Source: an uncultured Chthonomonadaceae bacterium (GTDB lineage: Bacteria; Armatimonadota; Chthonomonadetes; Chthonomonadales; Chthonomonadaceae). From it: a stretch of DNA of 64,000 bases. The position numbers and the translations under genes were made by a program. The stretch lies in the NCBI GenBank assembly GCA_963817895.1, contig CAWFQB010000004.1, forward strand, positions 1 through 64,000, written 5' to 3'. Under the pieces are notes generated by a model. That model saw only the letters and a program-made list of their open reading frames with translations. It made no database searches and was not told the DNA's origin. Positions 1-64,000 of this stretch are shown piece after piece (position 1 is the first letter of the stretch; each line of letters begins with the position of its first letter).

Positions 1-217
1 TGAGTGCTTCCGGGGAGCAGGGCGGGATTGTCCACAATACTCCTGCTCCTTCCCCGTCCAGCGCTTCCAACACATCAGCATTGGAACGCTTGATAAAACT
101 CCATGATGTCCTCTATGTTCGTCATTGTGTCTGTCCTTTGCGCCATGTACGAGCGCCTGATCTTTGATCTTCAATCTTTTGGGAACTGCATGGAAATGCT
201 ATTATGTTTTAGTGCGG

Positions 218-2102
218 CTATTCCACCTCGAACTCTGCCACTTTTGGTGGACACAGATAGCCGGGCATAACCTCGGAAGGATGGTATTTGAAACCTCGCC
301 CTTTGAAGGAACGCTCCAGTCCAGCCGCCAGCCCTGCCGGATCAGGCAGATCGGCGCATGTTCCGATACAGTCCTCGATGGGCGCTGGCACAAGCCCCAG
401 CATCCGATGCCACGTCTTGCTGTCGGGATTGGTGACGCGCTTGACCACCGCAGTGTGCAGCGTGTTCCAGGCCGTCAAATACACAACACGGCCTGCCGGA
501 GGCGCACCCTCCTTCTTCCGGTCGGTCGTGCGTGCGCCACCTTCCGCTTGGGCCGGGCAGCAAAATCCTCGGACGGCACATGATCACCCATTTCAGAACA
601 CTATGGATCGCGAGACGTTTTTCCTCGTCCGAGAAGCCGTTCCACCGCTCCATCATCGTCGCCGTTTTATTGTGTGTCCCCTCGACGGCGGCGCGCTCAC
701 GAATGATCTGCTCAAATTCTTGCAGGCGCGCCTCCAACCCGCCGATCTCCTCTTGGTGTTCTTCCTCCAAAATGCTGGCCGTCAATTCAGACAGTTTGCC
801 CTGCCTTGAATTGCTGTTTGATGCAGTCCTTGAATGCCTGCTTTTTCTCCTTGATCTGGTTTTGCATGACGGCGATTTCGGCGGCAACATCCGTGCCTTC
901 CAACGTTTCGCGCATCGTGTCCAGTTCCGCCATCAGGAGCGGCAACAACACCTGCTCGGTGTAGGCGCGCATGGCAGGTTCGGTGATGTTGGGCAGCGAG
1001 TGCGTACACCAGGTTTGCACATCATGCTTTTTGCTGACCCAGTATTTCTTGATGGTGCCGTCTTTTTGCCGGACTGGGTTGACGGTGAGATATTGTCCGC
1101 ATAGCCCACATTTGAACAGACCCGCCAGGTAGTTGTCGGGGCTGACATTGTTGCTGACCTTACGTTGGTCATCAAGTAGTTCTTGCGCCCGCTCGAACAA
1201 GGCCGGTTCCACGGCAGGTTCGCCGTCAATGAGAAATGCTGGACAATCCCAAACTTGATCTTCATGGGGTTGCTTGCCCTGATACCGCACATCTCGCAGG
1301 ACGGTATTGATCTGTTTCGTGTAGATCAAGTGGCTGGTCTCGTCTGTGCGCTTTATGGAACGACTGTCGTAGAGATCAGGAGCCAGAGCAATCCCTTCGC
1401 CCATCAACTGGCGCGCAATGGCAGCCTTGCTCATGCCGCAGCAGAACATGGTGAAGATGCGCCGGACAAGCGCGATTTCTTCCATCACGACTTTGATGCG
1501 CCCTTTGCCACATGCCGATAGCCCAGAACATTGCCGGTGACGACGATCTTGCCGCGCTCCCGCAGTTTGTTGACGCCGCGTGGGAATTGACGGCGCACAT
1601 TTCCCGATATTGCTGGGCCGCGAGAACCGTCTGGAAGAAGTTGCCGCGTGCTTCTGGGCTGTCAAGCGGCACGTTGCCATTGCGATCATAAAGCAGGCAG
1701 CCATGCTTTGCGAACAGGTCTGCCATGATCTTAGCGATGGCAATTTCCCGCAGAAGTCTGTCCACCGACCAGACAATCACACATTTGATCTTGCCCGTGA
1801 CGACGCCACGAATCAACTTTGTCAGGACGGGGCGATAAGGTTGGTCTGTCGACGGCTCCCCATTCCAATCCAATGTCCGGGCATTTTGCCCACCATTCGT
1901 CACCGCCATGATTTTTCGCCTCCGTCAGCCAGTTGTCTTGCGATAGTGGCAATCCATAATAGTCAGCAGTCTCCTGATTGCAGTCGTGCTGGTCGGCAAT
2001 GCTTTTGTTGGTGCCGTCGCGTCCGCGCGTCACGGACTTGCGCGCATAGTCCACCACCTGTTCTGGCTTGAGGGTTTTGATGTCTGTTTGTTTTGCTGCC
2101 AT
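218..2102 (-). CDS. Large serine recombinase/integrase (split over ~5 frames by indels)
   Basis: YARKS catalytic motif, SIADQ, VIVWSVDRLLR, recombinase domain (GMSKAAIARQL, VLRDVRYQG, EPALFERAQ), LAGLFKCGLCG Zn ribbon, coiled coil; GGAGG RBS before ATG 2102. Confidence 0.9.
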
Positions 2103-2337
2103 TCTATTTCCCTCCTTCGTTATTTCGATGGGCGCGCTGCATGCGGGCGTGAACGATGCCCCGTCTTGATGCTGGCATTCCGTTTGTATGCGCGCACGCG
2201 TCATAGAACGCCGCCTGTATGAACTGCCGATGTCTCTTGATACGTCCGGCACAGCACCACCGCTTGTAGATGCCTGTTCCGCTTGCATCGAGCGGTTGGA
2301 TGTCGAGATTCCATTTGTCTGTCTCCTAATGTTCTTT

Positions 2338-2366
2338 AGTATACAATATGTAGTTGGAGTTGTCAA
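2338..2366 (-). promoter_or_regulatory. Sigma70-type promoter of the recombinase
   Basis: Minus strand TTGACA-17 bp-TATACT. Confidence 0.75.
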
Positions 2367-2393
2367 GGAGTGTTAATAGCGTCAACTACATAT
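2346..2393. repeat. 11-bp inverted repeat (operator or att-like site)
   Basis: ATATGTAGTTG-N26-CAACTACATAT overlapping the recombinase promoter. Confidence 0.6.
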
Positions 2394-2653
2394 CTTATTC
2401 GGCGCGGTTTGAGATAGGCAGAGGGCGTTTTCTTTTGCTTTGCCTACTGCCATAACCGCTCATTAGTTGTCTTCTGTGTCTAGAACGCCTCCACCTTGCC
2501 CCTAATTCTCACATCGCGCTTCTCGAAAGTGGTTCAATGTCGGGAAAGGAACTTCAGCAACTCGTCTCGCGCGTGTGCATCAAACGCCACGCAGCATAGT
2601 GGGAAATCGACACTGGCTTGGTGAACTCATAAACAGGGCACTGGAATATTCCA

Positions 2654-4660
2654 GTGCCCTGTTTATATTCAGTTTGGATAAAATTCCTCGTTTCGGCAAG
2701 GTGGATGCCCGCCTTTCTCCAGAAGATGATAATACCAACCTCACATTCCGTGACCGCATGGCTCAGAACAGCAGCATGGCCCAACGAGGTTGGAAACCTT
2801 CTGAAGCGAGACACGAGATTGGATATTGATAAGATACTTTCCAGAGCAACTGGCGGCAAGGAAACTGTGCCGGACGACTGGATGCCTGCAACGGGAATGA
2901 GACCGATTCAAAATCATGATAGTGGCCTCCTGTGGCTAAAATTTCATGGAGATGATGAAGGCTTCGAGCGCGATTCGAGCCAGTATGCCTTCACCCCATA
3001 TATCAGCCGCAAAGGGCAGGAGTTTGAAGCGACGTGGATTAAGAAAGAAGCCCCACAAGCCGTGCGCGCGATGCAAGAGGATTGGAACGTTCGACAGTCT
3101 GCATCCTTTCGCAAGACTCTGGAACTCATCGAACGCAAAACACCTATCATCACCAAAGCCGCCCTCTGGTGGCAACCTGAGAAGATTTACGGTAGTTGCG
3201 ACCTCATCTGTCTCGAATCGTGGCTGTTCAAGAAGTTTCCACAACTTCGGCCTGACGACTACAAGGGTATAAGTGACCATTATGTAATTGTGGACATGAA
3301 ATACACTTCGTGCCTTCATACTTATTCCAAACGCGACGATTTAGAAAAGTACGCCTGCCAGATGCGAATCTATTCGTATGCGCTCGGACACATTCAAGAC
3401 CACATGCCAACGCACGCTTACATCGTGTCTCGTGACCGCATCCATGATCCCATCCCAGTTGAGGTCAATCAGGAACTTGGCAAGCCGATGGACAAGACCC
3501 TACGCGACTATCGCAATGAGTACCGACGTATCAAGTTGCGCGGTGAACGGTTAAAGCCCTGGAAGGACAAAGAGGTTAGCGTCAACCCTGGCAACCAAGA
3601 AGATTATCCCTGGCATGAGGCGAAGGAAGTCATCCTCACCGAACTCGTCAAAGGGCAAAGCCTGACGTTGTTGCCGGGTGTGGGCAATAAGATGGCTGAC
3701 GCGTTGGAAGATGCCGGTTACGAGTGCCTTGCAGACCTGTTAGCAAAGAAACCAGAGGACATTCCGTTGGAAGACATTCCTGGCTTCGGCCCGGTGATGG
3801 CGGCACGCATTCGCGCTGTTCTCAAGGCAAACCGAAGTAAAAAGGCGACCAAAGTACCGCTTCACGTTGTACCTCCAAAGGCGCAGACCGAATTGTTCGT
3901 AGACTATGAGTTCTTGTCAAACGTGAACTGTGACATGGAAAGGGAATGGCCCAACCTTGAAGGAACGCCAATGGTGGCGGCAATTGGGGTGGGCTGGGAG
4001 GAGCGCGGCAAATGGCGTTATCAACAATTCATCGCTGAGACTGAAACACACAAGGCCGAGCGCAAAATGTTCCAGCAGTTTCATTCCTTTTTGGAAAGTA
4101 GAGGAGTATTTGAGAACAAGCGCACGAGCGCTCTCTACCATTATTCCAATGCGGAACCCACTCAAACAAGACAGGCTATCGAGCGACAGGGCAGAGCATT
4201 GAAGCAATTGGCAGATTTACCGTGGGTTGACCTTTTGGATGTGTTTCACGAGGTGCCCATCGCAATTCCGGGGGCTTGGAAATTTGGCTTGAAGGAAGTT
4301 TCGTCGGCATTGAGCGCGTACTCGGAAGAACATGCCGTCTCTTGGCCCGAAGGCTTAAACTCAGGACAGGCGGCGCAAGTGGCTTTATGGGAAGCCTATC
4401 GACAGGACAAGCCTATGGAATCTGAACAGGTTGCTTTGGTGTCTTTGTATCTTGAGGCTGATGTAAGGGCATTGTGGTGCTTGTTGCGCTGGTTGAGAGA
4501 CTGCACGGAGGAGGAACGGGAACGTCAGGTGAAGGCGGGAAATGGTTCTTGGTATTCGATGGCGTGGGGTATGCAACACGAGGAACCTGTAGAGGCAAAT
4601 CCCTTCTATTGGGCCTCAACTCTGGTACTCATGGATGCTGAACCAATGCTCATCTGCTGA
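2654..4660 (+). CDS. TM0106-like RecB-family nuclease with HhH motifs and RNase H-like C-terminal domain (start uncertain)
   Basis: GSCDL...VDMK...QMRIY PD-(D/E)XK motifs; LPGVG and IPGFG HhH; FVDYE, LYHYS, WVDL, GLKEV, YLEADV. Confidence 0.8.
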   Translation: MPCLYSVWIKFLVSARWMPAFLQKMIIPTSHSVTAWLRTAAWPNEVGNLLKRDTRLDIDKILSRATGGKETVPDDWMPATGMRPIQNHDSGLLWLKFHGDDEGFERDSSQYAFTPYISRKGQEFEATWIKKEAPQAVRAMQEDWNVRQSASFRKTLELIERKTPIITKAALWWQPEKIYGSCDLICLESWLFKKFPQLRPDDYKGISDHYVIVDMKYTSCLHTYSKRDDLEKYACQMRIYSYALGHIQDHMPTHAYIVSRDRIHDPIPVEVNQELGKPMDKTLRDYRNEYRRIKLRGERLKPWKDKEVSVNPGNQEDYPWHEAKEVILTELVKGQSLTLLPGVGNKMADALEDAGYECLADLLAKKPEDIPLEDIPGFGPVMAARIRAVLKANRSKKATKVPLHVVPPKAQTELFVDYEFLSNVNCDMEREWPNLEGTPMVAAIGVGWEERGKWRYQQFIAETETHKAERKMFQQFHSFLESRGVFENKRTSALYHYSNAEPTQTRQAIERQGRALKQLADLPWVDLLDVFHEVPIAIPGAWKFGLKEVSSALSAYSEEHAVSWPEGLNSGQAAQVALWEAYRQDKPMESEQVALVSLYLEADVRALWCLLRWLRDCTEEERERQVKAGNGSWYSMAWGMQHEEPVEANPFYWASTLVLMDAEPMLIC

Positions 4661-4811
4661 TGATTTGGAAAGCCAGTTGAGATAAGGGGAAAGTGGTGAT
4701 TGCCGGAGTGGAAACTATTTTCACTCCGGCAATTGGCTTATGAAAGCAGGAACGGTACTGGCGATGTCGAATTTGCCAGAAACGTTGAACAAAAGCAAGG
4801 AGGCATCTCAA

Positions 4812-4937
4812 ATGACGCAGGTGGCGGTAATTGGAAATGCAGGCGGCGGAAAAAGCACACTCAGTCGCCGTCTCAGTCAGGCAATCGGTTTACCCCTGTA
4901 TTCTATTGACATGTTGGTTGGGGTTCGTGAAGAATAA
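4812..4937 (+). pseudogene. Truncated adenylate-kinase/FlaR-like P-loop gene
   Basis: MTQVAVIGNAGGGKSTLSRRLS..LPLYSID then abrupt stop; RBS present. Confidence 0.6.
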
Positions 4938-5106
4938 GGAAAATGGACACAGCCCCTTCCTCTATGGCTATGCCGAAGGTTGTTTCCAAGTGAACTTTTC
5001 GCAAACAAATCAGCAAATTAAACGCAGGAATGAGAAAGCGAGTGAAGAATTCTATCCTACTTAATCGTGTTCAACGACATTCGATTTCTTAGAAAGGGCG
5101 GACAGC

Positions 5107-6205
5107 ATGACGGCTTCCTCCGTGTTAGATGCAGCAAGTAGTGCGCCTGTATCGTTTTTCTCCTCCGACGCTCCCATGCACTTCGGCATTGTCGGCTGCG
5201 GCTGGTTTGGGCGCGTCCATGTCGAGCGTCTGAGTGAAATCCCCAATGTGCGTGTTGCAGCCGTCTGTGACCCCGAACAGAGTGCAGCGCTAAAACTCGC
5301 AGAACAGGTTCCTGCATCTTTGCGCCCCACGGAGGGCGTGGCTGTCTATACGGATGTGAACTCCCTGCTCTCACACCCCGGTTTACATGCGGTTTCCATC
5401 AACTCGCCCAATCGCTGGCACGTTCCCCAGATTTTAGCCGCACTGCAACAGGGCTTGCACATTCTGTGCGAAAAGCCACTCACACTCGTTCGTGATGAGG
5501 TGACGCAGGTAGTTGCAGCGGCACAGGAAGCGGAGCGAATTGTGGCTGTTGCCTATCAGTCTCGGTATCGGCGGGATGCCCGCCTACTGCGGATGGCGCT
5601 GCAAAGCGGAAAGTGGGGGCGCGTGACCTCCGTGAGCGTCTTCGCCTGCGAGGATTGGGTGACGCCGAATGTGGGAACGTGGCGGCACGATCCGGCACGT
5701 TGTCCGGGCGGCTATTTCGGCGATGCCAATGGACACCAACTCGATGCTCTGTTCTGGATGACGCAGTTGGAACCTATGCAGGTACGCGCCACAATGGAAA
5801 ATCGTGGTACGCCAATTCCCATCGTGACATGGGGCGAAGCGCGTTTGCGGGCGCAGAATAATAGAGCGGGAAGCACCGGAGCCAAGTATCCCGATGACGT
5901 TCATGTTTGTGGGGGATGCCCGACAGTGGCGAGAGGAGATTGCCATCCAAACCGAAGGTGCAGACTGGGTGATGCGTGACACGCGACTGTTCTGGACGGA
6001 CGGCAGCGCGGCCCTGGCTCCCTTCACGGAAGCCGATCTGGGCCTGATGGAACCGGTAACAACAGACACGCCTGATTTGGCCTTTGTTGCTGCCCTTCGT
6101 GGTAAAGAGCCGGTGGTATCCGCTCCCGAAACGGTTTGGCCCGTACTCAACTTCACCCTTGCGGCACTGGAATCCGCCGAGAATTCGAGCCGAACGACCC
6201 TGTAA
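5107..6205 (+). CDS. Gfo/Idh/MocA oxidoreductase (frameshift ~5870)
   Basis: GIVGCGWFG, HILCEKP, GGYFGD..H. Confidence 0.85.
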
Positions 6206-6208
6206 TTT

Positions 6209-6591
6209 CTAATGAGCCGTGCTGCTTTCGAGCAGATACCAGATGATGAGCAAACCAAGCGCCACAATCACAGCGGCAAAAGTCAGAACCACGCAGCGGA
6301 TGCCTGATACTGTCCCTCTCGAATTTGCCGTTGGACAGTGACATAGCGGCGAGCCGACAGTACAACAGTCAGCAGGCCGATGACAGTGAACAGCACTCCG
6401 ATGTTGGAAGCATGGATGATGCCGCGTGAGGGAGGCGTGAGCGCGTTGGGCGGGAACAGGTAGCGCAATTTGGCGATCACGACACCAAAGCCCATTGTGG
6501 CAATGCCCGTTCGCAGCCAGGCCAAGTAGGTGCGCTCGTTGGCAAGGTGGTCGCGCACCCGCTCATCATCTTGTGAGTGTTCCATACTCAT
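6209..6591 (-). CDS. DUF202/YidH-like membrane protein (frameshift near C-term)
   Basis: RDHLANERTYLAWLRT. Confidence 0.85.
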
Positions 6592-6602
6592 CTTTTCGCA
6601 GA

Positions 6603-8502
6603 TCAGCCTCTCTGGTGAGGAACCGGAAAATCTACAATGACCCGTGCGCCGCCTTCTGAGCGGTTCTCATAGGCAATGGTTCCACGAAGGTCATGGCGAC
6701 CTGTGCTGTCTATGAGGCCCAGACCCGTGTTTGCTGCCTTACGCCAGTCAAAGTCGGGGGGAAAGCCAGGGCCATCGTCGCAGACTTCCAGCCGTGCTGT
6801 CTCGCCCTGAACGGTCAGCGTTACTTCTATTGCATCTCGCCCATGTTTCACCGCATTGCTCACCAGTTCCGACACCAGCAAAGCGAGCGAGGCTCCTTCC
6901 CTCACTGGCAGGCGAAAGTCCTCAACTTGACATTGGATACGTCGTTCGCCCGCCGTAGATTGCAACAAAGGGATCAGTTTATCCAGAGCCGCTTTGGTGG
7001 AGATGCTGTCTGCCTCCACATTGCTTTTTGCCTCCTGTGTGAGCAGATCGTGGAGGGCTGCCAATGAACGGGTATGCTGTCCAATACGTTGAAGCGCGGC
7101 AACGGGAATCATTGTGTCGCCTGCTTCCATTTGCAGTTCGGCAAGCGCGGAGATCACTTGCAGATTGTTCTTCACGCGATGGTGCGTTTCCTGAACGGAA
7201 CGGCGCAGGCGCACATTGAGCGCTTCGATCTCTTGCAGATGGTGGATGCGGTCAGAAATGTCATAGAAGGCGACCACGCCTGCGACGATGTGTCCCTGCT
7301 CATCGCGGATGGGAGCCGCATTGACCAGAAGGGTGGTGCGCGAACCATTGCCCCGCTCGATCACATACGCTTCATCCTGCGTGGTTTCGCCATCTGCAAG
7401 CGCGCGGGCCAACGGGTAGTCTTGCGGCAGCATCAGGCTTCCGTCAAGACGATAGGCTTTCCAGTGTGTCCACTCCTCGGCGGAAATAGACAAGATGTCC
7501 GGCAAATGGTAGATGCGCTCGGCTTCCTGATTGGCAAACAGCAATCTGCCGGAAGGAGCCTCTGCCAGAAACACACCTGCGGGCATTTGCTCCAACACCG
7601 TTCGCAGGCGCGTCCGCTCGGCTTGCACCTGCCCCAACAAATGCTCACGCTCCGCTTCGGCTTGTTTACGCGCGGTAATGTCTTGCGTGAGGGTCATGCC
7701 TGCCACCACATCGCCCTCGTCGTTGCGGATGGGAACAACGCTGACTTCATAGGTGTGGTCTGCATACGACACTTCTGCCGAAGACGCGCTTCCCCCAAGA
7801 GCCGCCCGCATCAGGGGATCATTGATGGCAGCAACATCGGGATCAAAGGTTTCCCAGACCGTTTTGCCTTCCAGGAAGTTGGGGGGCATACCGGCTTCGG
7901 CAAATCCCTGGCCTCCGGCAACCATGAAACGCAAGTCTTGGTCGAACAAAACGACGGCTCCATGAGGAAAATGGTCAATCAAGGTTCGCAGCCGCCGCTC
8001 ACTATCGCTCAATGCCTCGGATTGTTGACGCAGAAGGTCGGCAGAACGCTTCTGTTCCGTGACATCCTCGGCAATGTACGAGCAGCGGAAACGCCCTGCC
8101 TCTGTGGTAGCAATATAGGAGACAGTTACAGAGAGCCAGCGTACTTCCTGCGATGTGTGATGGGGGTAGTGGAATCGAACAGGAGCCTGGATACGCGCGC
8201 ACTCTCGATAGTGACTGAAGCCATTCTTCGATGTACGTCTGTGGCATCCCCAGTTCGCTTGCCAGTTTGCGCTGTGTCGTTCCTGGCGTCACGCCCATGA
8301 ACTGTGTGGTGGCGGCATTGTCGGACAGATGCAGGATGTCGTTGTCCAGGATGTCCACCACGCCCATCATCATGGGAGCGCTATCATAGAAACTGTGCAG
8401 GATAGCATCGCTCTCCTGCAACGTTTCTGCTGTAGTTTCCTCGGCAATCTTCTCGTGAACCTGGGTTTGTTTGTGGCTGTTCAGGGTAACAGTTTCGGAC
8501 AT
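6603..8502 (-). CDS. Multi-PAS sensor histidine kinase, HisKA_2 type (frameshifted)
   Basis: PAS/PAC repeats, ETHHRVKNNLQ, ELVSNAVKH, DDGPGF. Confidence 0.85.
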
Positions 8503-8636
8503 GGCTTGCTCCTAGAAGTGACCGAGCATAGTTGGACAGGAGCGTTGCGGGTACCTGCCTTTGAACACTGAAGACAAAGCCTCATGCCTCGAAGTGGGTC
8601 GCAAAAATGCCTGATTTGGTTTGTATGATGCTTCCT

Positions 8637-9436
8637 TTACCCACTAAATGGCAGTGTTGTTCCAAAATGCAGCCTCATCTGCTCAAGTTCCCATTTTGCG
8701 ATCAGCCCCAGGCAGCGAGAGTTGGGATGAATGTTGGTGAAAAAGGCAGCATCGTCACCGAAAAAGCATCGAAGGCGTCATCCACGACCGTGTGTTCTGG
8801 TACTGGTAAGCCGCGCACCCGCAAGTCCCAATTGCCGCGTTCGGTTTCGGCCTTCATCCCTGCATAAATATCCACCACAGGATAATCTGCTTCTTGCGCC
8901 CAGGTACGCATGGCTTCGTATAAGGGGCCGAGGCTGGCGTTCCTATCCCAGAGATAATGTGTCGGATAATCCACCCAGATGCCGGTCTCAATAAAGAGCG
9001 TCACGCTTGGAAAGCGCTGGCTGATAGCCGTACACAGGGCGTGCAGATTGTGGATACAGCCGGTTATGCCATGCCGCTTACGGTCATTGATGCCATAGCG
9101 CACAAAGGCGATGTCCAGGCGCGAGAGGTCGGCAAATGCTTTCTCGAAGCGCAACGGTTTCAGGAAATCGTCGGCACTCTCGCCATCTTGCGCCAGATTG
9201 CGAATGACGAAGGGCTGATTGGGAAAAGCGCGCCGCAGTCGTACCGCCAAATGGTTCTGCGGTCGGTTGGCAGGGGGAAAGTAGGTGCAAGCCACGGTGC
9301 AGTCGCCAACGAGGGCAATGGAACAGGCCGCAACGAAGGATGGCTCTGCGGCGCGCACTTCATCACTGTACGGTGTGGAAGGCCACTCCCGCGCATGGCC
9401 TTGATGCGGGTCAGGATTTTCCTGGTTGGCTGTCAT
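8637..9436 (-). CDS. SGNH/GDSL hydrolase (C-terminal frameshift)
   Basis: IALVGD, NLAQDGES, YGIND, HPN in shifted frame. Confidence 0.65.
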
Positions 9437-9440
9437 CGTA

Positions 9441-9965
9441 TCAAGCCTCTATGTTGGCGGTTTCATCCTGGTGAATGGCGTACATCCGGCACACATGTCC
9501 CTCGAACTCTATGTCGCGTTCATAGCGCATTCCATTCTTCTCGGCAACACGGATGGACGCGATGTTGCCGGGATCAATGATCGAGATCAGGCGGCGAAAA
9601 CCAAAGTCACGAAAGCCATGCTCTTTAAGCGCTTGGGCCGCCTCGGTTCCTAATCCCCTTCCCCAATACGGCTTGGCGAGCATATACGCGACCTCCACTT
9701 CCTGCATATCATCAATGACTTGCCATAACAAACCACAGCGCCCGATAAACGCGCCATTCTCCTTGTAGATCGTTGCCAGGAAATCCACTCTGGTGCGCGC
9801 ATACTGTTCAATGATTTGCTCTACACGCTGGCGAGTAATTTCCCAGGAGCGTGTCCCTTCAAAATAGCGCATCACATCAGGATCGGCATACAGGGCGGCA
9901 AGCGCATCCACATCCTCCAGAGTGAGTGGACGCAGGATCAATCTTTCCGTTTCCAACACTGCCAT
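9441..9965 (-). CDS. RimJ/RimL-type GNAT acetyltransferase
   Basis: LETERLILRP, WGRGLGTEAA, NIASIRVAEKNG. Confidence 0.9.
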   Translation of the reverse strand: MAVLETERLILRPLTLEDVDALAALYADPDVMRYFEGTRSWEITRQRVEQIIEQYARTRVDFLATIYKENGAFIGRCGLLWQVIDDMQEVEVAYMLAKPYWGRGLGTEAAQALKEHGFRDFGFRRLISIIDPGNIASIRVAEKNGMRYERDIEFEGHVCRMYAIHQDETANIEA

Positions 9966-10183
9966 ATCTATCTCTCCCTTCTTGCTATGCGCCATCCAAA
10001 CGCGAAAACGCCTGCGACATGAATACAACCCCACTTGCCCGGAGGCAAGAAGGGCGTTCACATCGCAGGCGCTATCGAGGGTTGAAGCAGCGTGACTGCG
10101 GAATACATATCGTGTTTGTCGGGTCAACCAAACACAGTATACCAAAAACGAGAATAATCGGCAAGAAAAAGGGACGGTAAATT

Positions 10184-11311
10184 TCAGTGGGGCGTCAGTA
10201 GGAAAGCCCGTATACCTCCGCTTCGGCTCTTGCCTAGATCGTTGCTGTGGTAGCCTGTGCCCACAATCTGTCCCCGGTCGTTAATGCTCACGGCACGTTC
10301 CAGCACCCAGCCTGCTTCTTTTGGGATCAGGTCATTGATATTGTAGGCTTTGCCGTCTTGCCAGAGGATGGCCCGGTTTCCGCCCCACCCGACAGAGTTG
10401 TTGCCGTTGTGTTCCTCGTACTGGATGTCAACCTCTCCCACAATTTGGCCTTTGTTGTTGATCGCATTGGCAGCGCTGGTTCGGCCTCCCGCGGTTCCCA
10501 GATCATGGAGGGTGTTGCCGTCCCAGAGGAAAGCATGATCCTTGTAGATGCCTTCTGTGGAAGCCACACCCACCACCTGACCACGGTTGTTGACAGACAG
10601 AGGACGACAGGTGCCATGAAGGATCAGAGTGCCGAGGTTCTGTTGCTTATGCCCATCCCACAACACCGCTGTCATAACGCCAAAGGGCCGCCTGCCAGGG
10701 ATATAGCCGACGATCTTGCCTGCGTCATTGAGGCCGGTGGGGACGAAACCCAAGCGGCTAACTTCTGGGTCTTGCACGCGAACCCCCTGTTCAAGTTGCC
10801 AGAGAATGGGAGCAAAAAAGCCATCCAAGCCGAAGGTGCAGCCAATCACTTGCCCCTTGTTGTTCAGGCCGGTCAGCGTGTCAGGGCCAACCTCCGCAGG
10901 TATGCCCAGCGGCGTGGGCACTGATCTTCTAATCTCGCGCATTCGCCCCTGTTCCCATAGAAACGGAACCATTCTGCCAGCGACGCTTTCAGAGACGCCA
11001 ACGATCTGTCCCGTATCGTTGATGGCACTGGCCCAACTCTCCTTGCCTCCAAGTGTTCCGAGTAGCCTCACTTGGCCTTTGTGATACAGAAACGCCGCAT
11101 GGTGATGTTCCGCCGTGTCCAGCGTACCAACAACATCGCCTGCATTGTTGATCGCCTTCACCCCATTATCCGACGCTCGCGCGGGGATGTTGATTTCTTC
11201 CAGAGAATAGCGGGGAGGTGCAGGCTCCACTTCTGCCTTCAAGGGTGTGAAAAGAACTGGGGCGAGAGAACATGCCAGAACTAAAATTCGTATGCTGCTT
11301 TGCATGAACAT
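10184..11311 (-). CDS. Secreted HAF-repeat protein
   Basis: Signal peptide; repeated AIN..GQIVG / HAFLW / DLGT. Confidence 0.85.
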   Translation of the reverse strand: MFMQSSIRILVLACSLAPVLFTPLKAEVEPAPPRYSLEEINIPARASDNGVKAINNAGDVVGTLDTAEHHHAAFLYHKGQVRLLGTLGGKESWASAINDTGQIVGVSESVAGRMVPFLWEQGRMREIRRSVPTPLGIPAEVGPDTLTGLNNKGQVIGCTFGLDGFFAPILWQLEQGVRVQDPEVSRLGFVPTGLNDAGKIVGYIPGRRPFGVMTAVLWDGHKQQNLGTLILHGTCRPLSVNNRGQVVGVASTEGIYKDHAFLWDGNTLHDLGTAGGRTSAANAINNKGQIVGEVDIQYEEHNGNNSVGWGGNRAILWQDGKAYNINDLIPKEAGWVLERAVSINDRGQIVGTGYHSNDLGKSRSGGIRAFLLTPH

Positions 11312-11330
11312 GGCTATACCGCTCCCTGTG

Positions 11331-12382
11331 CTACTCCGGCAAATGTGTCGCTTCGGTTAGCAAACAAACGCTAGGATGTCCGCCGACCATACCGCGCCCA
11401 ATGATTTGCCCTTTGGCGTTGATATAGAGCAGCCCAATGTCGGCTCCTAACGGCAATGTGCTGGTCAGGTCAACAGGCTTGCCATTCTGCCACACCACAT
11501 TGCGCGCCTGCTTCATGTCCTCCGTTGCTACGGCTCCGACCACTTGCCCCTGGCTGTTCATGGCGCGCGACAGAGTGCGTGGAAAGCCGGGCAGACCCTC
11601 TAAGAGCGTACTCTTGCCGTTGTGCCAGATACGTCCGCCTTCACGAGACTGGATCAATACCTCTCCCCGGTCGTTGACGGTAAGCGCTTCCCCGCGCCCA
11701 AGTCCATCATCTCGCCTTTTTCCCACAGCCAAGCATGAGATTGCGGCATCTTCGCCCGCTCCTCCGGCGTCATTCCAGTCGGGCAGTAGCCGTACTTTGT
11801 CCCGCCGACAATCTGCCCCTTGTTGTTGATAGCAGTGGCTTGTGTGTTCGTGAGCGGGGCAGGCAAGGGCAGATGGCCCAGACTTTTCACCTTTCCCTTC
11901 TCCCACAAAAATGCCTGATTACTTGTCGTACCCACTACCTGACCTACATCGTTCATAGCAAGCGCGCTGACAAAATTAGGAACTACGCTCAGAGGAACCG
12001 GTTTGCCCTCCTTCCACTCTACGGCTTGCATTGCGTCTGCGCCTGGATGCTCGGCACTTTCGGCAGTTCCCACAATCTGGCCCTTGTTGTTGAGGGCTGC
12101 GCCGAAACTGCGTTCTCCGCCTAATGAAGGCAGCCATGTCACTTTGCCCGCCTGCCATACAAACCCTCGAAAAGCGCTGCCTCCGTCCGGTATCGCTTCC
12201 CCTACAATCTGCCCGCTGTCATTGAAGCCGTGCAGGTTAAATGCACCCGTACTGGGTGTGCCAAGATTGGTAAACGTGTAGTGTGGAGTGGCGGGAGGTG
12301 TTGGGGACGCTGACAGGGAGGACAGCACACAAAGAACCCCAATCGCAAAGAAGCCGGTGCGGAGGGCCATATAATTTTTCAT
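11331..12382 (-). CDS. Secreted HAF-repeat protein (frameshift ~11700)
   Basis: Signal peptide; NNKGQIVG repeats in two consecutive frames. Confidence 0.8.
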
Positions 12383-12489
12383 TCCAATCTCCTGACGATA
12401 TTGTGCCTACCCGACTTAGACGGAAGAACGGCACACGGCGTTACTGCATCAACTTCAAGCGCACTGCCAACCAATCTGATTATAATACT

Positions 12490-12526
12490 GACGGAGCAGG
12501 CGAAAAGTCTTTTCGCCTGCTCCGTC
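12490..12526. repeat. Palindrome, 18-bp arms, 1-nt centre
   Basis: GACGGAGCAGGCGAAAAG T CTTTTCGCCTGCTCCGTC; follows TATAAT at 12481. Confidence 0.9.
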
Positions 12527-12643
12527 GAAAGCGTTATTTCTGCTCCGCACGAATGGGCAAAATGCTTGTCTGGTTGAGCATTAGCCGCAAGAGAAACGAG
12601 AAAGAGAATATTGGAAGATAATAACCGATGTTGGGGAGGCTAT

Positions 12644-13447
12644 GTGAACGACGAAAAGAACCTGAGCGAGAGTTATGACGGCATTGCGGCTTTGTCGTGG
12701 GACTGGATGGGCGGAGATGAGGTACAGGCTGATTTCGACTTCTACCGGCGCAAGATCGAAGCACTGCCAGGTATGGCGCTGGATTTGACTTGCGGCACAG
12801 GCAGGCATCTGCTTCGCTATTTACAGGCCGGGCTGGATGTAGAGGGCGCAGACGCTTCGACAGTAATGCTGGCCCGTTGTCGGCAGAAAGCGCAGGAGCA
12901 AGGGCTTGCGCCCGTTCTCTATCAGCAGTCTATGCAAACACTTGAACTGCCCCGCAAGTACCGCACCATTTTCATCTCCGGTGGCTCCTTCCAACTTCTG
13001 GCAGACCGTTCAGTGGCAATGCAGACCCTCCAACGTATCTATGACCATCTTGAACCAGGAGGACAGTTGTTGATGGAAACGTTCATTCCAGGCGAGGCAT
13101 GGGACACTGCCTGGGATATAAAACTGGGGCAGCACGATATTGGGAACGTGAGCCTTTGGGGGCCAACCCTTCTCCCCGATGGCAGCAATGTCACCGTGGA
13201 GGTGTGGATGGACAGCATTGACCGATTTGAGCAGGTCAAGACCGATAAGCGCCGTTACAAACTCAGCCGCGACGGGAAGATCGTGCAGACGGAACTACAT
13301 AGTCTTCATCTACGCTGGTACTACAAGCACGAACTGACGCTGATGTTGGAGCAAACGAGTTTTCACGACATCTTTGTTCATGGCAACTACACCGATGCTG
13401 CGGCAACGGCACAGAGTTCCGAAACCGTATATAGCGCGCGAAAATAA
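12644..13447 (+). CDS. Class I SAM-dependent methyltransferase
   Basis: ALDLTCGTGR, HLEPGG. Confidence 0.88.
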   Translation: MNDEKNLSESYDGIAALSWDWMGGDEVQADFDFYRRKIEALPGMALDLTCGTGRHLLRYLQAGLDVEGADASTVMLARCRQKAQEQGLAPVLYQQSMQTLELPRKYRTIFISGGSFQLLADRSVAMQTLQRIYDHLEPGGQLLMETFIPGEAWDTAWDIKLGQHDIGNVSLWGPTLLPDGSNVTVEVWMDSIDRFEQVKTDKRRYKLSRDGKIVQTELHSLHLRWYYKHELTLMLEQTSFHDIFVHGNYTDAAATAQSSETVYSARK

Positions 13448-13474
13448 CGGATTGCACGGTTAGGTATCCTCCCA

Positions 13475-14035
13475 ATGCTCCCATCACAACATCCGTCCTT
13501 TCGACGCATCCACATTATCGGCATGGCAGGTAGCGGCAAGACCACGCTGGCCCGACAAGTTGCCGCTCGCCTGAATGCGCCCTGCTACGAACTGGATGTG
13601 ATCGGCTATGAAAATGGTTCAGGCGCGAAACGCCTACAGGAACAACGTCAAGCCGACATACAGAGCATTATCGTGCAGTCATCTTGGATTGTAGAAGGTG
13701 CTTTTCTGTGGTGGATTGACGATCTACTCGCCCATGCCGATGTGATCGTGTGGCTCGATCTACATTGGCGGCTGTGCTGGTGGCGTATCGTTGTTCGTCA
13801 TATCAAGGCAGATTTAGCCCACAACAACCGACATCCCGGCTTTCGCAATATGCTTCGGTTTGCAGCCGGAGTGCGGCTCTACTATACCAATCCTGTTCCT
13901 ACCACATCTTCTGCTCCTGACGATGATGGAGCCAATCGCGCCGCCGTTGTTCAAGTGCTTGCGGCTTATGAGGATAAGGTTGTACATTGTCGCCGTCCTG
14001 CCGATGTCAGAGCGTTCTTGAAGCAAATCAAGTAA
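13475..14035 (+). CDS. Adenylate kinase/FlaR-like P-loop protein
   Basis: GMAGSGKTT, WIVEG, ADVIVWLD. Confidence 0.85.
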   Translation: MLPSQHPSFRRIHIIGMAGSGKTTLARQVAARLNAPCYELDVIGYENGSGAKRLQEQRQADIQSIIVQSSWIVEGAFLWWIDDLLAHADVIVWLDLHWRLCWWRIVVRHIKADLAHNNRHPGFRNMLRFAAGVRLYYTNPVPTTSSAPDDDGANRAAVVQVLAAYEDKVVHCRRPADVRAFLKQIK

Positions 14036-14070
14036 GGACGGCACATATCAATTAACCTCTCTGTAAACCT

Positions 14071-14107
14071 GTTGCAGCGGGCGAAAAGTCTTTTCGCCCG
14101 CTGCAAC
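14071..14107. terminator. Palindrome between convergent genes
   Basis: GTTGCAGCGGGCGAAAAG T CTTTTCGCCCGCTGCAAC; same core as 12490. Confidence 0.65.
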
Positions 14108-14118
14108 GCAAGGAAGGT

Positions 14119-14892
14119 TTACGCTCCGCCGCGTGAATTGATGATTTGTCCTGTGATCCAGCAAGCGTCGTCCGTCACCAGCCAGGAAATCAGTCGAGCC
14201 GCATCTTCGGGTGTTCCCCATCTTCCTTGTGGATGACTGGCGCGCACGGTTTCATAGACTTCTGGCGTGGCCCATCCCGTGTCGGTTGCACCGGGATCAA
14301 TGGTGTTGACGGTGATCTGGCGCGGCGCAAGATGGGCGGCAAGGCTTGTCGTGAGTTGGTGCAACGCACCCTTTGAGGCAATGTAAGCCAGTTCGCCCGG
14401 CATAGGATGAAGATGTTGTCCTGACGTAAACAAAACGACGCGCCCACCCGGTTTTGTGTCCTCGTGCTGCACCGCGAACTCTTTGACGAGCAGGAGAGTG
14501 GCGCGCACATTCACAAACAAATGCTCGTCAATGTGCTCTGCTGTAAGTTCTTCCAGCGTTCCTGAAGTTGAGTAGGCGTGATTGGCAACGAGAATGTCTA
14601 TGTGACCGAAGGCTCGGACTGCGGCGGCAACCACCAGAGACGGCGAATGGGGATCAACGAAATCCGCCTGCATGAACTCAATGCGCGTGCCATGTTGCTG
14701 CAACTCCTCCTGCAAGGCTTCCAAGCCGCCGCGATCCGCGCCCCAGGGTTGCTCGGCATCATAAGGTGTGAACGCATGGCAGAACACGTCTGCTCCCATC
14801 GCCGCCAGCCTGTTCGCCACTGCAAAGCCGATGCCGTTGTGTCGGCTCACCCCCGTTACCAATGCCGCTCGTCCTGTTAAAACTTTCTCCAT
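14119..14892 (-). CDS. SDR oxidoreductase
   Basis: ALVTGVSR..GIG, YIASKG, NTIDPG. Confidence 0.9.
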   Translation of the reverse strand: MEKVLTGRAALVTGVSRHNGIGFAVANRLAAMGADVFCHAFTPYDAEQPWGADRGGLEALQEELQQHGTRIEFMQADFVDPHSPSLVVAAAVRAFGHIDILVANHAYSTSGTLEELTAEHIDEHLFVNVRATLLLVKEFAVQHEDTKPGGRVVLFTSGQHLHPMPGELAYIASKGALHQLTTSLAAHLAPRQITVNTIDPGATDTGWATPEVYETVRASHPQGRWGTPEDAARLISWLVTDDACWITGQIINSRGGA

Positions 14893-15094
14893 GCTCTGCC
14901 TTGAAATTTCTCTACTTGCATAAGCGCCAATGAATGCGCCTTTAACTTCCCCGTCTCTGGCATTTTGAAGTATACTTGGTGCAAGTGCTCCCCATACGGA
15001 GGCCGTAACCAATCGCCCCGTCACTATCGGTTGAGGCCAACGTTGTCACTATGAGTTGGGGGTAGTGTTGGCCTCCTGCATACATCAGTGTCTT

Positions 15095-16174
15095 TTATCT
15101 GTTCCTCACCCGTGTGGTGTGCTGCGACAGGCGGCTGATGAGTTGTGCTGTCCATTCCGGGTTGCCGTCCTTCCAGCCCATTATCTCCGCCCATTGCCAT
15201 TCGTGGTGCATCTCTTTGACAACGGCAAGGCACATCGCCAGATCAAAAGCGCGTTCTCGTTCTGCCCGTGTTCCCCAAGACACGGCTTCCAGATAGGCGT
15301 CCCGAACGACTGCCTGGCTTGGCGTTCCGGCGATATAGCCCCACGGCCCCGGCCCGCCGTTTGTATCCAGATGCCATGCGCCTACGAGCAGGCGCTCCAC
15401 AGATAAAAACGGATGGCTTAACACCGCATCATCCCAATCGTAGATCAGCACACTCCCATTTGGCTGTACAACAGCATTGCCGGTGTGTAGGTCGCCATGA
15501 ACGATTGTCACGGGCCACGGCTCTGACGCCAGTTCTCGACTCCATTCTTCTACCTGCGTCTGCATTGGTTCGAGACGCGCCAATACTTCTGTGGCAGCGA
15601 ACGGCATCCATTGTGAAAGCGTACCGTCGTCTGCGGCCCACACCGTCTCATATCGGACACGTATGTTGGCAAGCATTTCCATAAACAAGGTTGATATTTG
15701 CTCGACAGGTAAACAGGGTAAATCGGCTTTTTCTGATTTCACCGCAATGGCAACGGTGGCTTGAATTTGCGCCAGCGTCCGGGCTGTTTCAATAAGTGCA
15801 TCCAACGAGCGCGTCTTTTCCACAATCTCGCCTTCAAACGCGCGATACAGCAGATACGAGCCACCTTCCACTTCTTGCCAGGCCAGCACTTCGGGCACTA
15901 CGCTCCTACAATGTCTCGAAAGGAAGGCGTGAACACGGGCCGAAGATGCCAGCAGAAGAAAGTAGTTGGCGCGAAACACAACATCCAGCAGAGGTCGGGC
16001 TTGTTGGCCCGTGACCTGAAAACGCGCTGTGACGCGCACATCCGGGGGCGAGTCATAGGCGGCATAAATCGCTGTCGGCCCGACTACTGCTGGATGTCCC
16101 GGCAGAACCGAAGTAATCCACTCGCGCGCTTTATCGGCATCAGGCAGATGGCTGGGCCATTGCTGTTCGTTCAT
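15095..16174 (-). CDS. APH-like phosphotransferase
   Basis: HGDLHTGN..IYDWD. Confidence 0.8.
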   Translation of the reverse strand: MNEQQWPSHLPDADKAREWITSVLPGHPAVVGPTAIYAAYDSPPDVRVTARFQVTGQQARPLLDVVFRANYFLLLASSARVHAFLSRHCRSVVPEVLAWQEVEGGSYLLYRAFEGEIVEKTRSLDALIETARTLAQIQATVAIAVKSEKADLPCLPVEQISTLFMEMLANIRVRYETVWAADDGTLSQWMPFAATEVLARLEPMQTQVEEWSRELASEPWPVTIVHGDLHTGNAVVQPNGSVLIYDWDDAVLSHPFLSVERLLVGAWHLDTNGGPGPWGYIAGTPSQAVVRDAYLEAVSWGTRAERERAFDLAMCLAVVKEMHHEWQWAEIMGWKDGNPEWTAQLISRLSQHTTRVRNR

Positions 16175-17232
16175 GGCGCGCTATGCTCTCCTGATCTGTT
16201 TGCATCTTGTGGCTTGCGGTAGCGGGGAAACGCTTTACGAACGTGAAAGCCCACACTGCCATACAGGTTCTTGGCTTGAGTAGGGAACTCGGAAACCGTA
16301 TGCAGGCGAACCGTGCTGACGCCACGTTCTTGCAAGGCGCGTAATCCGTAGGCCAGCAAACCCCGCGCCAGGCCGCGCCGTCGCCATTGTGGACGTACAC
16401 TCACTTCATAGACTTCTCCACGCCCACGCTCGATCTTGCACAAAACCTGTCCGGCAACTTCCTCACCCTCCCAGGCCACCTGCCACAACGCCGGATCATG
16501 CCCCGCTACCTCGAAGTAAGCGCGGAAACGTTCCTCTGTGGGGTCTTCTGCGTAGCGTCCTTTCGCATACGACGCCTGAATGCTGTTCCAAACGGCACGG
16601 TAGTGTTGAGAGGTGAGGGGACGCAGTTCCAAGCCTGCGGGTAAGGTCGGCTCTGGTACACGCGAGAAATCGGTGAGTTCCATATCCAGAACCGTATACG
16701 CTGCGTAGTAGCCGTTTTCGCGTAACAAGGTGGTGGCTTCAACTTCGGTGTTGGTGGCATTGGAGGCGTATTCCCAGTGACCATTCGTGGGATGCTCTGA
16801 GGCCAGTTCTTGGATGCGCGTATCGGCCCAGTGCAGCATGGCGGTTCCGATGCCCTTGCCGCGCCAGGACGGGATCACCCAGCCCATCGTCAGATACACC
16901 CACATGCCATCCGTTTCTGTCCACCATTCAATCCGGCTGTATCCGACAACTTCCTCGTTGACCTGTGCGATAAGCCAGTTGGCAGCGTATCCTTGCTGAA
17001 CGGCTCGTGAAATCCCGCGCGCAATGTTTTCTTGCGTCGGCGTATGTTCTATCGAGGACAGCCGATCTGTCTGGTCATGGTCAGCACTCTGTTCATGGAC
17101 GTTGAACAACGCCTCGGCAACCTGCGCATCAGAAACATGACGGAAGTACAAACCCGCGATAGCAGGAGCCTTTTCAACAAAAGCAACTTCTATTTCACTC
17201 GGCATGAGTTTCCCTTTGACAATCGCGTTCAT
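16171..17232 (-). CDS. Tandem GNAT acetyltransferase
   Basis: WRGKGIGTA and WRRRGLAR motifs. Confidence 0.85.
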   Translation of the reverse strand: MNAIVKGKLMPSEIEVAFVEKAPAIAGLYFRHVSDAQVAEALFNVHEQSADHDQTDRLSSIEHTPTQENIARGISRAVQQGYAANWLIAQVNEEVVGYSRIEWWTETDGMWVYLTMGWVIPSWRGKGIGTAMLHWADTRIQELASEHPTNGHWEYASNATNTEVEATTLLRENGYYAAYTVLDMELTDFSRVPEPTLPAGLELRPLTSQHYRAVWNSIQASYAKGRYAEDPTEERFRAYFEVAGHDPALWQVAWEGEEVAGQVLCKIERGRGEVYEVSVRPQWRRRGLARGLLAYGLRALQERGVSTVRLHTVSEFPTQAKNLYGSVGFHVRKAFPRYRKPQDANRSGEHSAP

Positions 17233-17233
17233 T

Positions 17234-18232
17234 TCAACACCACGCTGCCCAAGCGTCTATGTTGGCGGCGAGGGCGCGTAGAAGGGACAAAGTTTGTCGT
17301 ACCTCACGTATACCCGCTTCCCGTCCATCCAAATCTGCACCTGAACCCGGCAGTGAGCGTTTCATGTTGGGTTCCAGCCAGTGCAGCCAGTTGCCGATAC
17401 AACCTTGCAAAGCAGCGCGTCCCATATCGTGAGGCAGATCAGAATTGCGCCGGTATCCTTCCAGCAGTGCCATAAAGATGGTTTGTTCTGGCGGCCCGAC
17501 CATTTGCCCACTCCAACTCAATGCGGCTCCAATGACTTCCAGTGCCGGATTGACTAAGCCCACCGACTCCCAATCTATCAACCAGGGAGTATGATCATCT
17601 TGCCACAACACGTTCTTCTGATCGAGGTCACCATGACTGACTACCCAGCGTCCTTCGACATCATCGTACCCTTGCCGCGCGAGACGGTTCCAAGTATACA
17701 AGTCAGCAAGTAGGGATTCAGGTTCCTCGGCCCACAGCATCTTTGCCGCCTCTGCTCGCCGAATTAGCGACTCCCAATGAGCGTCAGGGTAGGTGTGAAA
17801 CTCCGGTATGGGCAAACTTGAAACCTGCAAGTCGAGCGTGTGCATTCGGCCCAGTACGGTTCCGATCTGCTGTGCCTGATCTATGGTGACAGGCTTGGGC
17901 GAAAGCATTTCACCATCCATCCACGGAAAGACGATTACTGTTGCCTCGTCCACATCCTGAACCATGTCCTGCTCGACGGCAAGGGCAGTTACAGCAGGCA
18001 AGCCCTCACTCGCAAAGATGGTGGCAATATGTTCGGAGCGGCGGAATTCGTCGCGGATACCCGGCTTTTGCATAATGCCTGCATCCAGCACCTTCACAGC
18101 AAAACAGCCTTTGTTCGTTTCAAGCCGATACATCCGATGCAGTAGGCCGCCTGTTACCAATTGCGGAGACACTATAAGCGTTCCCAACCTATAACGATGG
18201 CACACGTCTGCGGCAAAAATATCAGACATCAT
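17234..18232 (-). CDS. APH-like phosphotransferase
   Basis: GGLLHRMY, HGDLDQKNVLW..IDWE. Confidence 0.85.
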   Translation of the reverse strand: MMSDIFAADVCHRYRLGTLIVSPQLVTGGLLHRMYRLETNKGCFAVKVLDAGIMQKPGIRDEFRRSEHIATIFASEGLPAVTALAVEQDMVQDVDEATVIVFPWMDGEMLSPKPVTIDQAQQIGTVLGRMHTLDLQVSSLPIPEFHTYPDAHWESLIRRAEAAKMLWAEEPESLLADLYTWNRLARQGYDDVEGRWVVSHGDLDQKNVLWQDDHTPWLIDWESVGLVNPALEVIGAALSWSGQMVGPPEQTIFMALLEGYRRNSDLPHDMGRAALQGCIGNWLHWLEPNMKRSLPGSGADLDGREAGIREVRQTLSLLRALAANIDAWAAWC

Positions 18233-19146
18233 TGGTTCTGCTCCACCACGCACATCCATTTTTCCACGGCATCCAGCATCCGCGCGTTCCATTCCGGCGT
18301 TGCTGCTTCGGAGAAGCGGCGCATAAAATCCAGCGCCATTCCCGCCGAATACAGTGCCAACACCTGTTCCTGCTCCGGCGTTAGTGTCAATAGGCGCTTG
18401 AGTTCTTCGACATAAAACAAACCCAGCGTTCCTACATCGCTTACCACTCCTGTTGCAGTCAGCGCCAGCCAGTACAGCGGGTCGCCATAACAAACGCAAT
18501 CAAAATCCACAAGCCCCTGAAGTGTACCGTTTTGCATGATCACGTTTTTCACGGTAATATCGTCCAGAAAGCATATTGGTGGGACGGCGCGAAAGTAGGC
18601 TTCAAAGCATTGTATCTGGCGCTGAACACGGGTTTGCAACGAGTTTACAACCTCATTCGCTGTTCTTTCTGTTTCATTTTTGTCGCTCGGACGGATCAGT
18701 TCCCACCACGAGGCATACGGCCCTGCTTCTCCAATGCCGACATAGCCATATCCTTTTCCTTGTGGCAGGCTCATCACGCGATGCTGGAAGCCGACGATCT
18801 GTTCGGCAAGGCGCGTCATCTGTTCTGGCGTCATTGAGCCAAGTTCGTAGCGCAGGTCGCGTCCGGGTATCTTGTTCAACAACATCCAGGCGAATGGATA
18901 GCGGGATTGAGTGAGATCGGAGATGATCACCTTCGGCACAGGTAGTTCTAATTCGGCAAGGACGGCAAGATTGCTTTCTGTCGTGGCAAACACCTGCGGA
19001 TTGGTGTTGGCGCGGAGAATGACATTACGAGTTGGTAAGGTCACATCGAAGGTGACGCTGTTATGCCCGAATGTCTGATGAGTGGCAGAAAGCGGCTGTA
19101 CGCCAAGCACTTCCGCTACAAGGTTTATAACTTGCGCTGCGTTCAC
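18229..19146 (-). CDS. APH-like phosphotransferase
   Basis: LDDITVKNV..GLVDFD..GDP. Confidence 0.8.
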   Translation of the reverse strand: MNAAQVINLVAEVLGVQPLSATHQTFGHNSVTFDVTLPTRNVILRANTNPQVFATTESNLAVLAELELPVPKVIISDLTQSRYPFAWMLLNKIPGRDLRYELGSMTPEQMTRLAEQIVGFQHRVMSLPQGKGYGYVGIGEAGPYASWWELIRPSDKNETERTANEVVNSLQTRVQRQIQCFEAYFRAVPPICFLDDITVKNVIMQNGTLQGLVDFDCVCYGDPLYWLALTATGVVSDVGTLGLFYVEELKRLLTLTPEQEQVLALYSAGMALDFMRRFSEAATPEWNARMLDAVEKWMCVVEQNQ

Positions 19147-19757
19147 GGCTCATCTCTTGAAGCCGAGCGTTGCGCCTGCCACTCATGGACAAGGATGGCA
19201 TAGTGAAGACTGTCCCACCATCTGCTCTTGAAGAAATATTTTTCTCGGAAATGCCCTTCACGCTTCATCCCTATCCTTTCCAGTACACGCGCTGATCCGA
19301 CATTCTCCGCCACGCATCCGGCCCAGATACGGTGTAGATTGTGGTCTTCAAAGCCCAGACGCAACATCTCGCGGGCGGCTTCTGTTGCGTAGCCATTGCC
19401 CCAGTAGCGGCTGTCGAGTTCATACCCGATATTGCCTTCTCTCAGGGAAGCATCGTTCACGCGCAGTCCGCAGTTGCCGATCAGCCGCCCATCTTCGGGA
19501 AGCGCAATGACGAAATCAAACATCATGCGCGGCTGTTCCTGTTGCTGCGACACAAACCTGCCAACGAATTCACGCGCATCCTTTTCAGAAGGTTGTTCCC
19601 AGGCGTGGTAGCGCGTGTACAGAGGATCAGACTGGTACGCCTGAACTGCCTTCCAATCGTCTTCCACAAACTCACGCAAGATCAGACGGGCTGTTGTCAA
19701 TCGCATTGGCTCTCCACTTTCTTCCTGCTTTGCCTTATACCCGGCTGCTATGTTCAT
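19143..19757 (-). CDS. RimJ/RimL-type GNAT
   Basis: TARLILREF, WGNGYATEAA, SARVLERIGM. Confidence 0.9.
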   Translation of the reverse strand: MNIAAGYKAKQEESGEPMRLTTARLILREFVEDDWKAVQAYQSDPLYTRYHAWEQPSEKDAREFVGRFVSQQQEQPRMMFDFVIALPEDGRLIGNCGLRVNDASLREGNIGYELDSRYWGNGYATEAAREMLRLGFEDHNLHRIWAGCVAENVGSARVLERIGMKREGHFREKYFFKSRWWDSLHYAILVHEWQAQRSASRDEP

Positions 19758-19806
19758 GCCTCTTTGTCGTTCACATGTAGAAAGATGCTAAAGTGGCTTA
19801 CGGAGG

Positions 19807-19844
19807 TGCAGGCTCAGGCAAAAGAGATTTTGCCTGAGCCTGCA
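19807..19844. terminator. Palindrome, 17-bp arms
   Basis: TGCAGGCTCAGGCAAAA GAGA TTTTGCCTGAGCCTGCA downstream of AKR gene. Confidence 0.6.
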
Positions 19845-19881
19845 AACAAATGATAAGTGTGGCCTTGTGGCCTGTTTACTG

Positions 19882-20880
19882 TTAAGGCCGTTTCGGAACG
19901 AGGCTGTCAATGCGTTTGAGTTCTTCCTCCGTGAAAGTAACGTTGCTCAATGCAGCGACATTTTCTTCGATCTGCTGTACACTCGACGCACCGATGAGCG
20001 CGCTGGTGATAGTGGGAAGCCGCAGAGTCCATGCCAGCGCCATCTGTGCCAGCGTTTGCCCTCGCTCTTTCGCCAGGCTGTTCAATCCATTTAGCGACGC
20101 ACGTTTCTCCGGGTTGAGGTTCTTCTCCACCCACTCCGCGCCCCATTTCTGCGCAGCCCGGCTTTCGGCAGGGATGTCGCCACCGAGGTACTTATCCGTG
20201 AGCAATCCTGACGCCAGCGGGCAGAAGGGGATTACGCCCGTTCCTGCCCGCTGCGTCTGGGGCAGTAAATCCCACTCGATACCGCGTCCGAGCATGTTGT
20301 AGTAGGGCTGATGGATAGTGATAGGAGCCAGTCCCATGCGTTCACCAATACGAACCGCATCGGCAAATTGCGCGCCGCTGTAACTGCTCACGCCGATGTA
20401 AAGCGCTTTCCCCTGCTTCACCAGTTGATCGAGGGCCGTCATTGTTTCTTCCAGCGGCGTATCGGGGTCGGGACGATGTGAGTAGAAAATGTCGAAATAG
20501 TCCACCCCCATACGCTTGAGCGACTGGTCACAACTGGCGATGATGTATTTGCGGCTGCCCTACTCTCCATAGGGGCCGGGCCACATGCGATACCCGGCTT
20601 TGCTGGAAATAATTAGTTCGTCACGGGGCATGTCGTTGATGATTTTCCCGCACACGATTTCGGCATTGCCCGGAGGCGTGCCATAATTGTTCGCTAGGTC
20701 AAAATGTGTGATACCCAAATCGAAAGCCCTATGAAGGCACTCCTTTGCCACATCCGCATCCCGATACCCACCGAACGTCTCCCACGCGCCGAGAGAAATG
20801 GCGGGCAGCATTAGCCCACTTCTGCCGCACCGCCGATATTGCATCGTGTCGTACCTATTCTCCGCCCATTGCTCTGTCAT
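19882..20880 (-). CDS. Aldo/keto reductase, YghZ-like (frameshift ~20560)
   Basis: GITHFDLANNYG, IISSKAGY, DIFYSHRPD, KALYIGVS. Confidence 0.88.
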
Positions 20881-21017
20881 AGGTCTGTATCCTTCCCAGT
20901 GTGATTGATGGTATCATCCGCAGCGCTGTGCGGAGGGTTTGTTTGCTGTCATGGCAATGGTTGCTGACGAGCGCAATTGTTCTCGAATGTCGGCGCAATA
21001 GGGCGCTACCCTATTGA

Positions 21018-21392
21018 TCATGCTTTTGGAGCGTCCAGCGCGTGCGCGTACAGGGTTTCCGGGGAGATATGCTGCAAGGCTTTCTGGTGTATGGCACGCA
21101 GGATCAAAGGCGGCGCGATCCCCGCCTCTTTTGCTTCCAGCCATTTATCCACGCACAGACACCAGCGGTCGCCAGGTTTGAGGCCGGGGAAACCATAGTC
21201 GGGCATTGGCGTGGAAAGATCGTTGCCCTGCGCTTTGGTAAACTCCAAAAACGCCTGTGTCATCTGCGCACAGACAAGATGCAAGCCACCATCACTGGCG
21301 TCTGTATTACAACAGCCATCGCGCTGAAATCCCGTTAGCGGCTGCATGGAACACGGTTCAAGGGGTTCTCCAAGCACATTCTTCGCATTCAT
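21018..21392 (-). CDS. DUF2237 family protein
   Basis: NVLGEPLEPC..TGF.RDG.C, GNDLSTP, GDRWCLC. Confidence 0.88.
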   Translation of the reverse strand: MNAKNVLGEPLEPCSMQPLTGFQRDGCCNTDASDGGLHLVCAQMTQAFLEFTKAQGNDLSTPMPDYGFPGLKPGDRWCLCVDKWLEAKEAGIAPPLILRAIHQKALQHISPETLYAHALDAPKA

Positions 21393-21566
21393 GGAAAAAA
21401 TCCTGTTCTTTGTGCGTTGTCCCTGCGGAGTGAACGCTGTAAATATCTGCTGAGAAACACGACTATTCTAATGCCGCAGTTCCCTACACTTTGAGACGGC
21501 CCCAAGCACCACTCCAAAACGACCATGCCAGCCGGGACTTGTTTATGTCTTCTCCGACAGAAAATT

Positions 21567-22091
21567 TTACAAAGCGGCAATGGTCTTGGCCCATTCCCAT
21601 AAGGCTCCTGACGAGTGGTGGGCAACATACGCCTTGAACAGATCAATGCCTTCCTGACGCAGCACGCCGCCTGTGATCCTGGGAATGAGGTAATTGGGAA
21701 AATCTTCTTCCTTGCGTTGCCATTGCTGCACGAGAGCGACGGCTCCATCACTCGGACATTCATGCCCATAGTAGATTTCGCCCAGGAAGAACGACATCGC
21801 CGCTCCCAGGCACATCAGGCAGGGTTCACCCGTGACATACAGCACTGCGTTTCTACGCTTGCCTGGAAAAGGCTTGATCTTGTCAGCGGCTTCGAGGGCG
21901 AGCAGATCAGCATGAACCAGCAGACGCCCTTCCGCTTTCTCCATTGTATGCGCGGCGGCAATGATCTCGTTGTTCAGCACGACAACCGCGCTAATAGGTA
22001 ACTCGCCTTGCTCCAATCCTAATCGCGCCATCTTCAAGGCTTCGCGCATAAACCGCTCGTGAATATCTACTACGTTCAAACCTCCACCCAA
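21567..22091 (-). CDS. Nucleoside deaminase family protein
   Basis: FMREAL, HAD, EPCLMC. Confidence 0.8.
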   Translation of the reverse strand: MGGGLNVVDIHERFMREALKMARLGLEQGELPISAVVVLNNEIIAAAHTMEKAEGRLLVHADLLALEAADKIKPFPGKRRNAVLYVTGEPCLMCLGAAMSFFLGEIYYGHECPSDGAVALVQQWQRKEEDFPNYLIPRITGGVLRQEGIDLFKAYVAHHSSGALWEWAKTIAAL

Positions 22092-22109
22092 CCAGCCTGT
22101 TTATCTTTG

Positions 22110-22511
22110 TCACTCCACTTGAATACCATTTTGCTCCAAGACTTGCTCGATCAACCGCTGCCATGTCGGGTTCGGCTCCCATATTCGATGTAAGTCTTGA
22201 ACAGCCACATCGGGCGCGACGTTCTGCCTCACAACGCGATACAGGTACATGAAAGCCGACACGCGCATGTTCATAGCGCAATGGACGAACACGCGCTTAG
22301 ATTTCGCTGGACTGCATTGTGTCAAAGAACTGCTGTACATTCTCTACGGTTGGCGCGTCCCAGATCACGGGAATGGAGATATACGTCATTCCACTGTTTT
22401 CCACCAAAGTGCTTTCATTCGGCAGAGTGTCGGCGTACTTGCACGACGTTTCCGATTACGTCAATGCGAGCCTTCCCTGTGGTTTTCGCGCTCTTGTATT
22501 TGCGCCGTCAT
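22110..22511 (-). CDS. Tyrosine-phosphatase-like (DUF442-type) protein, frameshifted
   Basis: VFVHCAMNMRVSAF C-x5-R loop; upstream YISIPV.W in another frame. Confidence 0.6.
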
Positions 22512-23023
22512 CTCGTGGCGACTTCTTCGTCGGTTTCTTTATTCCTGTCAATCAGTTTCAAGATTACTTCTTCAACTTCTTCGCCGCGCGCATTCGCAAA
22601 CGCTTTGTCATAGCCTGAAATCGTGAACCCGGCTTTTTCCAACAACCGAAGTGAGGCGAGATTATCGGCGGCGGCACGGGCATAAAGGGGACGCGCTTGT
22701 ACTTCCGCTAAAAACTGACGCAACGAATGGGTGGCAATGCCTCTGCCCCAGTATTCTTTCCCAAGCCAATAGCACACTTCGAGTTCACCGAACTGTACAA
22801 AACTGGCGATATACCCTGCGACGTATCCTTCAAACAGGATGGTCTTCACGGTACCACTCGTGTTACTCAGGATTTTTGCCCAATGTGCTGTGAACGCGCT
22901 CCTGTCTGCGGGGTCTTTGACCGTAAATGCCGCCATGAAGTTCGCATCCTCATCTAATTGCTGCTCAAAGAATATGGGCAGGTCGTCTGCCATAACATCG
23001 CGCAATATTACGTCAGTTTTCAT
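22508..23023 (-). CDS. GNAT acetyltransferase
   Basis: YWGRGIAT, NLASLRLLEKAGF. Confidence 0.88.
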   Translation of the reverse strand: MKTDVILRDVMADDLPIFFEQQLDEDANFMAAFTVKDPADRSAFTAHWAKILSNTSGTVKTILFEGYVAGYIASFVQFGELEVCYWLGKEYWGRGIATHSLRQFLAEVQARPLYARAAADNLASLRLLEKAGFTISGYDKAFANARGEEVEEVILKLIDRNKETDEEVATR

Positions 23024-23132
23024 CAGGCTCTCTCCAAGTTCGCGGTCGGGACAGCAAGGCAAGAGGCGTTCGGGCCGAACTGCTTACAAGGTTGATTTGC
23101 CCGCTCCAAGAATGCCTGCGGCGTCTTTAGTG

Positions 23133-23696
23133 TCAGGAGCGTATCCGTTGCTCTTGCAGCGTCTCCGGCTCTTGGGTAGTAACATAGCGGGAAACATCTT
23201 GTTGTTCCTGTGCAGGTTCGTTGCTGACGTGTACCAGACTGTCAGACGTGGGTACCTGCACTGTATTCGCATGGCCTGATGAGGCGCGCAGCAATTGCTC
23301 GGCAGGTGTCTCCTCGTTTGAGACGGCAGGGCGCAATAGGACATTCTGCTGCTCCGAAACGGGTTCCTCAGAAGCGCGTACCAGTCTGTCCTCATCGGGC
23401 AAGTCGGCTATGTTGACGTGGGAGAGGGGAACGACCTGCTCCATCTGCGCGGCGCGTTTCCTTTTTGCCTGCCCGAACCGGATGAAGCGAAGCGCCATCA
23501 CGGTACAGAACAGGGAGGCCAATAATCCAAATATGCCGAAGCCTGAGAAGGGCAGGGAAACCGCCAGAAACACACATACCGCGACCGTAATGTAGGTGGC
23601 AAGGGTAGATATACTCAGGAGTGTTCGGCTCGTTTGTACGGAAATATACTCTCCCTGGCTTACAATGCGCTTCCCTGTTTTTGGTGGCTGGTTCAT
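23133..23696 (-). CDS. Stand-alone diverged member of the MEPKTGK...LVRA membrane protein family
   Basis: KTGKRIVSQGEY start, 2 TM segments, LVRAS..LLRPA..EQLLRA tail. Confidence 0.75.
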   Translation of the reverse strand: MNQPPKTGKRIVSQGEYISVQTSRTLLSISTLATYITVAVCVFLAVSLPFSGFGIFGLLASLFCTVMALRFIRFGQAKRKRAAQMEQVVPLSHVNIADLPDEDRLVRASEEPVSEQQNVLLRPAVSNEETPAEQLLRASSGHANTVQVPTSDSLVHVSNEPAQEQQDVSRYVTTQEPETLQEQRIRS

Positions 23697-23899
23697 GGCA
23701 TCCCTTTCGTTTCACGGGGCGCTGAATGTTTCACTAATCATGGCGCGTTGTAACCTGTCTCTATATGTGAGTTTCCCGTGTTTTGCTATGGTAACGAGTT
23801 GGAATCAGTACATTGCGGCAGCATTTCAAGTGACATCAGGCTGGTGCATCAGGATTTGCATGAGGCGACTGCTCTCACTTCCACGCGAATGGCAGCAAA

Positions 23900-24709
23900 T
23901 CATTTTGAAGCGAGTGCTTCACACCACGCCTGTGCAAACAAGCCATCTTCGTCCTGGCTCCATTGCCGCAGTGCCTCAGCCATCTGTCGTAAGGCTGCTT
24001 CTGTTGCCCAGCCTTTTTCCACAGCCTTATCCACTTCACGCGAGTTTTCGATCCGCAGAGCCAGGTACTCGCCAATGAGTTCCAATGGCTTGTAACACTG
24101 ATAAGATGCCGAGAATTCGATGCTTGTAAAGCCGCTTTGTCGCAGCAGCGCTTTGAACTTTCGTCCAACATAGACATCGCCGCCATTCTCCGTTTGCAGG
24201 CGTTTGTAGTACGTGAGCGCATCGTCAATCTCCTCTGACTGCGACACGACAAGGTTGCCGCCCCAATCGGGACTGCGGAGCGCAATCAAGCCTCCGGGTT
24301 TCAGGACACGATACAGTTCGCGTAAGGCTGCCACTGGCTGCCGCAGATGCTCGAAAACCGCGTGAGCAAAGGCGACATCAAAGGTGTTGTCGGCAAAGGG
24401 TAACTCGTACAGGGACGCTTCTTGAAACTGTATGTTGGTTCGGCCCTGTTGCTCCGCCTGCTGTCGCGCTTGTTCCAGTTGCGATGCTTCCTGATCAATT
24501 CCGACGACCTCACCCGGCGCGACCAGCACTGCCAACCCCAGAGTAATGGTGCCGGGGCCACAACCACAGTCCAGCAACCGCAAGCCGGAGCGCAGGTAAG
24601 GCAATAGAAACGCCGCATGGCTCTGCGGGGTTCGTTGCGCCATGAACTGACTGGCGTTGGCGCTGTAACCTGGCGTGTAGTGTTCCTCTCGAACCACATC
24701 CTTTTGCAT
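23900..24709 (-). CDS. Class I SAM methyltransferase
   Basis: LLDCGCGPG, LPFADNTFD, RVLKPGG. Confidence 0.9.
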   Translation of the reverse strand: MQKDVVREEHYTPGYSANASQFMAQRTPQSHAAFLLPYLRSGLRLLDCGCGPGTITLGLAVLVAPGEVVGIDQEASQLEQARQQAEQQGRTNIQFQEASLYELPFADNTFDVAFAHAVFEHLRQPVAALRELYRVLKPGGLIALRSPDWGGNLVVSQSEEIDDALTYYKRLQTENGGDVYVGRKFKALLRQSGFTSIEFSASYQCYKPLELIGEYLALRIENSREVDKAVEKGWATEAALRQMAEALRQWSQDEDGLFAQAWCEALASK

Positions 24710-24782
24710 CCTTCGACCTCTCCTTCATTCCATGAGCCGCATCCATTGTTCCGCATCCGTTTACTCTCCTGATGTTCTCTCA

Positions 24783-26228
24783 TCAGGTCAGCGAGTGGGC
24801 AAGTTGTCCCAACGAGTGCAGCGCGTCCGCCGTTTGTGGCGACCAGTAAGCAGCGTTCAGACGCAGACAGTTCTGGTAACGGTTCTGCGCCGTGAAGATC
24901 GGCCCCGGCGCAAGGGACATGCCCGCTTGCAGCGCCAATTCGTACAACCGGATAGCATCTACCGAAGGCGGACACTCTACCCACAGCACAAATGCGCCCT
25001 GCGGACGCGAGACGCGCGTTCCCGGTGGGAAACAATGTCCGACCGCCTGCCCCATCTCTGCCACACGCTGCGCGTACTCCCGCCGTACTCTTCGCAAATG
25101 ATGGTCATAGCCTCCATTGGCAAGAAACTCCGCGACTGCATACTGCATGGGCGTGGCGGTAGCGACGGTGCTGGCGAGTTTCAGACGCTCCACTTCGTCC
25201 TGGAACCGACCTGCCGCAATCCAGCCAATGCGATGTCCCGGTGAAAGCGTTTTGCTGAAGGAGGAGCAAAGCAGCACCAATCCTTTGCGGTCATAGGCTT
25301 TCGCCACGTCAGGCCGTTCCTGCCCAAAGTAGAGTTCGCCATAGATGTCGTCCTCGATCAGCGGAATGTCGTGACGAGCCAGCAGAGCCACCAGTTCACG
25401 CTTCTTTTCATTTGGCATTTTGCTGCCGAGGGGATTACTGAAGTTGGATTGCAGCAGGCAGGCGCGAACAGGATGATCTCGAAGGGCGTCCTGCAAGGGC
25501 GCAAGGCAGATGCCTTCGCGCGGGTCGGTCGGCAGTTCCAGACGCGCGCAACCCCAACGTCTCCATCAGTTGAAGAATGTTGAAGTAGGTGGGGGATTCA
25601 ACAACAACCGTATCGCCTGGACGACAGGTGGCGCGCAGGGCCAGGGTAAGCGCCTCCTGACAGCCGGAGGTAATCACGATCTGCTCCGGCGTGAGCGCAC
25701 AGCCTGCCGTCAACATACGCCGCGCGATCTGCGTTCGCAGCGGCAGACAGCCGGGGGACACGCAATAGCGGGTCAGGATTTCGCCTTCCCGCCGCGCGAC
25801 GGTCATGTAAGCGCGATGCAATTTCTCCACAGGCAAGAGCGCGCCATTGGGGATGGCTGCGCCGAAAGGAACCAGAGCAGGGTTTTCGGCATCGCGCAGC
25901 AGCCTGTCGCGTGAGTTGGCTCAGACTGACATGGCTGGGAGTGGAGGCAGGCTGCGAGCGTGTCGGCTCTCCCGGCAAGGTAGTGGCTGTAAGCGCAGAC
26001 ATAATGCCCCGATTGAGGACGCACCTCGACACGCCCTTGATCTTCCAGCAGGCGATAGGCTTCCATGACCGTGGAGACGCTCACCTGCATCTGGCGACAG
26101 AGTTGGCGCACTGAGGGCAGGCGGTCGCCTACCTGAAACGTGCCTGCCTCAATCATGGCGGTCAGTTGCGCGGCAACTTCCTCATACAAGGTATGCGGGG
26201 ATGCCGTTGTGCTTCTCTGTTCTCGCAT
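24783..26228 (-). CDS. MocR/GntR PLP-dependent regulator (frameshifted)
   Basis: GDRLPSVR HTH; VESPTY; IEDDIY; SFSKTL. Confidence 0.88.
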
Positions 26229-26269
26229 GGTTCTCCAATAACAACTATTGTACGCCTACTTGCGTCTAT

Positions 26270-26361
26270 TTGAACAGAGGCAATCTCTCCCAACTGGAAG
26301 CAGAACAGTTAGAACCAACTGAACTGTATCGGAAGCAAATAAGGCAATTGCCTCTGTTCAA
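26270..26361. promoter_or_regulatory. 15-bp inverted repeats in divergent MocR/PhzF intergenic region
   Basis: TTGAACAGAGGCAAT (26270) ... ATTGCCTCTGTTCAA (26347). Confidence 0.55.
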
Positions 26362-26442
26362 GTCCTGCGTCTCTGCTCTACAATGAAAGCACGGATCAGG
26401 GGCTTTTGTTTCCTTTTTACCGGGTTTAGGAGCGCATGAATT

Positions 26443-27254
26443 ATGAAGAAGCAATCTATCATTTACGTGGACGCTTTCACCAATGGTGCTTTCGGGGGCA
26501 ATCCTGCCGCCGTCTGTGTTTTGAGCGCAATCGTGTTCTGACACTTGGATGCGGCATCTCGCACAGGAGACGAACCTACCCGCAACTGTGTTCGTGTGGC
26601 CCCATGAAGAAGGTTACTCCATCCGGTGGTTCACGCCCTCTGCAAGAACTGCCCCTGTGTGGTCATGGCACACTGGCGGCAGCGCACACGCTCTGGACAG
26701 AAGGGCATGTTTCCGTTGAACAGGCGCTTACCTTGCATTATCGAGAGGGATACTGGCAGCGAACGCAATGGCGACTGGATTAGCATGGACTTTCCCGCCA
26801 TTCACAACACGCCTGCCGCTTCGCCAACGGAGTTGCTGCAAGGCTTGGGCGTCGAAGCGCGCTATGTGGGCAAGAGTTCACACAGTTACCTGGTAGAAGT
26901 GGACGTCGGAAGCCGCAGGTGCGCGCCCTTACGCCCGACATATCCTTGCTGGCGCAACTTGACCTTGCCAAAGTAATTGTGACCGGTCGCGCCACGAGTG
27001 AGGGCTTTGACTTCATCTCTCGCTTCTTTGCACCCTCGCTTGGGATTGCCGAAGATGCCGTGACCGGCTCGGCACATTGCTGTCTTGCTCCGTATTGGGC
27101 CGCTCGTCTGGGCAAGACCGACATGGTAGGTTATCAGGCTTCAGCGCGCGGAGGTATTGTGAGAGTAAGCGTGAAGGCGACCGCGTGATGTTTAGGCGGG
27201 CAGGCAGTCACAGTTTTACGCGCTGAACTGTCCGAAGCAGCGTATCAGGAGTAA
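26443..27254 (+). CDS. PhzF-family isomerase (several frameshifts)
   Basis: VDAFT..GNPAAV, LCGHGTLA, SRFFAP..EDAVTGSAH. Confidence 0.8.
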
Positions 27255-27279
27255 ATCAATCTTTGAAGGGGAGGCAACA

Positions 27280-27865
27280 ATGGACGCGCAGATCAAGCAA
27301 GTGCTGGCGGAGTTGGAAGTCTGGGGACGTGAGAACGACGAAAGTACAGACGAACGCAGCAAGAAGATGCTCAACTTGGAACCAGACACGGCTCAACTGC
27401 TCAGTGTCCTGATCCAGAGCAGCCAGCGTAAGCATCTCCTGGAGATCGGCACATCCAATGGCTACAGCACCATCTGGCTGGCGTATGCCGCGCGTCAAAC
27501 GGGAGGAAAGGTGATCAGTGTGGAATACAACCCGGACAAAGTAGCGCTGGCAGACGCCAACCTGCGGCGTGTCGGATTGCGAGAGCAGGTGGAACTGCGG
27601 CAGGGAGACGCGACACAGATCGTGGCGGAAGTGCCCGGCCCCTTTGACTTTGTGTTTCTGGATGCCGACCGCCTGACCTATCCGGCTTTGTTCGATTTGC
27701 TCCTGCCAAAACTCTCGCAGGGCGCGCTCGTTCTTGCGGACAATGTACATTCGCATCCCCAGGAGATCGCAGGCTACCTGACGGTTCTGGCGGCTCATCC
27801 TGAATTCGAGCATGTTGTCGTGGGAGTAGGCAAAGGCTTGAGCATTGCCTATAAACGTCAAATAG
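27280..27865 (+). CDS. O-methyltransferase (true stop probably lost by an indel)
   Basis: LEIGTSNGYSTIWLA, FDFVFLDAD, LVLADN. Confidence 0.85.
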
Positions 27866-27900
27866 TCATATGCAAACAAAGGAATCCTACATTGTCCACG

Positions 27901-28984
27901 ATGCCTAAACTCACCCTTCACAGCCTCAAAGTCCGTGCGGTCAATGTTCCCTTGTCGCCTCCCCTCGAAACAGCCGGTGGGACGATCAACTCGGCTCCGC
28001 TTGTCCTTGTTGACCTCCTGACAAACGAGGGTATAACGGGGCGCAGTTACCTGTTCTGCTACACGCCGCTTGCGCTCACTCCTCTGGCGCACCTTGTCGC
28101 CAATCTTGAACCTGTTCTCAAGGGCAGTATCGGTTACGCCGTTCTCGATAGAGCGTACTTTGCAGCAGCGTTTCCGGCTCCTGGGCGCGCAGGGCTTAAC
28201 GGGTATGGCAATGGCAGGCATGGACATGGCGGCATGGGACGCACTGGCAAAAGCCGCCAACCTTCCGCTTGTACGCTATGTTCGGCGGCGAGGCGCGTCC
28301 CGTGCCCGCTTATTGCAGCCTGCGGGCTATGAAGATGGAAAGCGTTATTGCAGAAGCGCAGGCAGCAGTTGAGGCAGGATTTCGAGCGATAAAAGTTCGA
28401 TTAGGACATGCAGAGGCACAAGCCGATGTTGCTGTCATGCAGGCCGTTCGTCAAGCGGTTGGGGAAGACGTACAGATCATGGTGGACTACAACCAGTGTC
28501 TTTCCGTTCCCGAAGCCGTTCGCCGGGCCGGTATGTTGAAGGAGTTTGATCTTACCTGGATTGAGGAACCCACGCGCGCCGAAGACTTTGCAGGCCATGC
28601 TCAGATACGGCATGAGGCTGCAACCCCCATTCAGATCGGAGAGAACTGGTGGGGAACTGCGGATATGGCAAAAAGCCTCTCCGCAGGAGCCTCCGATTAT
28701 GTGATGCTCGACGTGATGAAGATCGGTGGCGTGTCGGGATGGATGCGTGGCGCGCCCAGGCGGAAGCAACAGGACTGCTGGTGTCAAGCCATTTGTTTAT
28801 AGAAATCAGCCCGCATCTGCTTGCCGTCACGCCCACCGCGCACTGGCTGGAATACCTTGACCTTGCAGGCCCGCTTCTCAGTCGTCCCATGCAGGTAGAG
28901 AATGGCTTTGTCGTTGCTGGTTCCGAACCAGGAGCAGGAGTAGACTGGAATGAAGAGGCTGTTGAGCGGTATCTTGTGACATGA
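27901..28984 (+). CDS. Mandelate racemase/enolase superfamily enzyme (frameshifted)
   Basis: DMAAWDA, KVRLG, MVDYNQ, WIEEP, GENWW, SSHLF, HWLE. Confidence 0.85.
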
Positions 28985-29002
28985 CCATAAGGAGCAGAAA
29001 AC

Positions 29003-29470
29003 ATGAAAACAGATGTGAAAAGGCGTTTGTCGTTGATGTTGATCGTGCTGCTAAGTTTCGCAGTGTTCATATCGTCTGAACGGTTTACGCCTCATCCTGT
29101 GAGTGCTCAGGCGCAAGTGACGCAACCCATGTTACAGAAGATGGTTGCCCGCATCTGGCATGGCAGAGTACGCACCGAAAAGGCAGACGAGTACAACGCC
29201 TACCTGCAAAAAGAAGGGATTGAGAAGATCGAAGCCATTCCCGGAAATCTGGGCGCGCAGGTGTTGCGTCGCACGGAGGGGAAGGTGACAGAGTTCACGG
29301 TGATCTCCTACTGGCCCTCACGCGAGGCTATTCACGCCTTTGCCGGAGCCGACATCGAGAAGACGCATAATCTGCCCAGAGACAAGGAGTTCCTGCTCGA
29401 AATGGAACCGAAGGTGAAGCACTTCGATGTCGTACATGACAGCCGCAAGCCTGTCGCCGAGAAACCCTGA
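29003..29470 (+). CDS. Exported ABM-like (dimeric alpha/beta barrel) protein
   Basis: Signal-like N-term; VARIWHGR, PGNLG, WPSREAIHAFAG. Confidence 0.7.
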   Translation: MKTDVKRRLSLMLIVLLSFAVFISSERFTPHPVSAQAQVTQPMLQKMVARIWHGRVRTEKADEYNAYLQKEGIEKIEAIPGNLGAQVLRRTEGKVTEFTVISYWPSREAIHAFAGADIEKTHNLPRDKEFLLEMEPKVKHFDVVHDSRKPVAEKP

Positions 29471-29604
29471 CGTTCTGTGGCTGTCCACCTGTGTTTCTGG
29501 AAGGCAGCGGATTGCATCATGGCGAACTGTCTTGCCGCCCATCAGAAAGGTATTTTCTAATGGGCGGCAGAGATCAAAACACCGCACGAAAGGAGCGACT
29601 ATCT

Positions 29605-30078
29605 ATGAAAGAAGGAAACCATGCGCCGCGTGTTGCGTTCAGCGAGGCCAATCCGAAAGCCTATCCTGCCATGAAGGAGTTGAGCGGCTATGTCGAACAC
29701 AGCAGCATTGAGGCCAGTCTGCGGGAACTGATCAAGGTGCGCGCTTCGCAGATCAACGGCTGCGCGTTCTGCCTTGAAATGCACACGCGGCAGGCCCGTG
29801 AGCAAGGTGAAACCGAACAACGGCTCTACCTTCTGAGCGCCTGGCGAGACGCGCCTTATTATAATGAAGCGGAACGCGCCGCATTAGAACTCACCGAAGC
29901 CGTAACTCTCATATCCGAGCAGGGCGTGTCGGATGAACTCTACGAGCGCGTTCGCCAGCACTTCACCGCCGAGCAGTATGTTGACCTGCTGATGACGATC
30001 AATGTCATCAATGCCTGGAACCGCCTCATGGTGGCAATGGGCCACATGCCGCCGCAACGCAGCCCGCGTGAACAGTAA
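29605..30078 (+). CDS. CMD/AhpD family protein
   Basis: RASQINGCAFCLEMH, INAWNR. Confidence 0.9.
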   Translation: MKEGNHAPRVAFSEANPKAYPAMKELSGYVEHSSIEASLRELIKVRASQINGCAFCLEMHTRQAREQGETEQRLYLLSAWRDAPYYNEAERAALELTEAVTLISEQGVSDELYERVRQHFTAEQYVDLLMTINVINAWNRLMVAMGHMPPQRSPREQ

Positions 30079-30107
30079 CAGGTGACAGTCAGGAGGATAC
30101 GATAATC

Positions 30108-30947
30108 ATGCACTCACAGCAGGAGAAAGCGCAAACGTTTCGGGCGCTACATACTGGGGCACATATATTGGTTTTGCCTAATGCCTGGGATGTCGTCAGC
30201 GCCCGCATCTTTGAGAAGGCTGGGTTTACCGCTGTTGCCACAACAAGCGCGGGGGTTGCCAATTCACTTGGCTACTCGGACGGACAATATGCGCCACGAG
30301 ACGAGGTGTTGTTTGTTGTGCACCGCATTGCTCAATCCGTGCAGGTTCCGGTGACGGCAGACATTGAAGCCGGGTACGGCGTGAACTCTGTTGAGGAAGT
30401 GCTGACAACCGTGCGAGGCGTTCTGGAAGCGGGCGCGGTGGGCATTAACCTGGAAGATTCCGATGGCGACGTGAACGGAACGCTGGTGGAAGTTGGTTTA
30501 CAGGTCGAGAAAATAAAGGCGATCCGCGAAGTGGTGGCCTCGGAAGGCGTTCCGCTCGTAATCAACGCCCGCACGGATGCTTTTCACCTCGCGCGCCTTG
30601 ATCGCGCCGATCAGTTCGCTCTTGCCGTGGAGCGGGCCAACGCCTACCGAGCGGCGGGCGCAGACTGCCTGTTCACGCCGTTTGTGACCGATGCCAGCGC
30701 CATAGCCGCGCTCGTGAGGGAACTGGATGGCCCCCTTAATATTCTGGCTGTGCCGGGAACTCCTTCCGTTGCCGAACTGGAACAAATGGGTGTGAAACGT
30801 GTCAGTGTGGGAGCCGGGCCATTCCGGGCAACGCTGGCACTGGTTCAACGTATCGCCCGCGAACTGCACGAGCAAGGAACCTACCGCGCCTTTCTGGATG
30901 ATGCAATGCCCTACGCCGACGCAAACGCTCTCTTTACACGAATGTAG
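30108..30947 (+). CDS. Isocitrate lyase/PEP mutase family protein
   Basis: PNAWD..SA, ADIEAGY, GINLED, INARTD. Confidence 0.9.
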   Translation: MHSQQEKAQTFRALHTGAHILVLPNAWDVVSARIFEKAGFTAVATTSAGVANSLGYSDGQYAPRDEVLFVVHRIAQSVQVPVTADIEAGYGVNSVEEVLTTVRGVLEAGAVGINLEDSDGDVNGTLVEVGLQVEKIKAIREVVASEGVPLVINARTDAFHLARLDRADQFALAVERANAYRAAGADCLFTPFVTDASAIAALVRELDGPLNILAVPGTPSVAELEQMGVKRVSVGAGPFRATLALVQRIARELHEQGTYRAFLDDAMPYADANALFTRM

Positions 30948-30977
30948 CATCTGACGCAGGAATGTTTGGGAACGAAG

Positions 30978-31008
30978 TGCCAGGGCAGAAATATCTTCTG
31001 CCCTGGCA
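30978..31008. terminator. Palindrome, 13-bp arms
   Basis: TGCCAGGGCAGAA ATATC TTCTGCCCTGGCA. Confidence 0.55.
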
Positions 31009-31107
31009 TGTTTGTAAGCAAAACGATATTGCCAAGCGATAGAAACACAGTACGGTGGAGTCAAGAGAACAATCTTCGGCATCTATGCTAAATATGTGGG
31101 AGGTGTC

Positions 31108-31626
31108 ATGTTGAAGGTTTACATTCGTCCAGAAACAAAAATTGACCAGGACGCCATCCGAGAAGTAAATGAGCAGGCATTTGGCAGGCCGTTTGAAGCG
31201 AATGTAGTTGATAAGGTGCGGCAATCAGCAAACTTCGTGCCGGAACTCTCCCTTGTGGCAGAACGCGAGGGACAGATAATTGGACACATACTGTTCAGCG
31301 AACTGACCATTGTAGGCGAAAGCCAGGCATGGACAGTCTTGGCGCTTGGCCCCATTGCCGTCGTGCCGGAGTTCCAGAAGCAGGGTATCGGAGGACAGAT
31401 GATCCAAGCGGGGTTCGAGCGCGCCGCGATGTTGAGTTATGGAGTAGTCGTGCTGATCGGGCATCCAACCTACTATCCCCGCTTCGGCTTTGTACCAGGA
31501 AGTCAATTCGGCTTGAAGTGCGCGATTCCTGTTCCTGATGATGTCTTCATGGCGTATCTGTTGCGTCCCGATGGGTTGGACGGAATACAAGGAACGGTTG
31601 TATTTCCACCTGCTTTCGACGAGTAA
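31108..31626 (+). CDS. GNAT acetyltransferase (YhbS-like)
   Basis: LSLVAE, GHILFS, LGPIAV.P..QKQGIG, GHPTYYPRFGF. Confidence 0.9.
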   Translation: MLKVYIRPETKIDQDAIREVNEQAFGRPFEANVVDKVRQSANFVPELSLVAEREGQIIGHILFSELTIVGESQAWTVLALGPIAVVPEFQKQGIGGQMIQAGFERAAMLSYGVVVLIGHPTYYPRFGFVPGSQFGLKCAIPVPDDVFMAYLLRPDGLDGIQGTVVFPPAFDE

Positions 31627-31768
31627 AGTCTGCGACGGACATACATCGGGTCTGATGAAATTAGGTTTGTGAGATTGGGATTCACCACATGCTTCTCTAC
31701 AGCGGTTTAGAGAAAGTCTACTGCGGCGTTGCCGATAGGTCATGCTTCTTCTAAGATAATGACAAGGT

Positions 31769-32559
31769 TCAGTTCCTATGCGCCTCTGCCTTCACCAGTG
31801 TTGTCCGCCCTTCTGCGCCCAGTGGTGTTGCATCTCGATACCAGAAGTTCGCTTCGTCCCCGCGATAAGTTGCGGTTGGCTTGAGGGCTTTGACATGACC
31901 ATCTGTGAACAGGTAGTTTGTCAGGCCGAAATGCCCGGTAAATAGACAGTCAGCAAAGCAGTTGATATTATCCCCAAAAGGAGCATTGTCGGTGGCAACA
32001 TCCACGACAAAATCACCGAATGCCCAATGAGTGATCTCGGTGACAGCGATACATTCTGCTGGACGAGCGATGGCAGATGCCTTGACACCAGGAGACAGTT
32101 CACGCCCGAACACCCCGGAGCCAGTTATAAAACGAGCCGAGAACGGATTTAGCGGCAGCGGATAATCCCGCGGGTTCAGAGACATATTGGCAGCATAGGA
32201 GATCGGGTATTTTGGGTCTTGAGAAAGGGTGTGGTTATCCGGGTTGGCAGGGCACGTCATCACCTGTGTGTTGTGCAGGTAAGGGAAATTACCGAACGCC
32301 AGGAGTTTTTCTCCATATCTCCAGCGCTTTGGTTGCCAAGCGGCTCGAAGCGATAGTTAGGGTATGTCTCATCGAAATCCTGCAAGTAGAGCATCAGCGC
32401 AGCCCCGGTCTGTCGTTGATTGCTCACGCAGGTGGTTTGCCATGCCTTGCGGCGCGCATTGCTGAACACGGGAAACAACAAGGCTGCCAACACCGTAATA
32501 ACGGCAATGACGACGAGGAGTTCTATGAGCGTGAAACCAGAGCGGTAATAAATCTTCAT
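31769..32559 (-). CDS. Prepilin-type N-terminal / DUF1559 / H-X9-DG protein (frameshift ~32265)
   Basis: GFTLIELLVVIA, CVSNQRQ, YLQDFDETYP, H..NYLFTDGHVK. Confidence 0.85.
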
Positions 32560-32728
32560 CAGCCTGCTTTGTTATCAGAATATGCCTTCAAGGTGGTATT
32601 ATTGACGTGTTCCGAATCGGTTGGGTTTCCTTCTGATTACAGAGTTGAATATGGCCCTTATTCTCATCCCGTTCTTAGCCTCAACCACGGAGTAACAGAA
32701 GTAACAAACAGCAAGAGGAGCGGCGGGC

Positions 32729-32974
32729 ATGACAACGATAGCAAACCTTGTGCGGGATATGATCCATGAGAGTACCACCAACATACGAGGAGAGGGTGGC
32801 TCATTGATCCATAACAACTCGGAGCGTATGGAGGCTCTGTGGATGGAAGTGGACGCTCACCTCAAATTCGCCGATTTGTGTGAAGTGCTGGGTGATTACA
32901 ATCAGATGACGCACCACTTGGATACCATCTACAGGCTTTTGGCGAAGATTTCAAACGAACTACCAGATCAATGA
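32729..32974 (+). CDS. Hypothetical protein
   Basis: ORF with GAGGAG RBS, ends before palindrome. Confidence 0.45.
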   Translation: MTTIANLVRDMIHESTTNIRGEGGSLIHNNSERMEALWMEVDAHLKFADLCEVLGDYNQMTHHLDTIYRLLAKISNELPDQ

Positions 32975-33000
32975 ATTGTGTGCTGTTCTCTTGTGTTTGT

Positions 33001-33042
33001 AGAAGATGCTCTGGCAAAAATATTTTTGCCAGAGCATCTTCT
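33001..33042. terminator. Perfect 42-bp palindrome between convergent genes
   Basis: AGAAGATGCTCTGGCAAAAAT|ATTTTTGCCAGAGCATCTTCT. Confidence 0.65.
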
Positions 33043-33128
33043 GTTCTCATTGGTTAGGTCAAAAGAACGGAGCAGGCTACGAGATGCCACGCGCGATGCT
33101 TGTTTTGAAACGTTGCACTCTCATTGGT

Positions 33129-33683
33129 CTACAAGTCTCTCGGTGCTTCATTGGCATCGAAGGCAGGCACATTTGAAGCACCCGCAGGCATTTCGCGCAA
33201 CAAGCCTTCCAAGTCAAGGCGGCGCGTGTAGATTGTAAGGCTTCCATCTGCGTTGCGGGGCCATTGCTCCTTCGGACGATCCCAGTAGAGTTCCACGCCG
33301 TTTTCATCAGGATCGCGCAGGTACAATGCCTCACTCACGCCGTGATCGCTGGCTCCATCCAACGCTATGCCTGCATCTGTAAGGCGGCGCAGGGCATCGG
33401 CAAGAGCAGCGCGCGTGGGATAGAGGATGGCAAGATGGTAGAGGCCGGTTGTGCCGGGAGGCGGTGGCGATCCTCCGTCACTCTCCCAGGTGTTGAGGCC
33501 GATATGGTGATGATAGCCGCCTGCGCTGATGAAGGCGGCCTGTGTTCCATACCGCATCATCAGTTCAAAGCCAAGAACGCCGCAGTAAAAGGCCAGGGCG
33601 CGATCTATATTGGACACTTTGAGATGCACATGCCCGATGCGGACACCTGCATCAATGGGGTTGGAGAGGTTGTCACTTGTCAT
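33129..33683 (-). CDS. VOC/glyoxalase (CatE-like) protein
   Basis: IGHVHLKV, GGYHHHIGLNTW, DHGVSEALYLRDPD.NGVE. Confidence 0.9.
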   Translation of the reverse strand: MTSDNLSNPIDAGVRIGHVHLKVSNIDRALAFYCGVLGFELMMRYGTQAAFISAGGYHHHIGLNTWESDGGSPPPPGTTGLYHLAILYPTRAALADALRRLTDAGIALDGASDHGVSEALYLRDPDENGVELYWDRPKEQWPRNADGSLTIYTRRLDLEGLLREMPAGASNVPAFDANEAPRDL

Positions 33684-33745
33684 GGTTCCCTTTCGAGGCT
33701 TTTTTACTACAGGGCTTTGTTAAGAGTTTTCAGGGAAAGCGGCAT

Positions 33746-34662
33746 CTATGAACTCGGACGCAACAACTGCTCCGTCTGAACGTCCTGTGTACCTGTTGTC
33801 GCCCGGAGCAAGGTATCCGTTGCAGCAGAGGAAGCATCGGCAGCCCGCAGCAGCGTTTGACTGCTGCGTTGTTCCTCGGTGCGCAGTTGCAACGCTGGCA
33901 AGCACTGATTTGCTGCCTCCTGTATGCGCTTTTCTCCCGCTGACCCTGCTTCACGCTTTGCCAATCGCTCTACCACGGATAGCGCTTTGCTGTCTCCTAC
34001 TTGCTCGAAGGCTTGAAGAATAGCGATCCGTATATCAATGGCGCTGTTCCTGGCAGGTTGAAACAGATAGCGCACATCTTTGAACAGAGGGTTTTCGACG
34101 GGCAGGCTGAGGATGTGGCAGAGTTTGGCGCGTTGTGCGTCATTGAGCAGGGCGGCATCACTGGCTTGCAGGCGCGGTAACACAGAGATGAGCGCATCTT
34201 GGGCGATCTCACGGGTTTTGAGGTCATCGAGTTTCAGAGCATCAATCAATCGAGCCAATGGAACGCACATCGTATTGCTTTGCCACAGTCGCCGTCAAAC
34301 GGCGTCGGCGCTGACGATGCCTGCGAGCCGAGGAAGGCTCCACATGGCGAGCAGAGACAAACCGCAACGAAGCCAACAATAAAGGCAGGGGAGGCAAGAG
34401 CGGTAGCGGCGTATTTATGCAACATAAACACTGCCATCAGGAAGAACAACTCAAAAGCAATGATGGCACGCCACGAATGGCGTTGAAATTGCTTTGCTTC
34501 CTGGCTGAGAACGGCATGAACATCCTCTCCTTGCTCGACGACAGTGGACGCTTCCCCAATGCTTTTCACCGTTTTTTCTGTTGGACTTTGCCGAGGCATA
34601 AGGGCATTCAGTGTCTCGGTGGAGGGGGTAGCTTCTTCGGATTGCAGAAAGCGTTGTTCCAT
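33746..34662 (-). CDS. Membrane/HEAT-like helical protein with triple LLR[AP] tail (frameshift ~34300)
   Basis: TM segments, AILQAFEQVGDSKAL, TLLRAA..TLLRAT..EQLLRPS. Confidence 0.6.
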
Positions 34663-34667
34663 ATCTT

Positions 34668-35459
34668 TTATGACCGGGTACAGGGCAGAGTGGGTTCGAT
34701 TAAGGAACGGTGCTGCTGAAATGCCTGCCACTCTGCGCGCCAATGGGTGAGGTGGCCTTCGGTAATCATTTTCTGACAGCCGGTGTCTCCCATCTTTGCT
34801 CGTGTTTCCAGCCAGTCTCCCAGAAAGCGCAACACTTCTTCAACCATATCCAGCAGTTCCAGTGTTGCCTCTATCCCATAAGCCGCACAGAATAAATGCA
34901 GGCGGCGACTGCCTGATCGCACGTCGGCAAGCGCTAACTCCCGCAGATCGCTGTGGAAAGTTAGGGGAACGAACCAGTAAGCCGCGTACGCGACATCACG
35001 CAAACGCGGCCCCGGCCCTGCCATGTCGAAGTCAATAACAGCGTAAGGAGTGCCGTCTGAACACACCAGATTGTAGGGTGCGAAATCGTTGTGGCAGATT
35101 ACTTCATGTCGCGCAGCATCCGGGTAGACGAACTGCCAGCAGGCTTGCGGAGGCGGCACAAAGTCTACTGTGGCGTCATGGTAGACGCGCAGCAGGCGGG
35201 CCGCTGCAACTAACGCATCTTCCCCTTGCCACAGATATGGCATAAATCCAACCTCGCCGGGAAGATACGACAACATCTCGCGTTCTTGATTGTCTACGCC
35301 GAGAAAGCGCGGACACCCAGCAAAGCCTTGTGCTAGTAGATGCAGAAGCAGGCTGTGCGTGGTGGAACTGCATGGGTGCTGTGCCCGCCGCACCGTTTCG
35401 TTGTTCCTCACGACCAGAGGATTGACATTCCCACCTGCAAGCGGCACTTCCTCGTTCAT
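34668..35459 (-). CDS. APH-like phosphotransferase
   Basis: LAGGNV, CHNDFAPYN..IDFD. Confidence 0.85.
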   Translation of the reverse strand: MNEEVPLAGGNVNPLVVRNNETVRRAQHPCSSTTHSLLLHLLAQGFAGCPRFLGVDNQEREMLSYLPGEVGFMPYLWQGEDALVAAARLLRVYHDATVDFVPPPQACWQFVYPDAARHEVICHNDFAPYNLVCSDGTPYAVIDFDMAGPGPRLRDVAYAAYWFVPLTFHSDLRELALADVRSGSRRLHLFCAAYGIEATLELLDMVEEVLRFLGDWLETRAKMGDTGCQKMITEGHLTHWRAEWQAFQQHRSLIEPTLPCTRS

Positions 35460-35482
35460 TGCTCCCGCTCCTCACTTCGGCT

Positions 35483-35513
35483 CTGCCGCGTCGAAAAATT
35501 TTCGACGCGGCAG
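35483..35513. repeat. Palindrome, 15-bp arms
   Basis: CTGCCGCGTCGAAAA A TTTTCGACGCGGCAG. Confidence 0.85.
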
Positions 35514-35537
35514 CAAAAAACAGTACAGCCCTTCATT

Positions 35538-36125
35538 TTAGGTGCTACACATTGATGAGGCGGGGTTTGTCAACAAGCCGATGGCATCGTCAGGATTGCC
35601 GTTGTCCAGGAAGACAAAGCCCAGCCGCAGCATCAGGTTCCGAGAGCGGAAGTTTGTTGGGGTGATGGCGTTGATGATGCGATCTATGCCCAACTGTGAA
35701 AAACCGTATTCGATCAAGGCTCTGCCTGCTTCCGTGGCATAGCCCTGTCCCCAGTAGTTCTTGCCCAGCGCATACGTGAGTTCCACATCCAGAATGCCGG
35801 GAATATGTCCGACGTTGCACGAGCCGTCCGGCATCAGCAGCCAGTCCATGTCGTCGTTGGCATGGTTCTGGAAGCCCATCAAGCCCAGCAGCGCGCCATC
35901 TGCTTTACGGATGAGGGCCTTGTAGTGAAAACTGTCTCTATCCTCCCCGACGTAGAGTTTGTCGGTTTGAAAGCGTTCTTGGAACTCCTCCCATGTTCCC
36001 TTGTACCCTGACCAATTCGGTCTCACCTCCGGGTCTGCGTAAACGAGGGCATAGATGGCGTCGGCATCTTCCGGCAAAAACGGACGAATGAGCAGGCGTT
36101 CGGTTTCGAGCATGGTTTCCTCCAC
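35538..36125 (-). CDS. RimJ/RimL-type GNAT
   Basis: LETERLLIRP, WGQGYATEAG. Confidence 0.88.
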   Translation of the reverse strand: MEETMLETERLLIRPFLPEDADAIYALVYADPEVRPNWSGYKGTWEEFQERFQTDKLYVGEDRDSFHYKALIRKADGALLGLMGFQNHANDDMDWLLMPDGSCNVGHIPGILDVELTYALGKNYWGQGYATEAGRALIEYGFSQLGIDRIINAITPTNFRSRNLMLRLGFVFLDNGNPDDAIGLLTNPASSMCST

Positions 36126-36212
36126 AATGCAGCGATTTTTCTTTATCGTGGAGGCATCATATACTGCTTAACAGCCTGACGACAACGCGCCTGCTTGCCC
36201 TCTTTTTGCACA

Positions 36213-36704
36213 TCAGTCCTTGCTGAAAAACTCGTTGACCACTTCCTGATGCAGTGAAAAGCCCATTGTTGCTGTGGGCGGCGCGACAATGCACTCCGTC
36301 ACTTCATCATTGTCCCAGGTGGTATTCGGCAAGGTGTCCGCGGAACGATGCGGTGCGCGTCCGAAGACGAGGAGTGTGCCATCAGGGGCGCTTTTGACGG
36401 TGAGCAGATCAACATTCTCCGGCTGCTCTATAATCCCCGTTTCCTCATACAGTTCTCGAACACACGCTTGTTGCCACGTTTCGCCCAGATTGATAAAGCC
36501 GCCTGGGAGGTTGAGGGTTCCCATCTTCGGCTCGATCTTGCGCCGGATCGCCAGAAAGCCTTTATCTACGGGCATCAACAGAACGGCAACAGGCAAAGGG
36601 TTCAGGTAGGACGTATTACCGCAGGCGGTGCAGGTTCGGGGCCACACTTGATCGGGAACAAACGCCGCGCCGCAAAAGGAACAATGCGAGTTTTTCTTGG
36701 TCAT
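36213..36704 (-). CDS. NUDIX hydrolase with Zn ribbon
   Basis: CSFCG..CTACG..YLNP; LPGG..GE..RELYEETG. Confidence 0.9.
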   Translation of the reverse strand: MTKKNSHCSFCGAAFVPDQVWPRTCTACGNTSYLNPLPVAVLLMPVDKGFLAIRRKIEPKMGTLNLPGGFINLGETWQQACVRELYEETGIIEQPENVDLLTVKSAPDGTLLVFGRAPHRSADTLPNTTWDNDEVTECIVAPPTATMGFSLHQEVVNEFFSKD

Positions 36705-36798
36705 TGTCGAAAGCCTATCCGTTCGTAAAAACATGGAATGCACTGACGAGGATAATTGCATTAGCCCAGAAAAACATGCGCGCTCAATCAGGTGAAAC

Positions 36799-37707
36799 TC
36801 AACGCGACCAGTCAAGGGAGGCCATCCGAGTAGACAGCAGCAACGAGGGCAGTTCCTCTAAACGGCTTTCCAGCAACGTTCTCTGTGCGGCAAACTCCTC
36901 TAGCATCTGTTGCGGCACAGGACTGTCCATCACTTCCTTGACGGTTTCAGCAGCATATTGGAGCCTGTTCTTAACATATTCAGGCGTTAGCGTCTGTTGT
37001 AGAAAATCAACGTTTTCCGTGCGCCATCCACGCTCATAGATGTGCCCTTCCATTCCCCACAACTCAGGCGGCCCACCGCCCCCATTCGGTGTCCAGGGAG
37101 TAAAGACGGGATTACGGTCGTTTTCATACAGCAAGCAGGAGAGATATTGCAGCACGGAACAGGCTTGTCCCGATGTACTTATCTCCCACCAGGATGTCCA
37201 GAATGTAGATAGGGTTGGAAACACGACACAAAAGGAACTCAGTGTATAAAACCAGGTGTACGGGCTGGCTCCCATCCCGGAGAAGACAAGTTGGTTTTGC
37301 TGATCAATGCAGTCCAGAAGCGATGCTGCCATGAACGATTCGACAGCCGCATACTCGCGTGAGTTGAGATTGTCTTGCAACAGCGGCTTGTTGGCAAGCG
37401 CCGCCCAAAAGTATTCAACAAAACCACCATACTCGGACTGGTTATGGGAAAGCAAGTCTTTTCGCCATACGTCCAGGCAGATCGGCAACAGGTAACGAAA
37501 CAGATCAGGTTGGAGGGGAGATGGCTCGTACAGCAGATCATGGGAGTATTCTATCAAGTCCCTGTTTGTCGGCATCTCGCCTTTCAAGCGGCACAGCCGT
37601 TTGTAGTGACTGGGATCATAATCAAAGGGCTTCTGCCAGATACGACTGGGCGGCTTTTGAGCATGTAAGGCTTGGATCAGTTGTGGCAGAGAAGCGCGCA
37701 CAGGCAT
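36799..37707 (-). CDS. Hypothetical protein
   Basis: 302-aa ORF in operon orientation; no motif recognised. Confidence 0.65.
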   Translation of the reverse strand: MPVRASLPQLIQALHAQKPPSRIWQKPFDYDPSHYKRLCRLKGEMPTNRDLIEYSHDLLYEPSPLQPDLFRYLLPICLDVWRKDLLSHNQSEYGGFVEYFWAALANKPLLQDNLNSREYAAVESFMAASLLDCIDQQNQLVFSGMGASPYTWFYTLSSFCVVFPTLSTFWTSWWEISTSGQACSVLQYLSCLLYENDRNPVFTPWTPNGGGGPPELWGMEGHIYERGWRTENVDFLQQTLTPEYVKNRLQYAAETVKEVMDSPVPQQMLEEFAAQRTLLESRLEELPSLLLSTRMASLDWSR

Positions 37708-37861
37708 TACCTCGGCGAAAAGTGGTCACTCGCGCCCCTCTCCGACTAGAGTGTGCGGACAGCCTGCCATTTTAAGCCTCTTAGCGCATGTTCCATCGCT
37801 ATAAAAATGCTCGGCTTCCGTATGGTTTCGGCTCTCCCGGTTCAGTGTATGGAACACCATT

Positions 37862-38311
37862 TCACCAGTTTCCGTGCTTTTTCACGTAGTTGTCAAACTG
37901 CTGATCCGTTCCGATGAACCATCGTTCCACCACAGGCTTATCCGGTACGACCTCCACAGCGCCACCCCTGACCGACGGAGCAGACGGAGAGGTTTCTACC
38001 GGAGAGGGTTCGTACTCCACGGGCAAGCGTTGTCGGTTCGTTCCTGAGACATAGTAGAAGTCATCGGCGCTATGCCAGCCCTCTGGTAACGGAGTGGAAG
38101 TTTGCGCCCGTCCATCGGCTGCGATGCGGATTAAATATCGCCCTTCTTCCATCGGGAGGGACGCAGCATCCGAAACTTCGTACTCTACTCGTATTGGCCC
38201 CACATATCCTGCTGGTAGCAGATACCGGCTCGGATGGGTATCATTATTCCCACAGCAAGGGAGATAAAGGAACAAAAGCAAGAGGGCAATCGACCGTATT
38301 ATACGCATCAA
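37862..38311 (-). CDS. Putative lipoprotein
   Basis: Signal peptide ending in Cys; YLLPAGYVG. Confidence 0.6.
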   Translation of the reverse strand: MMRIIRSIALLLLFLYLPCCGNNDTHPSRYLLPAGYVGPIRVEYEVSDAASLPMEEGRYLIRIAADGRAQTSTPLPEGWHSADDFYYVSGTNRQRLPVEYEPSPVETSPSAPSVRGGAVEVVPDKPVVERWFIGTDQQFDNYVKKHGNW

Positions 38312-38476
38312 AACACCTTACACTTTCGGAAACGAAGGCTTGAAGCCGGTTCTTATCACCTCACTCTAACCAATTCCTTGCTCTGAAAACGATGAGAAAT
38401 GGGAAGAACTCCCTCTTATTGGCATTGTCACTATCTGGACGTGGCTACCACGATAGGCGCACCCAACAAGGGTCAC

Positions 38477-39226
38477 TCACTCCCTGGCTCCCGCACGGCG
38501 CAGAAGGATTACAACGTCAGAATGCTTGTTCTGCATCGCCCATTTGAGCGCCGTCTCTCCTCGTGGACACACCACATTCGGGTTGGCTCCCTTCTTGAGC
38601 AGAAAGGCAACATTGTCCGTTCGCCCGTAGAAGGCGGCAATCATCAATGGAGTTGTGCCATAGCCCAAGCGTGAGTTCAAATTTCCCCCAATGAGGATGG
38701 CATTTTGAATATCGGCAGGCGTGCCGTTTCTGGCAGCCACATACACGGTTCCCTCGACCTGTTCGCGCTGCATCTGGCGATATAGCAAACCAATCCCACA
38801 AAAGAACAAAGCGAACAGTAGAATTGATAATCCCAATCTTGCGTCATTGGGTACTTCCCAGAGATGTTTGTCGTCGCCTGCGCGTGTGGAGTGCGTTCGC
38901 CGCCGCAATAGGAGGAAGGGCAATCCCACCAGAAATGAGATGGGGACAGCACATATAAAGGCTGGAACATACACCTCACCAAGCCATGACAACTCTTTCG
39001 GGGAAATATGCGACCAGACAACATAGACAGAAACACACACGCCTGTGAGATAAGACGCCACAAAACTTGCCGTGACCGAGGCTATTAGGTATTTATGGAG
39101 CAGGCAGTGCGAGAGAATGGACGCAAGCCCTGCTGCTGCCAAAAACACGAGGAAGAAAACGTGGTCTATGTCAATATTTGTTACAGGAGTCATCGTCGCG
39201 TTCCTTTCCCAATGCAAGCCTGCCAT
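38477..39226 (-). CDS. Multi-TM ankyrin-repeat protein (start uncertain)
   Basis: TM helices then GTTPLMIAA, GANPN, GETALKWA. Confidence 0.8.
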   Translation of the reverse strand: MAGLHWERNATMTPVTNIDIDHVFFLVFLAAAGLASILSHCLLHKYLIASVTASFVASYLTGVCVSVYVVWSHISPKELSWLGEVYVPAFICAVPISFLVGLPFLLLRRRTHSTRAGDDKHLWEVPNDARLGLSILLFALFFCGIGLLYRQMQREQVEGTVYVAARNGTPADIQNAILIGGNLNSRLGYGTTPLMIAAFYGRTDNVAFLLKKGANPNVVCPRGETALKWAMQNKHSDVVILLRRAGARE

Positions 39227-39369
39227 CTACGCAGCGACCTCTGACGCTTGCCGCACGGAACAGCAGACATCAGAAGTGTAGCATCATTTTCGTCTGCCGG
39301 GCGGAGGATTATAGATGTTATCCAAAATGCCTGCTAAAATACCATTCACAATCAAGACGATGCACATAA

Positions 39370-39516
39370 TCACAGGCATGTGGCAAGGTGCTTATCCTTA
39401 TGATGAGCCGCCTGTGCCGCAATGGGATAGAGCATAGCGGCAACGACCCATGTGAGCGCCATAATAATCAAGCCCTCTGGAATGTAGCCGGGGTAGTGCC
39501 GTTTTCTTGGTTTCAT
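39370..39516 (-). CDS. Small pilin-like TM peptide (48 aa, not in ORF track)
   Basis: ATGA-coupled to upstream gene; MKPRKRHYPGYIPEGLIIMALTWVVAAMLYPIAAQA. Confidence 0.35.
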   Translation of the reverse strand: MKPRKRHYPGYIPEGLIIMALTWVVAAMLYPIAAQAAHHKDKHLATCL

Positions 39517-40172
39517 CCGTGTTTCCACATCCTTCGCTTCATCCCTACATCAGTCCTGTCAGTGCATACATCAGCATCACGACGAATCGGGGCAGCAGAA
39601 CAGACTTCTACATCGTCGGGCAGTTGGAGAAGTTCGCACTTTTCCTCATCGCTCACTTTGCCATCAAGCCATTCGGAGAGGGCAAGCAGGGCTTCGGCGC
39701 GTTCGTGGGCAGAGGGAGGATGAACACGCACTATAAATAAGAATGGCTCCTCTACAAACAACCACAATGAGAATCCACTCGGTGCGATAATATCGCGCCA
39801 GGTCGTTTGAACCTCTTTTTGGCAGTGCGGTGTCCATTGGGTTCCTGTAAACAGGTTATACTTTAGGACGAGTTTGCCCCACTGCCAAAGGTAATCACGC
39901 ATTCCCTCTGCACACGCTATCTTACATTGCGCTTCCTCCCACTGCCAACTCTTACAAGGGGAAGTATAACAAAACACAATTTCATTCTGTTTGGCGAGCC
40001 AGTGATGCGTTGATTCGGCAAACGCATCAGGGAGTACGTGACATGCCCAAGTTGTCACCCGCCGCAGTTCTTCATCCGACCCGCACAAAAACCGCAGCGG
40101 CTCTCCCGGCCCCGGCTTGGTGCGAAACCAGTTCTTAAACCGATACCAGAAGTGAGCCAGACTGTATTTCAT
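39513..40172 (-). CDS. Hypothetical protein
   Basis: ORF in array orientation. Confidence 0.6.
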   Translation of the reverse strand: MKYSLAHFWYRFKNWFRTKPGPGEPLRFLCGSDEELRRVTTWACHVLPDAFAESTHHWLAKQNEIVFCYTSPCKSWQWEEAQCKIACAEGMRDYLWQWGKLVLKYNLFTGTQWTPHCQKEVQTTWRDIIAPSGFSLWLFVEEPFLFIVRVHPPSAHERAEALLALSEWLDGKVSDEEKCELLQLPDDVEVCSAAPIRRDADVCTDRTDVGMKRRMWKHG

Positions 40173-40225
40173 CTTCTGCCCTCGTTTCTTTGCCGTCTCA
40201 TCGCCCGCGCGAACACGACAGGGGC

Positions 40226-40645
40226 TTAATCTTTGATCCCGGCCTGGTGAAGAAAGCGCGCCATCGCCGGGTCTTTAGATTCCTTAGCGAAACGCAGCAT
40301 CGCCTCTCGCTTCAGCATCGCTTCTCGTTTGTCCGGTGAGTTGCTTAGTCTGGCTCCATGCTGCCAGAGAATATTGCATGTTTGTAGATTTCCACTGTTG
40401 ACCGCCATTTCCAGCACGTTAGAACCCGCATCCTCGAAGGTGGGAGGGACGCCCTGTGCTAGAAGCCGCTCCACCTCGGCAGTATGTCCCTTTCCGGCTG
40501 CCTCCCAGAGTTGTTCACCCATTTCATAGGAATGGAAGGCCGTTGTGACAGTATAAACAAACCAGACAACAGGGCAGGCAATACAGGTAAGGACAAGCGA
40601 GCCAATCAAAAGTACACGAAAAGGTTTGGAGAATTTTATTTGCAT
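40226..40645 (-). CDS. Membrane-anchored ankyrin protein
   Basis: TM, LWEAAGKGH..VERLLAQG, LEMAV..G. Confidence 0.75.
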   Translation of the reverse strand: MQIKFSKPFRVLLIGSLVLTCIACPVVWFVYTVTTAFHSYEMGEQLWEAAGKGHTAEVERLLAQGVPPTFEDAGSNVLEMAVNSGNLQTCNILWQHGARLSNSPDKREAMLKREAMLRFAKESKDPAMARFLHQAGIKD

Positions 40646-40663
40646 GGGTCGCCTTTCTCTGCC

Positions 40664-41110
40664 TTACTCCGGCCCATTCACCGCCCGCACTAATTGCTCC
40701 TCATGCCTCTCCTGCCCTTCTGCGGCGGCTCTCAGCAACACAGCCTTTTGTGCCTGCGTCGGTGCCGAAGAAGCGCGAACAAGAGAACCGGGAGCGGGAA
40801 GGTGGGCGGTGTTGGCGCGGGTGAGAGGAACGACATCTTCCACCGTCGCAAATTTTCTGAAACTGGTCTTCATTCCTTTGTAGAAGCAGAAGGTCACTAC
40901 GCTGGACTCAACCGCATATAACGCACGATCTGAATGGAAGGTATAGCGGAGGTCACAGAAAAAATCCAATGCCGAGATGACAACATCTCCTCCGAATTCG
41001 ATGAGCATAAAGCCGCATATTACTGTCAAACAAGCCAGGCTGATGCGTGTAGCCTGTATCCGCAGATACTTCCCCCTGCTTACAATCCGCTTCCCCGTCT
41101 TCGGCTCCAT
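40664..41110 (-). CDS. MEPKTGK...LVRA family protein
   Basis: MEPKTGKRIVSRGKY; PLTRANTAHLP..SLVRASS..VLLRAA..EQLVRA. Confidence 0.85.
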   Translation of the reverse strand: MEPKTGKRIVSRGKYLRIQATRISLACLTVICGFMLIEFGGDVVISALDFFCDLRYTFHSDRALYAVESSVVTFCFYKGMKTSFRKFATVEDVVPLTRANTAHLPAPGSLVRASSAPTQAQKAVLLRAAAEGQERHEEQLVRAVNGPE

Positions 41111-41150
41111 CCCTGCGCCTCTTTCTTCTGCTTTATCCATTTTGCCCCGG

Positions 41151-41495
41151 CTAGAAGTCCTCTCCGGGCTTGAGCACCGTCCGCTCTCCCCTCCATATTC
41201 GTCGTTCTTCTCGAACCGTTAATTTGCCTCTGACGTAATACGTGGTTCCCCATGTCCATTCGCGTATCGGCAATATCACAACACATACATCATCCTCACG
41301 AGGAGAAGCCCCTTGAAGCAACAGACGATGCGCGTTTGCATACTTGCCATCCACATCACTCAGAACTGCTTCCACATAGGCACAATCCAAATGCGCCTGT
41401 TTACTTGGTTTCGGCTGTATCTGCATTATCACCAGTGCCAGCAGAATGAAAGCAAGAAGAATAGACAAGGAGAGTCGAAGTCGTTTTTCCAGCAC
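41151..41495 (-). CDS. Hypothetical exported protein (cassette cargo)
   Basis: N-terminal TM; start overlaps upstream stop. Confidence 0.55.
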   Translation of the reverse strand: MLEKRLRLSLSILLAFILLALVIMQIQPKPSKQAHLDCAYVEAVLSDVDGKYANAHRLLLQGASPREDDVCVVILPIREWTWGTTYYVRGKLTVREERRIWRGERTVLKPGEDF

Positions 41496-42163
41496 TACTT
41501 TTGTCCTCCCACTGCCCGTACCAACTGCTCTGACGAAGTTTCCTGTCCTTGTACGGCGGCGCGGAGTAACACGGTTTGCTGTTCTTGCAACGGCTCGGAA
41601 GACGCGCGTACCAGAGAATCGGGCGCAGGCAGGTCGGCGGTGTTGGCACGGGTGAGGGGGATGCTGTCATGGATTTTTCGGGCGTGTTTGAGACTGACGG
41701 TACTTGCAACGCGACACAGAATTATCCCCAACACCAACGCCGCATAGAAGACAAGGTTCACCGGCACGTACTCCGCTGGCAACCGGTGCCGAGAGGGTTC
41801 TATGGATGCTATAAATTCGTGGGTTTCCTGGGTTACGGAGTCAACATTGATCCGCATGTGCGTAATGGGCTGCGCCAGATAGAAGTCGAAGGCGTTTTTG
41901 ACACAATTGGCGAGGATCAGCAAGACGCCTATCCACACTCCCGCCCTCAACAGGCCGTGTATACCTTTGACAATCACGCCGCGCAGATACTCTCCATACG
42001 GCACGAGGCGCGGTTTGGGTTCTGGTTCGGGTAGCGGTTCGGGTAGCGGCAGAGGCGGATTGTAGTTGTCGCGATCACGGTGGTAGTCCCCGTTGTACAT
42101 GCTCACCGCTTCCAGGCAGGCCGAGAGGTCTATGCGTTTGTCGTCCATCTTCGTCGGTTCCAT
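41495..42163 (-). CDS. MEPKTGK...LVRA family protein (long variable region)
   Basis: MEPTK..RLVPYGEY; PLTRANTADLPAPDSLVRASSEP..VLLRAA..EQLVRA. Confidence 0.85.
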   Translation of the reverse strand: MEPTKMDDKRIDLSACLEAVSMYNGDYHRDRDNYNPPLPLPEPLPEPEPKPRLVPYGEYLRGVIVKGIHGLLRAGVWIGVLLILANCVKNAFDFYLAQPITHMRINVDSVTQETHEFIASIEPSRHRLPAEYVPVNLVFYAALVLGIILCRVASTVSLKHARKIHDSIPLTRANTADLPAPDSLVRASSEPLQEQQTVLLRAAVQGQETSSEQLVRAVGGQK

Positions 42164-42202
42164 CCCTGCGCCCTCCTTCTTCCTCTGCCCTGTTGCTGTT
42201 TG

Positions 42203-42407
42203 TCCTCATGTTCGCCATTGCTCACCAGACTCCTGCTGACAACGCGAGGGAACGAGAAATTGAATGCGGCGGATGGGCGGCAGGCAAACACAGGGCGCGG
42301 CAAGTGGGGCATTGCGAGAGTTTGGCATGGTAGTGTATTTAGTCAGTCGCGCAAGTCATTCCAGCACCACCCTCTCGCCGCCAATGCCAACACCGCACGG
42401 GCCACCA
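42203..42407 (-). repeat. ~200-bp non-coding repeat copy A (promoter-like)
   Basis: Aligns with 47281-47475; minus strand TTGCGC-N16-TACCAT. Confidence 0.7.
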
Positions 42408-42461
42408 GTTTATTAGAGCCGGGGCGAAGAGGGGCGGCATGGTTTCGTTTTTGACGGCTTC

Positions 42462-42950
42462 CTAAACGATGTATTCTCTTACTGATACTTCCAATGCGAG
42501 AATATCGAATGCCCCGTAATCATCAAAACTAACTGCGTAGTGATGTAGATCAGACTCCTTCAGCACATGCCCCAACCGCTCCCCTGGATAGTTTCTAAGA
42601 GGGCCTTTGGAAAGCAGGTTCTCAATATACGGCGAACCTTGAATATCTATCAATCCGAAACAACTCACGCCAGGAGGGTAGTGTTCTAACTCCGGGAAAT
42701 CTTCGTATAGATTCTCGAATGTTCTAAAGCGATACTCGAAGACGTTCTTAAAACGAAATTCTCCATACACCTTTTTTCCGTCAGGCAACCAGTTGAAAAT
42801 GTACTTAAGAACCAAGTGTACGGCTTCATCTGCTATGCCTTGTACTTCGACCCAGGGGCCGTTCACGAAAGCGGTAGACTTGCCGGGAATGGGAATGTTT
42901 ATGAATTGCATTTTGCGTCCTACATGCCGCAGTTTATCCTCACGTTGCAC
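42462..42950 (-). CDS. Hypothetical protein (cassette cargo)
   Basis: AT-richer ORF directly after a family gene. Confidence 0.6.
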   Translation of the reverse strand: MQREDKLRHVGRKMQFINIPIPGKSTAFVNGPWVEVQGIADEAVHLVLKYIFNWLPDGKKVYGEFRFKNVFEYRFRTFENLYEDFPELEHYPPGVSCFGLIDIQGSPYIENLLSKGPLRNYPGERLGHVLKESDLHHYAVSFDDYGAFDILALEVSVREYIV

Positions 42951-42954
42951 CCTC

Positions 42955-43375
42955 TTACCCCTGACCCTCCACCGCCCGTACCAACTGTTCCGGCAGCGTC
43001 TCTTGTCCTTCGGTGGCGGCGCGGAGCAATACAGCCTCCTGCGCCTGCATCGGCTCTGTGGAAGCGCGTACTAGAGTGTCGGGAGGGGCGATCGGCAGTG
43101 TTGTGGCGGGTGAGAGGAACAACCGGTTCGATGGCGCGTACTCTTTGCCCTATTTTCAGTGCTATCCAAAACAGAGCGGCAGCATACAGCATCCAAAAGC
43201 AGAATGCCATTTGCGCTGGAACGGAAGGCATGTACTCCGGGTGTCGCCCCGCAAAGAGCGCAACCATTCCGAAGAAAATTATACACCCCGCGAGTAAACA
43301 CAACTTTGCTTTCTTTAGCAGAAACCGAACATACACCCCTCTGCTCACAATCCACTTGCTCGTCTTCGGCTCCAT
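42955..43375 (-). CDS. MEPKTGK...LVRA family protein (frameshift ~43080)
   Basis: MEPKTSKWIVSRGVY; PLTRHNTAD; shifted frame AVLLRAATEG..EQLVRAVEGQG. Confidence 0.8.
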
Positions 43376-43405
43376 CCCTGCGCCTCCTGCCTGTGCTGCC
43401 CTGTG

Positions 43406-44098
43406 TTACTTTCTGCCTTTTTGCAGCAGCGCTACAAGGTCGGGGCGCTTATTGTTTTGTGCAATCGTAAGGGGAGTCCTTCCAGCCTTGTTGGGGTGGG
43501 TGGGGTCGGCTCCGTGTGCCAGCAGAAGCCGGAGGATACTCGTCTCGTATCTATTGTATAAGGCATAATGTAATGCGGTGTCACCCTGCATATTTTCAAC
43601 GGCAGCGTTCGCGCCATGCTCCACGAGCAGCCCCGTCAGTCCCGCATCCCCGCGCAGAGCGGCAAACATGAGTAGCGTATTGCCTTCAAAGTCTTGTTGG
43701 TCAATGTTCGCGCCATGTACCAGCATCGCACGAATCAAGGGCACATCTTCCAGGGGTTTGATGTCTGCGGTAAAACTAGCCGGGGATGCGTAACATTCTG
43801 TTGCATCCGCCAGTAAAAACGCCGTAAAACTATCCTCGGCAAGCGCAGGCGAACGGTGCAGTAAGTGGCTTAGAAGCAATTTCAGGGTAGGGGCAGGCGG
43901 CGGGTTGTAGCGCGTGTTCGGGTCGGCTCCCGCATTGACGAGGGTAAGCGCCTGTCCGATGTCCTTCCGGTCAAGCGCAGCAATCAACTGCCGATTGAGC
44001 GCATACTGTCGTTTAGCCTGCCGCACCCACACATCACAGCCGCCAACCAGTAGCGCGGCTACAAGCACAGACACAACTAGAAAGCGACGAAGTTTCAT
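43406..44098 (-). CDS. Membrane-anchored ankyrin protein
   Basis: TM, RQ..LNRQLIAAL..GADPN, GNTLLMFAA, GDTALHYA, GRTPL. Confidence 0.88.
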   Translation of the reverse strand: MKLRRFLVVSVLVAALLVGGCDVWVRQAKRQYALNRQLIAALDRKDIGQALTLVNAGADPNTRYNPPPAPTLKLLLSHLLHRSPALAEDSFTAFLLADATECYASPASFTADIKPLEDVPLIRAMLVHGANIDQQDFEGNTLLMFAALRGDAGLTGLLVEHGANAAVENMQGDTALHYALYNRYETSILRLLLAHGADPTHPNKAGRTPLTIAQNNKRPDLVALLQKGRK

Positions 44099-44345
44099 AC
44101 TCCTCACATTCGCCGCCGTTCGCCAAACTCCTGCTTGTTTACCATTGCATCGGCTCTAATTCAGTTTTCAAATGCGAATTCTTAGGAGCAATTCATTTAT
44201 TACATGGCATTGTGGGGATCAGCGTTGCTGCAAACACTATCAGAACGAAAGTCTGAAACCGCCTTTCACAAAGTACACGTAGTGTCATCAGACAAGAACC
44301 TTGTTTTTGCCACCGCGCCTCTGCTTTACGCGCAAGGAGAACCCC

Positions 44346-45098
44346 ATGCTTGAACACCAGCCCACGACAGAGGAGAACACCGCCGATCTTTTGCCGCAAA
44401 CTCACACTCTCTCTGTTAGGCTGCCGACGCAAGCCTACGCCGTTCTCGTTCGTTACGTGGCACAAACACAATCTGCTAACGCAGACACAGAAACCATTCG
44501 CGCCCAATTGGAAGAATTGACACTTGCGTACTTGGAACTCGACGCCCCACCCCACGAAGCCGCGCAGTCCGCCATCCGGCAATGGGAGAATGAGCGGCTG
44601 GTGCTGGGAGAGGGACAGGCGCTTTCCACGCAAAGTAAACCCTATCATTCCACACGGTCTGCGCGTCCGGCAACGCTTACTGCCCTGAAACTGTTTGGAG
44701 CAGGCGCGTTGGCTTTAACCACGATTACGCCTTTTCTCATTGGCACAAGCGTTCCCTCCATCTGGTACTCATTGATGATATTTCTGATAATCGGGCTGCC
44801 TGCCTTGTTGGGAATAGCGGTCGGAATACGCGCTCGGCAACGTCCTGTCTTGGGAACATTCTACGCTGTAAGTCTGTTGATTCCCAGTGTTGCGCTCATC
44901 ACGGAACTGATAATGGACATCTTCACGCAGTATCCTCACGAAGGCTGGATGTTGGGCATGGACATCGGGCTGTTCTGGCTGCCGATTGGCTGCCTGACAG
45001 CGGGCCTGACCGGATGGGGACGTAACCAGCGCCACAAACGCCAACAATATGCGGTAAACCGAATGACTTCCCTGCACGCGGCGGAAAGTAGACTATGA
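44346..45098 (+). CDS. Hypothetical membrane protein
   Basis: AAGGAG RBS; ~4 TM segments; only credible plus-strand gene in the array. Confidence 0.65.
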   Translation: MLEHQPTTEENTADLLPQTHTLSVRLPTQAYAVLVRYVAQTQSANADTETIRAQLEELTLAYLELDAPPHEAAQSAIRQWENERLVLGEGQALSTQSKPYHSTRSARPATLTALKLFGAGALALTTITPFLIGTSVPSIWYSLMIFLIIGLPALLGIAVGIRARQRPVLGTFYAVSLLIPSVALITELIMDIFTQYPHEGWMLGMDIGLFWLPIGCLTAGLTGWGRNQRHKRQQYAVNRMTSLHAAESRL

Positions 45099-45207
45099 AT
45101 GGAATTCTCGTGACTGATTTCGGGGCAGCAAAGGGGAATGCAACAAATGTTTGAAGAATGTTCTATACCCGGAATGGAGGGCTTCTTAGAGGGAGTGGGC
45201 CAGGCGG

Positions 45208-45251
45208 ATAACAAGAAGCAGGCGGAAAATTTTCCGCCTGCTTCTTGTTAT
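45208..45251. terminator. Perfect 44-bp palindrome between convergent genes
   Basis: ATAACAAGAAGCAGGCGGAAAA|TTTTCCGCCTGCTTCTTGTTAT. Confidence 0.65.
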
Positions 45252-45350
45252 ACCATTTTTGGATAGTCGTAGGCTCCGATATTGTGCGTTGACGGGGCAT
45301 AGGCATTTGGACATGTTACTCCTGTCCCGCAGAAGCGCGTACAACATGTG

Positions 45351-45842
45351 TCAATCAATGCCTTGCTTGTACTTCCACCAGTCCAGCCCCCATACGGCAA
45401 GCCCTGCGATAAAACAGACCACGCCTAGAAGTATTTGCGTTTGACTGTCATCCGTGTTGGGAGAAGCGCCTTGTACGGCGCGCTCTTGGATGTAGTGCCT
45501 GAACAGGATAAAGCCGCCAATCCCCCAGGCTGCTAAAGGCGTCAGGCAACTTGGCTTCTGGCGTGTAGACGGGTCTGACGAAGACGGTTGGGGCGGCCCC
45601 AAACTGATGAAGTGAGACAGCGCCGCAGGCTTCCCCGTTGGTTTATAGACAAACAGGTAGTACCCGCTGGCACATGCGAGCAAGCCGCCCATTATCCAGA
45701 TGACGTACTTTGCATTGCCTAAAGAAGGCGAGTCTTCGCTAGATACGAAACTGCTCCCAATCCCAAGCAAGGAGTAGATCAAAATAGCCCAGGCAACACC
45801 GCGTAGCCATTTGGGTTTAGTTGGTTGGGGTTGATCGTCCAC
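45351..45842 (-). CDS. Hypothetical membrane protein (cassette cargo)
   Basis: 4 hydrophobic segments. Confidence 0.6.
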   Translation of the reverse strand: MDDQPQPTKPKWLRGVAWAILIYSLLGIGSSFVSSEDSPSLGNAKYVIWIMGGLLACASGYYLFVYKPTGKPAALSHFISLGPPQPSSSDPSTRQKPSCLTPLAAWGIGGFILFRHYIQERAVQGASPNTDDSQTQILLGVVCFIAGLAVWGLDWWKYKQGID

Positions 45843-46011
45843 TGGTTGCGCTTCCTTTCTCCTGTGCTTCTGCCGATGCTCTCACCAACAGTTCCTCATA
45901 CCTCTCCTGCCTTTCCTGTGCCGCCCGAAGCAACACAGCCTTTTGTGCCTGCGTCGGTTCCGAAGATGCGCGAACTAGGCTGTCGGTGATGGGAAGGTCG
46001 GCGGTATTGGC
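45817..46011 (-). pseudogene. Orphan C-terminal module of the LVRA family
   Basis: ANTADLPITDSLVRASSEPTQAQKAVLLRAAQERQERYEELLVRA with in-frame stop just upstream and no start. Confidence 0.8.
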
Positions 46012-46025
46012 ATACTCTTATTGGT

Positions 46026-46418
46026 TCAACCCAGAGGAGATTTCTTCCATCTGCGGTTGACTTTCTTGTACTTCCTTTTTAGTTGCTCGTAATAACGCCG
46101 TTCCGACTGTTCACGATTACGAGGCGTGGTGCGGTTGTGTGTCGCCACTGGGTCTACTTCGGAAACCTCCACAACGCGAATGGTTATGCCATCGCCAACG
46201 TGCAGCGTCTCGTCTAACCATTTCCCAACTTCAGAGAATTCTTCTGTTCCGCAAACCGCGCTAACATGAAAATTGACTTTATTATCATGCGGATAATCAC
46301 GAGGGTCTCTGACAGACTGATGCTGAAGCCATGTGAGCATTGCCGACATTAAGCCATTCCCCGTTATGCCAGTGGTACATTTCTTGCCACCATTGATACT
46401 TATCTCGAAGGCTAACAC
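46026..46418 (-). CDS. Hypothetical protein (cassette cargo)
   Basis: GGAGGA RBS, GTG start, LAFEISING.. Confidence 0.6.
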   Translation of the reverse strand: MLAFEISINGGKKCTTGITGNGLMSAMLTWLQHQSVRDPRDYPHDNKVNFHVSAVCGTEEFSEVGKWLDETLHVGDGITIRVVEVSEVDPVATHNRTTPRNREQSERRYYEQLKRKYKKVNRRWKKSPLG

Positions 46419-46449
46419 AGTTCCTCCAACTTCTGAATAAATATGTTTC

Positions 46450-46863
46450 CTATTCTTGTTCCACAGACGCCCGTACCAACTGCTCAGGCGGTGTCTCCAC
46501 CCCTTCTGCGGCGGCGCGGAGAAGGACGGATTCCTGCGCCTGCGTCGGTTCTGATGACGCGCGAACAAGAGAATCGTGCGCGGGCAGGTGAGAGATAGTG
46601 GCAAGTTGTACGTTATTGCGCTCACAATAATCTTGCGTAAAGCGGTACAGCGTGAGCCAGGGCGCTTGCGTCTTCTTTCGTAAGAGCGACACTAGACCCA
46701 ACAATGTCGGTAGGTGTTCTTTGTCCGATGACGCTTGTAGTTCTTCTGCCAATATGGTTTCAAAAACTTGGTGCCAGTCAATATGGTATCTCTTGCGTAC
46801 TAACAGGGATGGTATTTCGCTTGGCTTATTAGTTTCAGGTTCGCTACCCGTCGTCGGCTCCAT
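46450..46863 (-). CDS. MEPKTGK...LVRA family protein (soluble variable region)
   Basis: MEPTTG; HLPAHDSLVRASSEP..VLLRAA..EQLVRA. Confidence 0.82.
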   Translation of the reverse strand: MEPTTGSEPETNKPSEIPSLLVRKRYHIDWHQVFETILAEELQASSDKEHLPTLLGLVSLLRKKTQAPWLTLYRFTQDYCERNNVQLATISHLPAHDSLVRASSEPTQAQESVLLRAAAEGVETPPEQLVRASVEQE

Positions 46864-46884
46864 CTCTGCACCCTCCTGCCTGTG

Positions 46885-47286
46885 CTACCACATATCTTCT
46901 TCGGCTGTTTTGACCGCCTCGCAGAACTTTGAGTATTCAGGATGATCGGGTTTGAACGTACTTATGCCTGTCCAGTGCATAGTGGTTCCCTCGGCTTCGT
47001 TTACCCAGCCTGTTCCAGAACAACGCATGGTGAGCGCACCGTCAGGCAAAAAGCGAGCAGAAGAAAGGTTGTACCAGGTATAAAACTGAGTATTCTGAGC
47101 ATTTGTCACCATCAGGCTCTTGATGGCCCCGGAACTATGTATTGAATACTTATCCTTCTGGATCGAAGTATAGTACATGCGCGGCTTCTTCTTTGCCACT
47201 TCCGTTTCTTTAGTCCTCTCGCTCTCAAACCGCTTCCGAATTGCTCGCACTTGTGGCGTCCACCTTCCAAGCGCTCTACTTCCCAC
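46885..47286 (-). CDS. Hypothetical protein (cassette cargo; start uncertain)
   Basis: Stop abuts the conserved leader of the next family gene. Confidence 0.5.
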   Translation of the reverse strand: MGSRALGRWTPQVRAIRKRFESERTKETEVAKKKPRMYYTSIQKDKYSIHSSGAIKSLMVTNAQNTQFYTWYNLSSARFLPDGALTMRCSGTGWVNEAEGTTMHWTGISTFKPDHPEYSKFCEAVKTAEEDMW

Positions 47287-47475
47287 ATTCGCCGCCGCTT
47301 ACCAAACTCCTGCCCTTCTGTAAATAAATGCTGCGGCAAACTGGGCGGCAGACAAATTGAGGCGCGGCAAGCAGGCGTAGCAAGAGAGTGGCACGGTAGT
47401 GCCCCTTGTCAGCCGCGCAAGCCATCCATTGCCGCCCTCTTGACGTTGCTCCCTTCCATACAAGCCAGGCCACCA
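47281..47475 (-). repeat. ~200-bp non-coding repeat copy B
   Basis: Aligns with copy A; TTGCGC-N16-TACCGT. Confidence 0.7.
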
Positions 47476-47584
47476 ATGCGCGAAGGCAGCGGACAACGGG
47501 AATAAGGAGCCACCATACCCGGTGGTGGATGCGGTGGCTTTGATGCTGTTTGCGGTTTAGAGAACCCTGCGAAAATGATTGCTG

Positions 47585-47863
47585 CTAAACTTTCCAGCGA
47601 CCGTCTACATATTGTTTGAGTTCGTTTCGGTAATCACTCGCACTGCCGCGCTCCATTTCAGGAACATGGACATCGCAGTACCGATTGATAAACTGATAAG
47701 CACTTAGCCAATCTGCATCGCTCTGATCACGAAGCCACAAGGTCAGACCCAATCGTGTTACCACTACGCCTTCCGCAGTACGGCGGTCGATCTCTTGCGC
47801 TAACGCCTCCTCATACTTCGGGCCACGATAGGGACACGTCAGCGGATTACCAGTCAAAGACAT
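47585..47863 (-). CDS. Hypothetical protein (cassette cargo)
   Basis: GGGAG RBS; follows a family gene. Confidence 0.55.
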   Translation of the reverse strand: MSLTGNPLTCPYRGPKYEEALAQEIDRRTAEGVVVTRLGLTLWLRDQSDADWLSAYQFINRYCDVHVPEMERGSASDYRNELKQYVDGRWKV

Positions 47864-47883
47864 TTTTATCTCCCTAACCTGTG

Positions 47884-48099
47884 TTACTCTCTATGCCCCT
47901 CCACCGCCCGCACCAATTGCTCCTCATGCCTCTCATTCCCCTCGGTTGCGGCTCTCAGCAACACGGCCTCCTGCGCCTGCAACGGTGCCAAAGAAGCGCG
48001 AACCAGAATGTCAGATGGCTGAATTGGTGGCTCTGGTTCTCCTAACAAAACCACTATCACCCGCTCTATAAACTGACGCTTCCCCGTCTTCGGCTCCAT
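47884..48099 (-). CDS. Minimal MEPKTGK...LVRA family protein (71 aa)
   Basis: MEPKTGKR + ~20 aa + ILVRAS..VLLRAA..EQLVRA. Confidence 0.8.
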   Translation of the reverse strand: MEPKTGKRQFIERVIVVLLGEPEPPIQPSDILVRASLAPLQAQEAVLLRAATEGNERHEEQLVRAVEGHRE

Positions 48100-48127
48100 C
48101 CTTGCGCCTCCTTCCTGTCTCTATGCA

Positions 48128-48205
48128 CTGCCGTCTCCCGCCTACGCTCCCGGCCTCGTATCCTGCCTCTGTTGGTGGGGAGGGCTTCTGCGGCTTCTGT
48201 GTCCC
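48128..48205. repeat. ~80-bp repeat shared with 49589-49670
   Basis: ctgcc.tctcccgc.tacgctccc.gcctcgt.tcctgcc.ctgt...ttctgtgtccc. Confidence 0.7.
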
Positions 48206-48216
48206 TGCGTGTCGGC

Positions 48217-48633
48217 TTACTCTTTGGCTCCGGCATGTTGGAGAAGGCTGATTACTGCCTTAACGTCTTTAGTGCGTTGGCTGGCAGGGTAGTTGTGTAA
48301 ACCTACCCACCTTATAGGCAAATTGTACTTCGCGAGTTCTAAGGCTGAACTATCAGCAGGATTTTGTCGGCTGACAGTGTTGAGCCACAACCGCCAACTA
48401 GGGGTACTCACATAATAGTCTGAGAACCATAATCCCCGCGCATTTGCACCGGCTCCCTGTTGGAGCAATCGTGAAACGGCAGGAGGATCGGGAAATAAAA
48501 TGGCAGCAATCAACGCTTGGTTCAACTTTGCTTGTCGCCATGCCTGCCACGTCAATACAGCAGGTACAGCCATCAGTATCACGAGCAGCCCGCAAACAAG
48601 TAAAGTCAAACGCAAAAATCGGTGTTTCTTCAT
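48217..48633 (-). CDS. Membrane-anchored ankyrin-like protein
   Basis: TM, RQAKLNQALIAAI..LLQQGAGANAR, LLQHAGAKE. Confidence 0.75.
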   Translation of the reverse strand: MKKHRFLRLTLLVCGLLVILMAVPAVLTWQAWRQAKLNQALIAAILFPDPPAVSRLLQQGAGANARGLWFSDYYVSTPSWRLWLNTVSRQNPADSSALELAKYNLPIRWVGLHNYPASQRTKDVKAVISLLQHAGAKE

Positions 48634-49121
48634 ACTTTCCTCTGCCCTTCCACCGCCCGTACCAATTCCTCCTCATGCCTATCCTGCCCTTCTGCGGCGG
48701 CTCTCAGTAAAACGGCCTGCTGTGCCTGCATCGGCTCGGAAGAAGCGCGTACCAGGCTGTCAGGAGCAGGAAGGTCAGCGGTATTGAAGCGGGTGAGAGG
48801 AACGCCAAGATTAATCTGGTTAGCCCTGTTTTCTGCGGCTTTGTAGGCGCGAATGGTTGCTCGCAAAGGGGTTTTCATCAGCATCAATAAATGGGAAGTC
48901 GTTTGGTGGCAGGGCGCATCTTGAGCATATAGCATTCTCGGAAAGTGTCTTATAAGGCCGTCTAAGATAGATAATATGATGAGACTTGGCAACAACACTA
49001 TTACCTGACATACCACCACAATGCAATGAAAAATGCACAAAGCCATCCAAGCCTCGCGAAGGAACATTCGCCGTACATACTCCCCTTTACTCACAATCTT
49101 CTTACCCGTCGTCGGCTCCAT
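48630..49121 (-). CDS. MEPKTGK...LVRA family protein
   Basis: MEPTTGKKIVSKGEY; PLTRFNTADLPAPDSLVRASSEP..VLLRAA..EELVRA. Confidence 0.85.
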   Translation of the reverse strand: MEPTTGKKIVSKGEYVRRMFLREAWMALCIFHCIVVVCQVIVLLPSLIILSILDGLIRHFPRMLYAQDAPCHQTTSHLLMLMKTPLRATIRAYKAAENRANQINLGVPLTRFNTADLPAPDSLVRASSEPMQAQQAVLLRAAAEGQDRHEEELVRAVEGQRKV

Positions 49122-49163
49122 CCCTGCGCCTCCTGCCTCTGCTGTCTGTCCTGTGGCTGTTCG

Positions 49164-49475
49164 TCAGTTTCGGTAGTGAACGCTCGACTCCTGCTGCCCT
49201 GCTTTCACGAATTCTATTCCTCTCTCGTCCCATACGCGCACGAAAATTAAATAAAAGCCACTCCCGCCGTCTATGCTCCCTTGATGTCCGACGCGCCATT
49301 GCCGCCAGTGGCGCAGAGGCGTCACGTAGTAATTTCGCTCCTCCAACTCTCTAAAGACCCTACCCTCGGCTGTGGTGTACGTTTTCGTATGATTGGGGAG
49401 AGGCCGAGCAATCCAACAGAGTGCCGCAAGCATCAGAACTAGGGGCATCTTCACGAGACAAGAGAGGCTGTTCAT
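49164..49475 (-). CDS. Hypothetical exported protein (cassette cargo)
   Basis: GGGGAG RBS, hydrophobic N-term. Confidence 0.45.
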   Translation of the reverse strand: MNSLSCLVKMPLVLMLAALCWIARPLPNHTKTYTTAEGRVFRELEERNYYVTPLRHWRQWRVGHQGSIDGGSGFYLIFVRVWDERGIEFVKAGQQESSVHYRN

Positions 49476-49602
49476 GCTCCCCACATTCGTCATTGCTACC
49501 AAGATTTCTACCTGCCTTTCGCCTCACTCCTCTGCTTCCCCGCCTGCTCTTTTCAGGTTCGCAGTCCCCTTCGACCTGTCTGTACGTCCTGCCATCTCCC
49601 GC

Positions 49603-50235
49603 TTACGCTCCCAGCCTCGTGTCCTGCCCCTGTGGGGAAGGTTGGGGCGGTTCTGCTGTTTCTGTGTCCCATACGGAGCCATTTTTGGTATGCTTGACGC
49701 CAAGCAACACGCGGATCGCCGTCACATAGCGCTCAAACACTTTACTGCGTTGTGAGCCGGTCTCCTGGCTCCTCAATGCTGGCTTGCTTACGTCTGCGTC
49801 AGAGGGATAGTCACAAGTATTCTGAATCCTTCGTGACTTCCCTTTCTGTCCCGACTGCTCAATCATCAGCCCCCAGCGTTCGGAACCGTTGAACGGCCCC
49901 GGCTTCTCCTGTAACCATTGCCACAGGTGTACCGCCTCCATTTCCTGCCAGAACTGCTTCCAGGCTTGGGGAGAAGGAGTGACTTCTTTGACATCTGGTA
50001 TTATTATCCCGAAGTGTACCGGGAAAGTGAAGTATTCCAGTGCCTTGCCGTTCCAGTTGACTTCATAGTGGTCTTTTCTATCTTCAATATACAGTGCGAA
50101 GCACTTGGGGAGGTACGGCGCTTTTGTGTTGATAGGCGAATTCTTTTTGGACTGTGCTGGTAAGGGCAACGTATAAATGGATAAGAGAACAAAAAGCCAT
50201 GCGAAACTAAGTTGATTCGTCTTCCTGTTCATCAT
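49603..50235 (-). CDS. Hypothetical secreted protein (cassette cargo)
   Basis: Signal peptide; ATGA overlap with upstream family gene. Confidence 0.65.
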   Translation of the reverse strand: MMNRKTNQLSFAWLFVLLSIYTLPLPAQSKKNSPINTKAPYLPKCFALYIEDRKDHYEVNWNGKALEYFTFPVHFGIIIPDVKEVTPSPQAWKQFWQEMEAVHLWQWLQEKPGPFNGSERWGLMIEQSGQKGKSRRIQNTCDYPSDADVSKPALRSQETGSQRSKVFERYVTAIRVLLGVKHTKNGSVWDTETAEPPQPSPQGQDTRLGA

Positions 50236-50721
50236 TCCTCCTGCCCTTCCACAGCCCGCACCAACTGCTCAGGCGGCGTCTCGTGTCCCTGGGCGGCGGC
50301 GCGGAGGAGGACGGACTGCTGCGTTCTGTTGCGGTACCGAAGACGCGCGTACCAGACTGTCAGAGGCGGGAAGTTCGGCGGTGTTAGCGCGGGTGAGGGG
50401 CTGTAAGTCCCTAATAACAATTCTACTTTTATGACTTTCTCGCCACAGAACACGAAGGGTATAGCCAAGTGGCCCCAATAAGAAAAGACACCAAAAAAAA
50501 GCCATCATTGCATGTGTAATCGTAGGAACATATCTGACGTTATAACGCATCAATCCGCTCTGTTCCTGTGCGTCTAAGGCGCAGGCGGAGGGAATGTTTA
50601 CCAGTAACAACACGATGCCGAGGCCGCAAACCAAAACGCTGCTACATAGAAATAATGAGAGTGACTGCGCCTTAACATATTCGCCCTTGCTCACAATCCG
50701 CTTGCCCATCTTTCGCTCCAT
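50232..50721 (-). CDS. MEPKTGK...LVRA family protein (frameshift ~50325)
   Basis: MERKMGKRIVSKGEY; PLTRANTAELPASDSLVRASS; shifted SVLLRAA..EQLVRAVEGQEE. Confidence 0.82.
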
Positions 50722-50739
50722 CCCTGCGCCTCCTTCTCT

Positions 50740-51186
50740 CTACTCCTGTCCATTCACCGCCCGCACCAATTCCTCCGATGGTGTCTGACTTCCCTCTGAG
50801 GCGGCACGGAGCAATATGGTTTGTTGTACCTGAACCGGCTCCGAAGAAGCGCGAACAAGGCTGTCCGCGCCGGGTAGGTCGGCAGTGTTGGAGCGGGTGA
50901 GAGGGAGGCCCGAATCTGTTTCTTTCGCTTCTTTTACTGCACCTACGCCGAAGTAGAGAAGCGCAACGGATAAACCACCCATGAACAAGATTATAAACAC
51001 AAGAAGCGGTAACTCCGACCATTTGAAGCGCACAAGTCCCATGCCAAACAAACCACAGGTGCAGACGAAACAAAACCCTCCGATTAGAAAAACAATTACG
51101 CCGAAGGAAGATAAGGCCAACTTACTTCCAAGATTGACGGCGTACCTGCCTTTACTCACGATCTGTTTACCCGTCTTCTGTTCCAT
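50740..51186 (-). CDS. MEPKTGK...LVRA family protein (first in array)
   Basis: MEQKTGKQIVSKGRY; PLTRSNTADLPGADSLVRASSEP..ILLRAA..EELVRA. Confidence 0.85.
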   Translation of the reverse strand: MEQKTGKQIVSKGRYAVNLGSKLALSSFGVIVFLIGGFCFVCTCGLFGMGLVRFKWSELPLLVFIILFMGGLSVALLYFGVGAVKEAKETDSGLPLTRSNTADLPGADSLVRASSEPVQVQQTILLRAASEGSQTPSEELVRAVNGQE

Positions 51187-51288
51187 CTTTACGCCTTTTG
51201 TTACTCTGCATGTCTGCCATTTCAGCATATTACAACTTCGAGGCTAAGAGCGTTTAGAAAAAGTAAAATCCTGCGTTTCTATTCGGCC

Positions 51289-51750
51289 TCAATGTCGCCT
51301 CGCAACGTATTGAAAGCGTTGCGCTTTCACTTCGATGATGCGCCTGCACGGGGCAAAGTAGGCATCAGAAAAGACTTTTTCTAAACGCTCTAACAATGCC
51401 AGCCCCAGAAATGTTGCCAGCAGTGGAAGCAGGAACATCACCAGCACAGCCATCGCATAGAAGGCATGATCGGGATAACGCCCGTTCACGGCTGTCACTG
51501 CCCAACAGCCGAAAACCACATTGACCACACTGCTGATACACAAGCCAACCATCCAAAAGGCTCCGACAACTATCATATCAGGACTGCCACTGCGAACCGC
51601 CTCTCCCAAGCGCCCTCCGATCCACATAGCGATCTGGCAGGCACATCCAGGCTGAGATAACCAACGTCCGAGACCAAGAAGTATGAATATCGTCACTGAC
51701 GCAATTTTGGACATGATGGTTTCGTAGCCTCTGCACAATCGTGAAGGCAA
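51289..51750 (-). CDS. Hypothetical membrane protein
   Basis: Several hydrophobic segments. Confidence 0.5.
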   Translation of the reverse strand: MPSRLCRGYETIMSKIASVTIFILLGLGRWLSQPGCACQIAMWIGGRLGEAVRSGSPDMIVVGAFWMVGLCISSVVNVVFGCWAVTAVNGRYPDHAFYAMAVLVMFLLPLLATFLGLALLERLEKVFSDAYFAPCRRIIEVKAQRFQYVARRH

Positions 51751-51867
51751 GGTCGGTAATCACTACATTATCTGATACAGCAGTGTAGGCTTACGCCTAC
51801 TGTGGTGATCTTCGCTATGGCTCATTCCGGCAAAAGGGCCAATGGCTTGCGCCGGTCGAGCCACAAA

Positions 51868-52467
51868 TTACCGTTTCGCGCCTGCGTTGAGAAGCATTTG
51901 AACAATCTCAGGATGATGAAATTCGCGTGCATAGTGGAGCGCACCCCAATTGCTGTCTTCGTGATCGTAGACATCTACATCGGCTCCTCGGTCAAGAAGC
52001 GCTTGCACAATGTCCGTGTATCCTTCGGCAGCGGCCCAGATGAGAACAGGCAGATCGTCGTCGTTGAGAGCGTTGAAATCACGCGCGCCATGTTCAATCA
52101 GGGCTTTGACGACAACAGCATCGCCATGACTTTGTTTCATCCCTAACGCCAGTTGCAGTGTGGAGCGCGGATATTCTTCCATATCATCTGCGGCGTTTGT
52201 GACTGCGGGAGATCGCTGATAATACGCATGAAACACTTGCCAGAACGTTGGAAGTGGTTTGTCGCTGTCACGCGCATTGGCGTTGGCTCCGGCGTCTAGC
52301 GCGTTCAGCACGGCATTAGCGTTGTCGGCAAGGATAGCAGCAATCAGGTCATGGTCAACATGCTGTTGCCGATACTGCTTGTACGGCAAGGCGCATACAG
52401 CCAGCACGAACAACAAAGGAAACAGGATAGGAGAGAAATGGGCAGGACGTTGAAAATGGTGGATCAT
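51868..52467 (-). CDS. Membrane-anchored ankyrin protein
   Basis: TM, DLIAAI..GANANARD, LIWAAAEG, GALHYA. Confidence 0.85.
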   Translation of the reverse strand: MIHHFQRPAHFSPILFPLLFVLAVCALPYKQYRQQHVDHDLIAAILADNANAVLNALDAGANANARDSDKPLPTFWQVFHAYYQRSPAVTNAADDMEEYPRSTLQLALGMKQSHGDAVVVKALIEHGARDFNALNDDDLPVLIWAAAEGYTDIVQALLDRGADVDVYDHEDSNWGALHYAREFHHPEIVQMLLNAGAKR

Positions 52468-52688
52468 GGTTTACGCTCCGCGTCGCCGCACGTATCATCT
52501 GATCAGAAGGCTCGACAATTCATAGACACTTCTTGATCTTGAGCCTACCTCTGATTGCTGGTTGTCTTCATCCCAGTGGAACATAAACGTTCCTCGCCAG
52601 TATGCACCATCTGCTGCCAAGTTGTTAGTGTACGAATGGAGTAAACTTCTACAAAGGCAAGCAATGAACAATTCGCCTTGAAGTGTGT

Positions 52689-53335
52689 CTATTTCGCTCC
52701 TGCGTTCTTTAGCAGCCTGATGAGATTAGCGTTTCTATCCGCCAGCATCAGGGCTGTATCACCATTGTCATCACGAAGATTGGGATTTGCCCCATTCGAG
52801 AGCAAGATGGAAGCCGTCTGCATAAATTCATCGTTTATGGCCCACATGAGCGGCGTTCTTCCCATGTATCCTTTGGCATCCAGATTAGCCCCCTTGTTTA
52901 TCAAGGCCGCCACGATAGCAGGTTCATCAGTTTCCTTTTCAAGACAGAACCGGTATCCTCTATCAGATGTCTCATAAACAATCTGCCCGTTTGTCATTGT
53001 CATTTGCGTTAGCACCGGTTGGCCTCCACCTACGGCGAGGAGCAATGCTGTTCGGCTGGAATTTTGGTTTCCCCAATGTCGGCCTCGTAGTCTCAGGAGC
53101 CATTGCTGCCAATTGGACACATTGCGATACTCGCTGTCTGTGGCATTGGGGTTTGCACCCCTGGCAAGGGCTACGAGTACAGGCTTGGTGTAGCCTTGTT
53201 CAACGGCAGCAATAAGAGCCTGATCCAACTGTGTCTGCCGCCATGCGCGCCACATCAGCACAACGGGAACCGCCAACAGCACCAACATCAGGCCAGACGC
53301 GATCAGGGTAGTACGGGAGGCGTGTGGCGTGTCAT
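52689..53335 (-). CDS. Membrane-anchored ankyrin protein (N-terminal frameshift)
   Basis: RQTQLDQALIAAV..GANPN, GRTPLMWA, GDTALMLA. Confidence 0.85.
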
Positions 53336-53340
53336 AGCGT

Positions 53341-53547
53341 TTATTCCTTTCTGGTGGACGACCTATTCACGCGAAAGCCGACAATTAGGCAGACGATACT
53401 CGTTATCCCGGTAACGAGCGTGTAGGTTTGAAAATCCGATGTTGCCTGAGCATTGTCGCCTAATCCACCCACCAGCCCAGTAAAGAAGGCTAGTCCCAGG
53501 GTCACGAACAATCCCAGCGCGCCGAGGCAAATCAAGGTAGTTCGCAT
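53341..53547 (-). CDS. Small 2-TM protein
   Basis: AAGGA RBS, two hydrophobic helices. Confidence 0.55.
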   Translation of the reverse strand: MRTTLICLGALGLFVTLGLAFFTGLVGGLGDNAQATSDFQTYTLVTGITSIVCLIVGFRVNRSSTRKE

Positions 53548-53597
53548 TAACAGTTCCTTAAATGAATGTTCTGCTTCTCTCCTCCACCGATAGGTTG

Positions 53598-54095
53598 TCA
53601 GTGGGTGACTCCATGATCCGGCCTTCTTTTTCTTGCGGACTTATTGGATGCGTTCGAGGAAGGCTGTTTGGTGCCAAAAGGCGAGAGCAAGAAGGCATGT
53701 TGTTTGCCCTGATACACGCCACATCCTACGATCTGCCCGAAATCATTGATGCCATTGGCTTTGGAAAGCACCCACCCGCAATCTTCTGGCAGAAGGCTGT
53801 TCAAATCCACCATTTTGTGATTGCAGTATAAAAACGCATGAGGTTCGGGAGTGTACTCATACTCCTTCGTAGACCAGCCTACAATGTCTCCTCGGTTGTT
53901 GATGCCATGCGCTTCGCTCGCGTAGTGATGGGGCAAAACACCCAGGTTGATGATCTTGCCATCCGAGAACAAGACGGCGCGCTTATCTCCTTTGTCACTG
54001 GTGTCCGAGTAGCCAACAGCCTGCCCCTTATTGTTGATCCCGAAGGCTTCGCTCCAGCCCTCGTCTCCTTGAGGTTCCGAGGTTTATTCGCCATG
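53598..54095 (-). CDS. HAF-repeat protein, short or fragment
   Basis: GINNKGQAVG, GINNRGDIVG, HAFLY, GINDFGQIVG, HAFLL. Confidence 0.7.
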
Positions 54096-54131
54096 TCTCT
54101 GCGAACTCCTGCCTCACCGCGCGCCTTTTCG

Positions 54132-55095
54132 TTAGCCGCCTCCACCCATTTGCGGCTTGGGCGGATGCTGATAATATTCGACCGTGGACTTGTCCAGGCG
54201 AGTGGAAGCCGTCATCCCTACCTTCACTGGAAGATCAGGCACATAGGTGGTGAACTCCGCGACACATTCGTTGGGCTTGACGCTCCTGACGATGGCGTAC
54301 TTGTCTCCATCCAGGTACTTCTCGATGAACTCTGGCGTACCGTGCATGTTGCTCTACATGCCTGGTTTAAGGCCCTGCCGACTGCCTGCGCGAATGGTAA
54401 GGGCGATGATCTCTCCTGCCGCTTCTCCACTTCGGCCTTTGCCTTTCTTGCCTGTATGCACAACGGCGGTGATAGGAGCCTGAACTGGTGTGGCTAACAA
54501 GAACGTGTTCCAGGGTGTGGGCAATGCAGGCTTCCCTGTTGCTGCGTCCAATTTCATGCGCTGTGTAGTTCCCCAAGCGCACAAAATAGTCGCCGTGGAT
54601 GTCGCCCCGTGGTTCTTCTCCCAAGTTGATGTCGTTACAGAAATGGCGTAAGTCCTCATCCGGGATCAGGTACAGTCGCTTACCCCAGGAAACCGCAACG
54701 AGCGTTTTTAGAGGAAACGATGGCTTTGTCTCAAAGTGCGTGAGCAGTGCCTTTGCGTGGTTCCTACACATTGAAAAAGTACGGAAGTTGGTTGTGCGAA
54801 GGCTAAAGAATTCAGACGAAGGAGTGAGCGTGACGTGGTTGTTTTGGAAGGTATAGGTTCCTGACCATTCCGCCGACTGCCCATCATCACTGGACTGGGA
54901 GAAGAAGAACGTTTTGTCGCGCTTGAGATTCAGACCATCATTTTGGCCCAAGCCATCCCCTCGGTAGTATTCCCCAACAACGCTGACCTGCGCTTTCGGC
55001 GTCTTCTGGTCATAAGCCGACGCAGGCCCAGAACAGAAGACGGCAGCCATGAGGAAGCAAAGTGAGAGGAGGAACTGAACCGCAGGTAGTTTCAT
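54132..55095 (-). CDS. Hypothetical secreted protein (frameshifted)
   Basis: Signal peptide MKLPAVQFLL; GEYYRGDGLG; WGKRLYLI..FCN. Confidence 0.55.
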
Positions 55096-55218
55096 AGACT
55101 TTCTCCGACAGAATGCCTCATGGTGCATAGGGACAAATAACAGCAACCTACATGCCTTTAGAAGATGGTGTGCTTGCCGGGGATACATAAGACAGGTTCC
55201 AGGTGGATAAAAACACTT

Positions 55219-55248
55219 GGCATGGGAGAGAAATTTCTCTCCCATGCC
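55219..55248. repeat. Perfect 30-bp palindrome
   Basis: GGCATGGGAGAGAAA|TTTCTCTCCCATGCC. Confidence 0.85.
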
Positions 55249-55435
55249 GACGATTATCGCACTTGCTAAGGGTATGGGAGATTGATCTGGAGAGTAATAA
55301 GACGTAGAGTATTCATAACCTTCGTTGGCAGGATCAAGGAATAATTCTTCGGATGCGACATCACGTTTCATAACTCCACTGCGGCAAGCCATCGGATTTC
55401 TTCATCAGCGAACGTGTGCTATATGCAATCTGGGT

Positions 55436-58400
55436 TTATTGATGTGACTTCTGTATTTCTGTTGCTCTCTCCATACCGACAATTTGCGCCAGTCGCTCAT
55501 TCGCCACCGCCAAAACCTGTTCTGCCGTCGTTATACCCTCGCGCATTAGCGACATGTACTCACCGCGCGTCAACGTCAGGGGAAGGTTGAGCAGGCCGAG
55601 AGCGGCAGCAGGAATGCCGACCTCCAACTGCTTCAAGAGCATGTCCACGTCTTGAGCATTCGCGGGTACGACAATATGAACTAAGCAGGCGACCTCATGG
55701 GCGGCACGCAGGTGATAGCGTGTGTTATCCGCGAAGCGCCGAATGTCCCCGTGACTGGTCGCGCCGAACCACTGATTGGAAGTGTAGCGGCTCTCGATTT
55801 CGTCCATGTTCACACCGTCTATCCAATCCGCTAAGATGCAGGCGCGCTTACACCGCTTGATATAATCACCTTCCTGTGCCCGTTGCTGGTATAGCGTTAC
55901 AATGTCCCTGCCATAGCGAACCGCAGCCCATTGCGGACAAAATGCCTCCTTTTTGCTGCCTTTGAGTGTAGGTGTATAACCGCCGTCTGATTCAGGAAGG
56001 TTCTGCACCAGCGCCATCAGACGCTCGTGAGTCAGACTATCGGGTGAGATTGTACGCAACAATTGTATCAGTCGCACGCATGAAGAATAGGCCAGGGTCG
56101 AACGACCACAGGCGCGACCAATTGGCGTCAGTTGTACGAATGCACCATCCTGTTCCACCAAGCCCCATGTCAGCATTTCATCCAGCAGAATGTTCAATCG
56201 CCCTGCAAGCGTGGCCTTCCATTCAGGATGGCGGCGTATGGCCTGGAAGCCCCCAAATGTGCTGGCGAGCAACGTCGTAATCTGGTCGCGTGAAACGCGG
56301 GCAACCTGAGCCAGCAGACGCAGCGCCCACGTTTCTACCGCCTCCACCTCAAACGACGATTTCAACGGTTCGGGGTGGCCCTGCACGTATTTGCGGAAAA
56401 GTGCATCTCGCTGGTATGCGTTCTCGGCATAAAGTAAGGATTGTCCTTCCTCTTGGAAACCCAGTCTGCCTGCACGCCCCGCCATGTTACGGTATTCTGC
56501 CACTGTGTAGTCGCGCTCGTCCTCGCCAACAAAGCGGTGATCAGCCAAGATTACAACGGAAGCGGGGGTATTGATGCCTGCTGCAACAGTTGTCGTTGCT
56601 GAAAGAACGCGCACCTTGCTTTGTGGGTCGCGATAGGCACGCTCTACAAGAGAGCGCTCCTCACGATTCAAGTTCGTATTGTGAAAAGCCGTTCCCCCTC
56701 GCAAGCACTCGCGCAATGCAGTGGAGTCTGTGGACTGGTCGGTAGCGGGTAATTGGGCAATTACTTCAGTGGCGGCTGGTAGTCCAACCCCACCCGCTTC
56801 CTGCCCTTCCGCAAGATATTTGGCGCAAGACACGGACTTGCTCCGCATGTTGCGGAAGATAATTACCTTATGGTGCGCGTCGTTCATCAACTGGCGCACC
56901 AGTGGTACGATCACATCCTGCGCGCTTGGTTCTTTGCGACGCTGGTGAATGTTCTGACGCGGAACCAATTGCTTGACCTGGGAATTACCTTCCTCGTCTT
57001 GGAATTGGCATACACCATCATGGTCAAGGACACCTTCAACCAGTTTTACGGGTCGCCTGTCCGTCACCAAAGCCTCGCAGCCCAACCATTCATGGAAGGA
57101 GTTCAAATCTCCAATGACAGCAGACAGCGCCACAATTTGCGGTTGAATACCTCGTTCACGGGCGGCGATTAGGAAAGTCAAGAGCAGTTCGACTATGATG
57201 CCACGCTTCGGCTCGCACACAAATTGTGCCTCATCTAGCACGACCAACCCGATCTGTGACAAGGTAGTAGGATTCGAGACCGCCAGCGACAGGAACATTT
57301 CGTAAGTCATGCAGGCAAGATCGTACTTGCCGCGCGCGAAAGCGGTTGCCTGGTCAACGTAATCGCCTGTGCAGCGGATTACGCGCAGTCCCAGTTCCGT
57401 CCCGTAGAGTGCATCGAACTGGTCGTACTTCTCGCTTGTTAGGGCCTTGTACGGCAGTAGAAATACGGCTTTACGTCCTTCGGTAATGGCACACACAGCA
57501 GCCATCTCCCCAATCATGGTCTTACCCGACGAGGTGGGCGCGACTATGAGCAGCGACCTTCCATCCAGTACGCGGTAGTCATTGATAGCCTGCTGTTGCA
57601 GACTATTTAGCCCAGTAAGGAAACGGTCGGCCCAAGCCCGGAGAACAGGTTCAGGTAAACCAAATGCTGCCAACTCTTTGATTGCCCCTCCAACTCTCGC
57701 GCCGTAAAGTTCTGGAAACGCCTGTGCAAATATTGGGCCAGGTCGCAAGGGTGGCAGTGTCATGCCGCCCTCCACGAGACCTTGATAGAGCATGGGAGTC
57801 TGTGTAACACCCAAGCGCGCGGATTCGGCGCGCACACGATCCATCACGGCGCTCATTGCAGCCTGGACATTGATGACATCGGAGAAGGCACACAGCGCAT
57901 CAAGCAGGGCTTTTGGTAAACAGGCCATGTCGCGTTACAGGATGCTCATAGGCCGCCTCGTTTGTGTTCGCAGCGGAAATCAAAATACGGCCTCGCCCCT
58001 CCACAAGTACATCGAGCGGCATTTCGATGTCGCGCGGTATCGGCTCGTCATCCTCAAAGACACGGGCGGTCGCACCGCCCGAAAAGCAGCAGTCGAGCAG
58101 GATTAGTACGAACCGAGCCTGCGTTGCGCAAAACAAATCGCCGAGTTCACCCATCGAGAGGGATGTTTTGGCAACTTGGCTGGCGTCAGTGTCGTGCGCG
58201 AGCAAGCGGTGACTACGTGAGCCGTGCCCTGCGAATGAGACGATTACAGTGTCCTCTGGGCCTGCTGCACCCAGTGTCTCTTGCAGGGCGCTACGTATTG
58301 AGTCCTTCGTTGCCTGATCGTCCACGAGTAGCCGTGCCTGAATGCCAGGAATGCTATCGGAGAACAATGCCCAGAGCGCAGTTGCATCCCGCCGTGCGCC

Positions 58401-58466
58401 ACTCAACTCGCGAATGTGGTCATCACGGTATTTGTTTATCCCGATGAAACTTGCCAAAACTGCCAT
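55436..58466 (-). CDS. Caspase-like (peptidase C14) protease fused to Ski2/Hel308-type SF2 helicase (~1009 aa after removing one base at 57911-57914)
   Basis: IGINKY, FAGHG, LDCCFSG, HGLFTK|ALLDAL join; APTSSGKT, LPYKAL, DEAQ, LSA, AFHN, TTTVAAGINTPA, NMAGRAGR. Confidence 0.88.
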
Positions 58467-58499
58467 CACTATCCATCTTTCTGCCCCAATCTAGGCACA

Positions 58500-58895
58500 T
58501 CACTGATCGGAGGTGATTGTATCTCCCGGATCGAGGTCTTTCACATCCATCTTGCAAACTGCTGCCAATTGCTTTAGCACGTCCGCCTCTGCCTGACTGC
58601 TGGCGCTCTTGGAGCGAATGTGAATGGTTTTGGAGGAGCCGTCCGCGTTTTGCGTCTGAATGCTGATTTCGGATTCATTACGTGTAGTGTGGCGCGTGAT
58701 CCAAAGCGCCAAAGCGCGCAGAGCCATGCCTGATGCTGTGATAATGGCAAGGGCAGTGGGAACATCGCGTCCGTGAGAGCCTGCTCCCGTCTCTTGCTCA
58801 AAACGCACAGTATCAGGTGGAAGTGTATTTGCGAGAGCAGCACAGTCCTCTTCCGACAGGTCAAGCACTGTGAGTGTACGAAGCACTGGTTCCAT
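58500..58895 (-). CDS. Small EACC1-like protein
   Basis: AAGGAG RBS; GSHG, hydrophobic helix ending LALWI, beta hairpin ISIQTQNADGSSKTIHI; directly upstream of the caspase. Confidence 0.6.
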   Translation of the reverse strand: MEPVLRTLTVLDLSEEDCAALANTLPPDTVRFEQETGAGSHGRDVPTALAIITASGMALRALALWITRHTTRNESEISIQTQNADGSSKTIHIRSKSASSQAEADVLKQLAAVCKMDVKDLDPGDTITSDQ

Positions 58896-59204
58896 AATCT
58901 TCTCCTTTAAGTTCAAAGCCTCACATAGCGAACAAAATGCTACTAAGATGACGGATGCTGCAAAGAAAAAGTGTCGCACTACACGAAATTATTCTATTGT
59001 TTTTCCTTCCAAACGAAGAAAATGGACAAAATTTCTTTAATTTTTACGTCCGATTAACCAATCAGCCAACTGCGCTTTCAGGCATTAACACCGTATCTCC
59101 ATCCCCCTTGTGCGTTTTTACATTCTCTGGCACGAGCATAGCCTCAAAACGCGCTCGCTACCCTATGTCCCTTCCGGGCAAAAGGCGCAGCCAGGAGAAA
59201 AACA

Positions 59205-60750
59205 ATGCAAGAGGATATAGTTTGTGAGGCTCATGCACTCTACGCCGCAGGATTTAATGTGCTCCCCGTTCAGTTCGCCAGCAAGGAGCCTTATGGTTCC
59301 ACAAGCATCTTGACTACGACTCGTATACATCCGTCGTCCATAGATCACTTATTCACCAGCAGCGGCATCGGCGTTATGATGGGTAGGCTGTCGGGCAATC
59401 TATTTGCCCTCGACTGTGACGACGATGCAACGTTCAAGTATGTCGGTGAGGAGTTGGATGCCCGCCATATTCATGCGTGGATCAGAGCTGGGAATGCGGG
59501 GTGGGCAATACTGGTTGCGCTGTGCCGAAGGAGAGGTGCAAAATGTTAATCAGGGCAAGTTGCAGGTGCTGGGCCACAGCCTTTACTCGGTTGTACCACC
59601 CTCCTGGCATCCCGGTGGTGTGATGTACGAATGGGCGCGACGTGAGGGCCAATTGCCTCCCAGTGTTTCCATTCGGCAACTCGATTTCTTGAAGTTGTCG
59701 CTCGCCGGAGATCAGAAGCCAGGCATCAAGCGCGACAAAACGACCCTCCCGCCTGCGGCCTATCGCGTTCTCGTGGAGGAGGACATCAACGGCTACAAGT
59801 CCAACAGCGAAGCCGAGTATGCCGCCTGTTTGTCGCTGCTTCGTGCGGGATGTCCCGATTTGATGATCCGAACGATCTTCGCTCAGTTCACCCCGCCGCA
59901 TTACGCGAAAAGTCGAGGCCGCTCCTTCGATAAGTACACGTTGGCGTCGGCAAAAGCGTATTTGAAGGCCCAAGACGAAAAACCTGTTGCAAGAGAAGCG
60001 GTGACGAACTGGCACTCATCACATTTTGTTCAGTATGCCGATGCGCGCTCCTGGCCCGGACGCACAGGCAATTCGGACAAGGCTGTATACCTCGCGCTTT
60101 GTCAGAGAATGCGAATGGATAAAGGCGCGCGTGTTTTTCGGGCCTCCATCCGTGAACTCTCTGAACTTGCCAATGTAGGAACGCAAGCGGTTCAGGCTGC
60201 GGTGAAACGTCTGCGAACGGCAAACTTGGTCAAGTACGAGAGCAAGGACGCAGTTTCGGGTGCTGCTTTGTACTCACTTATTGTCCAGCCGGAAATGACA
60301 GCAATCACCACAGTAGGCGAAGCCTACACCCGTGTAGCGGATAGTGTGGTGATTAGTGCTATCCAAGAGGACGCTTTCCATAATCGTGGCCTGGGCAAAT
60401 CGGCTTGTACGATTTGGCGTCTGTTACTCTCCGAGAACCGCGCTTTGACAGGAAAGGAAATCATTCAGGCTACGGGGCGTGTCTACAGCACGGTCAAGCA
60501 GAATTTAGTGAAGTTAGAGGCCGTTGGTTTAGCATGGCAGGAAAATGACGGTTCTCCAAGCCGCTGGTGTGGCGTACCTGCTGATCACGAGCAACTGCAT
60601 GAACTCGCCGTCAAATTAGGAACGCAGGGAAAGGCAGCAGTCCGAAAGGCACGACATGTCGAGGAGCGGCAAAAGAGGGCAAGCGTTATGCTGATAAAAC
60701 AGAAGGAGTGCTTCTTGGCGAGAACTAAAGCGTTGAGTATGGCTGCCTAA
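59205..60750 (+). CDS. Prim-Pol (bifunctional primase-polymerase) replication protein with C-terminal HTH-like domains (frameshift ~59490)
   Basis: GFNVLPV..KEP, GIGV..G..LFALDCD, RGGQYW, VVPPSWHPGG..YEW; SIRELSELA. Confidence 0.8.
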
Positions 60751-60759
60751 ATTGCGACG

Positions 60760-60787
60760 ATGCGCGTGGAAAATTTTCCACGCGCAT
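60760..60787. terminator. Perfect 28-bp palindrome after prim-pol
   Basis: ATGCGCGTGGAAAA|TTTTCCACGCGCAT. Confidence 0.6.
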
Positions 60788-60961
60788 AATTTACCCATTT
60801 ACCACTGCTATTCCATGAAGCGGGACACCAGCGCAAACGAGTTAGGTACGGCGTTCTTCACCGCATCGCAGCAGATTAGCCTCAAATGTCAGACAAAGAA
60901 GCCGCAGGAGTAATCCATATAATCGGGTGAGTATGCTCTTGCGGCTTCCATTGTAATCTAT

Positions 60962-61552
60962 TCAGCGACGGCGGAGGGCCATATCAGACGGCTGATACTC
61001 CGCCTTACACCACTCCTGAACGGAACGCTCAATATCCTCCCGTGTGCATAGATATGGCGAGGACACGTCCTCAATAGCCTCGACGATCCATCTGACGCTT
61101 TCAGTCGCACCGAATGTATAAATCTCACTCGTTACCTCACCGCCCGTATCGTTGCAATGGGTTATCACAATCTGACCCACATCCCATAAGTTGACGACCC
61201 TTTCCACGAGGGCGGGGGACAGGGTGGGACAAAATGCGGAATAAAATGCGGCATCCTCTGACATTGACTCACGGAGTGATCCGCGTAACTTGTTTGCCTC
61301 ATGTATGGCAGCCTCAATCTTGCTACTGAAATAACTCACGTTTGGGCCAGTGTACTTCAGGACGGTTGCGTCATACACCTTGCTATAGGCGCAGACGATG
61401 TTTTGGGTCGTCTCCTGGTAATCACGTAGATAACGCCCTTCCTGATCGCGTTCCAAGACGAAATAAGCGTTCATCCTCTCGGCTGCGGCGGCAATGTCTT
61501 CGCTAGGGCCGCCGATATAGATTTTAAGAGACGGAATTGTACATGTTGTCAT
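60962..61552 (-). CDS. Hypothetical protein
   Basis: AAGGA RBS; 196-aa ORF. Confidence 0.6.
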   Translation of the reverse strand: MTTCTIPSLKIYIGGPSEDIAAAAERMNAYFVLERDQEGRYLRDYQETTQNIVCAYSKVYDATVLKYTGPNVSYFSSKIEAAIHEANKLRGSLRESMSEDAAFYSAFCPTLSPALVERVVNLWDVGQIVITHCNDTGGEVTSEIYTFGATESVRWIVEAIEDVSSPYLCTREDIERSVQEWCKAEYQPSDMALRRR

Positions 61553-61915
61553 GTTTAGTTATGTCCTTCAAATAGATTTTGTATGGGGTAATGAAACGAA
61601 CAGATGGCCTAGATAAGACACCATACATGTCTTGTCCTAACACATAAGAATTAACGACTTGGGCGATCTGCAAACCGTCACGATGGCCCAACATTGGCTT
61701 GGCTTGTATCTGCACAACCTAGCGGAATTGGATATGCTGGGGCGTCGTGTACGCCTGAGCGCGCCTTCTACATATAGCGAACATCGGCTTCGAGCGCCAA
61801 TATGCCGCCGCCATGTGAACAGAAATTGTGGCACTCACGATACTTCCTTGCGAGTTGATCTGACACTTTGACACATCAGGAACTATGGACAGGGGAGTTC
61901 CAGTCTTGTGACGGT

Positions 61916-62260
61916 TTAGTTATCCATCATTGGCGCGTGTGCCAACACAACCCTCCTGACGCCCAAGCGACTGTCCTCAGACGAGTTACCGGAAATTGCC
62001 GCATTCACGAGGGTGTCGAGCGCGTTCTGCACTTCATCAAAAGACGCAAATGGGCCGGTATCGAATACTGTGTCAGGCGAGAAAATGGTAATCCCAAACT
62101 CACCAGACTCGCTCCGAAATACTTCCATTTCGATGTTCGGCTTCGACGACTTACTGCAACGCGGACACTGCATGTCCATAGTTGGTTGCACCACTGTTGA
62201 TTTCTCCGCCTTCCGCAGATTGGGCGTCCGGCGAGGTAAATTATGTTTGATCATCTTCAT
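61916..62260 (-). CDS. Hypothetical protein with CxxC
   Basis: AAGGAG RBS; CPRC. Confidence 0.5.
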   Translation of the reverse strand: MKMIKHNLPRRTPNLRKAEKSTVVQPTMDMQCPRCSKSSKPNIEMEVFRSESGEFGITIFSPDTVFDTGPFASFDEVQNALDTLVNAAISGNSSEDSRLGVRRVVLAHAPMMDN

Positions 62261-62564
62261 TGCTCCTTGTAGTCCGCATTTTCCGGTCTAGCGTCGTCAA
62301 CGCGGCGCTCTGGCGCGTAGCGATCTTCCGGGCGGCACTGGCATAGGTGCCAGTGCCCAAGTCTAATGCGTCACATTCCTGCACCACCCACCCCGGCAGG
62401 GTGTCAGTGCAGTTCCATAATCTGCCGATCAGCCAGCGCACCGGGCGGGTCTCGCCATCTATTTCAATGTGTTCAGTTTGCGCGCCCGCTTCCAACCAAG
62501 TGATGAACGCATCTCTCAAGTAACTAGGCATGTGCCCTGATCGTTTCGCATTGTTGTGTCTCAT
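62241..62564 (-). CDS. Hypothetical phage/MGE-like protein
   Basis: AAGGAG RBS; LWNCTDTLP. Confidence 0.55.
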   Translation of the reverse strand: MRHNNAKRSGHMPSYLRDAFITWLEAGAQTEHIEIDGETRPVRWLIGRLWNCTDTLPGWVVQECDALDLGTGTYASAARKIATRQSAALTTLDRKMRTTRSNEDDQT

Positions 62565-62748
62565 ATTTTCTCCTTTCGCTCACGCATTTGTACTCCTCTG
62601 CATTTAGTCGCACGAAGATCGTAGTAGTCTGGCGCACCATGTTGTGTGCATTCTCCACCATGAGTGAACGTGCGTGTTTAAGGTAGCCAAGAACGAAGTT
62701 CGGTGTTTCATCGCTCACAAGTATTATGGATGATTCTGAACGAAACTT

Positions 62749-62765
62749 TAGTTCAAATTGAACTA
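62749..62765. promoter_or_regulatory. Palindromic operator candidate in divergent control region
   Basis: TAGTTCAA A TTGAACTA in AT-rich gap upstream of XRE gene. Confidence 0.5.
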
Positions 62766-62855
62766 TGAAGAATTATTATTTTCGTACCGAAGCATATAGA
62801 GGAAAATGGTACTCTCCCAACGAAGCATTCATCAGATTTGTATGAAGGATAAGGT

Positions 62856-63533
62856 GTGCAAAACATGGCAGACGTAACTAAAAAGCCCAATGTAGCATTA
62901 GACGCCCAACCAGAATGCCCGGAACAAGAGAACATCGAGTCGTTTGGTCGTTGGGTGAAGGCGTGGCGTGAGTACCGGGGCATTTCCCTCAGTGAGATGG
63001 CGAGGCGTGCGGGTTGGGATGCACAGTTTCAGAATTTGCTAGAAAAGGAAGTCAGAAGAAAAAAGGATGGTAGTCCACCGATGCCTCGTGAGGAGACGGT
63101 CAAAATAGTTGCTCATGTTCTAAATGTGTCAGAGCGTGATGCGCTGTTGGCTGCTGGATATGCGCCTCTTGATCTGCGCCGTGTTTCCTATATATCTGCA
63201 CCTCGACGTTCACCGGAGGGAGGCTTTATTTTCTTCCATATCTCAGACATTGACTTGTCAGACATTCACATTCCATCAACAGAGCACGTAGCAAAGCATC
63301 CGAGCGAAAAACCCGATTCATCTGACGTGGAAGTATTGCACAGACTGGAACAGATGATAGAAGAACTGCGGGGAAGAATAGCGGAATATGATCAACGTTT
63401 TCAGAAGTTAGAGGGAGAACAGAGTATTGGGTACCTTGTTCCACAACAGGATGATCGGGTTTCTCAAGCAACACGGGGTCAGACTAAATCGAAGAAAGTA
63501 TCACAACCTCGGATCGTGCCTGATCCTGAGTGA
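62856..63533 (+). CDS. XRE/Cro-C1 HTH transcriptional regulator
   Basis: FGRWVKAWREYRGISLSEMARRAG..LLE..P.EETV..A..LNV..LLAAGY. Confidence 0.82.
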   Translation: MQNMADVTKKPNVALDAQPECPEQENIESFGRWVKAWREYRGISLSEMARRAGWDAQFQNLLEKEVRRKKDGSPPMPREETVKIVAHVLNVSERDALLAAGYAPLDLRRVSYISAPRRSPEGGFIFFHISDIDLSDIHIPSTEHVAKHPSEKPDSSDVEVLHRLEQMIEELRGRIAEYDQRFQKLEGEQSIGYLVPQQDDRVSQATRGQTKSKKVSQPRIVPDPE

Positions 63534-63645
63534 AAATTGATACAACATTATTTACTATAGTCCGTATAATAAGGACATCCCTTCGGAAAATTTTGATAGG
63601 CACCGATCTCCTCTGCAATGCTATTGGCTGTCTCCTTTGGTCACA

Positions 63646-64000
63646 TCATGGCTCCTCCTTCGGTTTTTCGATCTTGGGCAGTATTCCTGTGTAGTGAGCG
63701 CGCGGACGGATGAGTTGATCGGCTTGATATTCCTCAATGGCATGTCCAATCCAGCCGATAGTACGTCCCAATGCAAACAGCGTTATCGCCGTGCCTGGCG
63801 GCAGTTCCAGCACAAAACACAGAGTTGCCAGGGCGAAATCAATGTTGGGCTGTTCGTGAAGAACGGATCGTGCCGCTTCCGCCAGTGCCGCTGCCAACTC
63901 TACACCTGGCGATTGTGGATAGGCGGCACTCACCAGTTCCAGCAACAGTTTGCCGCGTGGATCGCCTTCGGGATAGAGCCGATGCCCGAACCCTGGCACC
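63646..64000 (-). CDS. Citrate synthase family protein, 3' part
   Basis: PGFGHRLY..GDPR, PNIDF, FALGRTIGW..H, LIRPRA.Y.G. Confidence 0.88.
   Translation of the reverse strand, partial: VPGFGHRLYPEGDPRGKLLLELVSAAYPQSPGVELAAALAEAARSVLHEQPNIDFALATLCFVLELPPGTAITLFALGRTIGWIGHAIEEYQADQLIRPRAHYTGILPKIEKPKEEP

Follow-up and report, generated by a model that had tools for sequence, protein, structure and literature searches.

Positions 40664–51186 of the window (the whole 64,000-nt stretch of DNA that was analyzed, from an uncultured Chthonomonadaceae bacterium) contain nine minus-strand copies of an unnamed gene family, here called F, with unrelated ORFs between the copies. With a probability of about 0.58, this is a tandem array of an otherwise dispersed family, in which the middles of the genes and the passenger genes are exchanged through the conserved N- and C-terminal arms by homologous or half-homologous recombination, with no dedicated integrase. 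Among known loci, it would best be read as an array of paralogues that recombination anchored by homology has remodelled, comparable to the tipC, esaG or lpl clusters.

The copies were rescored by nhmmer with a profile made from the same copies, which resulted in E values of 1e-47 to 2e-37. Independently of this profile, a repeat finder recovered an 8-copy family of 173 nt with 63–80% identity to the reference copy, and a second 8-copy family corresponding to the leader and N-arm. The nine positions given in an earlier note on this DNA were confirmed, as was the lack of a family name. Five copies are two-helix genes that are in frame or nearly so: 50740–51186 (intact, 148 aa, with a predicted helical hairpin at residues 12–53 and 56–89 followed by the C-arm), 48630–49121 (intact, 163 aa), 41495–42163 (222 aa, a long-loop subfamily also found at C4:397392-398261 and in the congener G001), 40664–41110, and 50232–50721 before its +1 frameshift in the C-arm. 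In copy 42955–43375 the frame changes by -2 where the C-arm begins. Both frameshifts are either real or assembly errors; the latter may be the case because frame changes were also present in 4 of 40 conserved genes tested in the same assembly. Copy 46450–46863 is a chimera of an N-arm stub of 6 codons, a soluble cargo-type domain and a partial C-arm, and copy 47884–48099 (71 aa) consists of an N-arm stub of 8 codons, ∼20 unrelated codons and a partial C-arm. The ninth copy, 45860–46015, is a C-arm remnant without N-arm and middle. A C-arm is present in all copies, as had been claimed, but in 46863 and 48099 it is reduced to the last ∼44 aa.

The genes between the copies lie on the minus strand with one exception. 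The stop codon of F overlaps the start of the next gene in three of the nine copies (-4, -4 and -1 nt); these genes are an ORF of 210 aa with a hydrophobic N-terminus and no family match (49603–50235), a membrane-anchored ORF resembling the N-terminal part of ankyrin genes (48217–48633) and an ORF of 114 aa (41151–41495). The other six copies are separated from the next gene by 2–40 nt, with an uncertain start in two cases, so that the overlap described earlier as frequent holds for a minority. Further cargo comprises a stand-alone ORF of 92 aa (47585–47863), an ORF of ∼140 aa with uncertain start that stops 14 nt short of the C-arm remnant (46026–46448), an ORF of 163 aa with multiple hydrophobic segments and nothing above the family cut-off (45351–45842), and an ORF of 149–162 aa, depending on the start, without family match (42462–42950). 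A membrane-anchored ORF at 40226–40645 (minus strand) matches ankyrins weakly (E 2e-4, below cut-off). The plus strand carries an ORF of 265 aa with a hydrophobic C-terminal half and nothing above the family cut-off (44301–45098), and a perfect 22-bp terminator-like inverted repeat (45208–45251) lies between convergent genes.

Two repeated parts had been missed before, a non-coding leader preceding an ankyrin slot and a family K gene with conserved ends and a variable middle (39513–40172, minus strand). The slot is bounded by two repeats and has four different contents in the window, where all the leaders read on the minus strand. A short form of the leader (49475–49511; 62% to the reference, repeat family D8) is followed by an ORF of 103 aa (49164–49475), the full form (47279–47433) by an ORF with uncertain start (46885–47286), both ORFs without family match, and the leader core (44100–44135) by a family A gene (43406–44098) encoding an N-terminal membrane anchor and ankyrin repeats; at 42201–42361 the slot is empty and the leader continues into F. 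Membrane-anchored ankyrin genes also flank the array at 38477–39226 (minus strand), 51868–52467 and 52689–53288. Other repeats are a 69-nt intergenic sequence (48107–48175) with a second copy at 49568–49636 (81%), and, upstream of copy 51186, a MITE-like element of 150 nt (51244–51393) whose terminal inverted repeats measure 18 nt and whose copies on contigs C1 and C3 are 99–100% identical.

Family F was identified in 18 of 41 genomes of the same bacterial family. Within this genome 17 of 26 C-arm matches are outside the array, at 16 loci, most copies being dispersed singletons; one of them lies in the window at 23133–23696 (minus strand). In 46 in-register C-arms, pS was ∼0.65 and pN ∼0.25, with identities of 0.67/0.76/0.43 by codon position. 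Judged from these substitution patterns, the arms are protein motifs under purifying selection. F is predicted to form a membrane hairpin of two helices, with N- and C-terminus both on the cytoplasmic side; in the structure model the hairpin has a pLDDT of 82 and the tail region, at low confidence, of 57–73. Comparison of the middles of 40 copies, taken from several genomes and forming 780 pairs, gave a median identity of 23% and a median Z against shuffles of 1.6. They had been described as unrelated, which does not hold entirely, since Z exceeded 4 in 16% of the pairs and most middles are hydrophobic hairpins of one shape.

Exchange is supported by copy 41110, whose N-arm and middle are common to a copy on contig C68 of G002, a congener of another species, whereas the C-arm and both neighbours are not. 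In the middle, 199/216 nt (92%) are identical and synonymous differences occur in 5/60 conserved codons, compared to 117/165 nt (71%) and 20/39 in the C-arm (Fisher p=2.5e-6). This boundary was first drawn by eye, and a fixed rule gave the same outcome (5/61 vs 20/39). Between this genome and G002, the corresponding baselines are 258/1038 for rpoB and 159/506 for a syntenic gene in the flank. The proportion in the middle is lower than either (p=0.003 and 7e-5, respectively), and that in the C-arm is higher than the rpoB value (p=6e-4). Moreover, the two C-arms are nearer to paralogues in their own arrays (0.82 and 0.83) than to each other (0.74), and the common tract extends from the leader to the start of the C-arm. 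It is the only clean cross-species swap found among three usable pairs. For the syntenic pair C1:565055/G002:C45, pS is 0.63 in the middle and 0.58 in the C-arm, and pN 0.45 and 0.11, a pattern that is explained by fast protein evolution without a swap, and the third pair showed no incongruence between middle and arm (p=0.26). In a Mantel test of 33 copies, N-arm and C-arm similarities were correlated (rho 0.53, p=0.0005), whereas the middle was correlated significantly with neither the C-arm (-0.18) nor the N-arm (-0.06), which may reflect saturation.

Foreign sequence bounded by arm stubs was found in the window in copies 46863, 48099 and 46011, and the middle of 46863 has 35% identity over 48 aa to the stand-alone ORF 47585–47863, its homologue. 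In G002, a foreign ORF at an arm stub is also present on C68, a whole 230-aa ORF on C67 has its stop codon abutting the C-arm stub, and on C46 the N-arm stub is followed by a SUKH-4 immunity gene. The junctions fall at five or more places in the C-arm and at differing codons in both arms; because their positions differ, nothing site-specific can be seen in them. Of the earlier proposal that the arms act as homology arms or recombination sites, the first part agrees with arms that part from middles and cargo, while selection at the protein level and scattered junctions speak against DNA recombination sites.

The unit of leader, ankyrin slot, F, cargo and K is found again in another species, where its contents differ: the order is leader-A-F-(cargo)-K on G002:C42 and A-F-F-K on G002:C45, and K is placed after F-cargo units in the window and in three G002 arrays. 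Within this genome the linkage of F to ankyrin genes is weak, at 3 of 17 loci within 3 kb compared to 5.4% at random (p=0.06). In G001, other genes occupy the place syntenic to the array, and F forms a plain five-copy tandem free of cargo. Gene order is therefore not fixed between congeners, in line with the earlier expectation.

Several of these observations fit a somewhat unlikely alternative, namely birth-and-death of lineage-expanded paralogues in a variable island, with the arms taking no part in moving DNA. An operon-like unit would duplicate in tandem, its weakly constrained middle would diverge fast, dispensable copies would gain foreign genes by chance, and the sole shared middle would be a rare transfer. 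In agreement with this, no homogenisation of the arms was detected (pS 0.65 within and 0.65–0.67 between genomes), exact shared tracts of ≥20 nt were not commoner within genomes (11/234 pairs) than between them (18/432), and no third-position run indicative of conversion was significant (global p 0.16 or more). Neighbouring copies in G002 share one 38-nt tract, with no within-genome excess over between-genome pairs. The faint likeness of middles of one shape, the fact that in the syntenic pair pN is higher while pS is equal, the 16 loci outside the array, the disruption of F genes by an IS-like insertion, stops and frameshifts, and the cargo-free tandem of G001 point in the same direction. This account is opposed by the tract of 41110 and G002, which begins at the leader and stops at the start of the C-arm, by foreign sequence bounded by arm stubs in three copies of the window and at as many loci of G002, one ending exactly at its stop codon, and by the four contents of the ankyrin slot between two repeats.

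In exchange anchored by the arms, which likely double as homology anchors, incoming DNA would pair at the N-arm or C-arm. ComEC is present in all three genomes and in 10 of the 14 genomes used as controls. Two homologous crossovers would replace either a middle or a block of cargo, whereas a homologous joint combined with an illegitimate one would place a foreign ORF inside F, its ribosome-binding site coming from the leader of the N-arm or from the C-arm end, which is GGAGG-like. The mean nucleotide identity of the arms, 65%, is low for efficient homologous recombination. Homology-facilitated illegitimate recombination would leave foreign DNA beside arm stubs, with breakpoints that vary, as at F loci; it is a process rather than a locus type, and is reported to be very rare in E. 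coli conjugation (PMC3240628).

The tipC and esaG type VII secretion immunity arrays are tandem paralogues with a variable centre and with conserved blocks toward the 5' and 3' ends, through which they recombine, tipC being membrane-bound (PMC9484751). F, too, forms a tandem series in which variable parts lie between conserved blocks; the histories of the two differ in one of three usable pairs and in the Mantel test, there possibly by saturation. Unlike these arrays, the F array is interleaved with unrelated cargo and two other families, has foreign ORFs between arm stubs, has no cognate toxin next to it, and showed no statistical signs of within-genome conversion. In the Staphylococcus aureus lpl cluster, a conserved coding block similarly lets recombination reshuffle units spanning adjacent genes, but there one central block shuffles gene halves (PMC2568036); in F the two blocks are terminal, so that what can be exchanged is the middle or the cargo between copies. 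In Helicobacter pylori type III mod genes, homology of the DNA encoding flanking conserved motifs moves a variable middle between loci and species, and arm and middle histories differ as in F, but that middle is a DNA-recognition domain of known role, whereas that of F is a predicted transmembrane hairpin (PMC3467074). Unlike mod, F loci also contain whole foreign ORFs.

Compatible with arm-anchored exchange, though itself unlikely, is an orphan immunity array in which ankyrin, F, K and cargo genes encode polymorphic antitoxins against rival toxins and would have been gathered through recombination at their conserved ends. The SUKH-4 gene on G002:C46, the Rhs core genes in all three genomes, the end-conserved layout that tipC arrays share (PMC9484751), and the membrane-anchored ankyrin genes beside F in 7 of 20 metagenome loci, which are not independent, would fit it. 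Yet Pfam, NCBIfam, PADLOC and PHROGs assigned none of the cargo ORFs of the window to an immunity family, no toxin gene was seen in or beside the array, the four Rhs matches of this genome are all outside the window, and the C-terminal tail of F is common to single-copy-like HEAT membrane proteins across the order. Ankyrins are not diagnostic of immunity.

The earlier note had suggested that the array would be integron- or polymorphic-toxin-like. The latter did not hold, as F is neither toxin-like nor of conserved-N/variable-C layout, and no full-length toxin with a conserved N-terminus and variable toxic C-terminus was found among the ORFs of 36000–56000. Integron and CALIN arrays consist of co-oriented short orphan ORFs with a repeat between them. 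The F array resembles them in this, but its repeat is coding, unstructured and without the core-site pattern. As noted before for attC sites and an adjacent integrase, neither was found: RYYYAAC...GTTRRRY pairs numbered 0 in 39400–53400 (1.0 expected from 200 shuffles), and TIGR02249 exceeded its cut-off of 265 bits in none of five genomes (best in this genome, 81% complete, 114 bits; a partial match of 140 bits in G016; G001 is 97% complete). In 18 folds (nine C-arms, both strands) z ranged from -1.7 to 2.9, none beating shuffles, and no single fixed crossover point was seen. Lacking attC pattern, hairpin and integron integrase, the array is not an integron, and integron/CALIN was rejected. 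A site-specific cassette system of integron or shufflon type, with the arms as translated recombinase targets, is very improbable on these grounds and given freely varying third codon positions, despite co-oriented short ORFs, cargo GC of 0.45–0.54 (genome 0.57), a loose 13-nt inverted match joining C-arm ends in some copies, and certain junctions on start or stop codons.

The C-arm terminates in a triple LLR[AP] tail, which was found on 63 of 107,787 ORFs of this genome, including a HEAT-like ORF at 33746–34270 (minus strand), and on no reversed ORF. It has no library name, and no NCBIfam model scored above chance. The tail is nearly restricted to the order (19/19 genomes of the family, 13/16 of the sister family, 1/265 others sampled) and occurs on at least 1,248 protein clusters. 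Among the database matches, 115/119 have exactly three motifs and in 111/119 the tail ends ≤25 aa from the C-terminus; 93/102 longer ones contain a hydrophobic segment. PEP-CTERM and MYXO-CTERM are likewise short, clade-limited C-terminal domains on dozens of otherwise unlike proteins, but terminate in a transmembrane helix followed by basic residues, whereas the LLR tail is hydrophilic, threefold and located after membrane segments; a sortase-type signal (motif, then transmembrane helix and basic cluster) was not found in it. The N-arm would pair with the start of the C-arm and close the predicted hairpin. One tail on many proteins points to a shared partner, and the three motifs, ∼14 residues apart, are predicted to bind a single partner in the cytoplasm, which ∼40 other, mainly membrane, proteins of the genome would bind as well.

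With exchange through the arms, the variable middles and ankyrin genes would form a diversified repertoire for cell-envelope recognition or protection. It is a tentative and rather doubtful extension that the Chthonomonadales possess a so far undescribed envelope recognition system, in which dozens of polymorphic hairpins in the membrane (F, membrane-HEAT and others) would all signal, or be handled, through the one cytoplasmic LLR[AP] tail, much as multi-motif adaptor tails act in immune receptors, with F-ankyrin-K arrays as integrase-free gene-capture platforms whose coding arms would both anchor recombination and provide captured ORFs with translation signals. The tail is a clade-limited C-terminal motif, so far without a name, in a poorly studied phylum. 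Arm-anchored exchange, if true, would extend the diversification of tipC and lpl to integron-like gene capture free of an integrase, and if only birth-and-death were true, F would still represent a new protein family, and its tail a new domain, that merit a library entry.

All nine minus-strand copies of family F, the small predicted membrane proteins that the earlier note had placed at 40664-51186, were confirmed in the window. Four copies, named here by their start positions, are intact two-helix genes (41110, 42163, 49121 and 51186), 46863 carries a soluble middle, the middle of 48099 is almost absent and 46011 is a C-arm alone. In 43375 and 50721 the C-arm is out of frame; since comparison with a congener revealed frame changes in 4 of 40 conserved genes of the source assembly, or roughly one per 9 kb, these two frameshifts may be assembly errors. 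The middles, earlier described as unrelated between copies, are instead weakly alike. The reported stop/start overlap with the next gene was found for three of the nine copies, the remaining gaps being 2-40 nt. In the three overlapping copies a purine-rich GGAGG-like run lies in the last C-arm codons, just ahead of the start of the inter-copy (cargo) ORF, and therefore the C-arm end could provide a ribosome-binding site; in general, the arms may lend translation signals to the cargo. Scans for sigma-70 promoters and terminators stayed at chance level, no tRNA genes were found in the window, and the sole matches to known RNAs were under-threshold hairpins on the inverted repeat 45208-45251.

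As had been proposed, F belongs to no named family: the copies had no match in Pfam, NCBIfam, PADLOC or PHROGs, and the top score in the ESM Atlas was 0.77. The AlphaFold model shows two helices (residues 12-53 and 56-89, pLDDT above 90) in a hairpin that is predicted to lie in the membrane; the N-arm pairs as a short strand with the beginning of the C-arm, and the LLR motifs form short helices of low confidence. Foldseek returned nothing at E≤0.001 for this model, and a first scan of the genome collection with one protein as query gave no match. Beyond the array, the source genome holds 17 more C-arm matches at 16 loci. F was matched in 18 of 41 other genomes of its family at E≤1e-8, where some weak matches may be to the tail only, and in none of 26 genomes of two other families of the order at this threshold. 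The best-matching loci belong to the Chthonomonadaceae and Chthonomonadales, both Armatimonadota. A search of the accessible literature found no description of F or of its LLR tail.

The array also holds further repeated parts. Full copies of a non-coding leader (~130-160 nt) lie at 42201-42361 and 47279-47433, short ones at 44100-44135 and 49475-49511. The slot between leader and F is occupied by a membrane-anchored ankyrin gene (family A, 43406-44098) in one case and by other ORFs in two, or is empty. A further family, K (39513-40172), has conserved ends and a variable middle. In the congener G002 the orders leader-A-F-cargo-K-leader-A-F (contig C42), A-F-F-K (C45) and F stub-K-F-cargo-F-K (C68) were observed. 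The window can thus be described as an operon-like unit repeated several times, with slots that differ in content. Gene order is not fixed between congeners: a second one, G001, is syntenic on one flank and carries other genes in place of the array, and five F copies stand in tandem, without cargo, elsewhere in it. Ankyrin genes lie close to F in 7 of 20 metagenome loci, which are not independent, and in 3 of 17 loci of the source genome (p=0.06). K is present in 3 of 67 other genomes, had no match in the ESM Atlas and gave a predicted structure with a pLDDT of 45, too low to use. Five long K genes in tandem (350-400 aa), extended by an additional N-terminal region, lie at C4:435052-439914 of the source genome, and similar tandems occur in G002:C44 and G001.

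Several other features were recorded. On the minus strand, an EACC1-like ORF (58500-58979, under cut-off), a caspase domain (57900-58469) and a Hel308/HamB-like helicase (55436-57928) form what looks like a conflict or defence module, which a search with the helicase did not recover from G001 or G002; caspase and helicase overlap in different reading frames, and the two may be a single gene that a frameshift has split. Beside the island, a plus-strand Prim-Pol fragment with HTH domains (59404-60750) and an HTH protein (62856-63533, plus strand) are possibly the remains of an integrated element. A 150-nt MITE-like element with 18-nt terminal inverted repeats (51244-51393) has copies at C1:1587179-1587328 (100%), C3:526143-526290 (99%) and C4:594007-594105 (partial). 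A 53-nt intergenic stretch at 51778-51840 recurs in opposite orientation at C4:60304-60355 (85%), and 55219-55248 holds a perfect hairpin with a 13-bp stem. In G002, tandem runs of Rhs core genes were seen at C53:451218-467380 and C49:355860-364232, with 21 Rhs core matches in all versus 4 in the source genome.

The preferred reading, held at a probability of about 0.58, is that a paralogue array has been remodelled by ordinary recombination at arms conserved as protein. One line of evidence is copy 41110 and its counterpart in G002:C68. Their middles are 92% identical, with 5 synonymous differences in 60 conserved codons, versus 71% identity and 20 synonymous differences in 39 conserved codons for the C-arms, the part of F most conserved across the family (p=2.5e-6; a rule-based boundary gives the same). 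Between the two genomes, rpoB differs at 258 of 1,038 such codons and a syntenic gene at 159 of 506, which dates the middle after the species split and the C-arm before it. Both C-arms are nearer to a paralogue of their own array than to one another, and the neighbours differ on both sides. On the simplest reading, a tract reaching from the leader up to where the C-arm begins passed between lineages and joined another C-arm. A swap of this kind is seen in one of three usable cross-species pairs (three of four orthologue-like pairs were used; C4:23696/G002:C42 was left out because the G002 range taken did not translate in frame). Across 33 copies, N-arm and C-arm similarity were correlated (Mantel, rho 0.53, p=0.0005), and middle similarity correlated with neither; saturation of the middles could cause this missing signal.

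Plain birth-and-death of paralogues in a genomic island is the strongest alternative, and it is regarded as possible, if rather unlikely. In its favour, no homogenisation of arms within genomes was found, exact tracts ≥20 nt were no commoner within genomes (11 of 234 pairs) than between them (18 of 432), no third-position run was significant, and the swap is limited to the one pair. In a syntenic pair, the proportion of synonymous differences (pS) is equal in middle and C-arm and that of non-synonymous differences (pN) is fourfold higher in the middle, so that fast protein evolution alone is enough there. As F genes are also disrupted by IS-like insertions and stops, they may be mere dispensable targets in a variable region; the same IS-like sequence breaks two different F genes in G001 (L023:12500-13800 and L025:8900-10200), and at C4:401787 of the source genome an N-arm is cut by such an insertion. 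Against it stand the 41110 transfer and the foreign ORFs joined to arm stubs.

Such a stub, of 16 N-arm codons, stands in G002:C67 before an entire 230-aa ORF, and the stop codon of this ORF directly adjoins a stub of the C-arm. An unrelated stretch of 86 codons in G002:C68 runs from the GTG of the N-arm to within the second LLR motif, and G002:C46 has an ankyrin gene and an N-arm stub ahead of a SUKH-4 immunity gene. Joints occur at varying codons of both arms, a pattern that fits homology-anchored or illegitimate joining rather than a site-specific enzyme. Remodelling at the arms would proceed by RecA-type and half-homologous events; ComEC is present, and is common generally. In the window, the stand-alone cargo ORF 47585-47863 is a homologue of the soluble middle of 46863 (35% over 48 aa). 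No homologue of this middle was found in 67 other genomes or the protein database, and none of the ORF among phages. An orphan immunity function, with which a recombination-remodelled array would be compatible, is improbable; an immunity gene does lie at one stub, and none of the window's cargo ORFs matches an immunity family in Pfam, NCBIfam, PADLOC or PHROGs.

The idea that the arms are DNA recombination sites was not upheld. The three codon positions of 46 C-arms, drawn from eight genomes, show identities of 0.67, 0.76 and 0.43; pS is about 0.65 and pN about 0.25, values that hold within genomes as well as between them. The arms are protein motifs. Three non-F rows caught by the pattern were removed before counting, only copies in the 50-codon register entered the codon-position, homogenisation and Mantel analyses, near-duplicate copy L054 was left out of the latter two and atypical copy C3:668301 of the Mantel test. 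The suspected lack of integron features is real: the attC core pattern was found 0 times versus 1.0 expected, no C-arm folded better than its shuffles and no integron integrase exceeded the cut-off in five of five genomes. AttC or another DNA site at the arms is rejected on these tests and the codon pattern, integron membership likewise on core pattern, integrase and folding, and a dedicated site-specific system is very improbable. A partial integrase match (model positions 4-131, 140 bits, under cut-off) was noted at G016:C202:2222-2605 in a 67%-complete relative.

The closest systems in working are the tipC and esaG clusters (PMC9484751), lpl clusters (PMC2568036) and mod target-domain movement (PMC3467074); the cases with stubs are similar to homology-facilitated illegitimate recombination (PMC3240628). 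The array differs from all of them in its interleaved cargo, three co-repeated families and shared tail; by the same features it differs from integrons and toxin-headed polymorphic loci, and it is not a member of the latter. The array is real and its family unnamed; the mechanism is of a known kind and the layout is new.

The triple-LLR tail extends far beyond F. LLR[AP]-like motifs 10-16 residues apart occur in 63 of 107,787 open frames (58 triple, 5 double) and in no reversed frame. Of the 63, 22 belong to F as copies or remnants, 29 fall into a single cluster of HEAT-like repeat membrane proteins, and the remainder are small groups and singles. Three tandem membrane proteins at C4:647763-649602, each with a small soluble domain and the tail, represent a third tail-bearing family, present among database matches too. 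A soluble 195-aa protein without family match (C9:138200-138805) ends in an F-type tail, which suggests that unrelated genes can acquire it. At C11:92761-95466, a frame annotated by eye as oxidoreductase-like continues, in the same reading frame, into a membrane-HEAT-tail protein, either a fusion or an assembly error.

A profile of 38 tails, built from the source genome, losing sensitivity with distance and applied to at most 24 candidates per genome, matched all 19 genomes examined from the family, 13 of 16 from a second family in the order, and 1 among 265 further genomes from the phylum. At least 1,248 database clusters were matched among 8,000 candidates scored; the few source names among the 120 listed read 'hypothetical' or 'HEAT repeat protein'. 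The tail alignment had no NCBIfam model, with one weak member match only, and no match to PDB sequences. Exactly three motifs lie in the last 110 residues of 115 of 119 tail proteins examined, the tail ends within 25 residues of the C-terminus in 111 of them, and a hydrophobic segment is present in 93 of the 102 longer ones. In small genomes of the order the tail is borne by 3-7 HEAT-like proteins whose neighbours are unrelated, which makes the tail older than F. It is predicted to dock on one shared cytoplasmic partner, and this clade-wide C-terminal motif is the more general discovery of the two.

Follow-up and report, generated by a model that had tools for sequence, protein, structure and literature searches.

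The locus described here lies on the minus strand of a 64,000-nucleotide stretch (the window: contig CAWFQB010000004.1, positions 1 to 64,000) from an uncultured Chthonomonadaceae bacterium, and consists of a small gene followed by a caspase-helicase reading frame that is broken once in this assembly. The features, with the evidence on which each was called, are as follows.

55219..55248, minus strand: intrinsic-terminator-like hairpin closing the two-gene unit (13 pairs, 8 of them G-C, and a T-run)
55436..57910, minus strand: rest of the caspase domain and complete Hel308-type SF2 helicase (NF002654, Hel308, Foldseek, PDB profile)
57911..57914: T4 run with one extra base, the frameshift that splits the caspase-helicase fusion in this assembly
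57912..58466, minus strand: N-terminal part of a C14 caspase, with the H82/C128 dyad, D28 and D126, and a loop with R146 (Pfam, conservation)
58500..58895, minus strand: EACC1-like small protein of 131 aa, a predicted latent pore (Pfam, Atlas, AF2, conservation)
58902..58906, minus strand: Shine-Dalgarno-like AGGAG, 6 nt upstream of the small-gene ATG (sequence)
59205..60750, plus strand: divergent prim-pol/HTH replication-type gene, frameshift-split, context only (phrog_1156 primase, Pfam Prim-Pol)

The small gene starts with ATG and is separated by 33 bp from the ATG of the caspase frame at 58466, which runs to a stop at 57902; the open helicase frame extends from 57934 to a stop at 55436. 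The two-gene operon of the initial annotation, with its spacing, its FAGHG and LDCC motifs and its T4 run, is therefore confirmed in the sequence. The hairpin is a consensus match of a kind that occurs in the region at chance frequency, and a promoter scan of the region also gave a result at chance level. The pieces of the prim-pol/HTH gene match phrog_1156 primase (5.5e-7 and 7.8e-5) and Pfam Prim-Pol (5e-4), so that a replication-type gene does adjoin the unit, as had been suggested; the mobile-element setting drawn from it stands only to that extent, however, as no integrase, tRNA or convincing flanking direct repeat was found near the locus. An empty site is not definable, and synteny with the genomes G001 and G002 is poor.

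The helicase contains motifs I (APTSSGKT), II (DEAQ) and VI (NMAGRAGR) and, beyond the RecA domains, winged-helix, ratchet and C-terminal helical regions. It matches Pfam DEAD (3.6e-22) and Helicase_C (1.9e-7), as well as the NCBIfam-type models NF002654 (4e-92, residues 82–820) and Hel308 (8e-77), both below the equivalog cut-offs of these Hel308-type models. The best Foldseek match is Hel308 (2va8; E 8e-42 over about 770 columns), and in a profile search of the PDB Hel308 (1e-80) is followed by Ski2 (6e-37) and HamB (3e-21). The match to the Hel308/HELQ type is thus full-length, with intact motifs, and the five-domain fold is shared entire with archaeal Hel308/Hjm, human HELQ and the helicase domain of POLQ (TM to target 0.81–0.86), from which the window protein differs in its N-terminal caspase and in belonging to a bacterial, patchily distributed and often mobile family. 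The original description of a Ski2/Hel308-like helicase with a DEAQ motif is accordingly right as to Hel308 and the motif, whereas the protein is far from both HamB and the RNA helicase Ski2. A reading as an RNA helicase was rejected on these E-values and the Foldseek result; membership in Hachiman was likewise rejected, since HamB models reach at best E 1e-29, over the motor domains only, and HamA has no match on either the small gene or the caspase.

In the homologues, the junction motif HG(L/V)(L/F)T..ALL runs on into the helicase in all 14 aligned sequences, and this continuity indicates one surplus base in the window sequence. In one short public contig, from run X1, the sequence is a base shorter at 57911, at a depth of 2 and with 18 bases on the short side, below the 31-base rule of the tool. 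In this assembly, which is 81% complete, 27 of 114 tested orthologues contain frameshifts, or about one per 4 kb of coding DNA, which corresponds to a chance of about 50% that a 3-kb gene is artefactually broken. Because the relatives are uninterrupted, frameshifts affect so many genes and the X1 contig is one base shorter, the break was very probably introduced in assembly, and the intact product predicted on sequence grounds is a caspase-Hel308 fusion of about 1010 aa; the proposal that removing one base from the T4 run joins the two frames is borne out. A genuine split, leaving either a pseudogene or two genes with a truncated, inactive caspase half in this strain, appears very improbable. 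The break is present in the assembly itself, 9 of the 80 homologous loci are likewise broken or short, and the X1 contig is weak on the counts just given, but the frameshift rate alone makes an artefact commonplace, the adjoining prim-pol gene is also split, and no further lesion was seen in the caspase-helicase, with every motif intact.

The caspase domain (residues counted from the GTG at 58469) matches Pfam C14 with an E-value of 2.5e-13 and NF047832 with 5.4e-27; for the latter, the 94.7 bits of the split half fall below the cut-off of 140 bits, as do the scores of its relatives P0001 (113.6 bits) and P0008 (99.4 bits). Across 231 sequences, D28 (98%), H82 (99%), D126 and C128 (both 100%) and a basic residue, R or K, at position 146 (about 100%) are conserved, and the C14 protease with an intact His/Cys dyad that had been recognized from the FAGHG and LDCC motifs stands. 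D28 and D126 are what we take, by metacaspase structures, to be an acidic S1 pocket. The His-Cys dyad and these acidic residues place the domain among Arg/Lys-type C14 peptidases, and the pocket predicts an Arg-type enzyme. A preference for basic P1 residues in metacaspase- and orthocaspase-like enzymes is described in PMC8283722.

The small protein consists of a β-α-β unit, a loop ending in H41-G42-R43-D44, a hydrophobic segment (48–66), a β-hairpin and a helix. Its match to Pfam EACC1 (PF19953; E 5.9e-4, 20.2 bits) does not reach the gathering cut-off of 23.6; among the 84 members of its family, 13 match at E ≤ 0.01, the best at 1.8e-6. All ten of the best named matches in the Atlas search are EACC1, and the AF2 model (pLDDT 78.6) has an EACC1-like topology; in a Foldseek comparison of this model with the PDB nothing reached E ≤ 0.001. 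On its sequence, the product of the small gene is EACC1-like but divergent, and the earlier EACC1 call holds on these lines of evidence, though with a score under the Pfam threshold. The 19-mer at 48–66 (KD 1.79, with ASG; at least 1.6 in 83 of 84 members) is, as in EACC1, a lone hydrophobic stretch that includes small residues and has α and β elements on either side. It comes after an acidic site that matches the published cleavage site: residue 44 is acidic in 83 of the 84 members, and D44 aligns by eye with Asp49, the modelled cleavage site of KrEACC1 (Evans et al., bioRxiv 10.1101/2025.11.14.688446). Evans et al. have shown for the KrEACC1-KrAvs12 system that cleavage by the caspase turns EACC1 into a pore, and by analogy the small protein is probably a pore-forming suicide factor. 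Arg at position 43 is characteristic of the subclade that includes the window's small protein (8 of 84 members; a clade of 7, support 0.86–0.95), and 50 of the 84 have K or R somewhere in the loop. Arg43 fits both the acidic S1 pocket and the R-D loop of the enzyme itself, whose IPR-D resembles the HGR-D of the small protein.

The caspase-Hel308 fusion is a widespread family that is enriched beside defence genes. PF00656 is present in 110 of its 120 best listed matches, 64 of 80 fusion loci hold a single ORF of at least 990 aa, and the AF2 model of the whole chain has a pTM of 0.83, all in keeping with the natural fusion originally envisaged. Members are 50–75% identical to the window protein, conserve all catalytic motifs and are annotated only as DEAD/DEAH box helicases; what sets the window fusion apart is its EACC1-like upstream gene and its place in a separate clade of six, recovered in the trees of both domains (support 0.994 and 0.997). 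The fusion occurs in 3 of 401 genomes of the phylum, in neither same-genus genome, and on 17 plasmid records; a viral scan with the caspase gave 2 loci. Fusion loci were recovered by an alignment search, a single-protein helicase search of genome contigs having given none. At E ≤ 1e-10, PADLOC models match 41 of 145 genes neighbouring fusions and 15 of 125 control genes; once generic MADS, kinase and ABC matches are left aside, the numbers are 39 and 6. The idea of defence cargo is thus sustained for the family, while at this locus no further defence gene was recognized by eye. This distribution also bears on a role in DNA damage or repair, in which a Hel308-like fork-processing helicase would carry a regulatory protease and any killing would answer general genome damage instead of phage. 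The closest solved relatives of the helicase are the repair helicases Hel308, Hjm and POLQ, LexA-like genes lie upstream at 3 scanned fusion loci, and Evans et al. have raised stress roles for some EACC1 modules; a patchy, mobile distribution and enrichment beside defence genes are, however, unlike those of housekeeping repair genes, and we regard such a role as improbable.

In EACC1-caspase systems the EACC1 gene as a rule lies immediately 5' of a gene that encodes an N-terminal caspase and a C-terminal part that varies (Kaur et al. 2020, PMC7159879), and this is the arrangement found here across a 33-bp gap; the general statement in the initial annotation that EACC1 genes typically precede caspase-domain proteins is thus a published one. 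Its expectation that the small gene co-occurs with homologous fusions, on the other hand, largely fails at the family level. Relatives of the small gene were found at 0 of 80 fusion loci (76 of them with at least 600 bp upstream; tblastn, Pfam and family profile), none of which belongs to the window fusion's own clade, and in 0 of 50 fusion-bearing genomes, which implies that the fusion needs no such effector. No pattern is apparent in the genes that lie upstream of fusions (DUF2158, DUF2188, AbiE-like, HNH, LexA-like). Apart from the gene described here, four members of the small-gene family were located, and each lies ahead of an unnamed HExxH protein in place of a caspase. The site of one of these four is likewise R-D, and K or R occurs in the loop of 50 of the 84 members, so that R-D does not single out small proteins paired with a caspase. 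Close relatives of the small gene lie on contigs of 5832, 9421 and 28858 bases, and no fusion among the matches listed comes from a contig of any of these lengths. With the small gene as query, a metagenome scan returned a single weak and unrelated locus (L084), viral scans for the small gene and for the HExxH protein gave none, nor did tblastn of plasmids with two small proteins, and no HExxH partner gene was found in this 81%-complete genome. A swap of an Ensifer HExxH gene to an α/β-hydrolase effector was considered and set aside, since what is likely, by eye, the C-terminus of a caspase lies upstream of the hydrolase. P0008, of the fusion clade, and P0123, a relative of the small gene, are each recorded in ENA only, and for each the longest contig is 17009; from this equal figure alone they are probably a second pairing. 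A pairing of small gene and fusion is thus tenable only within a clade or as something that arose recently.

These counts suit an alternative in which the caspase-helicase defends by itself. Triggered by DNA, it would be a protease of broad Arg specificity with host or phage proteins as targets, and the small gene would be a leftover of a pair whose HExxH member has been lost or displaced, its product not being a substrate. Effector-less defensive caspases do exist (Evans et al.), although the E. coli example, a 476-aa protein, was rejected as a member of the fusion family. Such a leftover would nevertheless have to account for the 33-bp spacing, the small gene's own ribosome-binding site and the single terminator, for a gene that is intact and has R-D subclade relatives at 82%, 48% and 45% identity, for the probable pairing of P0123 with P0008, and for a sample of 80 loci that leaves the window's clade out. 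We consider it rather unlikely.

The reading that we favour, at somewhat short of an even chance, is a two-gene abortive-infection module in which the intact fusion of about 1010 aa acts on a latent EACC1-like pore recruited in one clade. By homology to Hel308, the helicase would load on 3' single-stranded or branched DNA, for example phage replication or recombination intermediates. Loading would bring caspase domains together, with the loop after the catalytic Cys being cut at a conserved P-x-x-R/D. The Arg-type protease may then, following the EACC1 precedent, cut the small protein at H-G-R/D (43–44) and so remove an autoinhibitory N-terminal part of about 4.6 kDa, whereupon the C-terminal fragment of about 9.4 kDa would oligomerise in the membrane and kill the infected cell, a step shown for KrEACC1 only. 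The effector would have been recruited in one fusion clade from a family normally paired with the unnamed HExxH protein. More tentatively, a one-protein DNA sensor-caspase may gate the pore directly, in an inflammasome-like helicase-caspase-pore chain, the pore gene having come, by an exchange of proteases, from an unnamed system of EACC1-like protein and HExxH metalloprotease, with its loop retuned to the caspase's own R-D site. The opposite order, in which the small membrane protein senses and activates the caspase and auto-cleavage frees the helicase as effector, was the model first proposed for EACC1 systems, by Kaur et al. 2020, and a conserved basic residue does lie in a flexible loop of the caspase (pLDDT 53–57 in the P0001 model). 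We judge it highly improbable: the R146 loop sits within the caspase fold and not between domains, experiments make EACC1 the substrate and pore (Evans et al.), and the small gene is absent from most fusions.

Compared with known systems, the favoured two-gene module is closest in plan to EACC1-caspase systems, which likewise have a small EACC1 gene 5' of an N-terminal C14 domain (xxDCCFS, the second Cys catalytic), a large C-terminal partner domain, an acidic residue before the hydrophobic helix and a similar predicted topology. It differs in that its Pfam and NCBIfam scores are below cut-off, its small-gene family is mostly HExxH-paired, its S1 pocket predicts Arg whereas the modelled site of KrEACC1 is Asp49, and its C-terminal domain is a Hel308-type helicase instead of STAND, DnaK, EccC or DGR. 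The word "helicase" does not occur in the main text of Evans et al., nor is a helicase among the domains named in section 33 of Kaur et al. 2020. With Hachiman HamAB and the protease-bearing HamMAB (Tuck et al., PMC12799240), in the latter of which helicase, protease and effector are all required for defence, the proposed module would share a helicase of the Ski2 superfamily (SF2) acting ahead of a protease by which a separate, latent effector is unmasked; the window, however, has its caspase fused directly to a helicase far nearer Hel308 than HamB, has no HamA or DUF1837, and has a predicted pore in place of the MBL nuclease of HamMAB. Canu (caspase-nuclease) and caspase/α/β-hydrolase modules, with Arg-Gly cleavage demonstrated for LcHydrolase, also employ a caspase-family protease that activates a neighbouring effector, as proposed here, but lack a helicase sensor and have different effectors.

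The locus looks like a rare case in which a known antiviral death switch has been rewired to respond to a DNA sensor. Caspase-Hel308 fusions are common, and a dedicated EACC1-like substrate, if confirmed, would supply a direct read-out, one cut and one toxic fragment, by which the signal sensed by the helicase, and whether the helicase gates the protease, could be tested. EACC1 pores, linked to STAND proteins that sense protein, would then have a DNA motor as a further kind of sensor. The EACC1-like and HExxH pair points to a protease class without mention in the literature compared. Should both the helicase-caspase-pore chain and the protease swap prove true, a nucleic-acid input and a metalloprotease class would be added to protease-effector modules.

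The layout proposed in the initial annotation was borne out, comprising a small ORF, a 33-bp gap, a C14 peptidase frame, a T4 run and a helicase frame:

58500-58895, minus strand: EACC1-like small ORF, 131 aa, AGGAG 6 nt before the ATG
58466 (start) to 57902 (stop), minus strand: caspase frame, 33-bp gap to the small ORF
57911-57914, plus strand: T4 run, from the sequence
ending at 55436, minus strand: helicase frame, open
55219-55248, 3' of the helicase frame: strong hairpin and T-run, from the sequence

The spacing, ribosome-binding site and terminator of the small gene and the caspase-helicase fusion are compatible with an operon. Pfam assigned C14 to the caspase frame (2.5e-13) and DEAD (3.6e-22) and Helicase_C (1.9e-7) to the helicase frame. 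The NCBIfam model caspase_w_EACC1 scored 94.7 bits against the caspase, missing its cut-off of 140, and two Hel308-type helicase models matched at 4e-92 and 8e-77, both under their cut-offs. PADLOC has no dedicated model for the locus, and returned only a generic caspase match and motor-domain matches to HamB and PDC-M23B.

The proposal that removing one base of the T4 run joins caspase to helicase was confirmed. All 14 aligned homologues read through the junction, and a 151-nt contig of sequencing run X1 corresponds to 57893-58044 without mismatch, with one base missing at 57911; this contig is weak alone because its depth is 2 and it extends just 18 bases on the short side of the missing base. 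The window's own assembly totals 7.48 Mb on 14 contigs and is 81% complete. From 21 stretches of the same-genus genome G001 we drew 247 ORFs with a length of 200 aa or more; 114 have an orthologue in that assembly, and 27 of these show frame changes. With G001 as the sole comparison, the 34 events over 45,421 aa amount to roughly one per 4 kb of coding sequence, a rate against which other split genes in this assembly should be weighed. The adjacent prim-pol gene is also split. Taken together, these observations make an assembly error very likely, and a split that is real in the organism is correspondingly hard to credit.

An AlphaFold2 model of P0001, the nearest intact relative (83% identical to the window's fusion in the caspase, 75% in the helicase), has a pLDDT of 87.3 and a pTM of 0.83, with lowest order in the loop after the catalytic Cys. 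Foldseek placed Hel308/Hjm first (8e-42), POLQ second and HamB at rank 44, and a PDB profile search gave Hel308 at 1e-80, Ski2 at 6e-37 and HamB at 3e-21. Since Hel308 leads both rankings, the helicase is predicted to be a DNA-type Hel308 motor; of the earlier "Ski2/Hel308-like" label the second half stands, whereas Ski2 falls far behind, and the comparison with the Hachiman sensor HamB is not upheld. In 231 caspase domains, H82, C128, D28 and D126 (numbered from the GTG at 58469) are conserved at 98–100%, in agreement with the intact His/Cys dyad described before; we take D28 and D126 to form the S1 pocket, from metacaspase structures. Position 146, within a variable loop, is Arg in 96% and Lys in 4% of these domains, with Asp mostly next. 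Metacaspase-type enzymes favour a basic P1 residue (PMC8283722); we infer that the caspase is of Arg type and processes itself at this loop.

Of 8000 candidates scored against the helicase half, 1907 proteins passed E ≤ 1e-60, and PF00656 is present in 110 of the best 120; with the caspase half, 628 of 5623 candidates were longer proteins that passed E ≤ 1e-30. From 398 matching stretches of GTDB genomes we retained 80 as fusion loci: 64 carry a single ORF spanning 990 aa or more, in 9 it is broken or short, 6 run into a contig end and 1 has no called ORF. The distribution is patchy: the fusion occurs in 3 of 401 genomes of its own phylum, in neither same-genus genome of that set, and on 17 plasmid records. 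Trees of the caspase (0.994) and of the helicase (0.997) agree in grouping the window's fusion with P0001-P0004 and P0008, in a clade to which the 80 loci do not belong. An earlier count of the bare architecture put helicase domains in 12 of 671 bacterial metacaspases (PMC3501461), and three cyanobacterial cases are also in print.

The small protein has three close relatives and 92 matches among 50% representatives, from which an alignment of 84 sequences was made, excluding fragments, fusions and two likely false matches. Its resemblance to EACC1, previously called by eye, gains from the Atlas, where the ten best named matches are all EACC1, from 13 of the 84 members that match EACC1 at E ≤ 0.01, and from its AlphaFold model (beta-alpha-beta, loop, beta, hydrophobic helix, beta hairpin, helix), but the Pfam cut-off is missed (E 5.9e-4, 20.2 bits against 23.6). 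For these reasons the protein probably works like EACC1 while falling short of formal membership. The predicted topology is shared with KrEACC1 (Evans et al., bioRxiv 10.1101/2025.11.14.688446), as is an acidic residue ahead of the hydrophobic segment: position 44, acidic in 83 of 84 members, corresponds by eye to Asp49 of KrEACC1. Arg at position 43 is rare (8 of 84 members); seven of the eight make up the clade of the window's small gene (support 0.86 and 0.95 in two analyses).

Whether the two genes belong together was doubted on distributional grounds. The small-family profile had no match in the 80 fusion loci (76 with at least 600 bp upstream), Pfam EACC1 none among 108 small ORFs upstream of fusions, and no family member occurs in 50 fusion-bearing genomes; by phylum, the family was found in one genome of 401 in the own phylum (the window's), in one of 381 in a second (G829) and in none of 301 in a third. 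The expected co-occurrence with homologous fusions thus failed to appear, in loci that include none from the window's clade. The four other located relatives of the small gene instead precede an HExxH protein:

L115:6001-8173 (G829:C1:930001-932173): small gene and HExxH pair
L117:1597-3821: small gene and HExxH pair
L118:1589-3641: small gene and HExxH pair
L119:1621-3764: small gene and HExxH pair

In G829 the small gene is followed after 28 bp by the gene of a 589-aa protein, which has HEFIH, a distal EGLA and no match in Pfam or NCBIfam; as a query this protein found 7 plasmid records, and in 3 of the 4 fetched the gene immediately upstream belongs to the small family (E 5e-20 to 7e-17). 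The four HExxH proteins (about 560–630 aa, distal E-G-L-A, 26–33% identity across records) come from Acidobacteriota-phylum, Streptomyces and Rhizobium records, and their Atlas clusters hold about 100 hypothetical proteins. We take HExxH with a distal Glu to be of gluzincin type. From G829 and the plasmid records, therefore, the usual partner of the small gene is a putative gluzincin-type metalloprotease, and the pair is a candidate metalloprotease-gated pore system; one such small gene also encodes R-D at the predicted cleavage site. The window's genome has no HExxH partner and G829 no fusion. In Ensifer adhaerens (L116:1096-3713) an HExxH gene without the small gene lies 3' of an alpha/beta-hydrolase that resembles the hydrolase described by Evans et al. 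as protease-activated, with a likely caspase C-terminus before the hydrolase and a Vsr-like gene and methyltransferase downstream (by eye).

That the fusion stands alone beside an orphan neighbour is accordingly a serious though minority reading, favoured by these absences and by the HExxH partner. The pairing is still supported because the 80 loci lie outside the window's clade, the spacing, ribosome-binding site and terminator are operon-like, and the clade member P0008 and the R-D small protein P0123 may be a second pair: both are ENA-only, each is on two contigs at cluster level, and their longest contigs have the same length, 17009 bases.

Neighbours of the fusions were sampled as a random 145 of 161 ORFs from 61 loci, 15 near-duplicate loci being dropped. 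PADLOC models (E ≤ 1e-10) matched 41 of the 145 and 15 of 125 ORFs drawn at random from the single control genome G001; with generic MADS, kinase and ABC matches removed, the figures are 39 and 6. RM systems, AbiE, QatA, ThsA, NucC-like and E1-E2 genes are among the neighbours. Inspection by eye showed no further defence gene up to about 20 kb from the window locus. A repair or stress role seems improbable. The claimed mobile-element replication module is present in part, since a prim-pol/HTH gene adjoins, but no integrase, tRNA or att-like repeat was found around the locus:

59205-60750: prim-pol/HTH gene, split, upstream
62856-63533: XRE-type regulator, upstream

Three small unknown ORFs lie between them, and the whole resembles a remnant mobile module without integrase. 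Elsewhere, in ten loci (L040, L049, L056, L060, L063, L069, L074, L077, L078 and L080), the start of the fusion is directly preceded by a DUF2158 (YodC-like) gene, and most of its products have a basic-small tail (VTRG, VSRA, VMRG) that could be an Arg-type protease site. In a recurring betaproteobacterial and gammaproteobacterial element the fusion has an AbiEi-like/nucleotidyltransferase-like pair on one side and a QatA-led operon on the other (L042, L043, L047, L052, L054, L066, L067, L073, L079), and DUF2188 and/or LexA-like S24 genes repeatedly lie just upstream of the fusion (L008, L013, L017, L025, L037, L072, L075). Separately, small membrane proteins ending in LVRASSEP are dispersed in the window (23136-23696, 33749-34743, 40667-41140, 46450-46863, 48630-49121, 50269-51228), often beside short ankyrin-like genes, with paralogues in genomes G001 and G002.

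In the mechanism we favour, binding of abnormal DNA by the helicase would bring the caspase domains together, processing at the R-D loop would follow, and the small protein would then be cut by the protease at R43/D44, which would free a pore-forming fragment of 9.4 kDa (computed mass). We hold this whole chain tentatively, at a little under even confidence; the reverse order of small protein, caspase and helicase appears very unlikely. A fuller version, in which this helicase-caspase-pore chain would also have arisen by a protease swap of the small gene from an HExxH partner to the caspase, is less likely than not. Experimental precedent, by analogy, exists for the last step only: KrAvs12 cuts KrEACC1 near Asp49, and the resulting C-terminal piece is toxic, makes liposomes leak and tolerates a shift of its ends (Evans et al., bioRxiv 10.1101/2025.11.14.688446). 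For the order predicted here, with a helicase acting ahead of an effector that a protease gates, HamMAB is a precedent (Tuck et al., PMC12799240). Helicase and metalloprotease terms do not occur in the main text of Evans et al., whose figures or supplementary PDF may show such a fusion. Searches for Hel308 with caspase in phage defence and for peptidase C14 with helicase in antiphage systems found nothing, and one for caspase, helicase and Ski2 in anti-phage work returned only an unrelated review. The locus is real and its parts are of known kinds; these literature searches turned up no earlier case of their combination.
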